Positions 1-64,000 of a stretch of DNA of 64,000 bases are shown here, in pieces. The stretch lies in assembly GCA_035516035.1 (NCBI GenBank), contig DATJAS010000006.1, forward strand, positions 8,522 to 72,521, read 5' to 3'. Numbering within the stretch: position 1 is the stretch's first letter; the number at the start of each line of letters is the position of its first letter. A program made the position numbers and the translations under genes. The notes under the pieces are model-generated. The model was not told where the DNA came from and ran no database searches. It saw only the letters and a list, made by a program, of their open reading frames with translations. This DNA is from Bacteroidota bacterium. Its GTDB lineage: Bacteria > Bacteroidota > Ignavibacteria > UBA10030 > UBA6906.

Positions 1-979
1 CCTCGTAGAGCGACTGGGCCCCGTCGGGCGGGGGCTGGAGCACGATCGGCGTCACGTCGCGCTTGTTTCTCAGCTGCTGCTCGTACCAGGGGACGACGTC
101 GTTCATGCGGAGCATGACGTCCCGCTTCACCTTCTCGACGAGGGGGGACGGGTAGCGGTCGTGCCCCTTCAGGAAATCCGCGAAGAGGGGAGCGTCCGCC
201 AGGAACGCCCCCGTGTTCGTCCCCGCCTCTTTCTCCTTGCTGAAGACGGTGAGCGCCGCGGCGTAGTCCTGCTGGAAGCGGAGCTCCTCCTCCAGCGCCC
301 CCCGCAGGGCGGCGTAGTTCCGATACGCGGTGTCCTGCGGCGAGATGTCGGGGGGAAAGAGGTCCGCGACCTTCTTCAGCTCATCGTTCATCGCCGAGAG
401 CTTTGCCGTGTGCGCGCCGACGGAGGCCAGCGCCGGGGCGAAATCGACCGACTCGATCGGCGGCGCGCCCGGCGCGGACGTGTACGTGCCGCGATCGACC
501 ACGTTCGCCGCGAGCGTCTGCCGGAGTGCAGCGTACTCGTTCTCGAACGTGTAGCGCCACCGCGGCACGTAGCGGTAGCGCATGCGCAGCTCGATATCCT
601 GGCGCACGGTGTCGATCACCCAGAAGTACGTGCCGCTGGAGAGGTCCACCGCGTAGACCATCGCGGAATCCTCCCGCTGCGCTTCATCCTGGATCCGCAC
701 GATCGGTCCCTTGCCGTCGTTGAACGTCCGCGTCATGTATGCGCTCAGGTACCACTTCGCGTTCGTTTCGAGGACGATCGCGAAGTTGTTGGCGAGCGGA
801 CGCGGGAAGCGGATGAAATACTGCTTCCCCTGGTCGAGCTCGAAGAATTCCTTGTCGTTTCTCAGCTCGATGTATCCCCGCTCAACGGGGGAGAGCTCCG
901 GTTTCGGCTCGAGTTCCTTGAACGTTGCACAACCTGCGAGGAGGGCGAGGGAGAGCGCGAGGAGCAGATGTGTTCGCAT
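1..979 (-). CDS. Lipoprotein of unknown function (3' end runs off the window start)
   Basis: Own minus-strand translation from ATG 979-977 gives MRTHLLLALSLALLAGCATFKELEPK..., a signal peptide plus lipobox LAGC. The frame stays open to position 1. It is absent from the ORF track because it has no stop in the window. The listed + ORF 161-1003 is its Arg-rich antisense frame. Confidence 0.6.
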   Translation of the reverse strand, partial: MRTHLLLALSLALLAGCATFKELEPKPELSPVERGYIELRNDKEFFELDQGKQYFIRFPRPLANNFAIVLETNAKWYLSAYMTRTFNDGKGPIVRIQDEAQREDSAMVYAVDLSSGTYFWVIDTVRQDIELRMRYRYVPRWRYTFENEYAALRQTLAANVVDRGTYTSAPGAPPIESVDFAPALASVGAHTAKLSAMNDELKKVADLFPPDISPQDTAYRNYAALRGALEEELRFQQDYAAALTVFSKEKEAGTNTGAFLADAPLFADFLKGHDRYPSPLVEKVKRDVMLRMNDVVPWYEQQLRNKRDVTPIVLQPPPDGAQSLYE

Positions 980-1082
980 CGGGGGATACTCCGTCGTGGC
1001 TGATTCGTGATCTTTGGAATATTGTCAAATGTTGCCGTTTGTGCAAGTGATCGCACTCCCCGGGCGCCCCCCCCCGCGTTGT

Positions 1083-1111
1083 TTGACTTTCAGAGGGTGC
1101 GTGCCTATCTT
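1083..1111 (+). promoter_or_regulatory. Candidate sigma70-type promoter (TTGACT-N17-TATCTT) for the ygfZ-like operon
   Basis: TTGACT at 1083-1088 and TATCTT at 1106-1111 with a 17-nt spacer. GGAGG lies about 7 nt upstream of ATG 1183. Confidence 0.35.
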
Positions 1112-1182
1112 GAACGATGCGGGTTTCGCGTCCGGCGGCATGCACCACCGGGGCGCCGCGCCCGCGCGCGGGGAGGCCGTGC

Positions 1183-2241
1183 ATGAGTGAGGATATGCTG
1201 TACGATCTTCTGCCGGCCGCCGTGCCGCCGGCGCTCTACCACGGGTGGAAGGCGCACCCGTCGTTCGGCGACGCCGCGGCCGAGCTGGAAGCCGCTCTCG
1301 GCCCGGGCGCCTGCGTGGATCATTCGATGTTCGGCCGCATCGAAGTGAGCGGCAAAGACCGCCTCGACCTGCTCCACCGGCTCTCCACCAACGCGCTCGC
1401 CGGACTTTCCCCGCACCGCGCGGCCGCCACGGTCTTCGTCACAGACAAAGGGCGGATCATCGACCGCGTCCTTGTCTGCGCCCTCGACGGGTCGCTGCTC
1501 CTTCTAACATCGCCGGGCGCAGAAGCGTTTCTGGTCCAGTGGATCGGGAAGTACACCATTACAGAGGACATCAGGCTCAACGTGGTAACCGCCACTACGG
1601 TAATGGCTTCGCTGATCGGACCTGAGACCATTTCCTCGTTCTGCGCGGCGACCGGATGCGCAGCGCCGCTCCCCGGTGAGATCACACGCGGGGGAGAGGA
1701 GGGAGCGTTCACGGTAGTGCGCGATCCCGGCGGAGAGTTCGCGCATGTCGTCGTCCCATCCTCACGGGGAGCCGCGCTCATCGGCGCGATCAACGCTTCT
1801 CGGCCGGGAGCACGATGGATCGGGTGGCTTCCGTACGAGGCGTACAGGATCACACGCGGCATTCCGGCGCGTCCCGGCGAATTAAACGGCGACCACAACC
1901 CGCTGGAGTGCGGACTGCGCAGCGCCGTGAGCTTCACCAAGGGGTGCTACATCGGGCAGGAAGTGATCGCGCGGCTCGATACGTACGGGAAGGAGAGGCA
2001 CGCGCTCGCCTCGCTCGCGCTCGGGCGGCCCCTCCCGGGGACGCTCCCGCTCACACTCACCAGGGGTGACATCCCGGCGGGCGTCCTCACGAGCGTGAGC
2101 GGCGTTCCGCACAGGGGGATCTACGGTGCGCTCGGGATCGTCCGCCGCGACGCTGTCCGCCCGGGGGAGACGCTCGTAGCCGGCGAGGAGGGCGCCACGG
2201 CAAGGCTCACGGGTTTCCCCGGCGGCGAAGGGCGCCCATGA
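1183..2241 (+). CDS. ygfZ: Folate-binding YgfZ / GcvT-family protein
   Basis: Carries the C-terminal signature FTKGCYIGQEVIARL (KGCYxGQE) on an aminomethyltransferase-like fold. Start moved from the track's 1117 to ATG 1183 (MSEDMLYDLL), which has a GGAGG RBS and lies downstream of the candidate promoter. Confidence 0.75.
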   Translation: MSEDMLYDLLPAAVPPALYHGWKAHPSFGDAAAELEAALGPGACVDHSMFGRIEVSGKDRLDLLHRLSTNALAGLSPHRAAATVFVTDKGRIIDRVLVCALDGSLLLLTSPGAEAFLVQWIGKYTITEDIRLNVVTATTVMASLIGPETISSFCAATGCAAPLPGEITRGGEEGAFTVVRDPGGEFAHVVVPSSRGAALIGAINASRPGARWIGWLPYEAYRITRGIPARPGELNGDHNPLECGLRSAVSFTKGCYIGQEVIARLDTYGKERHALASLALGRPLPGTLPLTLTRGDIPAGVLTSVSGVPHRGIYGALGIVRRDAVRPGETLVAGEEGATARLTGFPGGEGRP

Positions 2242-3098
2242 AGCTCAGCTACACACTTGAAGAGATCGAACAGTGGCGCGACCGCATCCACCGCCGCATC
2301 CCGTCGCGCGCGGTGACCACCAAGCGGCAGGCGCTCTCCTTCGTCAACGACGTGGGGTTCTGCTTCGCGTTCAAGGCGGAGAACTCGGAACTCCCCTGCC
2401 TCTGGCACGCCGCCTGCGGCGTGCGCGACCCGGTCATGCCCGAGCACACGCATCACGACCCCGGGATCTCGTTCGTCTGGGAGATGAAGAACGTCCTCCC
2501 GGCGGAGGGGAAGATCTACTACGGGAAGCTCCTGAAACGGCGGCCGATGATGGTATCGCTCGAGTTCCTCCCGTATTTCTACGTCCTCTCGCACCGCACG
2601 GGACTCAAGACGGAATACGAACGGGAATTCCTGAAGGGACGGCTCAGCACCACGGCGCGGGGGATCATGGACGCGCTCGGCGACTCGTCGCCGCAAACGA
2701 CGCGCGGCCTGAAGCTCGCCACGGGGAACCACGGGAAAGGCTCGCGCGTCCGGTTTGACCGGGCGATCGCGGAGCTGCAGGAGAAGATGTTCATCGTGAA
2801 GGTGGCTGAGCTCGACGACCCGTTCACGTTCGTCTGGGCACCGCTCAGGCAGACGTTTCCCGCCGAGGTGCGGAAAGCGCGCCGCGTCACGCCCGAGCTG
2901 GCGCGTGCGCGCATCCTTGAGCGGTACTTCAGGAACCAGCTCATCTCGTCTGCGCCAGCCATCGCGCGGCTCTTCCGGTGGGACAGGCAGGCAATATTCC
3001 ACACGCTCGGGCGCCTGGTGCGGGAGGGGATCATCGCCACGGGAATCAGGGTGGAGGGGAAAGATCACCGCTACTACTGTCTCACGGAGACCACATGA
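2238..3098 (+). CDS. Hypothetical protein, possibly a winged-helix DNA-binding (AlkZ/YcaQ-like) protein
   Basis: 286-aa ORF with normal composition. ATGA overlap with the ygfZ stop (2238-2241) and with the next start (3095-3098). Product is only a weak impression from the sequence. Confidence 0.5.
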   Translation: MKLSYTLEEIEQWRDRIHRRIPSRAVTTKRQALSFVNDVGFCFAFKAENSELPCLWHAACGVRDPVMPEHTHHDPGISFVWEMKNVLPAEGKIYYGKLLKRRPMMVSLEFLPYFYVLSHRTGLKTEYEREFLKGRLSTTARGIMDALGDSSPQTTRGLKLATGNHGKGSRVRFDRAIAELQEKMFIVKVAELDDPFTFVWAPLRQTFPAEVRKARRVTPELARARILERYFRNQLISSAPAIARLFRWDRQAIFHTLGRLVREGIIATGIRVEGKDHRYYCLTETT

Positions 3099-3940
3099 CG
3101 CGCCGCCGTCCCAAGCCCCCCAAAGCGTACAAGGACCTGGAATTCCTGAACAGCCCCGACGCCCGCGTCGTGAGGATGATCGCCGAGTTCCTGGAGCCCC
3201 AGAGGCGGTTCCGCAGGGCGAACATCAAGGATACGATCGTCATGTTCGGCAGCGCGCGGATCCGCCCCCGGAAGGAGACGCTCGCCCGGCTCCGCAATAT
3301 CGAGGCGTCGATACGGCGAAGCGCGAGGCCCACGAAGCAGCTCCTGACGTCGCTCCGGGACGCGGAGATCCAGGTGGAAATGTCGCGCTACTACGAGGAT
3401 GCGGTCGAACTCTCGAGGCTGCTGACGGCATGGGGGAAACGGTACGCCTCACCCCGGCGCTTCGTGATCTGCTCGGGGGGGGGACCCGGCATCATGGAAG
3501 CGGCCAACAAGGGAGCGTCGCTGGGGGGCGGGGAATCGATCGGGCTGAACATCAGCCTGCCGTTCGAGCAGTCCGCCAACGAGTTCGTCTCGCGGGGACT
3601 CGACTTCGAATTCCACTATTTCTTCATGCGGAAGTTCTGGTTCGTCTACCTGGCGAAAGCCCTCGTCGTCTTCCCGGGAGGATTCGGGACGATGGACGAG
3701 CTGATGGAGGTGCTGACGCTGCTGCAGACGGACAAGGTCAAGAAGCGCGTGGCGGTGGTAATGTACGGCGAGGAATACTGGAAGAAGGTGCTGGATTTCG
3801 ATGCGCTCGTCCTCCACGGGATGATCACGCGGGAGGACCTGAAGCTCTTCCGGTTCATGGAGACCCCCGAGGAGGCGTTTGCCTACCTCAAGGAGTTCCT
3901 GACGGCCACCTACCTGAAGAACGGGTCGAACGGCGCTTGA
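3095..3940 (+). CDS. LOG-family (TIGR00730-type) nucleotide 5'-monophosphate nucleosidase-like protein
   Basis: Contains the PGGFGTMDELMEVLTLLQT motif (PGGxGTxxE) and GGGPGIMEAANKGA. Start reassigned to ATG 3095 (MTRRRPKPPKAYKDLEF), which forms an ATGA overlap with the upstream stop. Confidence 0.85.
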   Translation: MTRRRPKPPKAYKDLEFLNSPDARVVRMIAEFLEPQRRFRRANIKDTIVMFGSARIRPRKETLARLRNIEASIRRSARPTKQLLTSLRDAEIQVEMSRYYEDAVELSRLLTAWGKRYASPRRFVICSGGGPGIMEAANKGASLGGGESIGLNISLPFEQSANEFVSRGLDFEFHYFFMRKFWFVYLAKALVVFPGGFGTMDELMEVLTLLQTDKVKKRVAVVMYGEEYWKKVLDFDALVLHGMITREDLKLFRFMETPEEAFAYLKEFLTATYLKNGSNGA

Positions 3941-3965
3941 TATTCAGGACGGCGTTCTCTACATT
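3938..3965 (+). promoter_or_regulatory. Candidate promoter for ssrA (TTGATA-N16-TACATT)
   Basis: The hexamers at 3938-3943 and 3960-3965 would give a short leader before the mature 5' end at 3980. Confidence 0.3.
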
Positions 3966-3979
3966 GAGCGTGACCATAC

Positions 3980-4354
3980 GGGGATGACCTGGTTTCGACG
4001 GGGACGGGATGGTCCGGATCGCATACCGTGCTCTCCGCGTTGCACGATAATAAAGCGGAAAACCAATAAGTGCGAACAACAACTACGCACTGGCTGCTTA
4101 ACTAAACCTTAAGCAACCCGTCTCGAGGGGTTTCGCCCGCCGGGCCCCGAAGAGGCGCCGAATTCAGGCGGGATAGTTCTCTCTTCCCCCCGGAGGGAGA
4201 GGGCGAATCAGCGCGAAAGCGCTGGTCCCCGGGGTGGCTCTGCGGGCGACCTGTCTGTCGGTTGCAGCAAGAGTGAAGCGTGAAAGACTGACTATGTATG
4301 TAGTGATCCCGATGGTCCTTTCTTCGGACGCGGGTTCGACTCCCGCCATCTCCA
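3980..4354 (+). ncRNA. ssrA: tmRNA (transfer-messenger RNA)
   Basis: 5' GGGGAUGACCUGGUUUCGACGGGG. 3' GGACGCGGGUUCGACUCCCGCCAUCUCCA, giving a T-arm and an acceptor stem that pairs with the 5' end. Internal tag ORF at 4072-4101 reads GCG AAC AAC AAC TAC GCA CTG GCT GCT TAA = ANNNYALAA*. The 3' CCA is not fully encoded (sequence continues ACAACG). Confidence 0.9.
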
Positions 4355-4361
4355 CAACGAG

Positions 4362-4392
4362 AAGCGCCCTTCCGCAGCCCGGGAGGGCGTTT
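4362..4392 (+). terminator. Stem-loop downstream of ssrA (intrinsic-terminator-like)
   Basis: CGCCCTTCC (4365-4373) pairs with GGGAGGGCG (4381-4389), with one G-U pair and a 7-nt loop, followed by TTT. Confidence 0.45.
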
Positions 4393-4421
4393 CCGTATCG
4401 TGCACGCGCTGGAAGAGACAC

Positions 4422-5273
4422 ATGACGGTCCGCCTGGAATTCACGAAGGCAACGGGAGCAGGGAACGACTTCGTCCTCCTGAACGCGATGGGAGGAATGC
4501 CTGGGGCCGACCTCCCGCAGCTGGCACGCGCGCTGTGCGACAGGCACTTCGGCGTCGGCGCCGACGGGCTCCTCGTTCTTGCGCCGAGCAAGCGCTCGGA
4601 CTTCCTGATGCTCTACTACAACGCGGACGGAAGCTCCGGCGGTATGTGCGGCAACGGGGGGAGGTGCGTCGCCCGTTTCGCGCTCCTGGAAGGGATCGCC
4701 GGGCCCCGGCAGCGATTCGAGGCGCTGGGGTTCGTCTACCGGGCGGAGGTGGCGCCGGCCGGAAGCGTGCGCCTCTCCATGAAAGATCCCGCGGGGCTCC
4801 GCACTGGCCTCCGGCTCTCACGCGGGACGGGTGAGCCGGTGGATGGGACGTTTATCGATACCGGGGCCCCCCACCTCGTGGTATTCGAGGATGACCTGGA
4901 ACGGCTGGACGTCGCACGCCTGGGGAGAGCGCTCAGGCTCGACCCGTCATTCGCCCCGGAAGGGACGAACGTGAATTTCGTATCCCCGGAGGGGGGGAGC
5001 ACGATCAGGATCAGGACATACGAGAGGGGCGTGGAGGCAGAGACGCTTGCATGCGGGACGGGTTCGGTGGCCTCGGCACTCGTTGCCTCGTGGCTGAGGA
5101 ACATGGAGAGTCCCGTGCGCGTCACGGTCAGGAGCGGCGAGGAGCTCACGGTGCACTTCGCGCGCGAGGGGGATTCCTGGCACGACATTGCGCTTGAGGG
5201 GAGCGCCCATATGCTCTTTCGGGGAACGGCCTTCTACGATCCCGTCTCATCCAGAATTCGCCGCTCGCCATGA
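4422..5273 (+). CDS. dapF: Diaminopimelate epimerase
   Basis: GNDFVLL near the N-terminus, and two catalytic Cys motifs (MCGNGGRC and ACGTGS). Confidence 0.9.
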   Translation: MTVRLEFTKATGAGNDFVLLNAMGGMPGADLPQLARALCDRHFGVGADGLLVLAPSKRSDFLMLYYNADGSSGGMCGNGGRCVARFALLEGIAGPRQRFEALGFVYRAEVAPAGSVRLSMKDPAGLRTGLRLSRGTGEPVDGTFIDTGAPHLVVFEDDLERLDVARLGRALRLDPSFAPEGTNVNFVSPEGGSTIRIRTYERGVEAETLACGTGSVASALVASWLRNMESPVRVTVRSGEELTVHFAREGDSWHDIALEGSAHMLFRGTAFYDPVSSRIRRSP

Positions 5274-6193
5274 ATTCCTACACGTTTATCGTCAATCCCC
5301 GGGCCGGCAAAGGGGACGGGCGAGCGGTCTTTGCATCGCTCAGAACGGAGATCGAAAGAAGCGGAATCTCCTGTACGGTGGTCATGACGGAGCGACCCGG
5401 TCATGCCACGCAGGCGGCCAGGGAGGCCGTCACACCCGTCGTTGTGGGTGTCGGTGGAGACGGGACGCTCAACGAGATCGCCAACGGCCTCTCCGGGACC
5501 ACGCGCATGCTCGGCATCATCCCCGCCGGATCGGGAAACGACTTCATCAAGAGCGTGGGGATTCCCCGGCGCCCGCTCGACGCATTCCGCGTCCTTCTTG
5601 CGGGACGCAGCCGGACCGTGGATGCAGGAACTGTGCGCTGCGCGGAACAGAGAGGGGGGGGAGGCAACTCTCCGCCCCGCCTGTTTGTTAACGGGGTGGG
5701 CGCCGGGTTCGATGCGGCGGTGGCGGCCCGCACGCGGGACATTCCGCTCCTCGGGGGCACCCCTCTTTACCTTGCGGCGGTCTTTCAGACGCTCGGGCAC
5801 TACGCGGCTCCGGCATTCAGGCTGGAAGGGGAGCACGTCCAGCGGGAGGCGCCATCCCTCCTCATCGCGGTGGGCAACGGCGTGTGCGCGGGAGGAGGGT
5901 TCTACCTTACTCCCGATGCCTCGATTGACGACGGGCTCCTTGACATATGCGCCGTGGACGACAAGAACGTGCTGGAGATACTCAAACTCATGCCGAGAGT
6001 CATGCGCGGGAAGCATCATAACGTTCCCGGTGTTAACTTCTTCCGCGATACGAACTTCACTATCACGGCCGATACTCGATTCTACGTGCACGCAGACGGG
6101 GAAATTGTCGGGGAAAACGTCCGCCGCGTCGAGATCGGCCTCCTCAAGTCACACCTGAGCGTGATCGCCCGGGAGCCCGATGCCGGCAGCTGA
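5270..6193 (+). CDS. Diacylglycerol/lipid kinase family protein (YegS/BmrU-like)
   Basis: GGDGTLNE motif and a DAGK catalytic domain layout. ATGA overlap with the dapF stop. Confidence 0.8.
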   Translation: MNSYTFIVNPRAGKGDGRAVFASLRTEIERSGISCTVVMTERPGHATQAAREAVTPVVVGVGGDGTLNEIANGLSGTTRMLGIIPAGSGNDFIKSVGIPRRPLDAFRVLLAGRSRTVDAGTVRCAEQRGGGGNSPPRLFVNGVGAGFDAAVAARTRDIPLLGGTPLYLAAVFQTLGHYAAPAFRLEGEHVQREAPSLLIAVGNGVCAGGGFYLTPDASIDDGLLDICAVDDKNVLEILKLMPRVMRGKHHNVPGVNFFRDTNFTITADTRFYVHADGEIVGENVRRVEIGLLKSHLSVIAREPDAGS

Positions 6194-6617
6194 GACCCGG
6201 CGCGATTTCCTGAAGCTCGCAGCGGCTGCATGGGGAGCACTCTGCGCACTCCCCGTGATCGCGATGGTGCTCCAGTATATCACGCCTGCCGCCCCCCGCG
6301 GCGCATCCGCACTCCCCGTCATGGTCGGCAGGACGACGGACTTCTCCGAGGGAAGCGTCAGGATCGTGCGGGTCGGCAGGGACCCGGTGATACTCATCCA
6401 TTCGGCTTCAGGTCAGTTCAGGGCACTCTCGGCCCGCTGCACGCACCTGGGATGTGTCGTGCAATACCAGGATCTCCCTGTCCCGCACTTCGCGTGCAAC
6501 TGCCACGGGAGCCAGTTCGACTTCAACGGGAACAATATCGCGGGCCCTGCACCCAGGCCGCTTCCTCCGTATCGCGTGACGCTGGAGGGACAATCTGTGT
6601 ATCTTTCAAAGGCTTAG
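6180..6617 (+). CDS. petC: Rieske [2Fe-2S] protein of Rieske/cytochrome b complex 1
   Basis: Twin-arginine signal TRRDFLKLAAA. Cluster boxes CTHLGC and CNCHGSQF. Confidence 0.85.
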   Translation: MPAAETRRDFLKLAAAAWGALCALPVIAMVLQYITPAAPRGASALPVMVGRTTDFSEGSVRIVRVGRDPVILIHSASGQFRALSARCTHLGCVVQYQDLPVPHFACNCHGSQFDFNGNNIAGPAPRPLPPYRVTLEGQSVYLSKA

Positions 6618-6630
6618 AGTAGAATATCTC

Positions 6631-7701
6631 ATGCGTTCCGGGCGACTTCTCAGAATCACCTCCTGGCTTTCGGTCCGGATGCCGTTCGGGGAGACGGTTG
6701 CGTTTCTCCGTGCCAAGGAAGTCCCGTCGCACAGGAAGACGTTCTGGTACTACTTCGGCGGGCTCACGCTCTTCTTTTTCGTCATACAGATTCTCACGGG
6801 CCTTCTTCTCGCAGTCTACTACCAGCCTGCGCCGGAGCACGCCCACGAGAGCATCGTCAATATCGTCAACCGGGTGCCGCAGGGCTGGCTCATTCGCTCA
6901 ATCCACGCATGGTCGGCGCACCTGATGATCGCCATGCTCTTCATCCACATGTTCAGCGTTTACCTCCTCAAGGCGTACAGGAAGCCCCGTGAGATGATGT
7001 GGCTCTCAGGGTTCGTCATGCTCCTGCTTGTCCTCGGGTTCGGGTTTACCGGCTACCTGCTGCCATGGGATACGAAGGCCTACTTCGCAACGCTCATAGG
7101 GACGGAAGTCCCGAAGTCGCTTCCGCTCCTGGGCGCATGGGGGGTCAGCCTCGTCAAGGGGGCCGATTACATAGGCGAGGAGACGCTCACCAGGATGTAT
7201 GCGCTGCACGTGACGATACTGCCGCTAACCGCGCTTGTTGTCGTCGCTTTCCACACACTGCTCAATCAGTATCTCGGAGTCTCCACGCCGCATGGAGAGA
7301 CCGTGACACGGAAGCCTGTCCCGTTCTATCCGGACTTCGCATACAGGGACTGTATCGCCTGGTGCGCGGGGTTCGCCGTGCTCCTTGCGCTCGCGACGCT
7401 TGTGCCTCGCGAGCTGGGCGAGAAGGCAAACCCGATGGCATCGGCGCCGGAAGGAATGCGGCCGGAGTGGTATTTCCTGCCTCTCTATGAGACGCTCAGG
7501 ATCGTCCCGGCAACCGTCGTGGGGATCCAGGGGGAGCTGATCGTGAACGGCGCGGTGGGAATACTGATGGGGCTCTGGGCAATTATCCCATTCATAGACA
7601 GGAGATCAGGGCGCGGGCTGAAGAGTCCTGTCTTTACTGCAGTTGGGGTGGTTCTCATCGTGTATATCGGGGCGACTATCGCGGCCGCTCTGCTGACCTG
7701 A
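6631..7701 (+). CDS. petB: Cytochrome b (fused b6 + subunit IV type), complex 1
   Basis: Haem-ligand His pairs in HAWSAHLMIAMLFIHMF and LHVTILPLTALVVVAFHTLL. PWDTKAYF, and the Qo motif PEWYFLPLYE. Confidence 0.9.
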   Translation: MRSGRLLRITSWLSVRMPFGETVAFLRAKEVPSHRKTFWYYFGGLTLFFFVIQILTGLLLAVYYQPAPEHAHESIVNIVNRVPQGWLIRSIHAWSAHLMIAMLFIHMFSVYLLKAYRKPREMMWLSGFVMLLLVLGFGFTGYLLPWDTKAYFATLIGTEVPKSLPLLGAWGVSLVKGADYIGEETLTRMYALHVTILPLTALVVVAFHTLLNQYLGVSTPHGETVTRKPVPFYPDFAYRDCIAWCAGFAVLLALATLVPRELGEKANPMASAPEGMRPEWYFLPLYETLRIVPATVVGIQGELIVNGAVGILMGLWAIIPFIDRRSGRGLKSPVFTAVGVVLIVYIGATIAAALLT

Positions 7702-7712
7702 CGGAGGCAAGC

Positions 7713-7844
7713 GTGCTCGTATTTCCTCAACTGACAGACAGGCTTGTCGTTCTCGTTGTGGGGTTGGTTATGTGCGGTGGCGCGGCGTGGCTTGTCAATC
7801 GGCTCCGTGTCCGGTCTGACCGTGCACGGGGTAATGTCAAATAA
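7713..7844 (+). CDS. Candidate 43-aa single-TM protein following cytochrome b (speculative)
   Basis: GTG at 7713 sits 5 nt after GGAGG (7703-7707). Translation is VLVFPQLTDRLVVLVVGLVMCGGAAWLVNRLRVRSDRARGNVK*, with a hydrophobic core and a basic tail. Not in the ORF track (too short). Confidence 0.25.
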   Translation: MLVFPQLTDRLVVLVVGLVMCGGAAWLVNRLRVRSDRARGNVK

Positions 7845-7854
7845 TATATATTAT
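7841..7854. repeat. Perfect 14-nt AT-only palindrome ATAATATATATTAT between convergent genes
   Basis: Read directly from the sequence. It is a striking AT island in otherwise GC-rich DNA, between the petB-side stop and the purL stop (7861). Confidence 0.6.
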
Positions 7855-7860
7855 GTAAAG

Positions 7861-10143
7861 CTAATACATTCCCGCTTCGACACGCTCCATTGAATTTCCG
7901 ATCGACTCCGTGTAGAGCCTCCCTACCTCAGCCACAGGCACGTCAATAACATCTCCTATCAGGAGCCTCATCCCTCCAACGCGCCCTATGACTGCGGCCT
8001 CGACGCCGTGTTTCTTCGCAATCTCCAGGACGCTGTGACCGTTGCCTGCAGATGCCGAGACAATTGCTCTCGACTGGTCTTCCCCGAACAGCAGGAAATC
8101 CCACCTCAGGCCATCTGCAACGATGTCGACCTCTGCACCGATCGGGTTCCTGCCGTCTCCGATACACGATTCAGCCAGCGCGACGGCAATGCCTCCCTCG
8201 GAGCAGTCATGCGCGCTCTGCAGGAGCCCGGAAGCCGAGGACTCGATCAGGACTTCATGCAGGCGCTTCTCACGCGCAAGGTCGAGCGGCGGAGCATCGC
8301 CTGCGGTGATACCATGCACGACGGCCAGGTATTCGCTCCCGCCGACATGCCCCTTGTTCACGCCCAGCTCGATAATCACGTCGCCCGCGTCCCGAAAACG
8401 GGATGTGACTGCGGCGGCGGCATCATCAATCAGCCCGAGCATTCCAATAACCGGCGTGGGAAATACCGAGGCGTTAGGGCTTTCATTATAAAAGCTTACG
8501 TTCCCGCCGGTGACAGGCGTGTTGAAGTAACGGCACGCCTCGCCGATCCCGGCGACGGCCTCTTTGAACTGCCAGTAGACCTCGGGTTTATACGGGTTGC
8601 CGAAGTTCAGGCAGTTCGTTATCGCAAGCGGCCTGGCTCCCGTGCAGGCAACGTTCCGAGCGGACTCGGCCACGGCGATCTTTCCCCCGAGTCTCGGGTT
8701 GAGATAGACATAGCGGCCATTGCAGTCCGTTTTGAGCGCAAGCCCCTTATGTGATTCTTTCAAAAGGACTACAGCAGCATCGCCTTCAGAAAGGACTATG
8801 TTGTTCGTCCTGACCATGCTGTCGTACTGCTCGTAGACCCACCGCTTGCTCGCGATATCGGGCGTGCCCATGAGCTGCTTGAGGACATCGCCCGGAGATG
8901 CGGGCAGCGGGAGGCTTCCAGCGTCGAATGCGCGAGTGCCGGCGAGATACGCGGGCTCGGCCGCCTCCCGGATGTACACGGGAGCACCCCCCCCGAGCAC
9001 AAGCGTCTCGGCCGGGATGTCCGCTACGGCTTTCCCCCTGTAGGAAATCTCCAGTCGCCCGGTCTCCGTCACCTCGCCGATAGTTTCCGCGTGTATGTCC
9101 CACTTGCTGAATATTTCCCTCACGGCCGCGGTCTTCCCGGGCTCGACCACCAGGAGCATCCGCTCCTGGGATTCGGAGAGCATGATCTCGTAGGCGCTCA
9201 TCCCTTCCTCGCGCGCGGGAACGAGGTCAAGGTCGATTCTCATCCCGCTTTTCCCCTTCGCGCTCATCTCCGAAGTCGAGCAGGTGATCCCCGCCGCCCC
9301 CATGTCCTGTATGCCGACGACGAGACCGGCCCGGATGGCCTCCAGCGAGGCCTCCAGCAGGAGTTTCTCCGTAAACGGATCCCCCACCTGGACTGACGGG
9401 CGCTTCGCCTCGGATGCCTCGGAGATTTCCTCGGAGGCGAACGTCGCGCCATGTATCCCGTCGCGTCCGGTGGAGGAGCCGACGATCATGACTGCGTTTC
9501 CTCGCCCCCTGGCCACCGCGCTTGCCCATTCTCCCACACGCACCACACCGACGGCCATTGCGTTGACGAGAGGGTTGTCCTGGTAGCAGGGGTCGAAGTA
9601 GACCTCGCCCGCGACCGTCGGCACGCCGAAACTGTTGCCGTAGTCCCCGATCCCCTTCACCACGCCCCTGAAGAGCGCGCGCGTCCTGGCGCTTGAAATG
9701 TCCCCGAACCTGAGCGAGTTCAGCCCCGCCACGGGGCGTGCTCCCATCGTGAATATGTCCCGCATGATCCCCCCGACACCCGTTGCCGCCCCCTGGTAGG
9801 GTTCAACAGCGGAGGGATGGTTGTGGCTCTCGATTTTAAACGCGACGGCGAGCCCGCCCCCGATATCGACAAGCCCGGCATTCTCCTCCCCCGCCCCGAC
9901 GAGCAGGCTCCCCCCTTCCCGCGGGAGCGTTTTGAGAACGGCAATGGAGTTCTTGTAGCTGCAATGCTCGCTCCACATCACGCTGTATATCCCAAGCTCC
10001 GTGTACGTCGGCGTCCTTCCGAGTATAGCGAGTATTCTCTCGAACTCTTCGGGCGTAAGCCCGTGTTTCAGCGCGAGCTCGCGCGTGACAACCGGCTCGG
10101 CACCATCGCCGGGGGCCGGCTTATTTCCATGAGTATGTGACAT
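7861..10143 (-). CDS. purL: Phosphoribosylformylglycinamidine synthase subunit PurL (small, split type)
   Basis: [42 protein letters not shown] and other PurL hallmarks. Start moved to ATG 10143 (MSHTHGNK...). The track's upstream 101 codons are Arg/Ser-rich junk that overlaps the FadL-like gene. Confidence 0.9.
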
Positions 10144-11413
10144 TGATCGCCAGTGAAGCCGTGTGTGATGAGTAGATTCCGTCAAACCCCCCGCTGAAGG
10201 GACCGGGAGCAAGCGCCGAACCTGTGATGTTCCTGTCATTGTACTGCATGACCGCATAAGCAAAGTCGAGCACAAGCCCCTCGCCCGCACGATATCCCAG
10301 ACCCAGCGCGTACCCCGTGCCGTCGGCATCAGGAAGCCCGGGGGAGAGCGTCGCGTCAGGCACGGGGCTCCTCTCGAACCGGATCCCGCCCCGCACCGAG
10401 AAATCCGCAAACGCAAGCTCGAGGCCGAAACGGGTGTTGAGGACATTCGTCCAATTCAGATCATACATAACGCCCTGGCGCACGGGATTTGAATACGTTA
10501 TCTGGACTGAATGAAACTCCGACCAGAAGCTGTATTCCGCGTCTGCCGACAACGAGAGCCACAGGAGCGGGTGAAGCGACGCCGATGCGAGCAGCTGGTT
10601 CGGGAGCGCGAGGCTCGTCGAGAACCTCCCTTCCGTATACGAGCCGGCAAGCTGCGCGGGGATGTCGCTGTAACGGACGCGCCCGTCGTCAATGGGGAGA
10701 TTGATATGGCTCCGGTATGATGCTCCGAGTGAGAGGAGTTCTCCCGCCCTGTAAAACACGCCGGCGGTCACGCCGTAACAGACGTTGCCGCTCCCGTCAT
10801 GCGTCACGTCGCCGTCCATCAGGGCGCTCGTATCACCCGGAAGCGCGAACCGCTGTTCGTACAATATCCGGGGAAGCGCAAGATCAATACCGATCCCCGC
10901 GGAAAAATCGTCGGAAAACTTCATGCTGACGCCTGGAGTCACCATCGCGACTCTCAGGTCCGACTTGGTCGCCAGGCGCCGCCCCACCCAGTCCTGGTCC
11001 CATTCGGTCTGGATCTGGTACGGTACCGTGACGCTCAGGCCCGCGCCGAACCCTCCCTCCGTCGTATACGTCACGCATATGCTCGGGGGGAAAAGGACCT
11101 GCGCCTGCATCTTCGTCTCGGTCGTCGAGGGGGAGACGCCGTAAAAGCGCTCGTCGGGGACGATCACTGTCGCCCCCAGCGAGAATATGGGGCCCTCAAG
11201 GAACGAGAGTATTGCGGGGTTGGCGTGCATCGCCGTCGGATCTCCCGTCATTGCTCCCACCGCTCCGCCGATCCCCATCGCACGCGCCGACTGGTCCGTG
11301 AGCTGAAACCCCCCGGCCCAGGCAACCGACGCGCAGAAAGACCAAATGACAATAGTCAATAGCCACTTGACTATAGTCGGAGCATTCTCAATTGTCAATC
11401 GTACATTCTTCAT
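10121..11413 (-). CDS. Outer-membrane transport protein, FadL/OMPP1/TodX family
   Basis: Signal peptide, then [18 protein letters not shown], alternating beta-strand pattern, and an aromatic C-terminus (TYSWK). Confidence 0.7.
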
Positions 11414-11897
11414 TCTAACCTGATGAGTAACTCTCCTTTTTCAACGGGCTTACCGATCTTTGCATGAATCTCTTTCACGCACCCTTCACCGGGCGAGACG
11501 AGCTCGTTCTCCATCTTCATCGCCTCCAGCACGATGAGCGGCTGGGAGCGGCGAACCTGGTCGCCCACCGCCACGTCGATCCTGACCACCATCGCCGGCA
11601 TTGGCGCGTGGAGCTCCAGGCGCGTCCCTCCCGACATCGTGCTCCGACCGTACCTGCGGAGCAGACGTTCCCGCTCCGTTTCCACATCAACTGTCCGGTG
11701 AAATCCTCCGGCGATCGCGCCGAACGCACTCCCGTCCCCGGCAGCGGCGACCCTCACCTGCCTGTTTCCTGCAATGACTGAGAATTCCGTCCCGGAAAGC
11801 CTCCGCACGCTGCAGGGGCGCCCGTCGACGGTCACCTCGCCGTCGGGCCCGAGCCGTACGGTCAGTTCCCGCCCCCCCGAGCTGACGAAAAACGTCT

Positions 11898-11901
<4 letters not shown>
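11410..11901 (-). CDS. Biotin carboxyl carrier / biotin-lipoyl attachment protein
   Basis: Biotinylation motif EAMKMENE near the C-terminus. Start at ATG 11901 (MKTFFVSSGG) forms an ATGA overlap with the accC-like stop. Confidence 0.8.
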
Positions 11902-13396
<1,495 letters not shown>

Positions 13397-13397
<1 letters not shown>

Positions 13398-15772
13398 CAC
13401 TCCCCCTTCAGCTCGACCACGGTCGCTCCCATCCCTCCCTCGTTCCATTCACCGGGCCTGAACGCACTGACCCTGGGGTGGGAGGAGAGGAACTCGGTGA
13501 CCTTTTTCCTGAGCGCCCCCGTCCCCTTGCCGTGGATGATGTCGATCCTCCCGAGTCCCGCGAGCACTGCATCGTCGATGAACTTGTCGACGAGGGGGAG
13601 CGCCTCCTCTCCCGTCATTCCCCGGATATCGAGATCCGTCTGCACTGCGCGGGGCTTTTCAGCGCGCATGTCTGCAGGCGCCCGCACCGCTGCGAGGGGG
13701 CGATTGCGCGTGGCGCGCAGGTTGGCCGATGGCACGCGCATCCGCACGGCCCCGAAGACCACGGTGGCGGTCTTCCCGTCCGGGGAGAGTTCCAGGACCT
13801 CCCCTGCGTCGCTCCCCCCCTCCATCGTCACGTGGCTCCCCGGGGCGATCGCGCCGGGCCCGGGCTCGCGAGGCCCCTCCGGCTCCGCCTCGCGGCGCAC
13901 AGAGGCGATTTCCTCCTGGAGCCTCACCACGTCCGCGCGCGCCCGGCGGATTGCGTCTTTTTCAGCATTCGTCTCGCGTATCTCCCTCACGCTCCGCTCG
14001 ATGGCGGCGTTAGCCTCGGCGATGATCCGCGCCGCCTCATCCGCGGCCTTCCGCCTGGTCTCGCGCGCTTCCCCAGTCAGCTTCGAGAGCTTCTCCCTGT
14101 ACTCCCGCGCAAGATCCTCCCCCGATCGCCGGGCCTCCTCCGCGAGGGCAAGCTCCGCGCGCGCCCTCTGCGTCGCCTCCTCCAGTTCGATGATCAGCGT
14201 CTCCAGCTTCGCGTGCTCGCCGCCCAGCCTCTCCCTCGCCCGGCGCATGATGTCCGGGGCAAATCCGAGCCGCGACGCCATCTCCAGCGCGTAGCTGCTC
14301 CCGGGAACACCGGGGCGGAACCTGTAGGTGGGCGTGAGCGTCCCGAGGTCAAACTCCATCGCCCCGTTTGACACGCCCTGGGTTTCGTGCGCGAACACTT
14401 TCAGCGCGCCCTGGTGCGTCGTGGCGATCGTGACCGCGCCTCGCCGGGTCAGCTCCTCCAGGAGCGACGCGGCGATCGCCCCTCCCTCCGAGGGGTCTGT
14501 CCCGGCGCCGATTTCGTCGATCAGGACGAGACTCCGGCTGTCCGCACCCGAGGCGATCTCTTTGAGCGAGGCGAGGTGCGAGCTGAACGTGCTCAGGTCG
14601 TTTTCGATCGATTGCTCGTCGCCGATGTCGACGTAGCAGGAACGGAACATGCGGAGCCTCGTCCCGTGGCCCGCCGGGACATGGAGCCCGCTTTGCGCCA
14701 TGGCGACCAGGAGTCCCACCGTCTTCATGGCAACGCTCTTCCCCCCGGCGTTCGGACCGCTGATCAGGAGCGTCGTCTGCTCTCCCCCGACATCCAGATC
14801 AAGGGGAACCGTGCGGTCGTAGCCGTGCGTCTGGAGAAGGAGGGGGTGGCGTCCCCCCCTGACCGTGAGCGCGCCCTCGTCGCACAGCTCGGGCTCGACG
14901 CCAAGAACCTCGATGGAGTACTTCGCCCGCGCCTGCAGGTCGTCCAGGGCGGCGAGGATGTCCAGGTCGGCGGCCAGGTCGGCCCGCGCCGCTCCCACCT
15001 GCGACGTCAGCTCCCTGAGTATCCGTTCAATTTCCCGCTGCTCCTGGAACTGCAGGCTCCTGATCTCGTTGTTCAGCTCCAGCGTCTCCGTCGGCTCGAT
15101 GAAGACCGTGGCGCCGCTGGCCGAGGCGCTGTGGATGAACCCCGGCACGCGGTGCTTGTGCTCGGACTTCACCGGGATCACCATCCGGCCTTCGCGTGTG
15201 GTGATGATATCGTCCTGGCTGAACCCCAGCTCGGCAACGCTGCGGAGAATGCCCGCGAGCCGGCGCCGCAGGTCATCGTACCTGTCCGCGATCGACCGGC
15301 GCACGGCCAGGAGCTCGCGCGAGGCGTCGGGGCGGATCCCACCCCCCTCGTCGACGGCGTGGTCGATGTTGAACTCCAGGATCTTGTCGGAGCGCAGGGG
15401 TTCGGCAAGCTGCCAGATGAGGGGGAACTCCTCCCTGCGCCGGGAGGCAAACGCGCGGGAGAGGCGTGCCGCCTTCAGAAGGAGCGAGACGTGGAGGAGC
15501 TCCCTCGGGAGGAGCGTCATCCCTTCGACGGCGGTCTTCCCCAGTGCTTCACCGAGCGGATGGATCCCCTCCAGGGGGAGCGGCGAATCCTGCTCCAGCA
15601 GCCGCTTCATCTCCGACACGCGGGCGAGCGCGCCGGCGATGTCGGCGCGCGAGGTCATGACGGACATTGACGCGAGCGACGCCCGCCCGGGATCGGAGCC
15701 CGCGTACCTGAGGAGGCGCTGGCGGACCTTGTCGAACTCGAGTTTCCTGAGGGCGTTCTCCCACCGGCTCAT
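13397..15772 (-). CDS. mutS2: Endonuclease MutS2
   Basis: Walker A GPNAGGKS, DEIGAGTDP, and a C-terminal Smr domain (DLDIRGMTGEEA ... IIHGKGTGALR). Confidence 0.9.
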
Positions 15773-16329
15773 GGGTTCCGGGGCGCCTCCGGGGGCTTCG
15801 CGAAGATGTCGAGGTCCCTGAACTTATCCTGGACCTGCTTCTTGAATTCCGCGGCGCCGGGGAGATAGGACTGGAGCAGCTCGAACGTTTTCGGGACGAA
15901 GTTGGCCAGGGGTTTGTACAGGAGCGACGCCTGCCGGTCATCCGCGTCCGGCGTGTCGATCACCTTGAGGCCGATCAGGATGAAGCTGATCACCATGGCT
16001 CCTTCCAGCACGCCGAGGAAGAGCCCGATCGTGTTCCCCGTCGTCTTCGCCCCGCCCGTCTTGCCGAACCGCCTGTAGAGGAGGAGAGCGGGGATCATGA
16101 TGGCCAGCATGACCAGGGCAAACCCGACGGCGTACGCCGCCGTCTCGCCCAGCACGCCCGCGTCCGAAAAGAAATGTCCCACCGGCGTCATGAGCTTGGA
16201 CGCCACGATCACGGCAAGGATGAGTATCAGGATGTTGTACAGCTTCTTCGCCAGGCCCCCCCGGTAGCCCAGGAACCCCCCGAGGCAGAGCCCGGCGATA
16301 AGAAATATGTCCAGGTAGGAGAATTTCAT
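15769..16329 (-). CDS. cvpA: CvpA-family membrane protein
   Basis: MKFSYLDIFLIAGLCLGGFLGYRGGL with four TM segments. ATGA overlaps on both sides. Confidence 0.75.
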   Translation of the reverse strand: MKFSYLDIFLIAGLCLGGFLGYRGGLAKKLYNILILILAVIVASKLMTPVGHFFSDAGVLGETAAYAVGFALVMLAIMIPALLLYRRFGKTGGAKTTGNTIGLFLGVLEGAMVISFILIGLKVIDTPDADDRQASLLYKPLANFVPKTFELLQSYLPGAAEFKKQVQDKFRDLDIFAKPPEAPRNP

Positions 16330-16787
16330 ACCGGGGCGCCGAGGGCTTTCCTGACGAGCTCCTGCACCACACGCCCGTCCGCTTTCCCCTTCACCTCCTT
16401 CATCACCAGGGGCATGACCTTCCCGAAGTCGCCGGGCGCCGCCGCTCCCGTCGAGGCGATGACCGCGGCGATCACTGCGGCAACGTCTTCGGCGCTCATC
16501 TGCTTCGGGAGGTATTCCTGTATGATCGCAAGCTCCGCCTGCTCCTGCGCCGCAAGCTCCGGCCTCCCCCCTTTCGTGAAGAGCTCGATCGACTCCTTCC
16601 GTTTTTTCGCCGCCGAGAGGAGCGCGGCGACCTCGTCCTCCCCGGTGATCCCGCCGGCCGTCACCCGTTTCTCGATTTCCTTCTCCAGCAGGGCGGCCCG
16701 CATCGTGCGGAGCGTTTCGAGCCGAGTCCTGTCACCCGCCTTCATCGCCGCTTTGAGGTCCTCGCCGATCCGCTCCCTGAGCGTCAT
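16326..16787 (-). CDS. yqeY: GatB/YqeY domain protein
   Basis: MTLRERIGEDLKAAMKAGDRTRLETLRTMRAALLEKE is typical of YqeY. Start moved to ATG 16787. Confidence 0.8.
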   Translation of the reverse strand: MTLRERIGEDLKAAMKAGDRTRLETLRTMRAALLEKEIEKRVTAGGITGEDEVAALLSAAKKRKESIELFTKGGRPELAAQEQAELAIIQEYLPKQMSAEDVAAVIAAVIASTGAAAPGDFGKVMPLVMKEVKGKADGRVVQELVRKALGAPV

Positions 16788-16816
16788 GCAGCTTCCTGAT
16801 GGTGGGAATAAACGAC

Positions 16817-16852
16817 AAAAGGCAGGAACAGCGTGGTGCGCTCCTGCCTTTT
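16817..16852 (-). terminator. Intrinsic terminator (11-bp perfect stem) after the SDR gene
   Basis: AAAAGGCAGGA (16817-16827) pairs with TCCTGCCTTTT (16842-16852). The A/T runs on both sides would make it bidirectional. Confidence 0.6.
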
Positions 16853-16907
16853 CGAACGACACAGCTGTGCCTGTACGCTCAAAACATAGCCACTTTCCCC
16901 CTGAAAG

Positions 16908-17609
16908 TCAAACCCCGCCGTACGCCTTTACCACCGTGCCGCTCACCGAGCGCGCGTCGGCGGAGCAGAGAAAGAGGATGATCGCGGCGATCTCCTCCGG
17001 CGTCACCCAGCGCGCAACGTCGGCCGAGGGCATCGACGCGCGATTGGCGGGCGTGACGATGATGCCCGGTGCGATCGCGTTTGCCGTGATGCCTGTCCCC
17101 TTCGTCTCCAGGGCAATCGTCTCCGTGAGCGTGACGACGCCCCGCTTGGCGATCGCATACGCCCCCCGTTTCGGCTGAGGATCGAGTGCGGCCATGGCCG
17201 CGATCGAGACGATGCGCCCCGAAGCGCGCCGCCGCATGGCCGGAAGCACTGCGCCCGACATGTAAAATGCCGTCCGCAGGTTTGCAGAGAGCATCTCCTC
17301 GAACGTCTCCCCGGTCAGCTCCCCGATCGCCTCCCCTCCCGCGTACGCGCCCGCGCCGTTCACGAGTATCCCCGCGTCACCCCACCGCTCGCCGAGCGCG
17401 CGCACGAATGCGCGAGACCCTTCCTCCGTGTCAATTGCCGCTTCCGCCGTGAACACCATCCCGGGAGGCGTCCCGCCCGGGAGCCGGGGAGCGTGCCCCC
17501 CGGGTCTCAGGGGAATTGCCACGCGAACGCCCGTGTTGAGAAATGCGGAGCATATGACGCTCCCCAGTGCACCCGTCCCCCCGGTGACGATTGCAAGTGG
17601 TCCTTCCAT
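16908..17609 (-). CDS. SDR-family oxidoreductase
   Basis: N-terminal TGGTGALG cofactor motif, with the size and pattern of classical short-chain dehydrogenases. Confidence 0.8.
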   Translation of the reverse strand: MEGPLAIVTGGTGALGSVICSAFLNTGVRVAIPLRPGGHAPRLPGGTPPGMVFTAEAAIDTEEGSRAFVRALGERWGDAGILVNGAGAYAGGEAIGELTGETFEEMLSANLRTAFYMSGAVLPAMRRRASGRIVSIAAMAALDPQPKRGAYAIAKRGVVTLTETIALETKGTGITANAIAPGIIVTPANRASMPSADVARWVTPEEIAAIILFLCSADARSVSGTVVKAYGGV

Positions 17610-17693
17610 GCAGGCTCCTTTCCCGGCACGCGCTTCAGGCCGCGGCAGCCAATGTAGACGGGAGAACCCCGAGAAGCAAGGAGAATCGGCTTC

Positions 17694-17722
17694 TTGAACT
17701 TTGTCCTAATTCACGATATATT
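17694..17722 (+). promoter_or_regulatory. Candidate sigma70-type promoter (TTGAAC-N17-TATATT) for the peroxiredoxin gene
   Basis: Hexamers at 17694-17699 and 17717-17722. GGAAGGA RBS lies before ATG 17750. Confidence 0.4.
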
Positions 17723-17749
17723 CAGTACTTATCGGAAGGAACGAAAGCG

Positions 17750-18286
17750 ATGAAGAGATGGAAGACTCTGCTCGCGGTCTCCTTTTTGCTGCCGCTGGCC
17801 GCCTCCGCCGGGGAGAAACTCCGCGTCGGCGACGCGGCCCCGGATTTCACGCTCCCCGCGGCAACGCAGGATACGATCGAATTTCACGGCATACGCCTCT
17901 CGGGCGTGGTCGGGAAGCAGGAGATCATACTCGCCTTCTACCCCGCGGACTGGAGCGGGGGCTGCACGAAGGAGATGTGCACGATGAGGGATAACTTCCG
18001 CGACCTCGGCTCGCTCGGCGCCACGGTCTTCGGCATCAGCGGCGACTATGTCTTCTCGCACCGCCAGTGGGCAAAGGCCCTGGGGCTCCCCTTCACGCTC
18101 CTCTCCGACCATGACCATCACGTCGCGCGGGCGTACGCAAGCTACAACGAACAGTCGGGGTTCAACCAGAGAACAGTCTACGTCATCGACAGAGCGGGGA
18201 AGATCGCCTACATCGATCCCGCGTACGTCGCCGGGTCCGAGGATTCGTTCGCAAAGCTCAAGAGCGCACTCTCGGCGCTCCACTGA
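17750..18286 (+). CDS. Secreted peroxiredoxin (AhpC/TSA, BCP-like)
   Basis: Signal peptide MKRWKTLLAVSFLLPLAASA, then VGDAAPDFTLP and a peroxidatic Cys in WSGGCTKEMC. Start moved from 17591 to 17750. Confidence 0.8.
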   Translation: MKRWKTLLAVSFLLPLAASAGEKLRVGDAAPDFTLPAATQDTIEFHGIRLSGVVGKQEIILAFYPADWSGGCTKEMCTMRDNFRDLGSLGATVFGISGDYVFSHRQWAKALGLPFTLLSDHDHHVARAYASYNEQSGFNQRTVYVIDRAGKIAYIDPAYVAGSEDSFAKLKSALSALH

Positions 18287-18304
18287 CCAGAGGCCACACC
18301 AGCC

Positions 18305-20122
18305 ATGCCCGCACGCACCCACTTCACGCTCGCGCTCCTCGTTCTTCTCGCGTCCCCCCTCCCGGCACAACAGGGGGAATCCGCCATTGCTGCATCAGAC
18401 ATCCGGGCCCACATCCGCTATCTTGCCTCCGACGAGCTCGCCGGCCGTGCCACGGGATCGCCGGGCAACGTCATGGCCGCCGCATACATCGCGCGGCTGC
18501 TCGGGGAGTGGCAACTGGAGCCCATGGGTGACAGCGGAACGTACTACCAGCATTTCACGGTCGTGACGGGTGTCCGCGCAGGCGGGGGCAACGCGCTCCG
18601 GGCCGAGGGACGGGCGCTCCCCGGCGGGACGATCGTCGGAACGACAAACGTCGATTTCACGCCCCTCGGCTTCTCCACGGAAGCCACGGTGTCGGGGGGC
18701 CTCGTCCTCGCCGGGTACGGGATCACCTCCGCGGATTCGGCATACGACGACTACCGGAACCTCGACTGCAGCGGGCGCATCGTGATCGTGCTGCGCTACA
18801 GCCCCGACGGGAGCGACCCGCACGGGGCGCTCTCCCGCTACAGCGCGTTTCAGACAAAGACGCGCACGGCGAGGGAGCGGGGCGCCGCGGGGCTCATCGT
18901 CGTCACCGGGCCCGCCGACGAGTCGGAGGACCGGCTGATGCCCCTCCGGTATGACCAGGGATTCCCGAACGGGGGCATCCCCTGCATCACCGTCCGCCGC
19001 GAGTTCGCCGACAGGCTCATCGCCGCCGCCGGCTGGACGATCGGGGCCGTGCAGGACTCGATCAGGCGGCGCAGTGCGCCGGTCGCCTTCGCCGTGCCGG
19101 GCGTGACCGTCACGCTCACGACGGACCTCGCACGGATCACGGAACGGACGGCAAACGTGATCGCGCGGCTTCGCCCGGCCGACCCGGCAATGGAAGACCA
19201 GGCACTCGTCATCGGCGCGCACTTCGACCACCTCGGCATGGGGGGAGAGGGCTCCGGCTCGCTGCAGCCCGACACGGTGGCGATCCACCACGGTGCCGAC
19301 GACAACGCCTCGGGAACAGCCGGGCTCCTGGAACTGGCCAGGGCGTTTGCCGGTGAGCGCGCCTCGCTCGGCCGCTCGCTCGTCTTCGCTTTTTTCTCCG
19401 GCGAGGAGCTCGGCACGCTCGGTTCCGCCTACTATGTCAGCCACCCGGCGGTCCCGCTCGACCGCACCGTGGCGATGCTCAACATGGACATGGTCGGCCG
19501 GCTCACCGGGAAGGCGCTGACGGTGAACGGGACGGGTACGTCCCCCGCCTGGGAGGGAGTCCTGGACCGGGAGAACGCCGATTCGTCGCTCTCTCTCACG
19601 CGCGTGCCTGACGGGTACGGGCCCAGCGACCACGCGCAGTTCTACGGGAAGGACGTCCCCGTCCTCTTCTTCTTCACAGGGACGCACGCGGACTACCACA
19701 GGCCTTCCGACACGTGGGACAAGATCAACTATCCGGGCGAGGAGAAGGTGGTCCGGTTCGTCTACCGGGTCGCGCTCGACATCGACCGCGCCCGGTCGCG
19801 CCCCCCGTTCACGCGCGCCGCCGCCGCGCAGAGCCCGGGCGGGGACGCGCGCGCATTCCGCACGACGCTGGGGATCATCCCCGAATACAGTTTCAGCGGC
19901 AACGGGATGAAGATCGGCGTGGTGCGGCCGGGGGGACCCGCAGAGAAGGCGGGGTTGAAGCCGGGTGACGTCATCGTGCGCATGGCAGGGCGGACGATCG
20001 TCAACATCTATGACTACATGGAGATGCTGGGGAAGCTCAAGGGGGGTGACAGGGCGGATCTGGTAGTCATGCGGGACGGACGCGAAGTCCTCTGTACGGC
20101 CGAGATGGCGGGGCGGAAATGA
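18305..20122 (+). CDS. M28-family aminopeptidase with PA and C-terminal PDZ domains
   Basis: Signal peptide, M28 zinc-ligand context (GAHFDHLG, GADDNASG, FSGEELGTLGS, SDH), and a PDZ-like tail (GGPAEKAGLKPGDVIV). Confidence 0.8.
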   Translation: MPARTHFTLALLVLLASPLPAQQGESAIAASDIRAHIRYLASDELAGRATGSPGNVMAAAYIARLLGEWQLEPMGDSGTYYQHFTVVTGVRAGGGNALRAEGRALPGGTIVGTTNVDFTPLGFSTEATVSGGLVLAGYGITSADSAYDDYRNLDCSGRIVIVLRYSPDGSDPHGALSRYSAFQTKTRTARERGAAGLIVVTGPADESEDRLMPLRYDQGFPNGGIPCITVRREFADRLIAAAGWTIGAVQDSIRRRSAPVAFAVPGVTVTLTTDLARITERTANVIARLRPADPAMEDQALVIGAHFDHLGMGGEGSGSLQPDTVAIHHGADDNASGTAGLLELARAFAGERASLGRSLVFAFFSGEELGTLGSAYYVSHPAVPLDRTVAMLNMDMVGRLTGKALTVNGTGTSPAWEGVLDRENADSSLSLTRVPDGYGPSDHAQFYGKDVPVLFFFTGTHADYHRPSDTWDKINYPGEEKVVRFVYRVALDIDRARSRPPFTRAAAAQSPGGDARAFRTTLGIIPEYSFSGNGMKIGVVRPGGPAEKAGLKPGDVIVRMAGRTIVNIYDYMEMLGKLKGGDRADLVVMRDGREVLCTAEMAGRK

Positions 20123-20140
20123 CGCCTCCCCGCCGCCGCG

Positions 20141-20329
20141 TCACTTGGGCCGTGTCCTGACGAGCGCGCGGGTCTCCCTGATGAACGCTTCGGCAAGCCG
20201 CACGCGGGCTTCCTCGCTCCTCGCGGCGAGCATATCCTCGCGCCGGGCGCGTATGACGTCTCTGAGCGCCTCCCTGTCGCGCTCGGGGAGCCCCGCGGTG
20301 AACGCATCGAACATGTCCTGTGCCGCCAT
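20141..20329 (-). CDS. Small helical hypothetical protein (62 aa)
   Basis: Plausible charged-helix composition in the same strand run as its neighbours. No recognisable motif. Confidence 0.35.
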   Translation of the reverse strand: MAAQDMFDAFTAGLPERDREALRDVIRARREDMLAARSEEARVRLAEAFIRETRALVRTRPK

Positions 20330-20350
20330 GACCTCTTCTCCGGTACGGAA

Positions 20351-20833
20351 TTATTTCTGGTAGCGCCAGCCGGTTTCGCGGAGCGTCAGGACATCCTCCC
20401 CCTCCCGGTGCAGCACCGCCTCCACCACCCTGCCGACGAGGAGCACGTGATCCGGCACGTCCATCGCATGAAGAACGCTGCAGGCGATTGACGCGATCGC
20501 CTCCGTGAGAAACGGCGCGCCGTTCCCGGCCCGCACGTAGGGCCTCCCCCCGATCGTGGTACCGGCTGCTTCCGGGGACTTCAGGAACGCCTTTGCTGTT
20601 TCCCGCGCCCCCTTCGGCAGCAGGTTCACGGAGAAGACGCCCGATGCGCCGATGCATGCCCGCATGCGGGAGTCCGCCTCGACCGCCATCGCCACGCACG
20701 GGGGATCGAACGACACCTGCGTGAGCCAGTTGGCCACCATGGCCATCGGGACGTCCCCGTTGAGCGAACCGACCACGTAGAGTCCGTACGGGATCAGCTC
20801 CAGCACGCGCGCCGGGGAAGCTCCCTCCGTCAC
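20351..20833 (-). CDS. Flavin reductase-like domain protein
   Basis: LIPYGLYVVGS...AMVANWLTQVSFDPPCVAMAVE is typical of the flavin reductase family. Start set at GTG 20833, which forms a GTGA overlap with the DUF971 stop. Confidence 0.7.
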   Translation of the reverse strand: MTEGASPARVLELIPYGLYVVGSLNGDVPMAMVANWLTQVSFDPPCVAMAVEADSRMRACIGASGVFSVNLLPKGARETAKAFLKSPEAAGTTIGGRPYVRAGNGAPFLTEAIASIACSVLHAMDVPDHVLLVGRVVEAVLHREGEDVLTLRETGWRYQK

Positions 20834-21162
20834 GCGGCGCCCCGCGCCGCGGCGCACGCGTCGCACTCGCACAGCGAGCGGAGGTGCTCCCACGTGTAGA
20901 TCCCCTCGCCGTGACCGTCCCCCCAGCGGAACTGCATGCCGTAATTTCCCACGGCCGCGGCCCCCGCAAGCACGTAGCGCCCGGGCGCCGCGGCGTCCCG
21001 TGCGGGCGGCGCGTATGTCCTGAGCAGCACGGTCTCACCCATACAGCCTGCGCACGGGCAGGCGTCGCGGAGCGAGCGGAGCGCGACGGGTCCCTGGTGG
21101 CCGTCGTCCCAAGTCAGGAGGACCGTCCCACCCGGCAGCTGTTTGAACTGCGTCAGGCGCAC
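20830..21162 (-). CDS. DUF971 (gamma-butyrobetaine hydroxylase N-terminal-like) protein
   Basis: LTWDDGHQGPVALRSLRDACPCAGC ... IYTWEHLRSLC pattern. Confidence 0.65.
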   Translation of the reverse strand: MRLTQFKQLPGGTVLLTWDDGHQGPVALRSLRDACPCAGCMGETVLLRTYAPPARDAAAPGRYVLAGAAAVGNYGMQFRWGDGHGEGIYTWEHLRSLCECDACAAARGAA

Positions 21163-21175
21163 ACGGAGCTCCCCC

Positions 21176-21661
21176 TCACACCATCCGGCGGGCGACTTCG
21201 CGCAGCGCGTCCCTGGTGAGGAACTTCTGCACGAGGGGAAACAGGATGTGGTTTTCCTTGTGGATGTGGTTCACGAAGATCTGCACGATGGCCTTCGCAA
21301 CGGCTTCGAGCTCGGCGGCAGCCGCGGCGTCCGCGCGGCGCGCCCCCACCCGGTCGACGCAGCGGCGGAGGCGGCGGAATTCCTTCGTGAGCACGCGGTG
21401 GTCGGCGCGCATCAGCTTCGTGGGTCCCTCGACGTAGCGTTCGAGCACCGGGAAGAGAGCCTTCTCCTCGCTCTTGTTGTGAACGCTGACCTCCACTTCG
21501 ATGAACTCCACGGCCTTCAGGACTTTGCGGTAGGCCTCGCGGGTGAACCCGTCGTGCACGAGCGAGCGGGTGGCCCGGGAGAGCGAGGAGAGCTGCACCA
21601 GCGCCTCGTCGTGCTCCTGCATGAACCGGGCGATCGGGTCGATATGCCGTCGCGTGGGCAC
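21176..21661 (-). CDS. Hemerythrin-like domain protein
   Basis: Helical bundle with spaced His/Glu/Asp ligands (MQEHDEAL, EVEVSVHNKSEE, ADHRVL, HIHKENHILFP). Confidence 0.65.
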   Translation of the reverse strand: MPTRRHIDPIARFMQEHDEALVQLSSLSRATRSLVHDGFTREAYRKVLKAVEFIEVEVSVHNKSEEKALFPVLERYVEGPTKLMRADHRVLTKEFRRLRRCVDRVGARRADAAAAAELEAVAKAIVQIFVNHIHKENHILFPLVQKFLTRDALREVARRMV

Positions 21662-21674
21662 TGGCGGGGGTCGA

Positions 21675-21974
21675 TCAGAGGGCTTCCAGCAGGGTGGAGT
21701 ATTTCATCCCGTTGTCGTCGATGAAGTCGTCGAGCTTGCCGATCAGCGCTTCCGTCTTTTCGTCCTGGTTGTCTTCGAGCGCGTCGTACTCCTCGACGCT
21801 GTTGGTGATGAAGACTTCCGTGAAGTGGTTCTTCTTGCCCCGCGTCTCGTACACCGCGTAGTTCTTCTTTCCCACAGTGGTGAAATGCTCCTTCATCTGA
21901 CGGGCGTGCTCCAGGTAGGCCTCCCGGAGATCAGGTTTGACGCCGTAGGTGATGGTGAACATGACTCTGGCCAT
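21675..21974 (-). CDS. Small hypothetical protein (99 aa)
   Basis: Clean composition with lower GC3 than its surroundings. No motif recognised. Confidence 0.5.
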   Translation of the reverse strand: MARVMFTITYGVKPDLREAYLEHARQMKEHFTTVGKKNYAVYETRGKKNHFTEVFITNSVEEYDALEDNQDEKTEALIGKLDDFIDDNGMKYSTLLEAL

Positions 21975-22008
21975 GGGGTTGCGTCCTTTCGATGATGAAC
22001 TCTCGGGT

Positions 22009-22377
22009 TCAGTATCCCGCCGCGCGAATCTCCCGCTCGCTCATGCCGAAGTAGTGCCCGATCTCGTGGATGAGCGTATCACGGAGGACCCCCTTCAGCT
22101 CCTCGTCGTCCCGCGCCACCGCGCCGATGTTCTCCCTGTACAGCGTGATGGTGTCGGGGACGACGGCGTACGCGCCGTAGGAGGCTCCGCGCCTGGTCAG
22201 CGGGACGCCCTCGTATAATCCCAGCAGGAGCGTCCCCGGCCTGTACCCCGCCCGCACCGCCCGCCGGGGACGGTCCTCCACGACGATGCGGACGTTATCA
22301 ATAGCCCCGCGGAAGGGCGCCGGGAGCGCGTCAAACACCTCCTGCGCGATCCGCTCGAACTCCTCCCGGCCGATCAT
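22009..22377 (-). CDS. Zinc metallopeptidase-like protein (DUF1025/zincin-like)
   Basis: HExxH motif in TLIHEIGHYFG near the C-terminus. Confidence 0.65.
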   Translation of the reverse strand: MIGREEFERIAQEVFDALPAPFRGAIDNVRIVVEDRPRRAVRAGYRPGTLLLGLYEGVPLTRRGASYGAYAVVPDTITLYRENIGAVARDDEELKGVLRDTLIHEIGHYFGMSEREIRAAGY

Positions 22378-22379
22378 GA

Positions 22380-23072
22380 TCAGGCATGCCTGAGGCCGAA
22401 TGCCGCGAGCGATGTCAGGCAGATGACGGCCGAGGCGACGATGAGCGCCTTGCCCCTGCCGAACCCGTTCACCACGACCGTCGCCTCCACGAGCAGCGCG
22501 AGCGACCAGAGGAGCGCGGCCCCATCCATTCCCAGCAGCACCACGTACGCCGCGGGATTGATGACGAGGGGAGGGGGATTGTTCGAGAAGAAGTAGGTCC
22601 CGAACAGTGCGATCTCCACGGGAAAAACGATCACGAGCGAGTACACGACGGGGACAGCCGCGTATGCCACGACGGCCCGTACGTTCCGGTACGTCCCGCG
22701 CCCGCCCAGGAGCCTTCCCAGCCTGTGGACGAGAACGCTCAGGAGGAGCACCAGGACGATGCCGAGGGGGGGGCCGGCGAGTATGCCCGCCCCCACCAGG
22801 AATGCGAGATTCGGAAACCTGGGGCCGAGCGCCCGGAGCCAGATGACCGCGTAGACGCCGGCGATTCCCAGCAGAGAGCTCAGGACGATGACGTAGTTCT
22901 TGTTGCGTGCCAGCGCGATCCGGCGGAACGCGGCGCGCGGGGACTCCATCAAGGCCCAGAGCGTCTCAAATAGATTGAGGTTATCCACTTTCGTCTGAAG
23001 GAAACTCTTACACGAAACGCAGACGACCGCAAATTCGTCGTTCGGCGTTCCGCAGACGGTGCAGGCGATCAT
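22380..23072 (-). CDS. Yip1-like membrane protein with N-terminal zinc ribbon
   Basis: CTVCGTPN...CVSCKS (two CxxC pairs) followed by five hydrophobic segments. Confidence 0.6.
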   Translation of the reverse strand: MIACTVCGTPNDEFAVVCVSCKSFLQTKVDNLNLFETLWALMESPRAAFRRIALARNKNYVIVLSSLLGIAGVYAVIWLRALGPRFPNLAFLVGAGILAGPPLGIVLVLLLSVLVHRLGRLLGGRGTYRNVRAVVAYAAVPVVYSLVIVFPVEIALFGTYFFSNNPPPLVINPAAYVVLLGMDGAALLWSLALLVEATVVVNGFGRGKALIVASAVICLTSLAAFGLRHA

Positions 23073-23107
23073 GCGCGTGGTAACCCGATGGATTTCAAAT
23101 ATTTACA

Positions 23108-23136
23108 AGTATAGCACTTTCCGGCCTGTGAAGCAA
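23108..23136 (-). promoter_or_regulatory. Candidate sigma70-type promoter (TTGCTT-N17-TATACT) for the 23072-20141 gene string
   Basis: Minus-strand hexamers at 23136-23131 and 23113-23108. They sit in a locally AT-rich intergenic region. Confidence 0.4.
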
Positions 23137-23163
23137 CGGAATTGTGCGGAAATCGGCGGGCAA

Positions 23164-24552
23164 TTACTGCAGAGGCTCGAATTTCGCGGTAAAATGGCGC
23201 AGCATCGGCGGTTCCTCGGTGATCCGGTATCCTCTCATCGACTCCCGCCTTTCGTGGCAGGCCCGGACCACCTCGATCACGTAGTCGATGTGACTCTGGG
23301 TGTAGACGCGCCGGGGAATCGCCAGGCGGACCAGCTCCATGCGGGCGGGCACGAACTCCCCCCCTTTATCGGTGCGGCCGAACATCACGCTGCCGATTTC
23401 CACGGAGCGGATCCCCCCCTCGCGGTAGAGCTCGACGACGAGCGATTGCCCGGGGAACTCCCCGGGGGGGATGTGGGGGAGGAACTTCTTCGCGTTCAGG
23501 TAGATGGCATGTCCGCCCGGGGGCATCATGATCGGCACGCCGGAGGCCACGAGCCGCTCCCCGAGATATTCGACGGAACGGATGCGGTAGCGGAGGTAGT
23601 GCTCGTCGAGCACCTCGTCAAGCCCCTGCGCGATAGCCTCCAGGTCCCTCCCCGCCAGCCCGCCGTACGTGGGGAATCCTTCGGTGATGACGAGGAGGTT
23701 CCGCGCCCTGGCGGCGAGGGCCGGGTCGTTCAGTGCCAGGAACCCTCCCATGTTCACGAGCGCGTCCTTCTTTGCGCTCATCGTCGCCCCGTCGGCCCAG
23801 GAGAACATCTCCCGCACGATCGTCCTGACGGGAACGTCGGCGTAGCCCGGCTCCCGTTTCTTGATGAACCAGGCGTTCTCCGCAAACCGGCAGGCGTCCA
23901 GGAAGAAGGGGATGCCGTGCGCGCGGCAGATTGCAGATGCCGCGCGGATGTTCGCCATGGAAACGGGCTGGCCGCCGCCGGAGTTGTTCGTCACGGTCAT
24001 CAGGCAGACGGGAACGTTCGCCGGTCCCGCTTCCCGGATGAGCGCCTCCAGCGCGGAGGCGTCCATGTTCCCCTTGAAGTCGGCGATGCGCTCCGGATCA
24101 AGCCCCTCCGGCACCGGGAGGTCGACTGCCCTGGCCCCGGAAAACTCGGCGTTCGCCCGCGTGGTGTCGAAGTGGGCGTTGTTGGGGATCACTTTTCCCG
24201 GCCCCCCCAGGAGCGAGAAGAGGATCCGCTCCGCGGCGCGCCCCTGGTGCGTGGGGATGATGAACGCGAAGCCCGTCAGCTCGCGGACCTTCCGCTCGAA
24301 GCGGTAGAAGCTCCGCGCCCCAGCGTACGATTCGTCCCCCTGCATCATCCCCCCCCACTGCTCGGCGCTCATGGCGGCGGTCCCGCTGTCGGTCAGGAGA
24401 TCGATCAGCACGTCCTCGGCCGGCACGCAGAAGAGGTTGTAGTGCCCGCGCCGGAGCACCGCCTCACGCTCCTCCGGCGTGCTGAAGCGGATCGGCTCGA
24501 CGGACTTGATCTTGAACGGTTCGATGATCGTGTGCATGGCCGGGCCAGTCAT
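23164..24552 (-). CDS. Tryptophanase / tyrosine phenol-lyase family (beta-eliminating lyase)
   Basis: [35 protein letters not shown] (PLP Lys), FPTYGGL and [10 protein letters not shown] closely parallel the E. coli TnaA sequence as I recall it. Start at ATG 24552 forms an ATGA overlap with the apt stop. Confidence 0.85.
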
Positions 24553-25079
24553 TCCCCTTCGAAGCGGAGGAGCGAGAAGACGTCGCGGGGCGCCAGGCAC
24601 TTCCTTCCCCCCAGCGCCGGGAGCTCGATGATGAACGAAATGCCCGCGATCCGGCCCCCGAGGCGCTCGACCAGCTTGCACGAGGCGAGCATCGTGCCGC
24701 CGGTGGCCAGGAGATCGTCGTGCATCAGAATCGTCTCGCCGGGGACGATCGCATCGGTGTGCAGCTCCACGGTGTCCGTCCCGTACTCCAGGGAGTAGGT
24801 CTCCCGGATAGCGGGCGCGGGGAGCTTCCCGGGCTTGCGCACGGGGACGAAGCCCGCGCCCAGGCGCAGGGCAAGCGCGCCCCCCAGGACGAAGCCCCGC
24901 GATTCCACGCCGACGACCTTGTCCACGCGGATCCCCGCGTACCGGTCGGCGATCAGGTCGAGCGCCGAGGCCAGTGCCGGCCCCTGTTTGAACAGCGTCG
25001 TCACGTCCCGGAACATGATCCCCGGCCGGGGAAAATCGGGGATCGTCCTGACCGCGGCGAGCAGATCGGCAGTGTCCAT
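24549..25079 (-). CDS. apt: Adenine phosphoribosyltransferase
   Basis: [17 protein letters not shown] and the PRPP loop [13 protein letters not shown]. Start is probably ATG 25079 (MDTADLL), just after the upstream stop; the track start is 25106. Confidence 0.85.
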
Positions 25080-25080
25080 G

Positions 25081-25863
25081 TCACCAGGTGATTTTTTCTT
25101 TGGCAAGGAACGCGGCGATGCCCCGCTTGCATTCGGCCGTCATGCGCGCCGCCGCGTTCATGTTCGCGGCAAAATCGAGGGCGTCGACGAAGCTCATGCC
25201 GTGCAGGCGGGCCAGCATCTCCTTGCAGAGTCCCATCGAGGCGGCGCTGTTCTCGGCGCAGAGTGCCGCCCCGAGCGCGTCCACCGCCGCGGCGAGCCCG
25301 TCGTGGGAGACCACCGCGCTCACGAGGCCCGCGCTCCTTGCTTCCTCCGCTCCGAGCACCGAGCCCCCCAGGACAAGCTCGCGGGCCCTCCCCTCCCCCA
25401 GGCGCCGCACCAGGAACACCATGACGATCGCGGGGATGAAGCCGATGTGGACTTCCGTATAGCCGAACGCGGCGTGCTCACGGGAGGCGATGATGAAGTC
25501 GCACACGCTCGCCAGGCCGCAGCCTCCGGCCAGCGCGGGTCCCTGGACGGCGGCGATCACGGGTTTCCGGAGCTCGTAGATGAAGCGGTAGAGCGCCGCC
25601 AGGCGGCGGGAATCGGCGCGGTGGGCTTCGAGGTCGTACGCGCCGGTGCGCGCGAGGTATTCGAGGTCCGCCCCCGCGCAGAAGGCCGGACCGCGTGCGT
25701 CGAGCACCACCACCTTCACCGACTGGTCGCGCGCGGCGGCGGTGAACGCGGAGGTCAGCTCCCCCACCATCACGTCGTCCAGCGCGTTCCGTTTGTCGGG
25801 GCGGGCGAGCGTGATTGTGGCGCGTCGTTCACCGCTCGCGTATGACAGCCGGGTGAACTCCAT
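25081..25863 (-). CDS. Enoyl-CoA hydratase/isomerase (crotonase) family protein
   Basis: [19 protein letters not shown] and [11 protein letters not shown] crotonase motifs. Confidence 0.85.
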
Positions 25864-25902
25864 GCGATGAACATAGGGATTTCACGCGGCAAACACAAGG
25901 TC

Positions 25903-25930
25903 GGCGCCCCCCCGCGGCCGGGGGGGCGCC
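25903..25930 (-). terminator. GC-rich hairpin after glnA (11-bp perfect stem)
   Basis: GGCGCCCCCCC (25903-25913) pairs with GGGGGGGCGCC (25920-25930), 20 nt downstream of the glnA stop. The T tract is weak. Confidence 0.45.
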
Positions 25931-25949
25931 GGACCCGGAGCGCCTCCTC

Positions 25950-27380
25950 TCACACGTCGTAGTAGAGCCCGAACTCGAACGGATGGGGACGGAGCGCCAT
26001 CGGCTTGACTTCCTTGTCCATCTTGTAGTCGATCCACGCCGTGATCACGTCCTCCGTGAACACGTCGCCGCGCAGGAGAAACTCGTGGTCGCGCTCCAGG
26101 GCGTGGAGCGCCTCCTGGAGCGAACCCGGCGTCGACGGCACGTTCTTCAGCTCCTCGGGCGCGAGATCGTAGATGTCCTTGTCAAGCGGTTCGCCCGGAT
26201 CGATCTTGTTCATCACGCCGTCCAGCCCGGCGAGCATCATCGCCGAGAAGGCCAGGTACGGGTTGCACGCCGCGTCGGGGCAGCGGAACTCGACGCGTTT
26301 CGTTTTCGGGCTGGTGGAGTACATCGGGATGCGGATCGACGCGCTCCTGTTCCGCTGGGAATACGCCAGGTTGACGGGCGCCTCGAACCCCGGGACCAGC
26401 CGCTTGTAGGAATTGGTCGTCGGGTTGGTGATCGCGCAGAGCGCCGGGGCGTGCTTGAGCAGGCCGCCGATGTAGTAGAGTGCCATGTCCGACAGGTTGG
26501 CATAGCCGTTCCCGTAAAAGAGCGGCTTCCCGTTCTTCCAGAGGCTCTGGTGCACATGCATCCCCGAGCCGTTGTCGCTGAAGATCGGCTTCGGCATGAA
26601 CGTCACCGTGCGGCCGCGCAGGCGCGCCGTGTTTTTCAGGACGTACTTGAAGAGGAGCATCGCGTCGGCGCTCTTCAACAGCGGCGCGAACTTCAGGTCG
26701 ATCTCCGACTGCCCGGCGGTGGCCACTTCGTGGTGCTGGGCCTCGACATCGAGACCCGCCGCGATGAGGTTGGCCGTCATCTCGTTCCTCAGGTCCTGCA
26801 TGTGGTCCGTGGGGGGAACGGGGAAATATCCCTCCTTGTACCGGGGCTTGTACCCCAGGTTCGGCATCTCCTCCCGCCCGGAGTTCCACCGCCCCTCGAC
26901 CGAATCGACGTAGTAGTAGCTCGAGTGCTCGTTCGTGTCGAAGCGCACGTCGTCGAAGATGAAGAACTCGGCTTCGGCCCCGTAGTATGCCGTGTCCGCG
27001 ATCCCCGTCGATTTCAGGTAGGCTTCGGCCTTGCGCGCGATACTCCGCGGGCAGCGCTCGTACCGCTCCTTCGTCAGCGGGTCGTGCACGTCGCAGATCA
27101 GGCTCAGCGTCTTTGCCTCGATGAAGCGGTCCATGAACGCCGTGGAGGCGTCGGGAATGATCAGCATGTCGCTCTCGTTGATCGCCTTCCAGCCCCTGAT
27201 GCTCGAGCCGTCAAAGCCGAACCCCTCCTCGAACGACGACTCCTCCAGCTTGTCCACGGGAACCGAGAAGTGCTGCCACTGCCCCGGGAAGTCCATGAAC
27301 TTGAAGTCGATCATCGTGACCCCTTCGTCCTTGATCAGCTTGAAGACGCGGGCCAGGTGCGATCCGGAGGTTTTTGCCAT
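25950..27380 (-). CDS. glnA: Glutamine synthetase type I
   Basis: [47 protein letters not shown] and the adenylylation-loop-like KDIYDL. Start moved to ATG 27380 (MAKTSGSHL). Confidence 0.9.
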
Positions 27381-27417
27381 AGCGTGTCCTTTGAGTGATG
27401 AGATGAGTTGTGAGTTG

Positions 27418-28662
27418 TCAGACGAGTTCGTGGTACCCCTTCTCTCCGTGCTCGACAAGGTCGAGTCCTTCCGACTGGTGCTCGTCGCCGCTGCGCGCCC
27501 CCATGAGCGCGCCGACGACCTTCAACAGGAGAAACGTCATTGCCGCCGAGTAGAGGATCGTTGCCCCGACGGCGGCGCACTGAATCAGGAGCTGGAGGGG
27601 ATTCCCGGCGAGGAGCCCGTCGGCCCCCGCAGGGTTCACGCTCCGCGTGGCGAAGATCCCGGTGACGAGCGCACCGAAGATCCCCCCGACGCCGTGCACG
27701 GAAAACGCGTCGAGCGTGTCGTCCAGCCCCCACCGTATCCGGCTGTTGAGCGCCCAGTAACAGACGCACGAGACGCCCAGGCCGATTACGACCGCCGCCA
27801 GGGGGGTGACGAAGCCGCATGCCGGGGTGATCGCCACGAGACCCGCGACCGCCCCGGTGATCGCCCCGACTCCCGTCGGCTTTCCTTTCAGGACGACCTC
27901 CAGGATCATCCAGGAGAGCATGGCGGAGGCCGCAGCGGTGTTCGTCGCCACGAACGCCACGGTGGCCGTGGCGGTGGCACCCAGCGCGCTCCCGGCGTTG
28001 AAGCCGAACCACCCGAACCAGAGCATCCCTCCCCCCAGCAGGACGAGCGTCACGTTGTGCGGAGGGGAGGCGCTCCGGGGGAACCCTGTCCGGGGACCGA
28101 GCATGAGCGCGGCCACCAGCGCCGAGACGCCGGCGTTGACGTGAACGACCGTGCCCCCGGCAAAGTCGAGCGCTCCGAGCGAGCGGAGCCATCCGCCGGC
28201 GCCCCAGACCCAGTGGGCGACGGGGTCATAGACGAGCGTGGTCCAGAGGAGGACGAACACCATGAAGGACTTGAATTTCATCCGCTCGACGATTGCGCCG
28301 GAGACAAGCGCGGGCGTGATGATGGCGAACATCGCCTGGTAGGCCATGAAGAGCTCGTGCGGGATCGTCGGCGCGTAGACGATCTCGGGCGCGAGGGAGA
28401 CGCCGCTGAGCCCCAGCCACGAGAGTCCCCCGGCGAACGCCCCCGCCGCCCCCGCGCCGGGCGCGAAGGCGAGCGAATAGCCCCAGAGGACCCACTGCAC
28501 GGCCACCACGCCCATGACGGCGAAGCTCATCATCATGGTATTGACGACGTTCTTGCTCCGCACGAGGCCGCCGTAGAAAAAGGCCAGCCCCGGCGTCATG
28601 AACAGCACGAGCGCCGCGCACACGAGCATGAATGCGGTGTCCCCCGCGCTGAGCGCGTTCAC
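27418..28662 (-). CDS. amt: Ammonium transporter (Amt family)
   Basis: [38 protein letters not shown] and [17 protein letters not shown]. Start set at GTG 28662, forming a GTGA overlap with the asnC-like stop. Confidence 0.9.
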
Positions 28663-29120
28663 CGGGGCACCTCGACTTTGATCCGCGTGCTCTCTTTCGA
28701 CGTCGAGAGGACCAGGTTTGTCCGCGTGTTCAGCACGCCGGCCCAGGACTGGATCTTGGCCAGGAGTTTCTCCAGCGAAGCCGTGTCCGCGGTGCGCACC
28801 TTGAGCAGGTGGGACCCCTCCCCGGTGATGGCGTGGCACTCCAGGATCTCGTCGTTTGCGTGTGCATGGTCCAGGAACGCCGCGTAGTGGCGCGAGGAAT
28901 CCACGGTCACGTGGATGAACGCGCAGATATCCTTGCCGAGCTTTTTCGGGTCCACCGTCGCGTAGTACCCGGTGATGTACCCTCCTTCTTCAAGCTTGCG
29001 CAGCCGCTCGCTCACAGATGGGAGGGAGAGGCCGACCGCCTCCGCAAGGTCGTTGCGGCGCGTCCTGCCCTTCCTCTGGAGCGTCTCCAGAATTGTCGCG
29101 TCGATCGCGTCGATGGTCAT
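28659..29120 (-). CDS. Lrp/AsnC-family transcriptional regulator
   Basis: N-terminal HTH (IDATILETLQRKGRTRRNDLAEAVGLSLPSVSERLRKLEE) plus an AsnC-type ligand domain. Confidence 0.85.
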   Translation of the reverse strand: MTIDAIDATILETLQRKGRTRRNDLAEAVGLSLPSVSERLRKLEEGGYITGYYATVDPKKLGKDICAFIHVTVDSSRHYAAFLDHAHANDEILECHAITGEGSHLLKVRTADTASLEKLLAKIQSWAGVLNTRTNLVLSTSKESTRIKVEVPR

Positions 29121-29182
29121 GAGGGGGTTCCGGGGGGTTGGGGTTCTGCCAGGGGTGGAAGCCTAAATAACTAAGGTTTTTG

Positions 29183-29192
29183 CCTATCGATA
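29183..29192. promoter_or_regulatory. Perfect 10-bp palindrome CTATCGATAG at the predicted transcription start of the asnC-amt-glnA operon (candidate operator)
   Basis: Read directly from the sequence. It lies 6 nt downstream (minus strand) of the candidate -10 element. Confidence 0.35.
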
Positions 29193-29197
29193 GCTTG

Positions 29198-29227
29198 AAA
29201 TATAAGGCACGGGAGGGAAAAAGTCAA
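29198..29227 (-). promoter_or_regulatory. Candidate sigma70-type promoter (TTGACT-N18-TATATT) for asnC-amt-glnA
   Basis: Minus-strand TTGACT at 29227-29222 and TATATT at 29203-29198, in an AT-richer intergenic region. Confidence 0.4.
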
Positions 29228-29281
29228 GAAGAATTTCTATGCGCGCGGAAATAGGGGCGTGGAGGGAAGGAGGCGGGGATG

Positions 29282-29938
29282 TCAGCCGCCGGCGGCCGCC
29301 CGCAGGGCGCGGACGGCTCCCGGGACGTCCGGGGCGCCGAAGATCGCCTGTCCCGCCACGAGCACGTTGGCCCCCGCGCGCGCGACGCGGGGCGCGGTCG
29401 TCGTGTCGATGCCGCCGTCCACCTCGAGGAAGAGCCCCGGCCGCACTTCGCGCGCCATCGCGGCCGTGCGGCGGATCTTCTCGACGGACGCTTCAATAAA
29501 CGTCTGGCCGCCGAAGCCGGGATTGACGGACATGATGAGCACCATGTCGACGAACGGCAGGATCTCCACGAGGAGGCTCTCCGGCGTGGCGGGGTTGACG
29601 CACACCCCCGCCCTGGCGCCGGTCGACCGGATCTTCTGCACCGTGCGGTGCAGGTGGGGACATGTTTCGTAATGGACCGTGATCGAATCGGCCCCCGCCC
29701 CCCTGAAGTCATCGATGTACCTGTCGGGGTCCGCGATCATCAGGTGCACGTCGAACGGGAGCCGGCTGCGGCGCCTGAGCGAGCGGATGACCGGGGGGCC
29801 GATCGTCAGGTTCGGCACGAAGTGGCCGTCCATGACGTCGAGGTGGAGCCAGTCGGCTCCTCCCTGCTCGGCGAGCGCAATCTGACGGCCGAGTTCCGCG
29901 AAGTCGGCGGCCAGCAGCGAGGGAGCGATCGTGGTCAT
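29282..29938 (-). CDS. rpe: Ribulose-phosphate 3-epimerase
   Basis: IAPSLLAADF, LHLDVMDGHFVPN, VHLM, VNPGFGGQ and EVDGG. Start moved to ATG 29938 (MTTIAPS). Confidence 0.9.
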   Translation of the reverse strand: MTTIAPSLLAADFAELGRQIALAEQGGADWLHLDVMDGHFVPNLTIGPPVIRSLRRRSRLPFDVHLMIADPDRYIDDFRGAGADSITVHYETCPHLHRTVQKIRSTGARAGVCVNPATPESLLVEILPFVDMVLIMSVNPGFGGQTFIEASVEKIRRTAAMAREVRPGLFLEVDGGIDTTTAPRVARAGANVLVAGQAIFGAPDVPGAVRALRAAAGG

Positions 29939-29951
29939 AGGCAGCGGGCCG

Positions 29952-30737
29952 TCAGTGGAGTGGGACCTGGATTTCATCCGTGGGGCGCCCCGCCTTCACG
30001 ACAAAGAGGTCGATTTTACCCCCGAGGGGCACGGATTCCCCCGCGCGCGGGAACTGTTCGACCACCGTGTTGGGTATAAGCTCATAGCTGAGCTGGAACG
30101 TGATGTTGCCGACGGCGAGCTTCTGGGCCAGGAGGAGCTTCTCCGCCTCGCTGACTGTCCGGCCGACGACGTTGGGCACGCTGACGCCCCCGGCGGCCGC
30201 CCCCCCTGCGCTCACCGTGATATTGACGCGCGAACCCCGGGCGGCCCGGGCGTCCGCACCGATCGACTGCGCGACGATCGTGTTCTCAGGGTAGACGGTC
30301 GAGGGCTCGAAGCTCACCGCGCCGAGCTGAAGCCCGTAGCGTTCGAGCGCGAATTTCGCGTCCCTGAGTGAGCGGCCCCGGAGCTGGGGAACGACGACGA
30401 GCGCCTCCCCCCCGCTCAGCGTCAGGTACACCCTCCTCCCGAGCTTTACCTGCGCCTGTGCCACGGGGTTCTGGTATATGACCGTGCCGGGGGGATGGTC
30501 GGGATCGGGGCGCGTATCGGCCTCGACCCCCTCCAGCCCGGCAGACTCGAGCTGAGTCCTGGCGTCGGCCAGGGGGAGGCCGGTCACCGCTGGAACGGCG
30601 AGCGTTCCCCCGTGGTTTACGTACAGTGGCAGCGCGAGATTGTTGAGGAGGAAAAAGAGCGCGATCGCCACAGCCGCGGCGACGGAGAGTTTGCGCACCC
30701 AGGGCTTCCGAACAATCTGAGGAATTGTCAATGGCAT
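29952..30737 (-). CDS. Stand-alone PASTA-domain membrane protein
   Basis: N-terminal TM segment followed by three PASTA-like repeats (VP.V.G....A...L...GL). Start is probably ATG 30737 (MPLTIPQIVRK). Confidence 0.7.
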   Translation of the reverse strand: MPLTIPQIVRKPWVRKLSVAAAVAIALFFLLNNLALPLYVNHGGTLAVPAVTGLPLADARTQLESAGLEGVEADTRPDPDHPPGTVIYQNPVAQAQVKLGRRVYLTLSGGEALVVVPQLRGRSLRDAKFALERYGLQLGAVSFEPSTVYPENTIVAQSIGADARAARGSRVNITVSAGGAAAGGVSVPNVVGRTVSEAEKLLLAQKLAVGNITFQLSYELIPNTVVEQFPRAGESVPLGGKIDLFVVKAGRPTDEIQVPLH

Positions 30738-30807
30738 GCCGCCTCGCGAGTTCCGGTTCAGGCCGTAAAGATAGTCAAACACACGCGAAACCACAAGGCG
30801 CCGGCTC

Positions 30808-31755
30808 GTGATCACGACGGCGGCCCTTCGAAGGGGGACGCCCCCCAGATCGGACAGCGCGCTGCGCCGGGGCGTGGTCAGGGCGCTCCTGTACTACGAC
30901 ATCTGGCGCTATCCCCTGACATCCCTCGAGCTCCACGCCTTCCATCCCGGAGAGGCTTCATCGCACAGCCGGTTTGTCCTGGCACTGGATGCGATGGTGC
31001 GCGACGGGTCGCTCGCGCGGGAAGGAAACTACTACTGCCTCCCCGGGAGAGAAGAGGGGGCCCGGGAACGGCGCCGGAGAGAGCGGCACGCCCGGGGCAT
31101 GTGGATACTGGCGGGATGCGCCGCCCGTATCATCAAGTCGTTCCCTTTCGTCCGCGGGATCCTGGTCTCGGGCGATCTTTCCAAGAACGCCACCGGCAGG
31201 GGAAGCGACGTCGACTTCTTCATCCTGACGGAACCCGGACGCCTCTGGATCGCGAGGACGCTCCTGGTGATGTTCAAGAAGACCGTGCTGCTGAACAGCA
31301 AGAAGTTCTTCTGCGTCAACGCGTTCTGCGCCACGGACTCGATGGTCGTGGCCGACAGGAACATCTACCAGGCGACGGAGATCGCGCAGCTCAAGCCGCT
31401 CTACAATACGGCGCTCTTCCGGGCGTACCTCGACGCGAACGGGTGGATCCGGGAATACTTCCCGAACTTCAGCCCCGCCGCGCTCCGGCTCCCGAGAGCG
31501 ACGGAGCGGAGGAGCATCCTGCAGAGGCTCGCGGAATTCCCGTTCCGGTTCCTCCCCGCCGGCCGCATCGACGCCGCGCTGATGAGGGGGATGCGGCGCG
31601 AGTGGGCCCGGCGGCACCCCGAACTCGACGAGCGGACGCGCGAGGAGATTTTCCTCTGCGCGCCGGGGGAATCGCGGGCATTCGCCGGGAATTTCCAGGG
31701 AAAGGTCCTCCGCGCGTACGCGACCCGGCTCAGGGCGCACGGGGTCGCGCCGTGA
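30808..31755 (+). CDS. wHTH + nucleotidyltransferase (Pol-beta superfamily)-like protein; first gene of the ten-gene operon
   Basis: Begins at GTG 30808. GDLSKNATGRGSDVDFFI resembles the G[SG]-x(n)-DxD NTase motif. The N-terminal ~70 aa (ALLYYDIWRYPLTSLELHAF...MVRDGSL) looks like a winged helix. Confidence 0.55.
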   Translation: MITTAALRRGTPPRSDSALRRGVVRALLYYDIWRYPLTSLELHAFHPGEASSHSRFVLALDAMVRDGSLAREGNYYCLPGREEGARERRRRERHARGMWILAGCAARIIKSFPFVRGILVSGDLSKNATGRGSDVDFFILTEPGRLWIARTLLVMFKKTVLLNSKKFFCVNAFCATDSMVVADRNIYQATEIAQLKPLYNTALFRAYLDANGWIREYFPNFSPAALRLPRATERRSILQRLAEFPFRFLPAGRIDAALMRGMRREWARRHPELDERTREEIFLCAPGESRAFAGNFQGKVLRAYATRLRAHGVAP

Positions 31756-33224
31756 ACGGGGCCGACATCCTCTTCACACACTCCTATTTTCTCCGGTTCG
31801 ACCCGAAGGAACTCCGGGCGATGACGCCCTACCCGCCGCTGGGAACGCTCTACGCGGCCTCCATCGCGCGGGGGCTCGGCTACCGCCCGTCGCTCTTCGA
31901 CAGCATGCTCGCCGAAGGCGAGGCCGAAATCACGCCCGTGATACGCCGGCTCCGCCCGCGCATCGTCGCCATCTACGACGACGATTTCAATTACCTGACG
32001 AAAATGTGTCTCACGCGGATGCGCGAAGCGGCGTTCGCCCTTGCGGGCATCGCGCGCGGGGAAGGGTGCACGGTGATCGTGCACGGCTCCGACGCCGCCG
32101 ATCGCGCGGAGGAATACATCGCGCGCGGCGCCGATTACGTCCTGTGCGGCGAGGGAGAGGGACCCCTGGGCGACCTCCTCGTCGCGCTCAGGGACGGAGG
32201 GGACCCCTTCGCCGTGAGGGGCGTCGTCGCGCGCGACGGCCTCACGCTGCGGCGGACGCTCCCCCACGCCTCCGTGAGGGATCTTGACGCCCTCCCGATG
32301 CCCGCGTGGGACCTGATCGACGCCTCGCGGTACCGGGACGCCTGGGTGAACCGTCACGGCCATTTCTCGCTCAACATGGTCACGACGCGCGGCTGCCCTT
32401 TTCACTGCAACTGGTGCGCCAAGCCGATCTACGGGCAGGCGTACGCCTCCCGCTCGCCGGCCAACGTCGTCGATGAGATGATCCACCTGCGCCACACGCT
32501 CCACCCCGATCATCTCTGGTTCTGCGACGATATTTTCGGCCTGAAGCCGGGATGGCTCGGGGAGTTCGCCGCGGAGGTGAACCGCCGGGGCGCGCACACC
32601 CCGTTCAAGTGCCTGGCGAGAGTCGACCTCCTCCTCAAGGACAACGCCGTCGATCACCTTGCCGCCGCCGGCTGCACATCGGTCTGGGTCGGGGCGGAGT
32701 CCGGATCCCAGAAGATCCTCGACGCGATGGAAAAGGGGACGACGGTCGGACAGATCCACGAGGCCTCGCGTCTCCTCAGGGCAAAGGGCATCCGCACAGG
32801 ATTCTTCCTCCAGTTCGGTTACCCGGGTGAAACGCGCGCGGACATCGATCGCACGCTCGCCATGGTGAGGGACTGTCTTCCTGACGACATCGGCATTTCC
32901 GTCTCTTACCCGCTCCCGGGAACCCCCTTCTACGAGAGCGTTCGCCGTTCGCTCGGGGGGAAAAAGAACTGGCGCGTGAGCGAAGACCTCGACCTGATGT
33001 TCCCGGGAGAATTCCATCCGGATTTCTACAGGGCGCTTCATGCCCTGACGCACAAACGCCTCAGGGTCTGGCAGGGGGTGAAGGAGGCGAGAGCACTGGC
33101 GGCGGCGCCATGGACCGCCTCGGGCGCAAAGCTCCGCCGCGTGGCCGGCGGGGCGTACCATGTCCTGACGCTCCCGTACTACCGCAGGAAGATGCATGCG
33201 CTCGAAAAACCCCTCCAGGCCTGA
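31752..33224 (+). CDS. Cobalamin (B12)-binding-domain radical SAM enzyme 1 (class B)
   Basis: N-terminal B12-domain-like region (PYPPLGTLYAASIARGLGY ... IVAIYDDD) and a radical SAM triad in TTRGCPFHCNWCAKP (CxxxCxxC). Start at GTG 31752 forms a GTGA overlap. The track's 909-aa ORF from 30495 is an artefactual N-terminal extension. Confidence 0.85.
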   Translation: MNGADILFTHSYFLRFDPKELRAMTPYPPLGTLYAASIARGLGYRPSLFDSMLAEGEAEITPVIRRLRPRIVAIYDDDFNYLTKMCLTRMREAAFALAGIARGEGCTVIVHGSDAADRAEEYIARGADYVLCGEGEGPLGDLLVALRDGGDPFAVRGVVARDGLTLRRTLPHASVRDLDALPMPAWDLIDASRYRDAWVNRHGHFSLNMVTTRGCPFHCNWCAKPIYGQAYASRSPANVVDEMIHLRHTLHPDHLWFCDDIFGLKPGWLGEFAAEVNRRGAHTPFKCLARVDLLLKDNAVDHLAAAGCTSVWVGAESGSQKILDAMEKGTTVGQIHEASRLLRAKGIRTGFFLQFGYPGETRADIDRTLAMVRDCLPDDIGISVSYPLPGTPFYESVRRSLGGKKNWRVSEDLDLMFPGEFHPDFYRALHALTHKRLRVWQGVKEARALAAAPWTASGAKLRRVAGGAYHVLTLPYYRRKMHALEKPLQA

Positions 33225-34269
33225 CCGCTTCTCCCACCGTGCCTGGCGCGGTGCGGCCCCTCCCCGGAGCGTCCTCCTCATCAGGCTTCACGCGCTCGGG
33301 GACGTGGCAATCGTGCTCCCGCTGGCCGGCTCCATTGCCAGGGAGTGGCCCGGCGCACGCATCGACATGCTGACCGCTCCCCCCGCAGATTCAATCGCCA
33401 GGCTCGCCAGGGCAATCAGCAACGTCTACGTCTACGAGGTTGCCCCGTCCAGGCTCGCGCGCATCGTCGACGCGTTCACGTACGGGCTTGCGGTCAGGAG
33501 GATGCGCTATGATGCTATTATCGACATTCAATCAAACTACATAACCCGTATCATCCGCTGGAGTTCAGGCGTTCGCTCATGGAGTGAATTCGATCGGTTC
33601 TCGCCTCTCTCCGCAGCCGAGCGCGCCCGGCGCTCTCTCGCTGCATGCGGAGTTCCCCGCCCCGCGTTTGATATCCCGGCTAAGATACGGGAGGAATCGC
33701 TCAAGGAAGCCCGGATGAGGCTCCGTGCCGCCGGCTGGGACGGGAGCACGAGGCTCGCGGTCTTCAATCCCGCGGGCCTCTGGGTCACGAGGAACTGGCC
33801 CCTGGAGAACTACGTTGAACTCTACAGACTCTGGAGCAAGCGGGAACCCCTCCGCGTGCTCATGCTCGGGACCGACCGCATACGGGAGTCCTCCCGGGCG
33901 ATCGCACAGGCATGCGGGAACGACATCATAAACCTCGCGGCGCAAACCTCGGCCGGCGAAGCATTTGCACTTCTGCGCCTTGCTGACGTCATTATCACCG
34001 AAGATTCCGGCCTGATGCACATGGCGTGGAGCGCGGGAACCCCCGTCGTGGCTCTCTTCGGATCCACGAACAGTGCATGGTCCTCCCCGCCCGGAGACCG
34101 GGCCGTCTGCCTCGATTCCAGCGACCTCCCCTGTGGCTGCTGCATGGAGCCCCGGTGCGCATTCGGCGACGTCCGTTGTCTTGCCCGCCGGGCGCCCGGG
34201 GAGGTGCTCGGCGCAGCCCTCGGGCTCATTGAGCGCGTCCACGCCCACACACAAACTGCACCCGGTTGA
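33196..34269 (+). CDS. Glycosyltransferase family 9 (heptosyltransferase-like)
   Basis: LLIRLHALGDVAIVLPL, NPAGLWVTRNWP and ITEDSGLMHMAWSAGTPVVALFGSTN match the WaaC/WaaF-type pattern. Confidence 0.8.
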   Translation: MRSKNPSRPDRFSHRAWRGAAPPRSVLLIRLHALGDVAIVLPLAGSIAREWPGARIDMLTAPPADSIARLARAISNVYVYEVAPSRLARIVDAFTYGLAVRRMRYDAIIDIQSNYITRIIRWSSGVRSWSEFDRFSPLSAAERARRSLAACGVPRPAFDIPAKIREESLKEARMRLRAAGWDGSTRLAVFNPAGLWVTRNWPLENYVELYRLWSKREPLRVLMLGTDRIRESSRAIAQACGNDIINLAAQTSAGEAFALLRLADVIITEDSGLMHMAWSAGTPVVALFGSTNSAWSSPPGDRAVCLDSSDLPCGCCMEPRCAFGDVRCLARRAPGEVLGAALGLIERVHAHTQTAPG

Positions 34270-35540
34270 TGTTCCGTATCACGATATTCGTCGTCGTTGC
34301 CGGCCTCCAGTACCTCTGCTACCGCCATGCGCGCACATGGGCTGCACGGCGCTTTCCGGGGAGCCGTCGGGCGGCCACGCTGGTCAACGCCTTCTTCTCG
34401 CTCTTCGCCGTCACGCTCTTCGTCGCCGTGTTCCTCGGCATGGCGGGGGGTGCGCTCCCGGGATGGCTCACCGCACTCCTTGCACGCCCGTTCTACATCT
34501 GGCTCGGGGGAACGATCGGTCTCGGCCTCGCGCTCATTGTCTGGATGATTGTCACGGCCCCGCTGCGCCTGGGCAGGGCGATCGCCCTGCGCATCCCGCG
34601 CCTCGGCAGGGCCTACCGCGCGATCACGGCCCACCGGGGCGCGCGCCGGTTTGACGCAGCGCGCAGGGCCTTCCTCTTCCACGCCGCGGAGGGGGTGGCC
34701 GTGGCGTCGTTCGGCGGCGCGACATACGGGGTATTCCGGGGGCGGTACGGCTACCAGTACACGGACTCAACGATGGAGCTGGCCACACTCCCCCGGGAGC
34801 TGGACGGATTCACGATCGGCCTCCTCTCCGACATCCACTCCAGCTCGTTCATGACCAGGAGGGACATGGACGGCTACTGCCGCGGCGTGATGTCGCTCGG
34901 TGCCGACCTCATCGTCGTCCCGGGCGACTTCGTCAACAGCCAGACAAGCGAAGTGTATCCCTTTGCCGAATCGTTCAGCGCTTTGCATGCGCCCTGCGGC
35001 GTGTTCGGCGTCATGGGAAATCACGATTTCTACGCGGGGGACCCCGAGCGCGTCGCCCGCGAGGTCGACGGGTGCGGCGTCCGGCTCCTGAGAAACGACA
35101 GCGTGTTCATCGAGCGCGGCGGGGCCCGGTTTGCGCTCGCCGGCATCGACGACGTGGGGCGGCGGGAAACGGCCGCCGCATACATGCGCCGCGCGCTCAG
35201 GTCCATTCCCGACGGCACCCCGAGGATCCTCCTCTCGCACAGGCCGTATTTCATCGGCGAGGCGGGCCTGGAGGGGGTCGACCTTGTGCTGAGCGGGCAC
35301 ACGCACGGGGGACAGATCGTCCTCGGGCAGATCGGCGGCATCACGCTGACACCGGCCGCCCTGGCTTCTCCGTACATCTGGGGAAAATACAGGCTGGGGC
35401 GGACACAGATGTACGTCTCCAGGGGGATCGGGACGGTGGGGCTCCCCATGAGAATCAACTGTCCCCCCGAGATTACCAAGATCACGCTCAGGGCCGCCTC
35501 ACCGCCCCCCGGGGGGAGCGCCGATGCCCACGGCGCGTGA
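34269..35540 (+). CDS. Polytopic membrane metallophosphoesterase (calcineurin-like, YkuE/YaeI type)
   Basis: About 4 N-terminal TM helices, then the DIH, GDFV, GNHDFY and GHTHGGQ motifs. ATG 34269 overlaps the GT9 stop (TGATG). Confidence 0.8.
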   Translation: MFRITIFVVVAGLQYLCYRHARTWAARRFPGSRRAATLVNAFFSLFAVTLFVAVFLGMAGGALPGWLTALLARPFYIWLGGTIGLGLALIVWMIVTAPLRLGRAIALRIPRLGRAYRAITAHRGARRFDAARRAFLFHAAEGVAVASFGGATYGVFRGRYGYQYTDSTMELATLPRELDGFTIGLLSDIHSSSFMTRRDMDGYCRGVMSLGADLIVVPGDFVNSQTSEVYPFAESFSALHAPCGVFGVMGNHDFYAGDPERVAREVDGCGVRLLRNDSVFIERGGARFALAGIDDVGRRETAAAYMRRALRSIPDGTPRILLSHRPYFIGEAGLEGVDLVLSGHTHGGQIVLGQIGGITLTPAALASPYIWGKYRLGRTQMYVSRGIGTVGLPMRINCPPEITKITLRAASPPPGGSADAHGA

Positions 35541-37254
35541 GACGGCATCCCCGGGAGCGGACCGACCCCCCTTCCTCCCGAACGTGCGGTTCCTCTGGAG
35601 ATTTGCCAGGGAGCGGAGGACACGGCTCGCACTCGCGCTAGCGGCGCTCACACTGGTGTCCGCGACATCGCTCCTCTATCCGTGGCTCCTGAAGGTGATG
35701 ATCGACCGCCTCGGCCGCGGCGCTCCCCCGGAAGCGGGCATCGGGGGGATGGCAACTCTCCTCATCGCGGTGCTCGCGCTCTCGGGGGCCGCGGGCTACT
35801 ACGAGCAGGTGGAGCTGAAGAAACTCGGGTACCTCCTCCGCAACGCGGTGCGCGAGTCGCTCCACGCATCCCTTCTCGCCCGGGAAATGGCGTTTCACCG
35901 GGCTTCGCGACTGGGGGAGCTTTCTGCGCGCGCCTCCGCCGACGTCGGCACGCTTGCGGACATCTACACGGGACTCCTCGCCCCCGCGATCCAGAACGCC
36001 CTCTTCATCGCAGGATGCCTTGCCCTCATGCTCCTGCTGAACTGGCTCGCCACGATACTCGTCCTCCTCCTGGTCCTCGCGCCGCTGCCGGTCATCGCAC
36101 GCCTGGGACGGAAGATCCGCGCAGCGACCGCGCACGGGCGCGCGGGCGCGGCGCGCGCACATGCGCTGTTCGAAGAATCGCTCTCCGCGATCCGCGAGAT
36201 CAAGGCGTTCTCGCGCGAGCGCCTCGAGGCTTCACGGTATGCCGGCGCCCTCCGGGACGCCCTCCGGGGCGAAATGGAGGGAGCCGTGCTCCAGATCGGC
36301 ATCAACCAGGTCGTCTACATGCTCGCCTCCGGCGCGCTCCTGGCGATATTCTTCCTGGGGACGCGTCGCACGTTTCTCCCGGCGTGGTCGCTTGGCGACG
36401 TGGTGGCGTTTTACTTTTACTCGTACACGATGATGATGGCGGTCCTTTCCGCGGGGAAAGTCGTTCTCTCGGCGCACGAAACCGCGGGGGCGCTCGAACG
36501 GGTCATTGAGCTCGCTGCGCCTGCAGCGGCCCCCCCCCACGCTGACTCCGTGCGAGAGACGCCCCGCGGCACGGCGATCGAAATGGAAGGCGTCCGGTTC
36601 TCGTATGACGGCGAGAGGCAAATCCTGGACGGCGTGTCGCTCGCCATCCCCCCGGGCACGTGGCAGGTCATCACCGGTCCCTCGGGGAGCGGCAAATCGA
36701 CGCTCGCCGCGCTCCTCATCGGGCTCTACCGGCCCGATGCGGGGAGCGTGCGCGTTGGAGGACTCGCTCCCGATGCGGGGCTCTCCCGCGCCCGGGACGT
36801 CGGGTACGCGGGACAGGAGCCACTCCTCCTGCACGGCACGCTGCGGGAGAACATCGCGTTCGCCGACGCCCCCGCGACAGGAGCGATGATCGCGGGGGTC
36901 GTCGAGGCGTGCTGCCTCGCGCCCCTCGTACGGTCGCTCCCCCTGGGACTCGACACGCCGGTGGGCGAGCGGGGGTACACGCTCAGCGGCGGCGAGAAAT
37001 CCCGCGTGGCGATCGCGCGCGCGCTCCTGCACGACCCTCCCCTCCTGATCCTGGACGAGGTGAACACGATGCTGGACGCCGGGACGGAACGGGCGCTCTG
37101 GAGGAATCTGACCGCGCTTCGCCGGGGGCTGACCACGATCGTCATCACGCACCACGCCGGGGGAGTCCCGGGCGGGGAGGGGGCCCTCGAACTCCGCGGG
37201 GGAGTCGTTCTCCAGCAGGCCGCCGGCGCGCTCGTCGGCGCGGGAGCGCGATGA
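35524..37254 (+). CDS. ABC exporter, fused permease/ATPase (MsbA-like)
   Basis: Six-TM N-terminal half, Walker A GPSGSGKST, signature LSGGEKSRVAIARAL, and Walker B LLILDE. Confidence 0.85.
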   Translation: MPTARETASPGADRPPFLPNVRFLWRFARERRTRLALALAALTLVSATSLLYPWLLKVMIDRLGRGAPPEAGIGGMATLLIAVLALSGAAGYYEQVELKKLGYLLRNAVRESLHASLLAREMAFHRASRLGELSARASADVGTLADIYTGLLAPAIQNALFIAGCLALMLLLNWLATILVLLLVLAPLPVIARLGRKIRAATAHGRAGAARAHALFEESLSAIREIKAFSRERLEASRYAGALRDALRGEMEGAVLQIGINQVVYMLASGALLAIFFLGTRRTFLPAWSLGDVVAFYFYSYTMMMAVLSAGKVVLSAHETAGALERVIELAAPAAAPPHADSVRETPRGTAIEMEGVRFSYDGERQILDGVSLAIPPGTWQVITGPSGSGKSTLAALLIGLYRPDAGSVRVGGLAPDAGLSRARDVGYAGQEPLLLHGTLRENIAFADAPATGAMIAGVVEACCLAPLVRSLPLGLDTPVGERGYTLSGGEKSRVAIARALLHDPPLLILDEVNTMLDAGTERALWRNLTALRRGLTTIVITHHAGGVPGGEGALELRGGVVLQQAAGALVGAGAR

Positions 37255-38429
37255 CGCGCGTCGCCATGTTCATACACGGCGGGATCGTCCCCCCCGCATC
37301 GACGGAGAGCGTCCCGGCTCTCTGTGCGCTCGTGGACGCCCTCTCCGTGTCGTGCGACGTGACCGTGTATACGACCGTCGGGCCCGACGGCCGGGACGCG
37401 CCGTTCCATGCCGGGAAGGCGCTCGTGAAATTCGTCCGCGCGCGGCAGGACGACAGTCCCCTCCGCAGAGCGCTGGCCACATCGCGCGCATTCCTGGCAG
37501 ACCGGCGGCGGGAACCGTACGATCTCGTGCACGGATTCTGGGGGCTCCCCGGGGGACTCGCAGCCGTCGTCGCCGCGCGCATGGCGGGACTCCCCGCGGT
37601 CGTCACGCTCCTGGGGGGCGAGGCGGCCGCGCTTCGCTCGATCGGCTACGGGAACATGCGCACCGCACCGGGACGCGCGCTGACGCTCCGCGTCTGCCGG
37701 GATGCCGACGCGCTGACGCTGCTGACCCGGGCGCAGCTTGCGGGACTCCGGCGCTTCGGGTTCGAGCGGGAGGAAGGAGTGTACGTGATCCCGTTCGGGG
37801 CGGATGCCGCGCTCTTCCCCCCCGTCAACGCGTTCCCGCCGGCTCCCCCCTTTCAATTCCTCCACGTCGGGCACATCAACCGGGTGAAAGACCAGGCGAC
37901 GCTGCTCCGGGCGTTTCGCTCCGTGCGCGCCGAAATCGACTGCAGGCTCCGGATCGTCGGTGAGGACACGCTCGGCGGATCGCTCCAGGCGCTGGCACGC
38001 GAACTGGGCGTGGCGCACGACGTGACATTCACGGGGTACGCGGACCACGGGTCGCTCGGCGCGCATTTTGCCCGGGCTCACCTCCTCATCCACACGTCGC
38101 TCTACGAAGGAGAGGGGGTCGTCTTCGCGGAAGCCGCCTCATCGGGCCTTCCGATCTGCGGTACGGAGGTCGGTCTCTGTGCGGACCTCGGTCCCGCGTT
38201 TGCCACGACCGTCCCCCCGGGGGAGCCGGCACGGCTCGCGGGCGCGATTCTCGGACTCCTGCGCGACCCCGGGGCGATGGAGCGACAGCGCGCGCACGCG
38301 CTCGCCTGGGCGCACGCGCACACGCCAGCCTGGACGGCCGGCCAGTTCACACGCATCTACGGGGAGCTTGCAGGGGGGACGCACTCCCCGCGCGCACTTC
38401 CCGAAGCCGCCTGGAGTCCGCCCGCATGA
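37251..38429 (+). CDS. Glycosyltransferase family 4 (GT-B, retaining type)
   Basis: FLHVGHINRVKD and the EX7E region HTSLYEGEGVVFAEAASSGLP. Start at ATG 37251 (ATGA overlap). The track's ORF from 36660 is an upstream artefact. Confidence 0.8.
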   Translation: MTRVAMFIHGGIVPPASTESVPALCALVDALSVSCDVTVYTTVGPDGRDAPFHAGKALVKFVRARQDDSPLRRALATSRAFLADRRREPYDLVHGFWGLPGGLAAVVAARMAGLPAVVTLLGGEAAALRSIGYGNMRTAPGRALTLRVCRDADALTLLTRAQLAGLRRFGFEREEGVYVIPFGADAALFPPVNAFPPAPPFQFLHVGHINRVKDQATLLRAFRSVRAEIDCRLRIVGEDTLGGSLQALARELGVAHDVTFTGYADHGSLGAHFARAHLLIHTSLYEGEGVVFAEAASSGLPICGTEVGLCADLGPAFATTVPPGEPARLAGAILGLLRDPGAMERQRAHALAWAHAHTPAWTAGQFTRIYGELAGGTHSPRALPEAAWSPPA

Positions 38430-39895
38430 TCGCACTGGTAAATCCCCGTTCCACGCGGTGGAGGTACAGGATCCCCCTTTCCGTCCTGTCGCTCGGGGCC
38501 TCGCTCGAGGGGCGATTCCCGTACGAGATCCTCGACGGCAACCTCCACCCGGATGCCGGCGAAGCGCTCCTCGGCCTCATCAGGGACCGGGGAGTCCGCT
38601 ACCTTGGACTCACGGTGATGCCGGGACCGCAACTTGAAGAATCGATCCGGCTCTCGCGCCTCGTGCGCGAGCGGGAGCCCGCCGTCACGATTATCTGGGG
38701 AGGATACTTCCCCACGCTCCATCCCGACGTCGTGCTCGGCGCGCCGTACGTGGATTGTGTGATCCGCGACCAGGGGGACCACGCGCTCCCGGCGCTCATC
38801 GAGCGCCTCGAGCGGGGAGAGTCTCCGGGCGGGATCCCCGGCGTGTCGTTCAAAGAGAACGGGATACGGCACAACGAAAAGCAGAAGCTGATCGACCCCA
38901 ACACGCTCCCCCCTCTTCCCTACGACCGCGTGGACATTCCCCGCTATATCGGGCGGACGTGCCTGGGAACGCGGACGGTCAACTACCACTCCAGCGTCGG
39001 GTGCCCGTTTCTGTGCGGCTTCTGCGCGGTCGCGGCCTCGTACGGCGCGCGGTGGATCGGTCTGGCACCGGAGCGGATCGCGGCGGATCTCCGGTGGTTC
39101 AGGGAGCGCCACGGCGTCAACGCGGTCGAATTCCACGACAACAATTTCTTCACATCCGAGCGGCGGACGCTCGAATTCGCCGAGAGAATCGCCCCCGAAG
39201 GGCTCGCCTGGTGGGGGGAAGCGCGCCCCGACACGCTGCTCGCGTACGACGACCGGACCTGGCGCGCGATGCAGCGCTCCGGCTGCGCCATGATTTTCAT
39301 GGGCGCGGAGTCGGGCTCGAGCGAGGTGCTGAGGCTGATGGACAAGGGGGGGACACAGACACCGGAGACGGTGCTCGCGCTCGCCGAGCGGATGCGGGAA
39401 TACGGCATCGTCCCGGAATTCTCGTTCGTGATGGGAAGCCCGACGGCGACTGTCGACGAGGACATCGAACGGGACATCCGGTTTATCCGCAGGATCAAGA
39501 TGATCAACCCCGCGGCGGAGATCGTCATGTACGTTTACTCCCCGGTGAATTTCTCTGACGCGGAACTCTTCGCCGCCGCCCGGAAAGACGACTTCGCCTA
39601 CCCCCGCACGCTGGACGACTGGATGCGCCCGGAGTGGCGGATGCACGATCTGCGCAAGCGCCCCGTCACCCCCTGGCTGCGCAGGCGGCACATCGCGCGG
39701 ATCAGGAACTTCGAGCGGGTGCTGAACGCCCGTTATCCGACGCGGTCCGATCTGAGGCTGACTGCGGCACGGAAGGGGATGCTCGGTGCCCTGGGCCGCT
39801 GGCGGTACGACCTGGGGATCTACGCGGCCCCCCTTGAAATCGCGCTGGCCCAGCGGCTCATCCGGTACCGCCAGCCCGAGACGGAGGGATTCTGA
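38426..39895 (+). CDS. Cobalamin (B12)-binding-domain radical SAM enzyme 2 (class B)
   Basis: N-terminal B12-like domain (PLSVLSLGASL ... YLGLTVMPGPQ) and a radical SAM triad in SSVGCPFLCGFCAV. ATGA overlap at 38426-38429. Confidence 0.85.
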   Translation: MIALVNPRSTRWRYRIPLSVLSLGASLEGRFPYEILDGNLHPDAGEALLGLIRDRGVRYLGLTVMPGPQLEESIRLSRLVREREPAVTIIWGGYFPTLHPDVVLGAPYVDCVIRDQGDHALPALIERLERGESPGGIPGVSFKENGIRHNEKQKLIDPNTLPPLPYDRVDIPRYIGRTCLGTRTVNYHSSVGCPFLCGFCAVAASYGARWIGLAPERIAADLRWFRERHGVNAVEFHDNNFFTSERRTLEFAERIAPEGLAWWGEARPDTLLAYDDRTWRAMQRSGCAMIFMGAESGSSEVLRLMDKGGTQTPETVLALAERMREYGIVPEFSFVMGSPTATVDEDIERDIRFIRRIKMINPAAEIVMYVYSPVNFSDAELFAAARKDDFAYPRTLDDWMRPEWRMHDLRKRPVTPWLRRRHIARIRNFERVLNARYPTRSDLRLTAARKGMLGALGRWRYDLGIYAAPLEIALAQRLIRYRQPETEGF

Positions 39896-40746
39896 TGACG
39901 GGCCAGGGAGCATACCCCGACGAGGGCGCCGCCGCGGGGCACGCTGAGCTCGCGGGAGATTTCCACGACGCGATGGCCGCATCGTACGACCGGACGTTCG
40001 GGCGCCCGGGGCCGGGCGCGCGGATCCGCGCGCGCGTCCAGGAGGCGCTCTTCGCCGCCTTCCGTCCCGGGGAGCGCGTGCTCGAACTGAACTGCGGCAC
40101 GGGCACGGACGCCGTTGCACTTGCACTGCGCGGCATTCGCGTGACCGCCACGGATATCTCCCCCGCCATGGTCGCCGAGGCGCGTGCAAAGGCGCGCCGC
40201 AGCGGGGTGGAGGATCTCGTCAGCACTGCCGTCATGGACGCGGCAGACCCCGGCGCCCCCGACGGGCGGCTCTTTGACGGTGCGTTTTCAAATTTCGACG
40301 GGCTCAACGAGCTCGGGAACATCGCCGCGTTCGCCGGCCGCATCGGCGGTCACCTCGCCCCCGGCGCCCCCCTCCTGTGCATGGTGCTCAACCCCGTCTG
40401 CCTCTGGGAGGTCGCCTATTTCGCTGCAACGCTACGCCCCCGGCGCGCGCTCAGGAGGATTCTGGCCAGGGGTGAAGAGCTGGCTCCCCTGCACGCCGCT
40501 GCCCCCCTGAAGCTCTACTCCCCCGGCCGATTTGCGTCGTATTTCAGGCGCGATTTCACCGTTGCGGCAGTACGGCGCTTCGGCCTCCTCCTCCCTCCTG
40601 CCGGTTTCGGCAGGCTCTACGCCACGCGCGCATCACTCATGAGGAGGCTTGAGCCCTGGGACGAGGGGATCGCCCGCCTGTTCCCGCTCCGCTACCTGTG
40701 CGACCACTACCTGATCACGCTGCGCAGGCGGGGAGCCCTCAGGTGA
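39895..40746 (+). CDS. Class I SAM-dependent methyltransferase
   Basis: Motif I VLELNCGTGTDAVALA followed by an acidic loop (TATDISPAM). TGATG overlap at 39893-39897. Confidence 0.8.
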   Translation: MTGQGAYPDEGAAAGHAELAGDFHDAMAASYDRTFGRPGPGARIRARVQEALFAAFRPGERVLELNCGTGTDAVALALRGIRVTATDISPAMVAEARAKARRSGVEDLVSTAVMDAADPGAPDGRLFDGAFSNFDGLNELGNIAAFAGRIGGHLAPGAPLLCMVLNPVCLWEVAYFAATLRPRRALRRILARGEELAPLHAAAPLKLYSPGRFASYFRRDFTVAAVRRFGLLLPPAGFGRLYATRASLMRRLEPWDEGIARLFPLRYLCDHYLITLRRRGALR

Positions 40747-41477
40747 GCACGGGGGCCACAGCGGGCGCTCCGGGAGCGGTGAGGGGGAGACTCTGCGCGG
40801 GGCTGCTACGGCGCGCAAGCCACCGCCTGGCGCTCCGGCTTTACGTCCGCCGCGCGATGTCGCGTGAGGACCGCTTCAGGATGCTCGGCTTCGCACTCAG
40901 CGTACAACCGACGGTATTCCACCCCCGGCTCTTCGGCACGAGCAGGTTTTTCGGGAGATATCTCCGCACGCGTGATCTCCACCATGCGGAGATCCTCGAG
41001 ATCGGCTGCGGCTCTGGCATCCTGTCCTTCGTCGCCGCCCGGAGAGGGGCGCGCGTGACGGCACTGGACATCAATCCCCGGGCCGTCCGCTGCACCGAGG
41101 CGAACGCCCGCTCGAACGGGCTTGAGGCGCGCGTCAACGTGCTCGAGAGCGACCTGTTCGACTCGCTCTCAGCCGGCCGCGCGTTCGACCACATCGTGTG
41201 GAATCCCCCGTTCTACGGTGCCGAACAGACAGACGACGCAAGCCGTGCCTGGAACGCGGGACCCGCATACGGAGTGATCAACCGGTTCGCACGCTCCGCG
41301 TGCCGCTTCCTCCGCCCCGGGGGATCGGTCATCCTCGTGACCTCCTCGGACGCGGGCGAACGTGAGATTCTCTCGGCCATGGCGCGCGAGGGATTTGCAG
41401 CGTTGCTCCGCGCGCGCCGGAGGGGGCTCTTCGAAACGCTCAGCATATTCGAATTCAGGGGAGCGGCACGGGAATGA
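40743..41477 (+). CDS. HemK/MTS-type methyltransferase with NPPF amino-methyltransferase motif
   Basis: ILEIGCGSGILS (motif I) and IVWNPPFY (motif IV of N-directed methyltransferases). Likely start is GTG 40743 (GTGA overlap); the alternative is ATG 40857. Confidence 0.75.
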   Translation: MSTGATAGAPGAVRGRLCAGLLRRASHRLALRLYVRRAMSREDRFRMLGFALSVQPTVFHPRLFGTSRFFGRYLRTRDLHHAEILEIGCGSGILSFVAARRGARVTALDINPRAVRCTEANARSNGLEARVNVLESDLFDSLSAGRAFDHIVWNPPFYGAEQTDDASRAWNAGPAYGVINRFARSACRFLRPGGSVILVTSSDAGEREILSAMAREGFAALLRARRRGLFETLSIFEFRGAARE

Positions 41478-42505
41478 GCGTCGGGGCCTTCCTCAACACG
41501 CTCGGCACGCGCTGCCACGCGCTTCCCGTCGTCATACTCTACGTGACCGAAGGGTGCAACCTGAAATGCATTTCCTGTTCGTACCGCGCCGCCCCTGAAG
41601 GGGAACTGACGCTGGGTGAGATCGCCGCGCTCGGCCGTTCTCTCCGCGAGGCGGGCCTCCGGCATATCGTCTATTCGGGGGGAGAACCCCTCACGCGGCG
41701 CGATTTCCCCGACATCTGCGCGCTCTTCGCGGCGCCGGCGGAGCGGAGCACGCTCCTCACGAACGGCCTCCTCCTGGAGAAGCGGTTCGCGGAAATCTCC
41801 CCGTTCCTGGACGAATTCATCGTATCGCTCGACGGCGCCGACGCAGCAACGCACGACGCGATCAGGGGGATCGCCTCGTACGATCTGATCGTGCGGGGGC
41901 TCCGCCGCGTTGCTGATGCGGGAAGGGGAAAAGACGTCGCCATCCGCACGGTCGTGCAGAAGCGGAATTTCCGATCGCTCCCCGCGATGGTCTCCGCCGC
42001 ACGGGAGATCGGTGCGGGGAGGATCTCGTTCCTGGCCGCCGACGTCCGATCATCGGGGTTCGGACGGCTTGAACGGGGGGAGGCCGCCCCCGCCGGGCAG
42101 TTGACGCTCGACCCGGAGGAATCTGCCGAGCTCCGCCGCATCGTCGAGCGCATGGCGGTCGAGTTTGCAGCGGAGTTCGAGACCCGGTTCATCGACCAGT
42201 CCCCTTCACGGATGCTCGACATCGCTTCCTACTACGAAGCGCTGAACGGGTCCCGCCCGTTCCCTCCCACTTCCTGCAATGCCCCGATGGTCTCCACGGT
42301 CATCACATCCCGCGGAGACGTTCTCCCCTGCTACTTCCTCCCCCCTCTCGGCAACGTGCGCAGGGAGACGCTCGGCGCACTCCTTGGCGGGGAGGCCGCC
42401 AGGAGGACCAGGCGCGACGTCCGCTCGCGCAGGCAGCCGGAGTGCGCGACGTGCGTCTGCACGCTCCGGGTCGGACCCGCACAGGCGCTCGCCGGTCGGT
42501 TCTGA
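41474..42505 (+). CDS. Radical SAM enzyme with SPASM/twitch-like C-terminal Cys domain
   Basis: YVTEGCNLKCISCSY (CxxxCxxC). The C-terminus has C-x12-G-x4-C (CNAPMVSTVITSRGDVLPC) and CATCVC. ATGA overlap at 41474-41477. Confidence 0.8.
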   Translation: MSVGAFLNTLGTRCHALPVVILYVTEGCNLKCISCSYRAAPEGELTLGEIAALGRSLREAGLRHIVYSGGEPLTRRDFPDICALFAAPAERSTLLTNGLLLEKRFAEISPFLDEFIVSLDGADAATHDAIRGIASYDLIVRGLRRVADAGRGKDVAIRTVVQKRNFRSLPAMVSAAREIGAGRISFLAADVRSSGFGRLERGEAAPAGQLTLDPEESAELRRIVERMAVEFAAEFETRFIDQSPSRMLDIASYYEALNGSRPFPPTSCNAPMVSTVITSRGDVLPCYFLPPLGNVRRETLGALLGGEAARRTRRDVRSRRQPECATCVCTLRVGPAQALAGRF

Positions 42506-42509
42506 CTCC

Positions 42510-42526
42510 GCGGGTCGGTTTCCCGC
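42510..42526 (+). terminator. Weak hairpin after the operon's last gene
   Basis: GCGGG-tcggttt-CCCGC lies 5 nt after the stop at 42505. It has only 5 bp and no clear T tract. Confidence 0.25.
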
Positions 42527-42530
42527 ACTG

Positions 42531-42559
42531 TTGATTGTCCCCCCCGTTTTCGGTAGTTT
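42531..42559 (+). promoter_or_regulatory. Candidate promoter (TTGATT-N17-TAGTTT) for tdk
   Basis: Hexamers at 42531-42536 and 42554-42559, about 28 nt upstream of ATG 42587. Confidence 0.35.
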
Positions 42560-42586
42560 AGGGATTCACCAGCGAATTCCGCACAC

Positions 42587-43162
42587 ATGACAGCCCCCAC
42601 CGCACACGATTCCCCCCTGAACACCGGCTGGATCGAAGTCATCGCCGGCTGCATGTTCAGCGGGAAAACCGAAGAACTGATCCGCCGCATCCGCAGGGCA
42701 CAGATCGCCCGCCAGCGGGTCGCGATATTCAAGCCGCGCATCGACAACCGCTACAGCACGGACCACATCGTCTCGCACAGCGAGGCGCGCATTGAATCCG
42801 TGAGCGTCGAGAGCTCAGCGGAGATCCTCCGGCTCTCGGCCGACGCATTCGTCATCGGGATCGACGAGGGGCAGTTTTTCGACATGGGACTCGTCGACGT
42901 CGCGGAAGAGCTCGCCAACCGGGGACGCCGCGTGATCATCGCCGGGCTGGACCAGGACTTCAGGGGCAAGCCCTTCGAGCCGATCCCGCAGCTCCTCGCC
43001 GTCGCCGAGTACATCACCAAGACGCTCGCCATCTGCGTCGTCTGCGGGAACCCCGCCGACAGGACGCAGAGGACCACCCCTTCGAGCGAGCGCGTCCTCG
43101 TCGGCGCGACCGACTCCTACGAGGCGCGGTGCAGGCGCTGCTTCCAGCCGCCGAAACAGTAG
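42587..43162 (+). CDS. tdk: Thymidine kinase
   Basis: P-loop [20 protein letters not shown], and a C-terminal zinc ribbon (CVVCG ... ARCRRC). Confidence 0.9.
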
Positions 43163-43170
43163 GCTCGTTC

Positions 43171-44019
43171 ATGGGCGGGACGCCGGGCATAGAGTCGCTC
43201 CTGGGCCGGATACCGTACGAAGAGGCCGCGGCGTACGTGCGGGGGCGGATCCCCTCGCCTCCCGGGATCGCGCTCGTCCTCGGCTCCGGCCTCGGCGACT
43301 ATTCCCCCCTCGAGGGGGGGCTCACGTTTCGCGCGGGGGAAATCCCCTCATATCCCCGTTCGACGGTGAGCGGCCACCGGGGGGAGGCCGTCTTCGCGCG
43401 TATCGCCGGGAGCGACGTCCTCGCGTTCCGCGGCAGAATCCATCTCTACGAGTGCAACGACGCCGCCACGGTCCTCTTCCCCGTCGCGCTCGCGCGGGCG
43501 CTCGGCGCCCGGGTGATGATCGTGACGAACGCCGCGGGGGGCATCAACAGGCAGTTCGTCCCGGGGGACCTCATGCTGATCACCGATCAGATCGACATGA
43601 CGCTCCACGGGGAGTGGATCCCGGCGGAGCGCACTGGGCCCCGGCGCACGTATGACGCGGCGCTCTGCGCGCTGGCCATGGAGGCAGCCCTCCGGCTGGG
43701 GGTGCCGCTCAGGCGGGGGGTCTACGCCTCCGTCAAGGGGCCATCATACGAGACGGCCGCGGAGGTGGAAATGCTCCGCCGCCTCGGGGGGGACGCCGTC
43801 GGGATGTCGACGGTAAAGGAGGCGTCGCTCGCCGCCTCGCTCGGCATGCGCGTCATGGGCATCTCCTGCATCACGAATAAGGCGGCGGGAACGGGGGGAG
43901 GAAAACTCGACCACAGCGAGGTGACCGTGGTCGCCTCCACCGTGAAGGCGCGCTTCGCGGATCTCCTCACCGAGTGCATTGCGGGCCTCGGCGCTCAGGC
44001 GCGGGGGAACAACCTGTAG
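43171..44019 (+). CDS. Purine nucleoside phosphorylase (PNP/MTAP family, PunA-like)
   Basis: LGSGLG, GHRGE..F, TNAAGG, GPSYETAAE..MLR.LGGDAVGMST. Start moved to ATG 43171. Confidence 0.85.
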   Translation: MGGTPGIESLLGRIPYEEAAAYVRGRIPSPPGIALVLGSGLGDYSPLEGGLTFRAGEIPSYPRSTVSGHRGEAVFARIAGSDVLAFRGRIHLYECNDAATVLFPVALARALGARVMIVTNAAGGINRQFVPGDLMLITDQIDMTLHGEWIPAERTGPRRTYDAALCALAMEAALRLGVPLRRGVYASVKGPSYETAAEVEMLRRLGGDAVGMSTVKEASLAASLGMRVMGISCITNKAAGTGGGKLDHSEVTVVASTVKARFADLLTECIAGLGAQARGNNL

Positions 44020-44462
44020 AGCATCAGGTAGACGAGCACGCCCGTCACGGAGACGTAGAGCCAGACGGGAAGCGTCCACCGGGCGATCTTCCTGTGCAGC
44101 GCGAATTTCCGCTTCAACCCCCGGGCGAGCGTGATGATCGCCAGGGGGGGAACCGACGCAGCCAGCACCGTGTGCGTGGCGAGTATCACGAAGTAGACCG
44201 CGCGCACGGGCCCCCCACCGCCGAACCTCACGGTACCGACCAACGCATGATAGAGAACATAGGATGAGAGGAAGAGCGTCGAGCAGGCGACCGCGGCGAT
44301 CATGCACGTCCTGTGCGCCCTGACGCGCCTCTGCCTGATGAAGTAATAGCCCGCCAGGAGGCAGAGCGCGCTTGAGGCGTTCAGTATGGCGTTCAGGAGC
44401 GGGAGATCGCCGATCGACACGGCCCCCTCACGAGCCGAGGAACCGGTCGACGGCCATTGCAA
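43995..44462 (-). CDS. DUF420 membrane protein (often linked to haem-copper oxidase clusters)
   Basis: LPLLNAILNASSALCLLAGYYFIR.R....H with four TM helices. It overlaps the ctaB stop, and its 3' end overlaps the convergent PNP gene by 25 nt. Confidence 0.7.
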   Translation of the reverse strand: MQWPSTGSSAREGAVSIGDLPLLNAILNASSALCLLAGYYFIRQRRVRAHRTCMIAAVACSTLFLSSYVLYHALVGTVRFGGGGPVRAVYFVILATHTVLAASVPPLAIITLARGLKRKFALHRKIARWTLPVWLYVSVTGVLVYLMLYRLFPRA

Positions 44463-45333
44463 TCATCAACAGGGGAAGGTAGACGAGCGAGGCGATGAAG
44501 AGGCGCCGGGCCGCCGGACCGGTCCTCTGCACGAGAAGCATCGCCGCGCATCCTGCGAAGACTCCCCCGAGAACGAGAGCAGACAGGGCGTAGACCGGGC
44601 CCGCTTCCCCGAGCGCCGCAAGGAGGAGCGAGACGGGAACGAGCGCGACGGCGTATGACAGCGACTGGACTCCCGTCTTCTTCCCGTCGGCGTCCGTCAC
44701 GGCGAGGAGACGGTATCCCCCTTTCGCATAGTCGTTCCTGTAGATCCAGGCAAGCGAGAGGAAGTGGGGCATCTGCCAGAGGAAGAGTATCCCGAACAGG
44801 ACAAAGGCCCCCGCACCCGGGACCCCTGCGGCCGCCGTCCAGCCCATCACGGGGGGGATGGCTCCCGGAAACGCGCCGATGAGCGTCGCCATGGGCGTCA
44901 GGCGCTTGAGCGGCGTGTAGAGGAGGAGATACGTCGCGCACGTCACTGCGGCCAGCGAAGCCGTCACCGCGTTGAGCCTGGTCGCCAGGAGGAGGAGTCC
45001 CCCCGCCACGAGCAGAATCCCGAATATGACCGCCTCGGCAAGTCCGATCCGTCCCGAGGGGAGCGGCCGCTGCTCCGTGCGCTTCATGAGCGCGTCGAAC
45101 TTCCGCTCCATCGCCTGGTTCAGCGCCCCCGAGCCTCCTCCCACCATCGCGGTCCCGAGCGCGAGCGCGAGAGCCCCCGCAGCATGGGGAGTCCCCGCGG
45201 AGCCGAGCATGTATCCCGCGAGCGACGTCAGCACCGAGAGGAACGTCAGCTCCGGTTTCGTGAGCGCGAGGTAATCGGCCACCCGCGTGCGCTCCAGTGC
45301 GAGCGCCCCGGGGGGCGTGAGGTGCGTGCTCAT
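44428..45333 (-). CDS. ctaB: Protohaem IX farnesyltransferase (haem O synthase)
   Basis: YLALTKPELTFLSVLTSLAGY, NQAMERKFDALMKRTEQRPLPSGR, and WQMPHFLSLAW. Start at ATG 45333 (ATGA overlap). The track's 551-aa form is an artefactual extension. Confidence 0.9.
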   Translation of the reverse strand: MSTHLTPPGALALERTRVADYLALTKPELTFLSVLTSLAGYMLGSAGTPHAAGALALALGTAMVGGGSGALNQAMERKFDALMKRTEQRPLPSGRIGLAEAVIFGILLVAGGLLLLATRLNAVTASLAAVTCATYLLLYTPLKRLTPMATLIGAFPGAIPPVMGWTAAAGVPGAGAFVLFGILFLWQMPHFLSLAWIYRNDYAKGGYRLLAVTDADGKKTGVQSLSYAVALVPVSLLLAALGEAGPVYALSALVLGGVFAGCAAMLLVQRTGPAARRLFIASLVYLPLLMIAMAVDRFLGS

Positions 45334-46346
45334 GGGCGTGCAGGCTCCGCGATCACATTCCCGGTACCGAGCCTCTCCCGAGCCGGCGCGAGGCCGAGTG
45401 CGCGCGCCGCAAGGAGGACGCAGCTCCCCAGGAGCAGCGCGCCGGTCGCCACGTGGGCGGTCGCGACCTGGACCCCCTTCCCCGTCCAGACCGTGAGCGC
45501 GCCGAGGAGAATCTGCACCAGGACCAGCATGACCTCGACGATCGCCGGTTCCCGCAGACTCCGCTCGGAGCGGTACGTCCTCAGGATGTGCACGCCGCAG
45601 GCGATCACCGCGGCTCCCGCCAGGAGCGCGCCGAGCCGGTGCGCGAAGTGGATCCAGATCTGCGCGGCGCTCACCGGCGGCAGATCGTAATCCGTGCTCC
45701 GTTCCATGTTGACCCGGGCGAGCCCATCGGCGTCCGCCGGGGGGAGGAGCGCCCCGTATGTGAGGGGGAAATCCGGGATTGCAAGGCCCGCATCGCTGTG
45801 GCGCATCCAGGCGCCGATGACGAGCTGGAGAAAGACGGCAGCCGCAGCGGCGAGGGCAAGCGCACGCGTCAGAGGCGCGACAGGGACCGGGAGCGCGGAA
45901 CGCTCGAGCCACGTGCGCGACGTCACCAGTGCGATCAGTATCGTGAGAGAAAAGAAGGACTGTGCGAGCGTCGCGTGCGCGACGGAAACCGGCGTCGGCA
46001 GCAGGTAGAGCACCGTCAGTCCCCCCAGCACCCCCTGGAGGATCACCGCCAGGAGCGCCGCCAGGGCGAGAAACCGGACCCACCGCCGCTCTTCCCGCCG
46101 CCAGGTCCAGGCGCAGAGGACGACCGTCAGGCAGCCGACGAGCGTCGCGACCATCCTGTGTCCGTGCTCGTAGAGAATCCCCCCCACCATCGGCGGCATC
46201 ACCTGCCCGTACGAGAGGGGCCAGTCGGGAACGGCGAGCCCGGAACCCGTGCTCGTCACCAGTCCCCCGGCGATCACCAGGAGGAATGTCGCGCAGGCGG
46301 TCGCCACGGCGAAGCGGTGAAGTCCCCTGTGGTACGTGCCGGTCAT
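45330..46346 (-). CDS. ctaA: Haem A synthase (COX15/CtaA family)
   Basis: [28 protein letters not shown], and a second-half repeat with HFAHRLGA. Start at ATG 46346 (ATGA overlap with the coxB stop). Confidence 0.8.
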
Positions 46347-47290
46347 TGTGTGAGCTGTGCCTCCTGGTCCGCGACCCATGCCCTGTACTCCTCGGGCGTC
46401 TGGACCGTCACGAAGCCCCGCATCCGGTAGTGCCCGAGCCCGCAGAGCTGCGCGCAGGCGATCTCCGTCGGCGTGTCGGGGCCCAGCACGACTTCGCTCA
46501 CGCCGGCGCCCTTGAGCGCCGGGAAGAGATCGTCGGTGAGCGGCGATCCCTTCGCCAGGATCGTCTGACCGTCCTTCCCCGCGTAATCCGCCAGCGCCAC
46601 GAACGTCGCGCACTCATCCGGCACATGCCCGGAGGCCACCGGGATTGCGCGCGCCAGCGCGTGCTGCACATCGGCGGTCGTCGCCGTCGGCGTGAACCAG
46701 ACGCGGATCGACTGGCCGGGGACCGCGTCCTGTTTCACGCGGAAGAGGGGGAGATTGAAGCTGTGTATCACGTCCTTGGAGCTGAGATGAATGACGACCG
46801 GCTTCCCCACCGGCAGATTGAGCTGGTTGATCGTCACGATGTCGTCCTTCGCCGCCGGATCGTTCCTGTCAAGTCCCAGCGGATTCTCGGGCGTGATCAG
46901 TGCGATATCCGTCCTGCCGAACACGCCGTCCGGCCCGGGGTAGTGCACGTTCCAGGCGAATTGCTCCGCAACGATCCGGACGACCGTGGCGTCCGACTCC
47001 GGCGGGATATCATTGACGCGCATCGACCAGAGGGGGATCGCGAACCCGATCAGGAGAACGGCCTCGACGACCGCCACGACCGCCTCGAGATAGCTGGAGG
47101 CGTGCGTCCGCACGCCGTGGTAGTCGGCTGCCCGGTTGCGCGAGCCCCGGAAGCGGAAGAGGACGTAGACAAAGTACGTCCCCCAGCCCGCGAAGAGCAC
47201 GAGCATCAGCCAGTGGACGAGTATGATGATCCTGTCCACCAGCGGTCCCTGCGCCGAGGCGTCGAACGGAAGTCCCAGGAACTCACCCAT
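46343..47290 (-). CDS. coxB: Cytochrome c oxidase subunit II (CuA), no fused cytochrome c domain
   Basis: Two N-terminal TM helices, DVIHSFNLP, and the CuA loop [12 protein letters not shown]. Confidence 0.85.
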
Positions 47291-47531
47291 GCGCGGCGGT
47301 CTCCTTTCCGGCGAGGAGCCGGGCTCTCCTGCGCAGACGGAGGAACATCGTTCCGAATGCCGCGAGCACGCCCCCGGTCACCCCGAGGAGGCTGATGATC
47401 GCCGCGGTCATCCCCTGCGTCGCGGAAGACCCCGGCTCGCCGTAGCAGACCGGGCAGGCCGCGGCGCCCGACGCCCAGGCACACAGGAGGAGGGCCAGGA
47501 GCGGCGCCCGGCGGAGCAGTTGCGGAGTCAT
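47283..47531 (-). CDS. Small secreted/anchored CxxC protein (82 aa) inside the oxidase cluster
   Basis: Translation is [36 protein letters not shown]...: a signal peptide, CPVC, then one TM helix and a basic tail. It overlaps both neighbours. Confidence 0.45.
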
Positions 47532-47734
47532 GGCGAATCGATCCCTTTCAGTTTTGAGCGAACCCTGATCCCGTACACGACCAGCGCAGCCGCCGCCGCG
47601 CACGCAGCCACGGCCGCGGCGAGCATGCCCGGCGATCCCCCGGCCACAAACGCATTGACGGACCAGGCCGCGACGCCCAGCGCCAGGAGCACGGAGCACG
47701 CCACGAAGATCAGGTGGAATGTCCTGAGCGACAC
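47528..47734 (-). CDS. Small two-TM membrane protein (68 aa) inside the oxidase cluster
   Basis: MSLRTFHLIFVACSVLLALGVAAWSV...AAAVAACAAAAALVVYGIRVRSKLK. Tightly packed between the CoxIV-like and CxxC ORFs. Confidence 0.4.
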   Translation of the reverse strand: MSLRTFHLIFVACSVLLALGVAAWSVNAFVAGGSPGMLAAAVAACAAAAALVVYGIRVRSKLKGIDSP

Positions 47735-47735
47735 G

Positions 47736-48035
47736 CTAGAGCCCCCGGTCGGCGAAGTGGGAGACCGGCAGGAACATCAGCGCCAGGAAGAAGATCGCCG
47801 TGAGTCCCAGCGCGGCGTAAATGAGCTTCTTTTCCGAGATCAGGTGCATGAAATACGCGGCCACGAGAGAACCTTTGACGGCGGCGATCGCGAGCGCGAC
47901 CGCGATCGCCAGCGGCGGGTCGAGGTGAAACGTCGAAATGGTGACCGTGATGATCGTGAGCGCCATGAGCGCGACGAAGACGGTCACGTACACGCGAACC
48001 TGTTTCCTGACGCTCCCGGCGTTGGCAGTGTCCAT
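47736..48035 (-). CDS. Cytochrome oxidase subunit IV-like protein (CyoD/QoxD/CtaF-like, 99 aa)
   Basis: Three TM helices and AAVKGSLVAAYFMHLISEKK. Start at ATG 48035 (MDTANAGSVRKQ). The track's 313-aa ORF is an artefactual extension across coxC. Confidence 0.6.
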   Translation of the reverse strand: MDTANAGSVRKQVRVYVTVFVALMALTIITVTISTFHLDPPLAIAVALAIAAVKGSLVAAYFMHLISEKKLIYAALGLTAIFFLALMFLPVSHFADRGL

Positions 48036-48043
48036 GCGGTCTC

Positions 48044-48634
48044 CTACAGGAGATAGAGAACGGGAAAGAGGAAGATCCAGACCAGATCCACGAAGTGCCA
48101 GTAGAGGCCCGCCACCTCCACGCGGTTCGTGAACCGCGCAGGCTCGGCGCGCCACATCGCCGCACCGGGTCCGAGGAGGTAGCTGTTCACGATGATCCCC
48201 CCCACGATATGGAGCGCGTGGAGTCCCGTGAGGGTGAAGTAGATCGCCATGAACGTGCTCGTCGAGGGGGTGAGGCCGTGCTCGAACTTGGCGGCGTACT
48301 CGAAGCCCTTGATGACCAGGAAGACGCAGGCCAGCGCGACGGTGGATCCCATGTAGATCCGGAAGCGCCCGAGCGATCCCGTCGCGATCGAGGCCCACGC
48401 CATCACCATCGTGACGCTCGAGGTGATCAGGACGATCGTGTTCACGGTGGCCAGGGGAATGTTCAGGTGCTCGTAGCCGTGCGGCCACGTCGTCGCGCCC
48501 ACGCGCAGCAGCACGTAGGAGGAGAAGAGCGCCCCGAAGAGCATCACCTCGGAAGCCAGGAAGAGCCAGATCCCCAGTTTTGCGTTGTAGAGGCCGGTGT
48601 CCGGCCGGGGGTCGACGGTGTAGGGAATCTCCAT
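48044..48634 (-). CDS. coxC: Cytochrome c oxidase subunit III
   Basis: LGIWLFLASEVMLFGALF, YFTLTGLHALHIVGG, and AGLYWHFVDLVWIFLFPVLYL. Confidence 0.85.
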   Translation of the reverse strand: MEIPYTVDPRPDTGLYNAKLGIWLFLASEVMLFGALFSSYVLLRVGATTWPHGYEHLNIPLATVNTIVLITSSVTMVMAWASIATGSLGRFRIYMGSTVALACVFLVIKGFEYAAKFEHGLTPSTSTFMAIYFTLTGLHALHIVGGIIVNSYLLGPGAAMWRAEPARFTNRVEVAGLYWHFVDLVWIFLFPVLYLL

Positions 48635-48636
48635 GG

Positions 48637-50400
48637 TCAGTGCGCCTCCGCCGGTGCGTTTTGCGGGACGAAATCACGTCCGTTGCCGGGCACGCTGTAC
48701 TCGTAGGGGCCCCGGTGCACCTCGGGCACCGCGCTGAAATTGCCGTGGGCCACGGGGGGAGAGGACGTTGCCGCCCACTCGAGCGTCGTCGCCTCCCAGT
48801 GATTGGCCGCCACGGGCGCTCCCCTGCGCATGCTCCAGAAGAAATTGACGATGAACGGGATCTGCGCGAGCCCCAGGCACCAGGCGGCGATCGACATGAA
48901 CGTGTTCAGGTGGAGCACCCCCTGCGCGTGCGCGTACTGGGCTCCCCCGTCATAGAGGCGGCGCGAGACGCCCGCGAGGCCCTGGATGAACATCGGCATG
49001 AACACGCAGTTGAGAAACGTGAACGAGAGCCAGAAGTGTATCTTGCCCAGCAGGTCGTTCATTTTCCGCCCCGTCACCTTCGGGAACCAGTAGTAGACGC
49101 CGCCGAAGAGGGCCAGCAGCGTTCCCGGCGCGACGACGTAGTGAAAGTGCCCGATGACGTAGTACGTGTCGTGCAGGTGGATGTCGGAAGGGGCGAGCCC
49201 CAGGGGGAGCCCGGTGAGTCCGCCGATGCCGAACATCGGCAGGAACGCCAGCGCGAAGAGCATCGGCGTCGTGAACCGGATCGACCCTCCCCACAGCGAC
49301 AGGAACAGGGCCGTCAATATGATGATCGAGGGAACGGAAATGATCATCGTCGTCGCCTGGAAAAACGAGCTGATGGCCGTGCCCATGCCGGTGAGAAACA
49401 TGTGGTGCGCCCAGACGATGAACGACATGAACCCGAGGAACACCGTGGCGTACACCATCGAGCGGTATCCCCAGAGGGGCTTGCGCGTGTTGTTGGCGAT
49501 GATCTCCGCGACGATCCCCATGGCGGGGAGGATCAGCACGTACACCTCGGGGTGGGCCAGGAACCAGAACAGGTGCTGCCACAGGAGGGGGTTGCCGCCC
49601 CCCGAATTTGCCAGGGCCTGCCCGCTCACCACGAGCCCGCTCGGCATGAAGAAGCTCGTTCCGGCCAGGCGGTCCATCAGCTGCAGGACCCCCGCCGCCT
49701 CCAGCGGCGGGAAGGCGAGCAGGAGGAGGAACGACGTTACGAGCTGTGCCCAGACGAAAAACGGGAGCCGCATGAAGGAGAGTCCCTTCGCCCGCAGCTG
49801 GAAGATCGTCGTGATGAAATTGACGCTCCCCAGGAGCGAGGACGTGATCAGGCAGATCATCCCGAAGAGCCACACCGTCTGCCCGGTCGTGGCGATGACG
49901 GAGAGGGGCGCGTAGGAGGTCCATCCGGATGCGGCGGAGCCGCCCGGGAGGAAGAAACTGGAGAGCATCGTGAGCCCTCCCGCGGCGTAGACCCAGTAGC
50001 TCATCATGTTGAGCTTCGGAAACGCCATGTCGGGCGCCCCGATCTGCAGGGGCATCACGTAGTTGCCGAACGCGCCCACGGCCAGCGGTACCACGCCCAG
50101 GAACACCATGATCGTCCCGTGCATGGCGCCGAGCTGGTTGTAGAACTCCGGCAGCATGATCCCGTCGGGCGCGCGGGAGTCGCCGAGCAGGCCGCCGATC
50201 AGGGGAATCGCCTGGCCGGGGTATGCGAGCTGCCAGCGCATGATCATCATCAGCGTGAACCCGAACAGGAGGAACAGGAGCGCCGTGATCCCGTACTGGA
50301 CGCCGATGGTCTTGTGGTCCTGCGAAAACACGTACGTGCGCCAGAAGCCGTGGCCACTCCCGTGGTCCGCCGCGTGCGCGTGCGCCGCCGGTGCGCTCAC
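48637..50400 (-). CDS. coxA: Cytochrome c oxidase subunit I (haem-copper oxidase, A family)
   Basis: DHKTIGVQYG, GAPDMAFPKLN, WFLAHPEVYVLILPAMG, HHMF, and GHFHYVV. Confidence 0.95.
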   Translation of the reverse strand: MSAPAAHAHAADHGSGHGFWRTYVFSQDHKTIGVQYGITALLFLLFGFTLMMIMRWQLAYPGQAIPLIGGLLGDSRAPDGIMLPEFYNQLGAMHGTIMVFLGVVPLAVGAFGNYVMPLQIGAPDMAFPKLNMMSYWVYAAGGLTMLSSFFLPGGSAASGWTSYAPLSVIATTGQTVWLFGMICLITSSLLGSVNFITTIFQLRAKGLSFMRLPFFVWAQLVTSFLLLLAFPPLEAAGVLQLMDRLAGTSFFMPSGLVVSGQALANSGGGNPLLWQHLFWFLAHPEVYVLILPAMGIVAEIIANNTRKPLWGYRSMVYATVFLGFMSFIVWAHHMFLTGMGTAISSFFQATTMIISVPSIIILTALFLSLWGGSIRFTTPMLFALAFLPMFGIGGLTGLPLGLAPSDIHLHDTYYVIGHFHYVVAPGTLLALFGGVYYWFPKVTGRKMNDLLGKIHFWLSFTFLNCVFMPMFIQGLAGVSRRLYDGGAQYAHAQGVLHLNTFMSIAAWCLGLAQIPFIVNFFWSMRRGAPVAANHWEATTLEWAATSSPPVAHGNFSAVPEVHRGPYEYSVPGNGRDFVPQNAPAEAH

Positions 50401-50434
50401 CTGGATGTGCCCTTTCGCGTGTGTGAACGGTCCA

Positions 50435-51130
50435 TTACTTCCCCTGGTACGTAAAGTCCGCCGCGGCGGTGCCGCTGGCGGCGACCTTCACCTTCATCGT
50501 CTGCGTGCCGTACTTTTCCTGCCATGTCTCGATCGTGTACTCTCCCGCCGGGAGGTTCTTCAGGTGGAACGTCCCGTCGTTGCCCGTGACCGCGAAGAAG
50601 GGATGGCTGAAGACGCCGATGTACGCCCCCATCCATGTGTGCACCTCGCACTTCACCTTGAAGACCTCGGGCTTGTCGAACTTCTTCGCCAGGCGCATCC
50701 CCTGTTTCGGCTGGGCGACGTTAAACTGCGGATTGTCCTTCGAGAGTGAATGGACGTTGTGGAGCGTGGGGTCCGAGTTGACCACGTCGAGTTCCTGCCC
50801 CGTCTGGATCCCCACGACGTGCGGATCGTACTGGCAGCCCTTCTGGTCGAATTCGATCTTTGCCGCCGGTGGATCGAACTTCCGGCTCCCGAGCCCCTCC
50901 TTCACGTAGACCAGCACGTTCCTGAGCGTCCCGTTCGGGTTCACCACCACTTCCTCGCCGAAGACGGGGGTCTTGTGCTGCTTGACGCATACGGGGTCGG
51001 CGTTCATCATGATGCGCGCCGGCTTGGGCGCGCTCCCCGTGAATGACACCTTGCCGGCCACATCGCCGGCCGCCGCAGTGCAGGCGCACGCAATGATCAG
51101 CGCGCAGATGGCTCCGCTCGCGTACTTCAT
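50435..51130 (-). CDS. Secreted type-1 copper (cupredoxin) protein flanked by carboxypeptidase-regulatory-like beta segments
   Basis: Signal peptide. Candidate T1 Cu ligands are His in TLHNVH and C-x2-H-x2-M in KCEVHTWM. Confidence 0.65.
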   Translation of the reverse strand: MKYASGAICALIIACACTAAAGDVAGKVSFTGSAPKPARIMMNADPVCVKQHKTPVFGEEVVVNPNGTLRNVLVYVKEGLGSRKFDPPAAKIEFDQKGCQYDPHVVGIQTGQELDVVNSDPTLHNVHSLSKDNPQFNVAQPKQGMRLAKKFDKPEVFKVKCEVHTWMGAYIGVFSHPFFAVTGNDGTFHLKNLPAGEYTIETWQEKYGTQTMKVKVAASGTAAADFTYQGK

Positions 51131-51173
51131 TCCTGGACTTCCTCCCGGTTAATGGTTGTTATGGATGCAACAC

Positions 51174-53798
51174 TCATTGTGCGGCCACGACCGGCCGCGC
51201 CGGCCTGCCGATCGAAATCACGTAGTCGCGGATCGCCGTCTCCTGCTTCCGGGCGTCTCCCCCCAGCACGTCGGGGAGCGCGGACTGACCGTCGGGGAAG
51301 AACGTCGGCATGCGGGTCCCCTCCTGGAGCTTGTTCGGGTCGGCCAGCCACTCGATGATCCACTCGGGCTTCAGGCGGTCGCGTGCCTTCGTCAGGTCGG
51401 GCGCCAGGTCCGCCGTCGATCCCGAGCCGGGAGGCGGGGCGTTCCCGACCGGGTGGCACTTGATGCACTGGAATTCGTTGAAAATCGTCTTCCCCACCGG
51501 GAGGAGCGCCGGGTCGGGGCGGAACGCCGCGTAGTCCCTCACCTCCAGCTCCTGGTTGCTCAGCGCGAGGAAGTACTTCGTGAGCGAGGAAATCTCCTCA
51601 TCCGTCAGTGAGAACGTCGGCATCCGGACTTTCAGCCAGGGCCTGATCCGGTCCGGCGCGCCCGTCGTGGAGGGGCTCGTGAGGAAATCGCGCAGCCACG
51701 GCTCCTGCACCTTCTTCCCCTCCCCCGTGATGATCGGGGGGAGGAACGCCGGGTCGTCGATCACCGCGCTGATGAACCGCCCCTCCCCCTCGAGCTGGTG
51801 GCACTGCCGGCAGTTGTAGCGGTACGCGATGCGGCGTCCCGCCTCGATCTCCTGGAGCCGGGCGTCGAACCTCTTCACGTACCTGGGGTCGGGCACGTCC
51901 TTCGTCTCGGAGAGGAGGAAGAGCGAAATCTTCGCGATTTCGCTGTCGCTGAACGCGAACACAGGCATTTTCTGGACGATCCTGTCCGTCTGGAACACGC
52001 GCGAGTCGCGGAGCTTGTTCTTCACCCAGTCGTGCCACGTGTGGGGCACGTGGGTGTCCCCGAAATCCATCTCTTCCACGCGCTTGCGCCCGAAATTGGA
52101 GAGCGACACGGACACCCGGCTCTCCTTCTCCATCCCGGGGATGAGGTGGCAGCCTGCGCAGCCGTACTCCTTGATGACGGCCTCCCCGCGAGCGATGCGC
52201 TCCGGGGAGGTCACGTCGATCGCCTCCGGGAGGAACGTCCGGTCGTCTTTCAGCGTCACGAGGTACGCCGTCACGTCGCGCGCCTCCCCCTCCGTCAGCC
52301 GCAGGTTCGGCATCTTCGTCGTCGGGTTGTAGTGCCGGGGATTCCTCACCCAGTCGAAGATCCAGTCCGGGCGCGCCTTGCTCCCCACGCGCGTCAGCTC
52401 GGGAGCGATGTCATAACTGGTGCCCCGCGCCGCGCGGACGTTCGCCTGGTCGCCGATCGCGTGGCAGCCCAGGCACCCGACGGACTCGACGATTCCCTTC
52501 CCCTTCGCCGCGTCCCCCCCGGGAAACTTCCCGGCGAGCCGGAAGCTGTCGCGCGGCGCCAGGCTGACGAGATACGCCGTCACCGCGGAGGCCTGTTCGT
52601 CGGTGAACCGGAAGTTCGGCATACGCGTGTGCGCGTTGTATTCCTTCGGGTTCTTCACCCAGCGCTCGATCCAGGCGGGGTCCGTCTTGTAGGCGATGCG
52701 CGCAAGCTCAGGGCCGATCCGCTGGAGGTCGGTGTACCCCTTGATCTCGTGGCAGCCGAAGCAGCCCGACTCGATGATCAGCCGGCGCGAGTCGGAGAAG
52801 ACGGGCGCCCCCTCCAGGTGACTCTCATTTTCATGACACGCGGTGCACGACGCCCAGACGTCGATCCCCTCCAGCATGGGATTCTCCCAGTAGGGGTCGC
52901 CGCTCCCGTGCGCGGTGGCCGCCGTAAGCGCGGGTCCCTGTCCCCGGTGACAGGGCGTGCAGCCGATGACGTCGGGCTTGTGGAGCGACAGGAGCTCCGG
53001 GAGCGGATGCCTGGTAAACGGCTCGGGGGCGCTGTCCATCACCTCTTCGTTCCACCCGAGGTGGCATGTCTGGCAGCGGTCGATGCGCGCCTTCGGGTCG
53101 TTGAAGGGGTTCTTGTCGTAGTCGTCCAGCATCACCTGCCGGATTTCGATCGGCGCGGTGCGCGCCTTCTTCACCTTCGCGTCCCACTTGTCGACCTTCT
53201 TCAGGAGGTCCGTGATCGCGTTCTGGGGCCTGCGGACCGCCTGGCGGTACCTGTTCACCGCCCCCATGAGCGTGTCGCGCTCCCGTTCCAGGCGCGCGAT
53301 CACCGCCTGGTGCGCCGCCGTTTCGGCCTCGTCGGCCGCCAGGCGGGATTTCTCCTTCAGGTCCTCCTCCCCTTCATGGAGCGACTTCTTATAAAAGTAG
53401 TACGCCTCGTCGCCGCGGCTCTTGGCGAACTGGAAGCGCCGGTTCTCCCGGGCGAGCGAATCGAGGACCTCGTCCACGCGCGAGAGCGCGGCGCGGTACG
53501 CGGGTCCGGCGATCGAGTCTTCCGCGGCCGCAAGCTCGGCGGAACGGTCGGCGAGCGCCGAGGAATCCATTTCAGCGGCCGCCTGGTTCTCCTGCTCCTG
53601 CATCTTCGCCGCGGCGAGGTCCTGGTAGGCCCGCTGCACGTCCTTCCAGGGCCGCCGGGTGATCACCTCGTCGACGACCGCCCACATCGTGCCCAGGAAG
53701 AGGAACCCGGCGAACAGGATGTAGAGTGTGCTGTAGTCGCGCTCTTCGATCGGGCGCGCACCGCGCTTTCGGAACACGCGTGTTTCCCTTTCGTCCAC
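51174..53798 (-). CDS. Membrane-anchored octahaem cytochrome c (874 aa)
   Basis: Eight CxxCH motifs: CQTCH, CTPCH, CTACH, CFGCH, CLGCH, CAGCH, CRQCH, CIKCH. The last five each sit in a class-I-like repeat with a downstream (R/K)MP(N/V/T)(F/L) Met. N-terminal TM helix plus a ~200-aa Ala/Glu/Arg/Lys-rich predicted coiled coil. GTG start at 53798. Confidence 0.8.
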   Translation of the reverse strand: MDERETRVFRKRGARPIEERDYSTLYILFAGFLFLGTMWAVVDEVITRRPWKDVQRAYQDLAAAKMQEQENQAAAEMDSSALADRSAELAAAEDSIAGPAYRAALSRVDEVLDSLARENRRFQFAKSRGDEAYYFYKKSLHEGEEDLKEKSRLAADEAETAAHQAVIARLERERDTLMGAVNRYRQAVRRPQNAITDLLKKVDKWDAKVKKARTAPIEIRQVMLDDYDKNPFNDPKARIDRCQTCHLGWNEEVMDSAPEPFTRHPLPELLSLHKPDVIGCTPCHRGQGPALTAATAHGSGDPYWENPMLEGIDVWASCTACHENESHLEGAPVFSDSRRLIIESGCFGCHEIKGYTDLQRIGPELARIAYKTDPAWIERWVKNPKEYNAHTRMPNFRFTDEQASAVTAYLVSLAPRDSFRLAGKFPGGDAAKGKGIVESVGCLGCHAIGDQANVRAARGTSYDIAPELTRVGSKARPDWIFDWVRNPRHYNPTTKMPNLRLTEGEARDVTAYLVTLKDDRTFLPEAIDVTSPERIARGEAVIKEYGCAGCHLIPGMEKESRVSVSLSNFGRKRVEEMDFGDTHVPHTWHDWVKNKLRDSRVFQTDRIVQKMPVFAFSDSEIAKISLFLLSETKDVPDPRYVKRFDARLQEIEAGRRIAYRYNCRQCHQLEGEGRFISAVIDDPAFLPPIITGEGKKVQEPWLRDFLTSPSTTGAPDRIRPWLKVRMPTFSLTDEEISSLTKYFLALSNQELEVRDYAAFRPDPALLPVGKTIFNEFQCIKCHPVGNAPPPGSGSTADLAPDLTKARDRLKPEWIIEWLADPNKLQEGTRMPTFFPDGQSALPDVLGGDARKQETAIRDYVISIGRPARPVVAAQ

Positions 53799-53799
53799 G

Positions 53800-54684
53800 T
53801 CAGATATTGAACCAGGGTGTGACGAGGATATACTTGATGTTCAGCGTGAGGCGCAGGATGATCTTGACCGGGAGCGACGCCATGATCAGCAGCAGGCCCG
53901 CCACGATCGTGTAGCGCAGGGGACCCAGCTTCCGGACCACGTCCGACTTCCGCTTCCAGAGGTAATAGACGACGCCGAGGCTGAACCAGGCCAGGATCGT
54001 CGCGCTCCCGATCGCCATCGCCGCGGGGTTGAGCGAGTCGTCCACCCTCCGCGTCGGCACCCCGAACAGCTCGGACCAGTCGACGTTGGTCAGCGCCACC
54101 ACGCGATGCGTGTCCCAACGCTCCCACGGCATGAAGAGGTTCCACCCCGGTCCGCGGAAAAACGTCCCGAGGACGATAAGCGACACCCACATCACGAGGA
54201 AGCCGAAGCAGAACACCAGGATCGCGAAGCGGCGCTCGCGGAACGTGTAGTAGCCGTTCCCTTTCGGGTTGATGTCGATATACGGGATGGCGCAGAGTCC
54301 CAGGATGATGAGCGTCGGGATCATGACGCCGGCTATCCACGGGTCAAAATAGACCAGGATCTCCTGCAGCCCCAGGAAGTACCAGGGCGCCTTGGAAGGG
54401 TTCGGCGTGAGCGACGGGTTGGCGGGCGCCTCCAGGGGAGCGTTGAGCGTGATCGACCAGACCGTGAGGAGCGCCATCACCAGGAGCGCCGCGAGGAACT
54501 CCACCCTGACCAGGTAGGGCCAGACCTGCACCTTGTCCCCCAGCTCGGCCTCCTCGGGCGACGGCCGGCGGTCGTTCCGCACGGCGCGGGAGAACGAGTA
54601 CCACGTGTAGAAGATCGTCAGCACGAGCATCAGGACGATCGGAACGTTGTCCGGCTTCGAGAGTATCGTGGTGAGGTTATGCAT
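53800..54684 (-). CDS. Cytochrome b C-terminal (subunit IV-like) protein, extended, complex 2
   Basis: PNPSKAPWYFLGLQE aligns with the PEWY Qo region. There are several extra TM helices compared with a typical subunit IV. Confidence 0.8.
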   Translation of the reverse strand: MHNLTTILSKPDNVPIVLMLVLTIFYTWYSFSRAVRNDRRPSPEEAELGDKVQVWPYLVRVEFLAALLVMALLTVWSITLNAPLEAPANPSLTPNPSKAPWYFLGLQEILVYFDPWIAGVMIPTLIILGLCAIPYIDINPKGNGYYTFRERRFAILVFCFGFLVMWVSLIVLGTFFRGPGWNLFMPWERWDTHRVVALTNVDWSELFGVPTRRVDDSLNPAAMAIGSATILAWFSLGVVYYLWKRKSDVVRKLGPLRYTIVAGLLLIMASLPVKIILRLTLNIKYILVTPWFNI

Positions 54685-54708
54685 CGGCGTCCATGGAAAA
54701 CGTGCCTG

Positions 54709-55500
54709 TCAGTTCTTTTTCGCCGCCGGGTCCGGCCCCGAGATCCCGCCGTCCTTCCGGATCCGCCAGAAATGGACGATCATCAGCACGGCGCCGATCA
54801 GGGGAAGGAAGATGCAATGGAGCACGTAAAACCGGAGGAGCGTCGGGGGTCCCACCTGTGTCCCCCCCAGGAGGACGAACCTGACGTCGTTGTTGATCTT
54901 CATGCCCAGCTCCGGGCCGAAGGGTCCCTCGTGCCCCAGCAGCGGCGTCGCCCGCGCCATGTTGGTCCCCACGGTCACCGCCCAGATCGCCAGCTGGTCC
55001 CACGGGAGGAGATACCCGGTGAAGCTCAGGAAGAGCGTGAGCGTCAGCAGGATGACGCCCACCACCCAGTTGAACTGGCGCGGCGCCTTGTAGGATCCGG
55101 TGAGGAACACGCGGAACATGTGGAGCATGACGGTGATGACCATTGCGTGCGCCGCCCAGCGGTGCATGTTCCGCATGAGGGGACCGAAGGCGACGTCGTT
55201 CATGAGATATTTCATGTCGTCGTACGCGTACTCGGCGGCCGGGCGGTAGTAAAACATCAGGATCACGCCCGTGACGGTGAGGACGATAAAGAGCAGGAAC
55301 GTGATCCCCCCCATCCCCCAGGTGTACCCGATGTTGGTCGCGTGCCGCGTGATGCGCACCGGGTGGAGATGGAGGAAGACGTTGTCGACGATCTGGAGCG
55401 CCCTGTTTCGCTGCGTATCCTGGTAGTTGTGCCGGAAGACGGACCGGTACACTTCCGTCTTCTGCATCTTCTCGCGCAGCGTGTCGAATATGCCGAGCAT
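54709..55500 (-). CDS. Cytochrome b6-like N-terminal subunit, complex 2
   Basis: [36 protein letters not shown], and [21 protein letters not shown] (the four haem His ligands). Confidence 0.9.
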
Positions 55501-55518
55501 CGGCGGCGTCCTCCTGGT

Positions 55519-56127
55519 CTATCCGTTGTACTTCAGAAACGCCCCGGGCTTCGACCACTCCCCCTTCTCATAGAGGAACTTGACGCTCCTGTCCACAATG
55601 ATCTGTCCGTCGTCGTCCAGCGTGATCTTCAGGCGTTCCAGCGGACGGGGAGTGGGACCCTCGAAGTTGATCCCGTCCTTGTGGTAGCCGCTCCCGTGGC
55701 AGGGGCACTTGAACTTGTTTTCCGCCGGGAGCCACCGCGGGGTGCAGCCCAGGTGGGTGCAGATCGCGGAGAGCGCGTAAAACCCCTCCGCCTCACGGAC
55801 GATCCAAACGCGGTAGTCATCTTTATACTTCTCGTTCACCTCCCCCACGACAAAATCGTCGGGGAACCCCGCCTTGAACGCGGAGGGGGGCTCGTACAGG
55901 ACGCGCGGCACCATCAGGCGAAGGGCCCCGATCGTCGCGGTACTGATAAATGAGAAAAAGGCGAGCCAGCCCGCCACGTTGAGAAAGCTCTTGCGGCTCA
56001 TCCGCCAGATGCCCCTGTCGTCGTCCGGGGGACGGTCCTGCTTCGGTTTGCGCAGTTCGGGCGCTTTCGGCGCGGGAGCGCCGCCTGCAGGGGGCTGAGC
56101 GGCGCCCGGGGTCAGATCATCGGGCAT
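55519..56127 (-). CDS. Rieske [2Fe-2S] protein of complex 2
   Basis: CTHLGCTP and CPCHGSGY boxes. Long Pro/Ala-rich N-terminus with an RK-type (MSRKSFL) Tat-like motif and one TM helix. Confidence 0.85.
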   Translation of the reverse strand: MPDDLTPGAAQPPAGGAPAPKAPELRKPKQDRPPDDDRGIWRMSRKSFLNVAGWLAFFSFISTATIGALRLMVPRVLYEPPSAFKAGFPDDFVVGEVNEKYKDDYRVWIVREAEGFYALSAICTHLGCTPRWLPAENKFKCPCHGSGYHKDGINFEGPTPRPLERLKITLDDDGQIIVDRSVKFLYEKGEWSKPGAFLKYNG

Positions 56128-56341
56128 GGACGTACCTCATCGCATAAAAGGTCCGGGGGGTCGCCCCTCGGCGTGCGGCGGGTGAATATGATGTCGCGGC
56201 GGTGTGTGCGGGTGAGAGGATGCGGCACAGCGGAGACCGTGTGTGGCCGGGAGACAGCAGACGATGCAACATTGACAGAAACAGAGTCGATTGTTCGAGA
56301 TTGCTGCGCCGCAGGAGCATATTCCAATGAGCTAGGACAAA

Positions 56342-56370
56342 AAGATACAAAAGCCGATTTGAAAAGTCAA
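56342..56370 (-). promoter_or_regulatory. Candidate promoter (TTGACT-N17-TATCTT) for the respiratory super-operon
   Basis: Minus-strand TTGACT at 56370-56365 and TATCTT at 56347-56342. This implies a ~200-nt leader before ATG 56127. Confidence 0.3.
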
Positions 56371-56517
56371 CACGAAACGCACCCGGCATCAAGGAGTTTC
56401 CCGGATACCTCGCAGAAGTGTAAACAATCTCAACGTTGTTTGCTTCTCCCGGCCGATTCGAGTATATTTGTGCCCGGCGTCCACCAAGGGACGGCACACA
56501 GCACCGCTCACACAACC

Positions 56518-58158
56518 ATGGACTGGCTCGACTTCAGGCAGCTCCCACCTGCTTCCGGCGGATTCTCCGAGTTGTTCTTCGACTACATCGACGATTTTGA
56601 AAAGGTGGCCCGGTTTTTCCCCGGCAATTTCCGCGACCTTGCCTCGCTCCCCGGCATCATGGAGCGCATCGACGGCCGCGGGATCGCGCGCGACGTCCTG
56701 AAGGCCGTGCTGACGGAACAGAACTCGGGGAAGGGGGAATCTCCCCGGACGCTCGAGAACATACGGCTCCTGGGCAGCGCGGGAACGTATGCAGTGGTCA
56801 CGGGACAGCAGGTGGGACTCTTCGGCGGACCCCTCTACACGCTCTACAAGGCGATCACGGCTCTTCTCCTTGCGCAGAAGCTCTCGGCGAAGTTTCCCGG
56901 CAAGAATTTCGTGCCGGTTTTCTGGCTGGAAGGGGAAGACCACGACTTCGCGGAGATGAACCACGTGGCCGTGCTGGACCACGAGAATCTCCCGGTCCGC
57001 ATCGAATACCTCCCCGGCGGTACCATGCCTGAAAGAAACGTCGGGGCGGTGGGACTCATGTCATTCGACGAGACGATCGCCGCCTGCTGGGCGCGCCTCG
57101 AATCCACGCTCACGGGCACGGAATTCACCCCCCGGCTCATGGAGTCGCTCCGGTCCTGTTATGCCCGCGGGGCGACGTTCGCCGGGGCGTTCCAGGCCTG
57201 GCTCAACAGGCTCCTCCCCGGCTCTGGGCTCGTGTTTATTTCAAGCCTGGAACCCAGGCTCAAGAGAATCCTCTCTCCCCTGTTCGTCCGCGAACTGGAA
57301 GAGTATCCAAGAATTTCCCAGATGGTGATCGATCGAAGTGCCGAGCTGGAACAGAGTTACCATGCCCAGGTCAAACCAAAATCGATCAATCTCTTTCTCT
57401 TTCACAAGGGGGGAAGGTACCTCATCGAGCCGAGGGAGACCGATTTCAGCCTGAAGGGAACACGGGCCTTCTTTTCCAGGGAGCAGCTCATCGCCATCGC
57501 ACGGGAGACGCCGGAACAGCTCAGCCCGAACGTCGTGCTCCGGCCCCTCTGCCAGGACATGCTCCTCCCTACCGTCGCGTACGTCGGCGGACCTTCCGAG
57601 ATCGCCTACCACGCCCAGCTCGGCCCGCTCTACCAGGAGCTTTCGCTCGTCCAGCCGCTCATCTACCCGAGGGCAAGCGTCTCGCTGGTGCAGACGAACC
57701 TCCTCCGCGCAATGGAGAAGTACTCGCTCGAACTGCCGGAGTTCCTGGGGAACGTGGGGGGGGTGACCGCAAAGGTCGTGGAGCAGATATCCGATATCAA
57801 GCTCGACAGGCTCTTCGCGGGCGTCACGACGAACCTGCACGAAGCGCTGGGCGAGCTGAAGTTCGGACTGAACGAAATTGACCCGACGCTCCTCGGCGCC
57901 CTGGAAAACGTCACGTCGAAAATCGACGTCAACCTCGGCGTGCTGAAGGAGAAAGCCGTCGCGGCGCAGAAGCGTCGGAACGACACCGCCGTCCGGCAGA
58001 TCGAAAAGGCCGCCGCCGGTCTCCTGCCGGAGGGAAGCCTGCAGGAACGGGAGCTTTCTCCCCTCTACTACATGAACAGGTACGGGGAAGGCCTCGGCAC
58101 ATGGCTCACGGACAGAATCGACATCGGCGCGTTCCGCCACCAGATCCTTCAGCCCTGA
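56518..58158 (+). CDS. bshC: Bacillithiol biosynthesis cysteine-adding enzyme BshC
   Basis: VVTGQQVGLFGGPLYTLYKAITAL, FWLEGEDHDFAE, and 546 aa as expected for BshC. Start moved to ATG 56518 (MDWLDFRQLP). Confidence 0.85.
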   Translation: MDWLDFRQLPPASGGFSELFFDYIDDFEKVARFFPGNFRDLASLPGIMERIDGRGIARDVLKAVLTEQNSGKGESPRTLENIRLLGSAGTYAVVTGQQVGLFGGPLYTLYKAITALLLAQKLSAKFPGKNFVPVFWLEGEDHDFAEMNHVAVLDHENLPVRIEYLPGGTMPERNVGAVGLMSFDETIAACWARLESTLTGTEFTPRLMESLRSCYARGATFAGAFQAWLNRLLPGSGLVFISSLEPRLKRILSPLFVRELEEYPRISQMVIDRSAELEQSYHAQVKPKSINLFLFHKGGRYLIEPRETDFSLKGTRAFFSREQLIAIARETPEQLSPNVVLRPLCQDMLLPTVAYVGGPSEIAYHAQLGPLYQELSLVQPLIYPRASVSLVQTNLLRAMEKYSLELPEFLGNVGGVTAKVVEQISDIKLDRLFAGVTTNLHEALGELKFGLNEIDPTLLGALENVTSKIDVNLGVLKEKAVAAQKRRNDTAVRQIEKAAAGLLPEGSLQERELSPLYYMNRYGEGLGTWLTDRIDIGAFRHQILQP

Positions 58159-58183
58159 AGCGCGGGGCTTCCCCTGGTCCCCC

Positions 58184-59407
58184 CTACGCCTTCGTTTTCA
58201 CGGGCACCGGGCGGATCCAGTCTCCGAAGTTGATCAGCTCCTCCATCCTGCACGACCAGACCAGCTTGTCATCGTAGACGGTGATGTCCGGGCAACCGTC
58301 GCACATGCTGAGCGCGCCGTTCGCCATCATGTCCGCGGGCTGGATGATCAGGACCGACTGCATGTGGAGGCGCGAAAACGCTTTCCACGGCTTCCGTGCG
58401 ACGTCGTGCAGGTAGGCGCTCGCCGTGCGGGCAAGTCCGCGGTCAAGAGGGGCGAGGGCGAGCATCGATTTCGCGCGCGCGAGCGTTCTCGGGTGGGTAT
58501 ACGCCAGGTACGAGCCGGTGCGGAGGTGGTGGAGCGACTGCGAGAGCTCCATCAATTTGGGGCCCGCGTATCCGTAGATCTTCTCCGGCGTCCCGATCCG
58601 GAGCGTAAACAGCCACTTGAAATGATCCGGGCGCTCCGTCCCGTTGAGGTACCCGCACGGCTGGAAGGAGGGATTCGTCGCCCGGATCTTGTCGACGATG
58701 TCCGTGGAGAGAATAGAGATCGTCCGGTCCTCGTCGATCGCGTAGGCGATGGGCGTCATGTCGATCTCCTCCCCCCCCACGATATACCGGAACCCTTTTT
58801 TGACCGGGGCGGCCCGGTAGGCGATAAAGACCAGGATGTGAACGATGTCGATGTGCTCCTGCCCCCAGGCGAGGATCGCCGGGACGTCGTTCAGCGTCCT
58901 GTCGTACACCGTGGCGTTGAAGGCGCAGGAGATATCCCCGACCTCCGCAAGCATGCGCGCGTACTTCAGGCGCAGCTCGTTCAGCTCGATCTCGGTCTTG
59001 CCTTTCATGTGGGGGCGGTTCTGCCCGCTGTCGATGTGGAACGTGAACCCCTGGACGCCGGCAGCCTTGAGGGCCCGGAGCTTCTCCATCGTCAGGAGCT
59101 GACCGTTGGTGTTGAGGATCGGCTTGTGGCCGTCGCCGGCGACCATGGCCACGATCTCCTCGATCTTCGGGTGGGTCAGCGGGTCTCCCCCCGCGATGGA
59201 TACGCCGTCGGTATTCCGCAGCCTGTTGAACGTGTCCAGCTCGCGGCGCACCTGCTCCAGCGTCTTGTGCCCGTTTGTCTCGTTCTTCCGGTAGCACCCG
59301 TCGCAGTAGAGGTTGCACTGGCTGGTGGGTTCGAGCCAGTTGATCGCGTTGTCGGAAAGGTTCCACGGAAGCCTGTACAGGTCGCGGTGGTTCAGCGGCT
59401 GATCCAT
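58184..59407 (-). CDS. Stand-alone radical SAM enzyme with a large C-terminal domain ending in a Cys cluster
   Basis: LEPTSQCNLYCDGCYR (CxxxCxxC), GGDPLTHP, and a C-terminal MCDGCPDITVYDDKLVWSC. Substrate unknown. Confidence 0.75.
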   Translation of the reverse strand: MDQPLNHRDLYRLPWNLSDNAINWLEPTSQCNLYCDGCYRKNETNGHKTLEQVRRELDTFNRLRNTDGVSIAGGDPLTHPKIEEIVAMVAGDGHKPILNTNGQLLTMEKLRALKAAGVQGFTFHIDSGQNRPHMKGKTEIELNELRLKYARMLAEVGDISCAFNATVYDRTLNDVPAILAWGQEHIDIVHILVFIAYRAAPVKKGFRYIVGGEEIDMTPIAYAIDEDRTISILSTDIVDKIRATNPSFQPCGYLNGTERPDHFKWLFTLRIGTPEKIYGYAGPKLMELSQSLHHLRTGSYLAYTHPRTLARAKSMLALAPLDRGLARTASAYLHDVARKPWKAFSRLHMQSVLIIQPADMMANGALSMCDGCPDITVYDDKLVWSCRMEELINFGDWIRPVPVKTKA

Positions 59408-59560
59408 TGTGTCTCCGGATTGTGAATGCCTTCAGGGGCGCCGTCAAAAAAATCCCCGCCGGCGATGAGATCGTGGCAGGGATGGCAATGAACGGCGTTT
59501 TCCAGGGCTGGGTTCACCCGCAATAATTTAGAAAATTTCGCGTGACGGCGCAAGTCCCCT

Positions 59561-60925
59561 TCAGGGGGAAGCGAAAAAGGCGCTGTGGAGCGACTGCGCC
59601 GCCGCGCGGATGTCGCGGCCGTCGACGACGAACGTGACGTTGACCTCCGAGGCGCCCAGCGAGATCATGCTCACGCCGATGCCGGCTTCATCCAGCGTGG
59701 CAAACACCCGCGTGATGACGCCCCGCGACGATTTCAGTCCCTCGCCTACCACGCAGAAGATCGCCTTGTCATGCTCGGCCTCGACCTCGGCGATCGCCCG
59801 GAGCTCCGCGAAGATCGCATCAAGGTGCGCCCGGGAGTCGACCGTGAGTGACAGCGAGACCTCCGACGTGGCGATGACGTCCACGCTCGTGCTGTGCGTG
59901 GCGAACACCTCGAAGACGCGGGCGAGGAACCCGTGCATCATGAGCATCCTGCTCGAGGTGATCGTGATCAGCGTGATCCCCTCCTTGTAGGCGATCGACG
60001 TGACCGCCCGCCGCGAGGCGCCCGATGCAGCGGCGAGGATGACCGTGCCGGGGACTTCGCTCCGCCGCGAGTTGAGCACACGGACCGGGATGTTCTGCCG
60101 GACCGCGGGCAGGATCGTGGCCGGGTGGAGCACCTTCGCCCCGAAGTACGCAAGCTCCGCGGCCTCCCGGAACGTCATTTCGGGGATGACGCGCGCCTCG
60201 GGGATCACGGACGGGTCGGATGTCATGACGCCGTCGACATCCGTCCAGATCTGGATCTCCTCGGCGCCGAGCGCCGCGCCGAATATGGCCGCGGAGTAGT
60301 CTGATCCCCCCCTGCCGATCGTCGTCGGCACGCCGTCGGCAGTGGCGCCCACGAACCCCTGCGTCACGACCACCTGGGCGGCGTCAAGGCGGGGGGCGAT
60401 CCGCTCGCGCACGCGGGCCTCGATTGCCGGGAGGAGGGGCGCGGCGCGCGTAAACTCCGCCGTCGTGACCATCACCTCCTGTGCGTCCACGAAGACGCAG
60501 GGGATTCCCTCCTGCTTCATGTGGTGCGTCAGGAGGAGCGTCGAGAGGCGCTCGCCGTACCCCGCAAACGTGTCGAGCGAGCGGTCGGTCAGTTCCCCCA
60601 GTATGGCGATGCTCTTGACCAGGTCGCGCAGGGAGTCGATCATCGCATCCACCTGCGACTGGACGGTGAAGAGGACCTCCCCCGTGAACAGCGCGTGCGC
60701 GATCTGCCTGTGGCGGACGCGCAGCTCCTCGGCCCGGTCCAGGGCGCGCTCTTTCCCCGCCTCCCGGGCGCTCCGCGCCAGCGCCAGGAGCGCGTTCGTG
60801 ACGCCCGCGCATGCGGAGGCGACCACCAGGGGGCGGCGCACCGCGTGTGCGCGGACAATGGAGGCGACGTTGCGCATCGCGGCGGCGTCTTCCACGGAGG
60901 TGCCGCCGAACTTCATGACGATCAT
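59561..60925 (-). CDS. Aspartate kinase (monofunctional, tandem ACT domains)
   Basis: MIVMKFGGTSV, GRGGSDYSAA, WTDVDGVMTSDP, and a C-terminal ACT pair. Start at ATG 60925 (ATGA overlap with the MFS stop). The track's 868-aa form is an artefact. Confidence 0.9.
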   Translation of the reverse strand: MIVMKFGGTSVEDAAAMRNVASIVRAHAVRRPLVVASACAGVTNALLALARSAREAGKERALDRAEELRVRHRQIAHALFTGEVLFTVQSQVDAMIDSLRDLVKSIAILGELTDRSLDTFAGYGERLSTLLLTHHMKQEGIPCVFVDAQEVMVTTAEFTRAAPLLPAIEARVRERIAPRLDAAQVVVTQGFVGATADGVPTTIGRGGSDYSAAIFGAALGAEEIQIWTDVDGVMTSDPSVIPEARVIPEMTFREAAELAYFGAKVLHPATILPAVRQNIPVRVLNSRRSEVPGTVILAAASGASRRAVTSIAYKEGITLITITSSRMLMMHGFLARVFEVFATHSTSVDVIATSEVSLSLTVDSRAHLDAIFAELRAIAEVEAEHDKAIFCVVGEGLKSSRGVITRVFATLDEAGIGVSMISLGASEVNVTFVVDGRDIRAAAQSLHSAFFASP

Positions 60926-62322
60926 CGGACATGCCCTTTCGGCGTGACGTTCCAGAGCCGGGACATCAGCAGCGCCCCGGCGAGCGCGAACGGGATCGGC
61001 GCCCAGTGCCATGCTCCCCACCCCCAGCGGGTGGTGACATATCCCACCCCCACGCCCACGAACGCACCGGCAAGGTACTGCATGCCGTCGAACATCCCCG
61101 CGGCGGTCGCGGCAGCCCTGCGGCCCCCGAAATCCATCGATGCCGCGCCGCCGATCATGCCGTGCGCCCCGTTGACGCAGAACGAGAGCGCGATCAGGCA
61201 GCAGGCGGCGGCCATGGGCCCCATCCCGAGAGCGTCGGCAAGGCCGAAGAGGGCCAGCAGGAGGGCCATCCCCAGGAATCCCATCAGGATCACGGGCGCC
61301 CGCCTCCCCCCGAACGTCCTGTCCGAGGCGACGCCGAAGACGAACCCGCCGGCGATGCCGGCGAGCGCGATCCCCCAGGTCGCAGCGACGTAGGGCGCGT
61401 ACGTCGCGAACGCGGCCGATCGCGCCCCGTGGACGTCGACGAAGTACTTCGGCCACCAGGCGTCGACGACGCTCCTGCGCACGAACCCGATCATCATGGA
61501 GGAGAGGGCGATGGTCCACGTCACGCGGGAGGCGAAGACCTTCCTGAGAACGAATGCGAGCGACGGGGGGCCGGCGTCCGCGTCGGTTTCGTCCCCGGTG
61601 TCGAACCCCCCGTACCCCGCGTCGGCGGGGGTATTTTCCATCCAGATGAAGTTGACGGCGAACATGACCGCCACGCACGCTCCCGGGAGCCAGAACGCGT
61701 ATTGCCAGGGAAGGACCAGGAGGATCAGCGGGACCCCCTGGAACGCCAGCAGGAGCCCCAGGCGGATCAGGACGCCGAAGATCCCGGAGAACGTCCCTCG
61801 CTCGCGCACGTGAAACCATTGCGCGTTTACCTTGACGATGGAGAGGGCGCCGAAGGACTGGAAGTACCCGTTGAGGCCCCAGACAATCGCCATGAGCGTC
61901 AGCAGGAGTCCGCCGTTCATGCCGAAGGCGAAGCCGGCGGGAGAAACCACGTGGCGCGCCGCTCCCGTCCCCTCCCACACGGCCGGGTGGAGGAGGGCGA
62001 GCGCCGAAAGCCCGAAAAGGACGTTTGCCGCGATCACCCCCGCGGCGCCGAAGAGGAACGCTTTCTTCCCGCCGATCCTGTCGGCGAACGGGCCGTTCAG
62101 AACGACGGAGAGGCCGTAGACGAGCGGCATCACCGTCTCGAACACGCCCAGGTCCGTGTTTTTCCACCCGAACAGGTCGGCCAGGACCGGGGCGGCGGCG
62201 GTGTAGTTGTAGCGCGTGGCGTAAAAGAACGCGTAGAGGAGGCCCAGCGCCATCCAGTTCACGATCCGCCTGCGCCGGAATTCCGCGCCCGCGGCGACGG
62301 GTGCCGCATCACGCTCCGTCAC
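60922..62322 (-). CDS. MFS transporter, organophosphate:Pi antiporter (GlpT/UhpC)-like
   Basis: 12 predicted TM helices. The N-terminal YAFFYATRYNYTAAAP and NGPFADRIGGKK motifs resemble the OPA family. Confidence 0.75.
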   Translation of the reverse strand: MTERDAAPVAAGAEFRRRRIVNWMALGLLYAFFYATRYNYTAAAPVLADLFGWKNTDLGVFETVMPLVYGLSVVLNGPFADRIGGKKAFLFGAAGVIAANVLFGLSALALLHPAVWEGTGAARHVVSPAGFAFGMNGGLLLTLMAIVWGLNGYFQSFGALSIVKVNAQWFHVRERGTFSGIFGVLIRLGLLLAFQGVPLILLVLPWQYAFWLPGACVAVMFAVNFIWMENTPADAGYGGFDTGDETDADAGPPSLAFVLRKVFASRVTWTIALSSMMIGFVRRSVVDAWWPKYFVDVHGARSAAFATYAPYVAATWGIALAGIAGGFVFGVASDRTFGGRRAPVILMGFLGMALLLALFGLADALGMGPMAAACCLIALSFCVNGAHGMIGGAASMDFGGRRAAATAAGMFDGMQYLAGAFVGVGVGYVTTRWGWGAWHWAPIPFALAGALLMSRLWNVTPKGHVR

Positions 62323-62335
62323 GGGCGCCTCACGG

Positions 62336-63058
62336 TCAGCCGTTCTTTCCGCGCGCGGCCCAGAGCGCGCGCGTCACCCGTTCCAGCTCCGTGCCGAGCG
62401 AAGCGGGATCGAGCGTTTTCTCCGGCTCGTTCTCGAACACCGCGTACGGCACGCGAAAGTCCCGCACGCGGACGAACGACGGGTCGGCCGCCTCCAGATC
62501 CTCCCAGTCGTTCGTCCTGTAGTAACGTTCCATCTTCTCGTCGGGGAGCGAGTGGTAGAGGATCGAGTGTTCCTCCCCCCTGCGGGCGCGCCGCCGGTTC
62601 TTTCGCAGTGATTCCTCGTACGACACGCGGATGTAGACGATCGCCGCGCGGGAGAGGACCTCGTCGTGAAGGCATCCCAGTGCGTGCGCGATCGCCCCGG
62701 GACCCCCGCGGGCGAATTCGACGATCGTCGTCATCGTCTCGTGGTAGGCGCCGTTGCGCGCGAGTTTCTTCCGGTACTCCAGGTTGATCCGCTCCAGGTA
62801 GAGATCCCACACGAACTCGTCGGTAAACCAGTAGCGCTCGTCCGTCCAGAGCCGCTCCCGGCCGTGCCGCGTCAGGATGTCGTCCGTCTCAAACGTCTCC
62901 CAGACGTAGAGGAAATCGTCAAGCTCCTCGAACTCGCCGATGTGGAAGCGCTCGCGCCGCTCCCCCGCGGGCGTCTTTTTCAGGAAGTCGATGACCTCCG
63001 ACTTCCCGGCGGCGGGCCTCCCGGTGATGATGAGGAGCGGCAGTGTGGCCGGTGCCAT
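62336..63058 (-). CDS. P-loop NTPase/kinase-like protein
   Basis: Walker A ITGRPAAGKSEV at the N-terminus. Start at ATG 63058 (MAPATLPLLI). The track's upstream extension is Arg/Ser-rich junk. Confidence 0.6.
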   Translation of the reverse strand: MAPATLPLLIITGRPAAGKSEVIDFLKKTPAGERRERFHIGEFEELDDFLYVWETFETDDILTRHGRERLWTDERYWFTDEFVWDLYLERINLEYRKKLARNGAYHETMTTIVEFARGGPGAIAHALGCLHDEVLSRAAIVYIRVSYEESLRKNRRRARRGEEHSILYHSLPDEKMERYYRTNDWEDLEAADPSFVRVRDFRVPYAVFENEPEKTLDPASLGTELERVTRALWAARGKNG

Positions 63059-63077
63059 GTGCGTCTCCCGGATTGTG

Positions 63078-64000
63078 TCAGGGCGTCCGTTCAATGGTGT
63101 CCGTGACCCGGGGAACGATCTCCCGCCGGGCGCGGACAATGGACTCGACGGCGGCGAAGACCGTCTGTCCAAGCTGGTACGGCTGCGCGATCTCCAGGCC
63201 GAGGTACCGATTCGCCTCCCCCACGAAAAAGTCGCTCGCGGCGCACGTGTACGCGCGGTCCTCCTCGAGCGGCTTCCCCCCCACGGTGATCGACGTGAAT
63301 TCCACCCCCCCTCCCTCAGCAGAGCGCCAGCGCCCGGAGATCCCGGCGACCTGGATGCCGGGACGCGCCTCGACATCGTGCACGAGCACCGCCCTGAGCT
63401 GCGCCCCCGTGAGCTGGAACGTCTCAAGGACGTTCCGGAACGGGAGAATCTCAAAAAGGGTCTTCTTTGTCAGGGGTCCCGCCGCGACGTCCCGCCGGAT
63501 CCCCCCGTTGTTCATGAACCCCACATCCGCGTGCGCCGCCTCCCGCTGCGCGTCCGCGAGGAACGTCCCGAGTGCGTTCTGGGATTCGCTCCGCGTCCAG
63601 TTCCCCCGGAGCGTGCCGATCACGGCGTCGTAGTCCCTGTCAATCTCGCGCTGCATCGAATCGGCCAGCGCGGCGACCGCCGACTGAGCGCGCCCGGGCG
63701 GGATCCAGAGCTGTATGAGCGATCCCTGGCAGGCCGTGACCGTCGTGCCGTCCAGCGTGAGGTCAACGACTCCCAGGTTCTCCGCGTTGGACCCCGTCTG
63801 CACGATCGGCACGCCGTCCACCACGCGGGGATGCCGGAGGCGTGTGTGCGAATGCCCCCCCACGATGAGCGCGAGACCCCTGACCAGCGAGGCGAGCACG
63901 GAGTCGTCCTCCACTCCCTCGTGCGTCAGCGCGATCGTGATGTCCGCGCGTCCCTTCAGCGTGTCGACGAACCGGCGGGCCGTTTCCACGGGCGAGAGGA
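63078..64000 (-). CDS. 5'-nucleotidase / metallophosphatase (UshA-like), N-terminus beyond the window end
   Basis: LTHEG, GGHSHT and a 5'-nucleotidase C-terminal domain pattern (NGGIRRD). The frame stays open to position 64000. Confidence 0.75.
   Translation of the reverse strand, partial: LSPVETARRFVDTLKGRADITIALTHEGVEDDSVLASLVRGLALIVGGHSHTRLRHPRVVDGVPIVQTGSNAENLGVVDLTLDGTTVTACQGSLIQLWIPPGRAQSAVAALADSMQREIDRDYDAVIGTLRGNWTRSESQNALGTFLADAQREAAHADVGFMNNGGIRRDVAAGPLTKKTLFEILPFRNVLETFQLTGAQLRAVLVHDVEARPGIQVAGISGRWRSAEGGGVEFTSITVGGKPLEEDRAYTCAASDFFVGEANRYLGLEIAQPYQLGQTVFAAVESIVRARREIVPRVTDTIERTP

Follow-up and report, generated by a model that had tools for sequence, protein, structure and literature searches.

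What does a bacterium make with three radical SAM enzymes, two glycosyltransferases, two methyltransferases, a membrane phosphoesterase, an ABC exporter and a nucleotidyltransferase-like protein, all encoded by overlapping genes? This question is raised by positions 30808-42505 of the window, a 64,000-nucleotide stretch from a bacterium of the Ignavibacteriota/Bacteroidota group, for which a preliminary description made from the sequence had reported ten consecutive genes on the plus strand. We recovered all ten open reading frames (g1-g10) at the same coordinates, and the genes overlap at nine of nine junctions with exactly the junction strings described. The boundaries of g5 to g10 equal those called independently in a public metagenome contig with identical g5-g10, and the long g2/g3 overlap was also called in a relative (L088). 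Base composition of the operon is that of its flanks and the catalytic motifs of all its enzymes are intact. The ten genes form a real, tightly packed operon.

The borders also held: a divergent PASTA gene lies on one side and tdk, 81 bp past g10, on the other. The PASTA gene (minus strand) most plausibly starts at ATG 30737, because its product then has 261 aa, as in orthologues; with this start, the divergent spacer listed in Table 1 remains before g1. Close relatives keep the element GGAAA[GT]ATA[GC]TCAA...GAA..ACAAG in this spacer, and a scan for sigma-70-type promoters, which does not cover Bacteroidota-type promoters, found none there. The gap before tdk contains a hairpin that is possibly the transcript end; the pattern match is weak, and such sites are no commoner in the region than in shuffled sequence.

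Table 1 Features of the operon and its borders (positions counted from the first letter of the window).
Feature	Coordinates	Strand	Remarks
PASTA/g1 divergent spacer	30738-30807		70 bp
g1, wHTH + Pol-beta-superfamily nucleotidyltransferase-like protein	30808-31755	+	315 aa; founding marker of the system
g1/g2 junction	31752-31755		GTGA
g2 (B12a), class-B-like radical SAM enzyme	31752-33224	+	Radical_SAM 60.5 bits
g2/g3 junction	33196-33224		29-nt overlap
g3, family 9 glycosyltransferase (GT9)	33196-34269	+	PF01075 91 bits
g3/g4 junction	34267-34271		TGATG
g4, membrane-anchored metallophosphoesterase, YaeI/LpxG-like	34269-35540	+	Metallophos 50.8 bits
g4/g5 junction	35524-35540		17-nt overlap
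g5, half-size ABC exporter (transmembrane + nucleotide-binding domain)	35524-37254	+	ABC_membrane 122, ABC_tran 91 bits
g5/g6 junction	37251-37254		ATGA
g6, GT4 glycosyltransferase	37251-38429	+	Glyco_trans_1_4 83.7, Glycos_transf_1 79 bits
g6/g7 junction	38426-38429		ATGA
g7 (B12b), B12-binding radical SAM enzyme	38426-39895	+	B12-binding 51.5, Radical_SAM 57.4 bits
g7/g8 junction	39893-39897		TGATG
g8 (MT8), class I SAM methyltransferase	39895-40746	+	Methyltransf_25 49 bits
g8/g9 junction	40743-40746		GTGA
g9 (MT9), MTS/HemK-type methyltransferase	40743-41477	+	MTS 76 bits
g9/g10 junction	41474-41477		ATGA
g10, radical SAM enzyme + C-terminal SPASM/twitch-type auxiliary cluster domain	41474-42505	+	Radical_SAM 69.7, SPASM 37.9 bits
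GC-rich hairpin	42510-42526	+	directly 3' of g10 stop codon
tdk	42587-43162		

Pfam agrees with the earlier domain calls for g2 to g10. The founding protein g1 matches no Pfam or NCBIfam model significantly; its assignment as a wHTH/nucleotidyltransferase-like protein was nevertheless borne out by a Pol-beta motif (SGDLSK...SDVDF) and by an AlphaFold (AF2) model (pLDDT 90.5), in which a wHTH precedes a core like that of minimal nucleotidyltransferases. Foldseek searches with the model returned weak matches to MNT/ANT-type nucleotidyltransferases, PF01909 is weakly matched by 32 of 36 family members, and no sequence relative was found in the PDB. S121-G122...D134-x-D136 is invariant across 36 homologues; Pol-beta nucleotidyltransferases usually have a third acidic residue, for which the expected strand of g1 offers no obvious candidate, an invariant Asn (N171) being found there. 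g1 is a new nucleotidyltransferase-like protein, and neither Pfam nor NCBIfam has a model for its family. Clustered at 50% identity, this family has 1,032 representatives at E<=1e-30, and its members were seen in the genomes of at least 473 species, with Acidiluteibacter ferrifornacis and Crocinitomix catalasitica among the cultured carriers; each of the 80 loci fetched is labelled as, or resembles, Bacteroidota/Ignavibacteriota.

A g2 orthologue lies directly 3' of g1 in 70 of these 80 loci, at 46-78% identity in most of them; of the ten loci without one, nine run into the contig end within about 0.7 kb beyond g1. Judged by this synteny, g2 is an obligate partner of g1, and the invariant core of the system is g1 translationally coupled to this radical SAM enzyme. 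g2 contains a CPFHCNWC motif; its N-terminal B12-type domain scores 20.8 bits against a Pfam gathering score of 32.1 and is degenerate. The preliminary description had listed g1 and g2 as merely the first two genes, an order that stands, whereas the pair has turned out to be the organising element.

The ten-gene block itself is not a conserved unit. At one chromosomal site, flanked by PASTA-rpe-AsnC-glnA on one side and tdk-PNP-cox on the other, the window has ten genes, two relatives (L087, L089) have eight and another (L002) has five, with g1 58-63% identical to that of the window in these shorter versions. Eight-gene relatives, the closest ones included, lack the exporter g5 and g8; the five-gene version consists of g1, g2, GT9, phosphoesterase and the SPASM enzyme, and g10 is thus common to all three. 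The site is conserved among Ignavibacteria-type genomes down to roughly 37% g1 identity, and g3 was seen in Ignavibacteria-type loci only. Bacteroidia versions lack GT9 and phosphoesterase, and a polytopic membrane protein family (c26), whose identity as a flippase was not confirmed, replaces the ABC exporter. One locus (L030) holds g1, two g2 paralogues and MT8 only. ORF calling in the fetched loci was crude. These comparisons show a modular system with a fixed g1-g2 core and optional modules: g7 with g9; g8, elsewhere with a second g2 paralogue; g10; and lineage-specific genes for glycan assembly and export. B12b and MT9 occur together, mostly adjacent, in 13 of 15 MT9-containing full-flank loci, while MT8 was found again in 43 loci and sits before the second g2 paralogue in most other loci. 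The radical SAM genes are hence integral to the cluster, as the synteny across relatives demonstrates, and not merely adjacent.

Which substrate do these enzymes modify? Among solved structures, sugar-tailoring radical SAM enzymes come closest, although similarity to them is weak (53-64 bits): AprD4 for g2 (64 bits) and for g7, which carries a CPFLCGFC motif, and BlsE, a sugar-nucleoside decarboxylase, for g10 (60 bits; motifs CNLKCISC and CX12GX4C). The C-methylation or cross-linking proposed in the preliminary description is no more than a candidate, given the degenerate B12 domain of g2 and given that AprD4, the best solved relative of both B12-type enzymes, is a non-methylating diol dehydratase. 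MgmA, which nearly equals AprD4 as a relative of g2 (61 bits) and in this respect argues against a glycan substrate, is a protein glutamine C-methylase. The methyltransferase g9 is of the N-directed type because of its NPPF motif (NPP[YF] in 29 of 30 orthologues). As predicted, no characterised cluster was matched: NCBIfam equivalogs stay far under their cutoffs (e.g. BchE, 111 vs 481), except that g9 passes TIGR00537 HemK2/MTQ2 (101.4 vs 87), a model built on protein-glutamine methyltransferases. We found no published description of the system in the literature searched.

Interchangeable glycan genes of many unrelated families adjoin the core, mostly on the same strand, namely GT9, GT4, GT2, GT26, GT87 and PMT_2-type GT-C, along with polyprenyl-P phosphoglycosyltransferase, Wzy_C, Wzz and ABC exporter genes. 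In L053 and L079, two Wzy_C proteins, a GT4, a WecG/TagA protein and a polyprenyl-P phosphoglycosyltransferase above its NCBIfam cutoff (314 vs 296) lie beside g1-g2; L092 has Wzz and Wzy_C, L091 has RgpF, a DUF1972-GT4 and a carbamoyltransferase, and in L093 a PMT_2-like GT-C gene overlaps g1. At least one glycan-assembly gene is present in 23 of 32 full-flank loci, and none is recognisable in the other nine. Moreover, g1 is fused in single ORFs to Bac_transf (P0350), to GT4 (P0303) and to a methyltransferase (P0336), the latter two each followed by a g2 orthologue of 47-49% identity. Recurring unrelated glycan families and the phosphoglycosyltransferase and GT4 fusions of g1 thus lend comparative support to the earlier idea of an envelope oligosaccharide or glycolipid, and the polyprenyl-P phosphoglycosyltransferase fusion together with the Wzz/Wzy clusters favours glycans on a carrier over bulk lipids.

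Following this argumentation, we give a somewhat better than even chance to the hypothesis that the operon builds a lipid-anchored surface oligosaccharide (LOS-, O-antigen- or glycolipid-like), tailors it and moves it across the membrane. GT9 and GT4 would extend a membrane-bound acceptor with sugars on the cytoplasmic side, and g1 would attach a nucleotidyl group, or a related phosphodiester, to a hydroxyl of one of the sugars. On the sugar activated in this way, g2 might then perform radical C-H chemistry, with C-methylation, deoxygenation and rearrangement as candidates; g7 and g10 could contribute further radical steps, and g8 and g9 O- or N-methyl groups. The phosphoesterase g4 would remove or trim the phosphodiester or pyrophosphate handle. 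Its metal-binding motifs (DIH, GD, GNHD, GHTH) are intact, hydrophobic segments precede the Metallophos domain, and its orthologue in L004 matches Pfam 4TM_phosphoesterase. B12-type radical SAM enzymes that act on nucleotide-tethered substrates and have a phosphohydrolase partner are known from fosfomycin (Fom1/Fom3/FomD) and oxetanocin (OxsA/OxsB) biosynthesis. Finally, g5, a candidate flippase or exporter, would flip the lipid-linked product, once finished, to the periplasmic side. In favour of such a transport step, exporter orthologues belong to the cluster in four lineages; L007, L014 and L029 have them at 42-46% identity. Orthologues of g6 (38-55%) occur in many related loci. Several observations count against this reading: the window operon encodes neither an initiating phosphoglycosyltransferase nor a Wzx, Wzy, WaaL or GT-C of its own, nine of the 32 full-flank loci show no recognisable glycan gene, g9 passes a protein-glutamine methyltransferase model, and g1 shows no obvious third acidic residue.

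Could the radical SAM enzymes instead alter acyl or isoprenoid chains or the head group of a membrane lipid, like HpnP/HpnR/HpnJ, Cds, Gmm or ladderane enzymes, with head-group sugars from the glycosyltransferases and the exporter moving the lipid? Glycosyltransferase, B12-radical SAM enzyme and exporter are combined by a logic similar to that of hopanoid side-chain tailoring and of calditol formation (PMC13459092). Some loci such as L030 contain radical SAM and methyltransferase genes only, and g2 reaches 103 bits on the ladderane 'lipid biosynthesis B12-binding/radical SAM' model and 95 bits on HpnJ, but these scores are far under the cutoffs (360 and 578), as is HpnR (80 vs 650). The pairing of GT4 with GT87 also serves phosphatidylinositol mannosides. 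However, across the more than 90 loci no lipid-synthesis gene (squalene-hopene cyclase, fatty-acid/polyketide synthase or lipid prenyltransferase) recurs, tetraether synthase was not matched in the PDB search with g2 and g7, and both the phosphoglycosyltransferase fusion of g1 and its place in Wzz/Wzy clusters argue otherwise. We therefore regard a lipid substrate as unlikely; the idea overlaps with the surface-glycan reading if the product is a glycolipid. Decidedly unlikely is a diffusible, ABC-exported secondary metabolite, an aminoglycoside- or nucleoside-like glycoside formed by the glycosyltransferases and tailored by the radical SAM enzymes and methyltransferases, with g1 as a self-resistance or activating nucleotidyltransferase. 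AprD4 and BlsE do stem from apramycin and blasticidin S pathways, the g1 fold resembles AadA and ANT(4'), and gene content differs between strains as in biosynthetic clusters. Yet scaffold genes (2-deoxyinosose synthase, aminotransferases, NRPS/PKS) are absent from the operon and related loci, Ignavibacteria-type clusters keep one site and native base composition, the neighbours Wzy_C, Wzz, GT-C and phosphoglycosyltransferase handle carrier-lipid-linked polymers, and the exporter is restricted to few lineages.

Modification of a peptide or protein, either a proteusin-like RiPP or a cellular protein, which the B12-radical SAM enzymes, the HemK-type amide N-methyltransferase and the SPASM maturase would process before glycosylation and export, strikes us as very improbable. 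It could explain the TIGR00537 match and NPPF motif of g9, the likeness of g2 to MgmA, the 101 bits of g7 on the model of the RiPP enzyme ApyD and the SPASM domain, typical of peptide maturases; B12-radical SAM enzymes with an N-methyltransferase also recall polytheonamide biosynthesis, and Wzy_C domains occur in O-oligosaccharyltransferases as well. Because every junction overlaps, however, the operon has no room for a precursor gene, and the conserved extra ORFs of related clusters, searched at 80 aa and above within the clusters, are additional methyltransferases and GT4s only. PqqD-type recognition elements have a strand-first topology, whereas the N-terminal domain of the g1 model is a canonical wHTH with three helices followed by a beta hairpin, and this domain gave no PqqD match. 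Pfam also revealed no protease or leader-peptidase domain on the exporter. Barely credible, and largely refuted by synteny, is an ordinary LPS core/lipid A cluster (GT9, GT4, LpxG-like, MsbA) that lies by chance next to radical SAM and methyltransferase genes unrelated to it. The best NCBIfam matches do fall on heptosyltransferase II for g3, YaeI and LpxG for g4 and MsbA_rel for g5, but all are under cutoff: g3 is out as a WaaC/WaaF/WaaQ equivalog (94.7 vs 134.6), g4 reaches 110.7 vs 188 and 85 vs 350, and g5 275 vs 780. The 'MsbA-like' exporter of the preliminary description accordingly stands as to fold and fails as an equivalog (MsbA, 239 vs 602). Furthermore, the radical SAM and methyltransferase genes stand among these envelope genes, overlap them and co-vary with them across relatives, and the radical SAM core persists in lineages without GT9, phosphoesterase and ABC exporter.

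The interpretation as an uncharacterised envelope-glycan cluster is thus retained as the likeliest one, while the fixed ten-gene unit gives way to a g1-g2 core that is widespread and uncharacterised.

The ten genes of the operon are consecutive ORFs on the forward strand, joined by nine overlaps (GTGA, 29 nt, TGATG, 17 nt, ATGA, ATGA, TGATG, GTGA and ATGA), which on direct reading proved to be exactly those listed in the preliminary description. An identical segment from g5, the ABC exporter, to g10, a radical SAM/SPASM enzyme, is found on a public metagenome contig, in which the gene calls agree. Going by the overlaps alone, the block would form one transcription unit; its GC content (0.66-0.71) does not differ from that of the flanks. 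Downstream, tdk begins 81 bp past the g10 stop codon with a short GC hairpin in between, and the divergent PASTA gene upstream most plausibly starts at an ATG that yields a protein of orthologue length (261 aa) and leaves a 70-bp divergent spacer. Part of this spacer is kept among the five closest relatives (the equivalent spacers of L002, L087, L088 and L089 were compared) and not in remoter loci; its minus strand reads TTTGA.TAT.TTTCC, which recalls Bacteroidota-type promoter elements. Rfam detected no cobalamin or SAM riboswitch in the whole window, where a tmRNA gene is the only structured RNA; tRNA genes are absent from the 64 kb.

The comparison covered 92 related loci, using tblastn searches with all ten proteins and a clustering of every ORF; ORF calling in these loci was crude and many of them are truncated. 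Of the 80 genome loci, 70 have a g2 orthologue (class-B-like radical SAM enzyme, 46-78% identity in most loci) that starts at the stop codon of g1, the nucleotidyltransferase-like gene, or no more than a few hundred bases from it. Among the other ten, nine lie on contigs ending less than about 0.7 kb past g1, and the tenth is L022. Gene order marks the g1-g2 pair as the invariant and apparently inseparable, obligate core of the system. Recurrent optional modules comprise a g8-type methyltransferase gene followed by a second g2 paralogue, the B12-binding radical SAM gene g7 adjoining the methyltransferase gene g9, and a SPASM enzyme gene, while GT9 and the phosphoesterase are restricted to Ignavibacteria-type genomes. 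There, the cluster site is constant, with PASTA-rpe-AsnC-glnA on one side and a cdd/tdk/nupC/PNP salvage block on the other. The ten genes are not a conserved unit: at the same site, the close relatives L087 and L089 carry eight genes (g1, g2, GT9, phosphoesterase, GT4, g7, g9 and g10) and L002 only five (g1, g2, GT9, phosphoesterase and g10). The ten-gene operon is hence one state of a modular system: relative to the 5-gene version, the 8-gene one has gained GT4/g7/g9 as a block, and the ABC exporter and g8 are additions of the window.

The PASTA gene was considered as a member of the system and dismissed as a neighbour, since no Bacteroidia locus has it next to the cluster: among 32 full loci, the 11 in which it adjoins are all from Ignavibacteria-type genomes. 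A link to nucleoside salvage through cdd, tdk, nupC and PNP after the cluster was likewise rejected, as these genes are absent in Bacteroidia and the hairpin-containing spacer parts tdk from g10. In the window, the salvage block is co-oriented with the cluster and comes after it, as it does in L030, L035, L041, L042, L045 and L050; relatives add cdd and nupC. We read it as backbone synteny, constant while cluster content varies; a functional link to a nucleotidylating pathway is conceivable. Further downstream lies a heme-copper oxidase region, which is complete, so that the host is likely capable of aerobic respiration despite its oxygen-sensitive radical SAM enzymes. The solo second g1 copy of L022 has a sigma-54 two-component system, a DUF4861 protein and an EamA transporter as neighbours. 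Flavobacteriales-type clusters encode, beside the SPASM and g7 genes, a predicted lipoprotein family of ~380 aa with an invariant GKPxKCxWCHE motif (CxxCH, heme-c-type), which has no Pfam or NCBIfam match and is absent from the window.

Features of the window and of related loci (L numbers)
Feature	Locus	Coordinates	Details
Ten-gene operon	window	30808-42505 (+)	g1 to g10
Most plausible PASTA gene start	window	30737	ATG
Conserved spacer block	window	30755-30795	GGAAA[GT]ATA[GC]TCAA[AT]C ... GAA..ACAAG
tmRNA gene	window	3980-4357 (+)	Rfam 168 bits; tag peptide ANNNYALAA
Nucleoside-salvage block	window	42587-44019 (+)	tdk and PNP_UDP_1 phosphorylase
Heme-copper oxidase region	window	about 44000-50000 (-)	DUF420, CtaB-type UbiA prenyltransferase, COX15/CtaA, COX2, COX4_pro, COX3, COX1
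Heme-copper oxidase region	L001	8665-14565	
Solo second g1 copy	L022	8068-9066	52% identical; same metagenome bin as L016; no radical SAM partner
Bac_transf-g1 fusion (P0350)	L090		cluster: GT4, GT4, Wzy_C, fusion, epimerase
GT4-g1 fusion (P0303)	L091		with phosphoglycosyltransferase, DUF1972-GT4, two Wzy_C, RgpF, carbamoyltransferase; then g2 orthologue and another B12-radical SAM gene
Methyltransferase-g1 fusion (P0336)	L092		behind Wzz and Wzy_C; then g2, g8 homologue and g2 paralogue
IS21-type transposase pair (rve + IstB)	L091	19346-21636	directly 3' of the GT4-g1/radical SAM polysaccharide cluster
NAGPA-family (phosphodiester glycosidase) gene	L092	6579-7325	just upstream of Wzz/Wzy_C and the methyltransferase-g1 fusion
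Lipoprotein family	L046	4281-5465	
Lipoprotein family	L060	194-1330	
Lipoprotein family	L071	6591-7754	
Lipoprotein family	L075	10003-11154	
Lipoprotein family	L076	5492-6619	
Lipoprotein family	L079	14624-15766	
Lipoprotein family	L068	20438-20764	C-terminal fragment

The great majority of the genes that accompany the core serve glycan assembly and belong to unrelated families (GT9, GT4, GT2, GT87, PMT_2-type GT-C and also GT26); at least one such gene was present in 23 of the 32 full-flank loci. In Crocinitomicaceae, two Wzy_C genes, a GT4 gene and a WecG/TagA-family transferase gene lie directly beside g1-g2, and an adjoining polyprenyl-phosphate phosphoglycosyltransferase scores 314 bits against a cutoff of 296. 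Components of the Wzy-dependent type were found beside the core in L053, L079, L090, L091 and L092. Orthologues of the ABC exporter occur within the cluster in four lineages; Bacteroidia have a family of polytopic membrane proteins instead, for which a role as Wzx/MurJ flippase was considered and left unconfirmed by Pfam, NCBIfam and PDB profile searches, so that we keep the neutral name. An exhaustive representative search yielded three natural fusions of the g1 domain, with a Bac_transf, a GT4 and a methyltransferase domain, and in L093 g1 overlaps a PMT_2-type GT-C gene. The fused GT4 and methyltransferase domains were rejected as orthologues of g6 (GT4) and g8, with which they have the superfamily alone in common. 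The transposase pair in L091 hints that some versions of the module reside in mobile or recently rearranged regions. The NAGPA-family gene of L092, a single observation, would fit a phosphodiester-linked glycan substituent, as would the window's phosphoesterase g4.

Pfam bore out every earlier domain assignment except that of g1, which has no Pfam match. g7 carries a B12-binding domain (PF02310, 51.5 bits; gathering score 32.1), a radical SAM core (PF04055, 57.4 bits) and a CPFLCGFC motif; it can be classed as a class B radical SAM enzyme, and cobalamin binding is predicted. The core of g2 is equally clear (60.5 bits, CPFHCNWC), but its B12 domain (20.8 bits) stays under the gathering score of 32.1 and, in each of the six orthologues for which precomputed Pfam annotation exists, is weak, faint or missing. 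AprD4, the closest solved relative and a sugar 1,2-diol dehydratase of apramycin biosynthesis, lacks cobalamin. g10 combines PF04055 (69.7 bits) with PF13186 (37.9 bits; gathering score 21.5) and C-terminal CX12GX4C and CxxCxC motifs, i.e. the radical SAM core and Cys-rich C-terminal domain of SPASM/twitch enzymes. Orthologues retain the CxxxCxxC motif of every radical SAM enzyme as well as NPP[YF] in g9. The possibility that these enzymes might be orthologues of known ones such as BchE did not hold, as all curated NCBIfam cutoffs were missed. Equivalogs tested for the B12-type enzymes were BchE, HpnJ, HpnR, PhpK, AprD4, BzaD, MgmA, the ladderane radical SAM enzyme and ApyD; g2 reached 111 bits vs 481 for BchE, 103 vs 360 for the ladderane model, 100 vs 600 for PhpK, 95 vs 578 for HpnJ and 79 vs 500 for AprD4, and g7 reached 101 vs 750 for ApyD and 95 vs 481 for BchE. 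For g10, no specific NCBIfam equivalog was attained (best PTO1314, 78 vs 306). By sequence, the nearest solved relative of both g2 (64 bits) and g7 (53 bits) is AprD4, followed by MgmA (a protein glutamine C-methylase, PDB 9CCB) for g2 and TokK for g7; g10 is nearest to the sugar-nucleoside decarboxylase BlsE (60 bits), with PqqE, MoaA and viperins ranking behind in the PDB. These weak similarities fit carbohydrate chemistry without proving it. A hopanoid or tetrapyrrole link, suggested by BchE, HpnJ, AhbD and NirJ as top names for g2 and g10 and by the heme A/O synthase genes downstream, was discarded, since the scores lie 4-8 times below the cutoffs and the cta/cox genes are on the opposite strand, past tdk and PNP. 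Tetraether-synthase-type lipid enzymes were dropped as well, as the PDB search gave no match to them.

The preliminary description of g1 as a wHTH/nucleotidyltransferase-like protein was right. Its S121-G122 and D134-x-D136, the hG[GS] ... DxD motif of the first two core strands, are invariant in an alignment of 36 homologues, in which the N-terminal segment is also strongly conserved, and fused relatives carry SGSLSK...GDIDYF. The protein matches neither Pfam nor NCBIfam families; against NTP_transf_2 (PF01909) it scores 13.1 bits (gathering score 21), while 32 of the 36 family members match this model weakly when taken singly (best E 2.6e-5). In a confident AlphaFold model (pLDDT 90.5), the nucleotidyltransferase core is preceded by a canonical winged helix-turn-helix and followed by a helical domain at the C-terminus. 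A Foldseek search of the PDB gave a weak match of this model to MNT/MntA (probability 1.0, E 6e-3, TM 0.25 relative to the query), further weak matches to aminoglycoside nucleotidyltransferases and GlnE, and a resemblance of the winged helix to the dimerisation domain of O-methyltransferases. The third catalytic carboxylate of the Pol-beta type was not located in g1, and PDB searches with its sequence and profile returned nothing meaningful. Hence, g1 represents a new, structurally and functionally uncharacterised family, comprising 4,832 clusters at 90% identity (E<=1e-20) and 1,032 representatives at 50% identity (E<=1e-30) in at least 473 species genomes. Taxon labels, which stem from metagenome bins, are Bacteroidota or Ignavibacteriota for the best 80 of these genomes, bar four bins labelled otherwise; cultured carriers are Acidiluteibacter ferrifornacis S-15, with locus L068, and Crocinitomix catalasitica.

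The remaining proteins are similarly distant from known enzymes. g3 is a GT9 enzyme (PF01075, 91.2 bits; gathering score 22) that misses the cutoffs for heptosyltransferase II (94.7 vs 134.6), heptosyltransferase I (76.5 vs 185.3) and RfaQ (58 vs 467), i.e. WaaF, WaaC and WaaQ. g4, a calcineurin-type phosphoesterase with intact metal motifs behind a hydrophobic N-terminus, misses those of YaeI (110.7 vs 188) and LpxG (85.2 vs 350), and g5, a half-size ABC exporter of generic architecture by Pfam, those of MsbA_lipidA (239 vs 602), MsbA_rel (275 vs 780) and PglK (103 vs 1000). Pfam places g6 in GT4 and g8 among the class I methyltransferases. g9 is an MTS/HemK-type methyltransferase with NPPF (NPP[YF] in 29 of 30 orthologues) that passes TIGR00537 (HemK2/MTQ2) with 101.4 vs 87 bits, a loosely defined 'hypothetical equivalog' model; with this sole exception, no predicted operon protein attains the curated cutoff of a characterised enzyme. 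We did not file g9 as a PrmC/Mtq2 release-factor methyltransferase, since its fixed place beside a B12-type radical SAM enzyme in the cluster argues against a housekeeping role.

What, then, might such a cluster produce? Judged entirely by association, the product is most likely a surface glycan made by carrier-lipid-linked machinery. Four observations, namely the modular organisation, the pairing of g1 with g2, the linkage and fusion to carrier-lipid glycan genes and the intact catalytic motifs, lead us to infer the following route. GT9 and GT4 would extend a membrane-bound acceptor at the cytoplasmic face, and g1 would link a sugar hydroxyl to a nucleotidyl group or a related phosphodiester. 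Radical chemistry by g2 on the activated sugar could be methylation or a dehydration/rearrangement as in AprD4, both of which are possible given the degenerate B12 domain. The GT4/g7/g9 module may add and tailor a further sugar, with g8 and g9 methylating O or N atoms and g10 contributing another radical step; g4 would remove the handle or trim a pyrophosphate, and the ABC exporter g5 would flip the product. The nucleotide handle, drawn by analogy from Fom1/Fom3/FomD and OxsA/OxsB, is the least secure step. It is possible, if somewhat doubtful, that the core performs an unrecognised surface-glycan chemistry, in which g1 primes a carrier-lipid-linked sugar, g2 functionalises an unactivated carbon and B12-type radical SAM/methyltransferase pairs build alkyl or other substituents.

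Like waa, Wzy- or ABC-dependent O-antigen/EPS and pgl (PglK) clusters, the operon unites GT9, GT4 and a half-size ABC exporter; related loci add a polyprenyl-phosphate phosphoglycosyltransferase, Wzy_C, Wzz, GT26 and GT-C, and gene content varies from strain to strain in the modular way of surface-glycan clusters. Unlike LPS, O-antigen and pgl clusters, it contains an obligate nucleotidyltransferase of the Pol-beta type alongside three radical SAM enzymes, components that are not known from any characterised cluster of these kinds and that were not found for characterised glycan clusters in the open-access literature searched; g3, g4 and g5 also remain under the WaaC/F/Q, LpxG/YaeI, MsbA and PglK equivalog cutoffs. 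That the radical SAM genes are interleaved and co-vary with the others contradicts an ordinary LPS core cluster in which they would be bystanders. Pfam found no initiating phosphoglycosyltransferase, Wzx, Wzy/WaaL or Wzz among the ten genes of the window, whose version is thus either of the ABC-exporter type or dependent on genes elsewhere in the genome. Hopanoid side-chain tailoring (HpnI glycosyltransferase, HpnJ, the B12-type radical SAM enzymes HpnP/HpnR and the exporter HpnN) and the pathway of the archaeal calditol synthase Cds attach a sugar to a membrane lipid, remodel the sugar or methylate the lipid by a B12-type radical SAM enzyme and export the product (PMC13459092), a logic matched by the operon's glycosyltransferase, B12-type radical SAM enzyme and exporter. 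However, the window and the recurrent locus families lack a squalene-hopene cyclase, HpnH or any other hpn gene, the HpnJ and HpnR models are far from reached (95 vs 578 and 80 vs 650 bits), GT9 and GT4 are not HpnI-type and g1 has no counterpart. Pure membrane-lipid modification is possible and would overlap with a surface glycan if the product were a glycolipid, but recurrent lipid-synthesis genes are missing, all lipid radical SAM models score far under cutoff, and the 2026 review of lipid-modifying radical SAM enzymes, covering only Tes, Mss, Gms, Grs, Gmm, Cds, HpnH/J/P/R, Jaw5 and ladderane enzymes, contains nothing like the g1-g2 system (PMC13459092). Full-text literature, NCBIfam and PDB searches likewise returned no paper, curated family or solved structure describing it. 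An anti-phage defence system was rejected, since PADLOC gave only generic ABC, methyltransferase and viperin-core matches and none for g1, g2, g3 and g6.

A diffusible aminoglycoside- or nucleoside-like metabolite would agree with AprD4 and BlsE as nearest solved relatives. AprD4, the GenK/GenD1 C-methylases and BlsE act on assembled glycosides or sugar nucleosides, with class I N-/O-methyltransferases alongside; identity to them is low (AprD4 model 79 and 62 bits vs 500 for g2 and g7, BlsE model 58 vs 400). We disfavour such a metabolite: aminocyclitol or nucleoside scaffold genes are absent, the context is Wzy/Wzz/GT-C, and the locus has a chromosomal setting with vertical conservation across the FCB group, unlike an actinomycete-type antibiotic cluster. 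Fosfomycin is made with Fom1 (cytidylyltransferase), Fom3 (B12-type radical SAM) and FomD (phosphodiesterase), and oxetanocin with OxsB (B12-type radical SAM) and OxsA (phosphohydrolase). The nucleotidyltransferase g1, B12-type radical SAM enzyme g2 and metal-dependent phosphoesterase g4 repeat this three-part logic. Yet the transferase domain of Fom1 is MobA-like rather than Pol-beta-like, FomD and OxsA are not calcineurin-type, OxsB matches g2 at just 20.6 bits, a PEP mutase is lacking and Bacteroidia-type clusters are without a phosphoesterase. In TIGR04295 ('B12_rSAM_oligo'), a B12-binding radical SAM enzyme is likewise part of a conserved multi-gene cassette with methyltransferases; the short name suggests an oligosaccharide context, the NCBIfam-curated cassette itself being uncharacterised. 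g9 weakly matches its methyltransferase TIGR04290 (34 bits), but g2 (68 bits) and g7 (22 bits) are no members at a cutoff of 400. A RiPP (proteusin-like) or protein modification, too, is disfavoured: an operon without intergenic space leaves no room for a precursor, related clusters contain no conserved unassigned ORF of at least 80 aa, none of the ten proteins matches PqqD, and the N-terminus of g1 has the helix-helix-helix-hairpin order of a winged helix-turn-helix.

The system is best described as a surface-glycan cluster whose hallmarks are multiple class-B-type radical SAM enzymes together with a new family of nucleotidyltransferases; to our knowledge, radical SAM tailoring of surface polysaccharides has no prior description. 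As a modular system, it extends over at least 473 species genomes from a major group of environmental and host-associated bacteria. Its nucleotidyltransferase family and several class-B radical SAM subfamilies, all of them new, are targets for enzymology, and the system is experimentally approachable through two cultured carriers, while the nested 5-, 8- and 10-gene natural variants could help to assign steps. If the product is a surface glycan, Bacteroidota and Ignavibacteriota envelopes would bear new C-methyl, deoxy or carbocyclic sugars, and cobalamin availability would be tied to cell-surface composition. Should the chemistry proposed for g1 and g2 be true, C-alkylated or radically remodelled O-antigen/LOS sugars would occur across thousands of Bacteroidota and Ignavibacteriota, and part of their surface-glycan synthesis would be cobalamin-dependent.

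Follow-up and report, generated by a model that had tools for sequence, protein, structure and literature searches.

A 14-gene cluster from an Ignavibacteria-type Bacteroidota bacterium that probably encodes an aerobic branch from menaquinol to O2 with an octahaem cytochrome c and a cupredoxin

A core of Rieske protein, cytochrome b6, subunit IV and octahaem cytochrome c is known from the genomes of Nitrospina gracilis, Ca. Kuenenia stuttgartiensis (operons Kustd1480-1485 and Kuste4569-4574) and Ca. Methylomirabilis oxyfera (Lucker et al. 2013, PMC3578206; PMC12954380). Kuenenia Rieske homologues, which also carry a Ser/Tyr pair, were measured at +303 and +335 mV. To our knowledge, none of these Rieske/b6/octahaem complexes has been purified. 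Cytochromes b of the APWY clade are scattered over distant phyla, often in hosts that have more than one bc complex (Kao & Hunte 2014, PMC4122944). In archaeal SoxM-type and haloarchaeal supercomplexes, Rieske protein and cytochrome b are combined with sulfocyanin or halocyanin and a haem-copper oxidase (PMC4122944). Herein, we describe a 14-gene cluster in a 64,000-nt stretch of DNA (the window). With a probability of about 0.75, these genes encode a complete aerobic branch from menaquinol to O2 and are most likely expressed as a unit.

Gene content and packing of the cluster

The 14 genes all lie on the minus strand at 43995-56127, with intergenic gaps of at most 43 nt and four overlaps, three of 4 nt and one of 8 nt. 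Along the direction of transcription, the spacings between genes are 18, 24, 1, 43, 34, 2, 8, 1, -4, -8, -4, -4 and 7 nt. Twelve of the genes were identified by Pfam or NCBIfam; the Pfam matches comprised Rieske, Cytochrome_B (b6-type), Cytochrom_B_C, multiple Cytochrom_C, COX1, COX3, COX4_pro, COX2, COX15-CtaA, UbiA (CtaB) and DUF420. These searches, together with a fold model and ligands for the cupredoxin, bore out the gene identities given by the earlier note. Its strand, coordinates and close spacing for the 14 ORFs also held, and the packing fits one transcription unit. The features are as follows.

56128..56520, no strand assigned: non-coding stretch between the divergent Rieske and bshC genes; minus-strand sigma-70-like TTGACT-N17-TATCTT at 56370-56342
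55519..56127, minus: Rieske [2Fe-2S] subunit, 202 aa; one TM anchor (Pfam PF00355)
54709..55500, minus: cytochrome b6-type subunit, 263 aa; four TM helices (Pfam PF00033, 156 bits)
53800..54684, minus: extended subunit IV, 294 aa; about six TM helices (Pfam PF00032)
51174..53798, minus: membrane-anchored octahaem cytochrome c, 874 aa; exactly eight CxxCH, multiple Pfam Cytochrom_C domains
50435..51130, minus: type-1 cupredoxin within a CarboxypepD_reg-like beta-sandwich, 231 aa (Pfam, fold model, ligands)
48637..50400, minus: CoxI, A1-type haem-copper oxidase, 587 aa (Pfam PF00115, 454 bits)
48044..48634, minus: CoxIII, short 5-TM form, 196 aa (Pfam PF00510)
47736..48035, minus: CoxIV, prokaryotic caa3-type subunit IV, 99 aa (Pfam PF03626; NCBIfam TIGR02229, over cut-off)
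47528..47734, minus: small 2-TM protein, 68 aa; conserved N-terminus MSLKxFHIxFI
47283..47531, minus: small exported protein, 82 aa; conserved A-C-P/A-x-C-[YF]-G, one TM helix, basic tail
46343..47290, minus: CoxII, 315 aa; two TM helices, CuA loop (Pfam PF00116)
45330..46346, minus: CtaA, haem A synthase, 338 aa; 4-nt overlap with coxII (Pfam PF02628)
44428..45333, minus: CtaB, haem O synthase, 301 aa; 4-nt overlap with ctaA (Pfam PF01040)
43995..44420, minus: DUF420 protein, CtaM equivalent, 141 aa (Pfam PF04238, 153 bits)
43908..43933, minus: terminator-like hairpin, 10-bp stem then AGTTTTCC, 62-87 nt past the DUF420 stop codon

No terminator-like hairpin was found in any of the window's gaps. 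Downstream of the last gene there is a strong hairpin with a T-run, located in the convergent purine nucleoside phosphorylase (PNP) gene at its 3' end. Rfam matched no family in the non-coding region upstream of the Rieske gene. The 14 genes are thus most likely one unit of expression, presumably a single transcript. The DUF420 start was set at GTG 44420, which has the Shine-Dalgarno sequence GAGGGGG. The start given by the earlier note, TTG 44462, would overlap ctaB by 35 nt and was rejected.

A proposed route from quinol to oxygen

The Rieske cluster boxes read CTHLGC and CPCHGS, with G-Y after them; the protein therefore has both potential-raising residues, Ser and Tyr. Among solved structures, its best relative is PDB 9rk3 (E 3.7e-49 over 116 residues), assigned to Kuenenia Kustd1480 by its CPCHGSGF motif. 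The cytochrome b6-type subunit has haem ligands H113/H127 and H228/H243 and a conserved N-terminal FLHLHPV motif; its best PDB matches are b6 chains, and its nearest NCBIfam model is ExtP (283 bits, below the 290-bit cut-off). With the motif WGMGG, it lacks the haem ci-binding Cys. The Bacteroidota members share WGMGG, and the Cys is retained in Omnitrophota and Desulfobacteraceae relatives. Subunit IV carries the Qo motif APWY at residues 99-102, and its nearest NCBIfam model is ExtQ, under the 150-bit cut-off of that model. The bc module is thus a b6-type complex in split form whose Qo motif is APWY. Cytochrome bc complexes of this type are uncharacterised, and the motifs would place the cytochrome b in the APWY clade.

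The octahaem cytochrome c begins with a TM helix (22-46) and a long periplasmic helical region (51-214). All eight CxxCH are kept in 26 of 26 orthologues (28-77% identity), as are H264, H273 and H297 and M393, M496, M611, M726 and M830. Three CxxCH sites pair with the invariant distal His residues, and five class-I-like domains each hold a CxxCH with an invariant Met-Pro; apparently, three haems are bis-His and five His/Met. Low potentials are common among bis-His haems, so a route from a high-potential Rieske protein through them is not self-evident. The AlphaFold model reached pLDDT 72.8, and neither sequence nor fold searches returned a solved homologue.

The cupredoxin carries a lipobox-like LIIAC in its signal peptide. 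It scored under the Pfam Copper-bind cut-off (19.1 vs 21.2 bits) and showed weak similarity to the NCBIfam halocyanin domain (E 0.0086); its relatives are labelled "plastocyanin" at JGI. The ligands H124/C161/H164/M167 are invariant in 23-27 sequences. An AlphaFold model (pLDDT 88.5) gave Foldseek matches to plastocyanin, amicyanin and pseudoazurin at target TM-scores of 0.6-0.7. The fold model, these matches and the invariant ligands confirmed the cupredoxin identity.

CoxI bears the D-channel Glu in an AHPEVY motif. CoxII scored 120 bits against NCBIfam CoxB, under the cut-off, and carries about 65 additional residues between the HSF strand and the CuA loop. It lacks a fused cytochrome c, as the earlier note had said: the CuA loop is present, and CxxCH is absent from CoxII here and from all 15 orthologues. 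The 68-aa protein occupies the same position in 12 syntenic clusters, one of them from Omnitrophota, and is possibly an extra oxidase subunit or assembly factor. The 82-aa protein is likewise conserved in 12 syntenic clusters. Searches including Pfam and NCBIfam gave no family match for either ORF; both of these small conserved membrane proteins probably serve as additional subunits or in assembly. CtaM, the equivalent of the DUF420 protein, is an assembly factor for family-A haem-A oxidases (PMC9145763).

From these parts, we infer the direction of electron flow and the order of carriers. A dimeric b6f-like Rieske/cytochrome b complex would oxidise quinol at the APWY Qo site. The high-potential-type Rieske protein would pass electrons to the membrane-anchored octahaem, which would act as cytochrome c1/f replacement and haem wire. 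Electrons would then reach CuA of the A1-type aa3 oxidase via the lipoprotein-like type-1 cupredoxin or, alternatively, directly from the last class-I octahaem domains. The oxidase would reduce O2 and pump protons, with haem A supplied and inserted by CtaA, CtaB and the CtaM-like DUF420 protein. The earlier note had suggested that the octahaem, the cupredoxin or both wire the two complexes together; these two are indeed the only electron carriers encoded between them.

A cupredoxin, an aa3 oxidase and a bc complex also make up the rus/petI parts list in the iron chain of Acidithiobacillus ferrooxidans. By that precedent, the octahaem and cupredoxin would be fed by a high-potential donor in the periplasm and would send part of the electrons downhill to the aa3 oxidase and part uphill through the bc complex to the quinone pool. 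Reverse operation was proposed for the APWY clade by Kao & Hunte (PMC4122944) and, if it applied here, would change the direction of electron flow. We consider this very improbable. The cluster has no gene for an outer-membrane cytochrome or a substrate-oxidising enzyme, the genome holds a complete ACIII-caa3 branch and a respiratory set resembling that of an organotroph, and the high-potential Ser/Tyr pair is in keeping with quinol oxidation in the ordinary forward direction. Forward operation of this cluster is favoured by its conserved link to an O2 reductase.

Conservation and coupling of the modules

The gene order recurs in at least ten related Ignavibacteria-type Bacteroidota genomes, and with insertions in Omnitrophota. 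Nine genomes hold the full 14-gene order, in one of them (L013) together with the flanking bshC and PNP genes; L043 lacks only DUF420, and four more genomes hold part of the order. L044 has the same five-gene module fused to an oxidase operon of different gene order. The comparative genomics proposed by the earlier note thus found the order conserved among related genomes. Because it recurs in many genomes, the arrangement is not due to chance, and the conserved synteny together with the second, independent fusion in L044 argues for functional coupling.

The module also occurs elsewhere in other forms. Three genomes (L034, L035 and L039) have the Rieske/b6/subunit IV/octahaem module without a cupredoxin or oxidase nearby. 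In one family, 22 of 63 sampled genomes have the module with the cupredoxin and without an adjacent oxidase; each of three genomes checked encodes a single haem-copper oxidase of about 480 aa elsewhere, which we read as cbb3-like from its length and score. Several genomes thus have the module with no oxidase beside it, so partners other than the oxidase are possible. These genomes would suit a module that served as a general periplasmic electron hub for several acceptors or donors, with the oxidase adjacent by O2 co-regulation or a chance operon fusion. Such a role would also suit the haem number, as a simple c1 replacement needs fewer than eight, and the nearest NCBIfam model, ExtP, since ExtP/Cbc-type b6 cytochromes of Geobacter are tied to periplasmic multihaem networks. 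We nevertheless regard it as unlikely. Fusion to an A-type oxidase is seen in at least three arrangements (the 14-gene, L044 and Omnitrophota orders) and was retained across an order-level radiation along with flanking genes, and no other reductase gene lies within or beside the cluster. The complete aerobic branch remains our preferred reading.

The earlier note went further and called the cluster the genetic signature of an obligate bc-oxidase supercomplex, that is, a stable bc-c-Cu-aa3 assembly without a diffusible carrier. The encoded carriers are all membrane-tethered, the octahaem by its TM anchor and the cupredoxin by its lipobox-like signal peptide. CoxII lacks its own cytochrome c domain, its lineage-specific insertion by the CuA loop could serve docking, and the conserved, cofactor-free 160-residue helical region of the octahaem could be a scaffold. 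The conserved gene order and the translational coupling of genes point the same way. However, gene adjacency does not show physical association, and the module occurs alone or with the cupredoxin only in the genomes described above. The CoxII insertion is absent from the Bacteroidota genomes L043 and L044 and from one Omnitrophota genome, where the HSF-to-CuA segment is 35-40 residues vs 101-167 elsewhere. Omnitrophota clusters are interrupted at the octahaem/cupredoxin junction by 1.4-5.6 kb of unrelated genes, among them a sigma/anti-sigma pair and an opposite-strand gene, and the cupredoxin-to-CoxI junction widens to about 100-150 nt in close relatives. Because of this wider junction and the Omnitrophota split, the cluster has a seam, and its two sides could be regulated separately. 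CoxI and cytochrome b give incongruent trees, which indicates that the bc and oxidase modules reassort.

The genome itself has redundant branches both for oxidising quinol and for reducing O2. It encodes ACIII and two oxidases besides the aa3 enzyme of the cluster. A classical ACIII-caa3 cluster on another contig holds its other A-type oxidase, which is of A2 type with a CoxII-cytochrome c fusion. A paralogous bc-multihaem-cbb3 cluster is a parallel design on the same principle, and with two further Rieske/cytochrome b pairs it brings the other Rieske/cytochrome b loci to three. Taken together, these observations do not sustain the signature claim, and an obligate supercomplex is doubtful.

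Comparison with described systems

The earlier note had likened the cluster to actinobacterial qcr-cta or ACIII-caa3 clusters with different parts. Compared with actinobacterial qcrCAB-ctaCDEF (bcc-aa3) and Rhodothermus/Flavobacterium ACIII-caa3, the analogy holds in that the genes of a quinol:cytochrome c oxidoreductase are linked to those of an A-type oxidase, and soluble cytochrome c gives way to a multihaem subunit bound to the membrane. The cytochrome c here, however, has eight haems in place of the dihaem cc of actinobacteria or ActA/ActE of ACIII; cytochrome b is split and b6-type, a cupredoxin is present, and CoxII is not fused to a cytochrome c. The oxidase is also of A1 type, unlike the A2 type of the genome's own ACIII-caa3 cluster. 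The closest precedents, which the earlier note did not mention, are the Nitrospina/Kuenenia/M. oxyfera operon and the SoxM-type supercomplexes. Geobacter ExtMNOPQS/Cbc-type systems likewise have b6-type modules that feed multihaem cytochromes, and ExtP and ExtQ are the nearest NCBIfam models, with scores below the curated cut-offs. Those systems are, however, anaerobic and have no link to an O2 reductase.

As in the archaeal SoxM-type systems, a quinol-oxidising Rieske/b complex, a membrane-bound type-1 copper link and an oxidase are encoded together (PMC4122944). No c-type cytochrome is present there, in contrast to the octahaem here, and the lineages differ. The weak halocyanin similarity of the cupredoxin (E 0.0086) is the only detectable sequence relationship, and the likeness is one of analogy, not family membership. 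With the APWY clade, the cluster shares the split cytochrome b, the APWY Qo motif and W-x-M-G-G at the haem ci position, but the Bacteroidota members have WGMGG, not WCMGG.

The likeness to the Nitrospina/Kuenenia/Methylomirabilis operon covers the order and domain types of the first four genes, a b6-like cytochrome b, a subunit IV enlarged by extra TM helices, and a multihaem c in place of cytochrome f/c1, the octahaems being compared by description. The Rieske domain of the cluster has its closest solved counterpart in Kustd1480 (E 3.7e-49), and the FLHLHPV His lies near the position, in unaligned numbering, of a His proposed for an extra haem b in Kuenenia. In contrast to that operon, the cluster encodes neither an NAD(P) oxidoreductase subunit nor an HAO-like octahaem, and the module runs directly into cupredoxin, aa3 oxidase and haem A biogenesis genes. 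The cluster is a hitherto unstudied variant of known machinery and does not amount to a system of a new kind.

Gene cluster and its distribution

Fourteen consecutive open reading frames (ORFs) occupy the minus strand at 43995–56127 of the window. ORF starts were picked by Shine–Dalgarno context and alignment to orthologues, giving intergenic distances, in transcription order, of 18, 24, 1, 43, 34, 2, 8, 1, –4, –8, –4, –4, and 7 nt. The window has a G+C content of 61–71%, and spurious ORFs are abundant on both strands. Due to this background, an ORF listing alone is no proof of a gene, and most identities were settled by Pfam. The 14-gene respiratory cluster described in the earlier note was borne out, with consecutive minus-strand ORFs, tight spacing, and most families assigned. 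In transcription order, the genes encode:

Rieske protein (PF00355)
Cytochrome b (PF00033, 156 bits)
Subunit IV (PF00032)
51174–53798, minus strand, 874-aa octahaem cytochrome c, with several cytochrome c domains in Pfam
Cupredoxin, 231 aa
CoxI (PF00115, 454 bits)
CoxIII (PF00510)
CoxIV (PF03626)
47283–47734, minus strand, two small membrane proteins of 68 and 82 aa, between coxIV and coxII
46343–47290, CoxII (PF00116)
CtaA (PF02628)
CtaB (PF01040)
DUF420 protein (PF04238, 153 bits)

All parts of the cluster come from known families; in combination, they form an uncharacterised variant. No description of a fusion of bc genes, octahaem, cupredoxin, and aa3 oxidase was found in the literature searched. 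An Rfam search of the cluster and its leader (E up to 0.1) returned no RNA family.

The four longest gaps within the cluster fold weakly (–2.7 to –6.2 kcal/mol) and contain no T-run. The DUF420 stop codon is followed, 62–87 nt downstream, by a G+C-rich 10-bp hairpin and then AGTTTTCC. The 393-nt divergent region upstream of the Rieske gene holds a sigma-70-like TTGACT-N17-TATCTT about 215 nt before the ATG, found with a consensus that may not suit Bacteroidota. The scan returned 12 terminator-like matches, barely above the shuffle expectation of 6.5 ± 2.8. Sigma-70 promoter and terminator matches inside the cluster lie within coding sequence and were discounted as internal signals.

A scan of one genome per species gave nine loci with octahaem relatives. 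Such relatives occur in 42 of 301 sampled genomes of the phylum and in 6 of 7 from the window's own family. All 14 proteins were mapped onto 20 loci from the phylum sample. The full 14-gene order was found in an Ignavibacteriales metagenome-assembled genome (L013), in the window's own family (L030, L032, and L033), and in a sister family (L036, L037, L040, L041, and L042). A locus from another family of the same order (L043) has an identical gene order except for DUF420. Six partial loci on short contigs (L008, L010, L011, L029, L031, and L038) show the same arrangement over the stretch they cover. The flanks of L013 are also those of the window, a divergent bshC and a convergent purine nucleoside phosphorylase gene, which points to vertical inheritance within the order. 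Among the internal junctions, cupredoxin-to-coxI is the loosest in relatives; its projected length is up to about 150 nt in genomes of the same family, compared with 34 nt in the window.

The two halves of the cluster also occur separated, rearranged, or singly. Both halves are present in the Omnitrophota loci L014 and L016, with 1.4 kb and 5.6 kb of other genes, respectively, between octahaem and cupredoxin. The interruptions (L014:12521–13707 and L016:13292–18183) fall exactly at the octahaem/cupredoxin junction. The L016 insert encodes an ECF-type sigma factor, a 731-aa anti-sigma-like protein, a VapBC-like (toxin–antitoxin-like) pair, and, on the opposite strand, a NuoF-like protein. In L044, from another Bacteroidota family, the five-gene module (Rieske to cupredoxin) is followed by an oxidase operon in the order CoxII-CoxI-CtaA-CtaB-CoxIII-DUF420. 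Three loci of the window's order (L034, L035, and L039) carry only the Rieske-to-octahaem genes, with no oxidase in 3.5–12 kb of downstream DNA; in L039, a gene for a 3,590-aa secreted protein follows the bc module.

The five-gene module, cupredoxin included, is found by itself in family f23 and in 22 of 63 sampled genomes of family f20. In loci L045–L048, from families outside the window's order, the Rieske-to-octahaem module has no neighbouring oxidase. Each of three f20 genomes checked has one haem-copper oxidase of about 480 aa elsewhere in the genome, which we read as cbb3-like from its length and score. In the f20 loci, the cupredoxin is shorter, without the N-terminal Cys/His segment, and a gene for a 148-aa lipoprotein separates it from octahaem. 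Assignment of f20 to the Chlorobiaceae was rejected; its cytochrome b is split and b6-type, whereas green sulfur bacteria have a long PEWY-type cytochrome b.

Maximum-likelihood trees, midpoint-rooted and with long outgroup branches, were built for CoxI and cytochrome b. In the CoxI tree, the Omnitrophota share a group with the window's order at 100/99 support, and this group leaves out L044. In the cytochrome b tree, the Omnitrophota join f20 and f23 outside the window's order (support for the join, 84/83). The contrast between the CoxI of the Omnitrophota, which groups with the window's order, and their cytochrome b, which does not, suggests that the oxidase half was transferred laterally. 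The trees agree with a modular picture, and this agreement is suggestive only.

The comparison of gene order proposed in the earlier note was therefore divided in its outcome. The full gene order recurs within the window's order, and the bc module is also found without an oxidase or beside a reordered one. The claim that the cluster marks an obligate bc-oxidase supercomplex exceeds the evidence, and this modular distribution partly contradicts it.

Cofactor sites and partner proteins

The cluster boxes of the Rieske protein, CTHLGC and CPCHGS, are both present, and with G-Y after the second one the protein carries the potential-raising Ser and Tyr. Its soluble domain is closest to PDB 9rk3 (E 3.7e-49 over 116 residues) and next to 9rk4. 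We identified these entries as Kuenenia stuttgartiensis Kustd1480 and Kuste4569 because they contain the motifs CPCHGSGF and CPCHGSKY, respectively. The measured potentials of Kustd1480 and Kuste4569 are +335 and +303 mV (PMC12954380).

Cytochrome b is b6-like, and its best solved matches are b6 chains. Its His pairs, H113/H127 and H228/H243, have b6-like spacings of 14 and 15 residues and are invariant in 28 sequences. The protein reads WGMGG where b6 and Firmicute proteins have the haem ci Cys; Omnitrophota and Desulfobacteraceae relatives read WCMGG or WCLGG there. Subunit IV is 294 aa long with about six hydrophobic segments, compared with three in canonical subunit IV, and has the Qo motif APWY at residues 99–102. 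APWY is an accepted variant of the Qo motif (PMC4122944). The Rieske boxes, the two His pairs, and this motif place the complex in the Rieske/cytochrome b (bc1/b6f) superfamily. It is not a cytochrome b6f sensu stricto, having no haem ci Cys and an octahaem protein, not cytochrome f, as its c subunit.

Kao and Hunte grouped split cytochromes b of distant phyla in an "APWY clade", noted that none was characterised, and suggested reverse operation (PMC4122944). The split cytochrome b and the APWY motif are both present here. The closest named NCBIfam models are Geobacter ExtP and ExtQ (cytochrome b/subunit IV), both below cut-off. These motifs, together with the ExtP and Kuenenia similarities, support probable placement in the APWY clade.

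Before helix A, cytochrome b has the segment N[VI]FLH[LI]HPV. This segment, with H44 and H46 (residues 40–46, window 55363–55383), is conserved, almost without variation, in all full-length orthologues from three phyla. For the Kuenenia complexes, an AlphaFold3 study predicted an additional inter-monomer haem b with His43 or His62 of cytochrome b as ligand (PMC12954380). The nearness of H44/H46 to the position of this His is a lead, the equivalence not being alignment-based.

The 874-aa cytochrome has exactly eight CxxCH motifs and no further Cys. All eight are kept in register in 26 orthologues from three phyla (28–77% identity), and some of its relatives carry the NCBI annotation "putative octahem cytochrome c". 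Also invariant are H264, H273, and H297 and five Met-Pro pairs (M393, M496, M611, M726, and M830). This pattern of residues fits three predicted bis-His haems followed by five class-I His/Met haems. In the AlphaFold model (pLDDT 72.8), a transmembrane helix (22–46) precedes confidently modelled long helices, a poorly modelled trihaem part, and five cytochrome-c-like domains. The long helices (51–214) make up about 160 cofactor-free residues at pLDDT 84–92. They are kept in Bacteroidota and Omnitrophota orthologues and missing from the Desulfobacteraceae homologue, where the first CxxCH is at residue 105. We can only guess that this region serves as a scaffold or in dimerisation. Searched against the PDB by sequence, the protein gave one weak match, to the last class-I domain; by fold, it gave generic coiled-coil matches only, all with E > 0.1. 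An MFP-like reading of the helical region was discounted, as the DevB match was weak and the EmrA/HlyD fold matches had E of about 1.3.

The 231-aa protein scores below the Pfam Copper-bind cut-off (19.1 vs 21.2 bits), and its NCBIfam pseudoazurin and halocyanin matches are far below theirs. Its AlphaFold model is confident (pLDDT 88.5), and the central ~100 residues superpose on plastocyanin, amicyanin, and pseudoazurin (Foldseek probability 1.00, target TM-score 0.6–0.7). The ligands H124, C161, H164, and M167 are invariant in 23–27 sequences down to 35% identity, with the C-x2-H-x2-M spacing of amicyanin. Fold and ligand set are those of a type-1 copper cupredoxin. A lipobox-like LIIAC, read from the sequence, closes the signal peptide. 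At E up to 1e-10, this large family comprises 2,762 clusters; it is labelled "carboxypeptidase regulatory-like" by NCBI and "plastocyanin" by JGI. Paralogues on two further contigs of the genome (C32 and C99) have no respiratory context in their neighbourhoods.

CoxI carries AHPEVY, an A1-type signature with the helix-VI D-channel Glu, and the HH pair. CoxII has a complete CuA loop after the HSF strand, and the CuA site is kept in orthologues. This CoxI motif, the CuA site, and the presence of CtaA and CtaB for haem A identify an aa3 oxidase of family A1. CoxII contains no CxxCH here or in 15 orthologues, so the oxidase is not of the caa3 type, and the earlier statement that CoxII lacks a fused cytochrome c holds. 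The interval from the HSF strand to the CuA loop is 103 residues here and 101–104 in this genome and close relatives. Elsewhere it is 35–40 residues (L014, L043, and L044) or 150–167 residues (L010, L013, and L037). Such wide differences among orthologous clusters indicate that the insertion is lineage-specific and variable. It is hypervariable and lies beside the electron-entry site.

The 68- and 82-aa ORFs have no family match in Pfam or NCBIfam and are kept at the same position in twelve other clusters. One begins with MSLKxFHIxFI; the other is an exported protein with a transmembrane helix, a basic tail, and the motif A-C-P/A-x-C-[YF]-G. These two membrane proteins are candidates for new subunits of the oxidase or for copper/thiol assembly factors. 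The DUF420 membrane protein stands alongside haem A and oxidase genes, as for CtaM. CtaM, the DUF420 equivalent, is required late in haem-A oxidase assembly in Bacillus and Staphylococcus (PMC9145763).

Other respiratory loci in the genome

The assembly (3.66 Mb, 158 contigs, 99.7% complete) contains three haem-copper oxidases and four cytochrome b genes. On contig C22 (26058–38102), a classical ACIII (ActA–F) is followed by a caa3 oxidase with a CoxII–cytochrome c fusion (CASCH) and a CoxI carrying YSHPAVY, which marks the A2 type. Contig C135 (1–7542) holds a paralogous cluster encoding a Rieske protein, cytochrome b, subunit IV, a 381-aa multihaem cytochrome c, a 270-aa cytochrome c, CcoN, and CcoO. 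Its cytochrome b is 51% identical to that of the 14-gene cluster and is also APWY-type, and its 381-aa cytochrome is 32–40% identical to the octahaem over the aligned haem region. The C135 cluster has the same design as the 14-gene cluster, but with a cbb3-type oxidase and no cupredoxin. A Rieske protein is paired with a long, unsplit PEWY-type cytochrome b at two more places, window 6180–7701 (plus strand) and C153:28020–29575, which brings the Rieske/cytochrome b loci of the genome to four, in two types. Multihaem cytochrome genes surround the C153 pair.

In three separate places, the genome pairs a quinol oxidiser with an oxygen reductase: ACIII-caa3, bc-octahaem-aa3, and bc-multihaem-cbb3. 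The presence of three such pairs supports the idea of dedicated branches and also means that no single branch is obligatory. Three genetically hard-wired quinol oxidase/oxygen reductase pairs in one genome would represent a design principle.

Proposed electron path and relation to known systems

The cofactor residues of the Rieske/b6 quinol oxidase, the eight-haem cytochrome c, the type-1 copper protein, and the A1 aa3 oxidase are all present and conserved, and the genetic linkage of the bc module to the oxidase is recurrent. Bacteroidota are menaquinone organisms. In the proposed path, menaquinol would be oxidised at the APWY Qo site, and one electron would pass through the Rieske centre to the octahaem, which would take the place of cytochrome f/c1. 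Electrons would leave by the His/Met domains and reach CuA through the cupredoxin, or pass straight to CuA, and the oxidase would then reduce O2. The earlier note's proposal of a dedicated branch from quinol to O2, with the octahaem and/or the cupredoxin as its wiring, finds good support in comparative genomics.

We give a chance of roughly one in four to a more specific reading, in which the product of the cluster would be a hard-wired III–IV supercomplex of a new architectural class. Here, a forward-running APWY b6-like complex, which might bind the additional inter-monomer haem b predicted for its anammox relatives, would deliver electrons to an octahaem on a periplasmic coiled-coil stalk and to a lipid-anchored blue copper protein docked on the lineage-specific CoxII insertion, and from there to aa3. 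If this is true, an entire clade of bc complexes for which reverse or NAD(P)H-producing operation is now suspected would consist of ordinary aerobic quinol oxidases in many uncultured phyla. The coiled-coil-anchored octahaem, the two small conserved membrane proteins, and the CoxII insertion are candidate new parts.

Split-b6 Rieske/cytochrome b complexes with a multihaem cytochrome c, the APWY clade, are widespread in Planctomycetota, Nitrospinota, NC10, Acidobacteriota, and Desulfobacterota, and here also in Bacteroidota and Omnitrophota. To our knowledge, none has been purified. There is debate about their direction and partners, with proposals of a reverse Q-cycle and, for anammox bacteria, of NAD(P)H generation. 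A conserved fusion to aa3 with a blue-copper carrier in between provides a testable context of forward menaquinol-to-O2 respiration. The main value of the cluster is this testable aerobic role for APWY-type bc complexes.

Melioribacter roseus has ACIII with a cc(o/b)o3 oxidase, and in Caldithrix a Rieske/b pair is located in the nap locus. A "cytochrome bc-like operon" that includes an "atypical octaheme cytochrome c" has been described in Nitrospina gracilis, and Kuenenia and M. oxyfera share it (PMC3578206). By its published description, this operon type has the order Rieske, b6, subunit IV, and octahaem, matching the first four genes of our cluster (PMC3578206). The Kuenenia operons also encode an NAD(P) oxidoreductase, and one of them an HAO-like protein (PMC12954380); both are missing in our cluster. 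None of the 14 genes encodes NAD(P) oxidoreductase (FeS flavoprotein) domains, which sets the cluster apart from the anammox Kustd1480–85 and Kuste4569–74 complexes. The closest functional analogues are the archaeal SoxM-type supercomplexes, in which a blue copper protein is the link, together with the actinobacterial bcc-aa3 supercomplex and ACIII-caa3.
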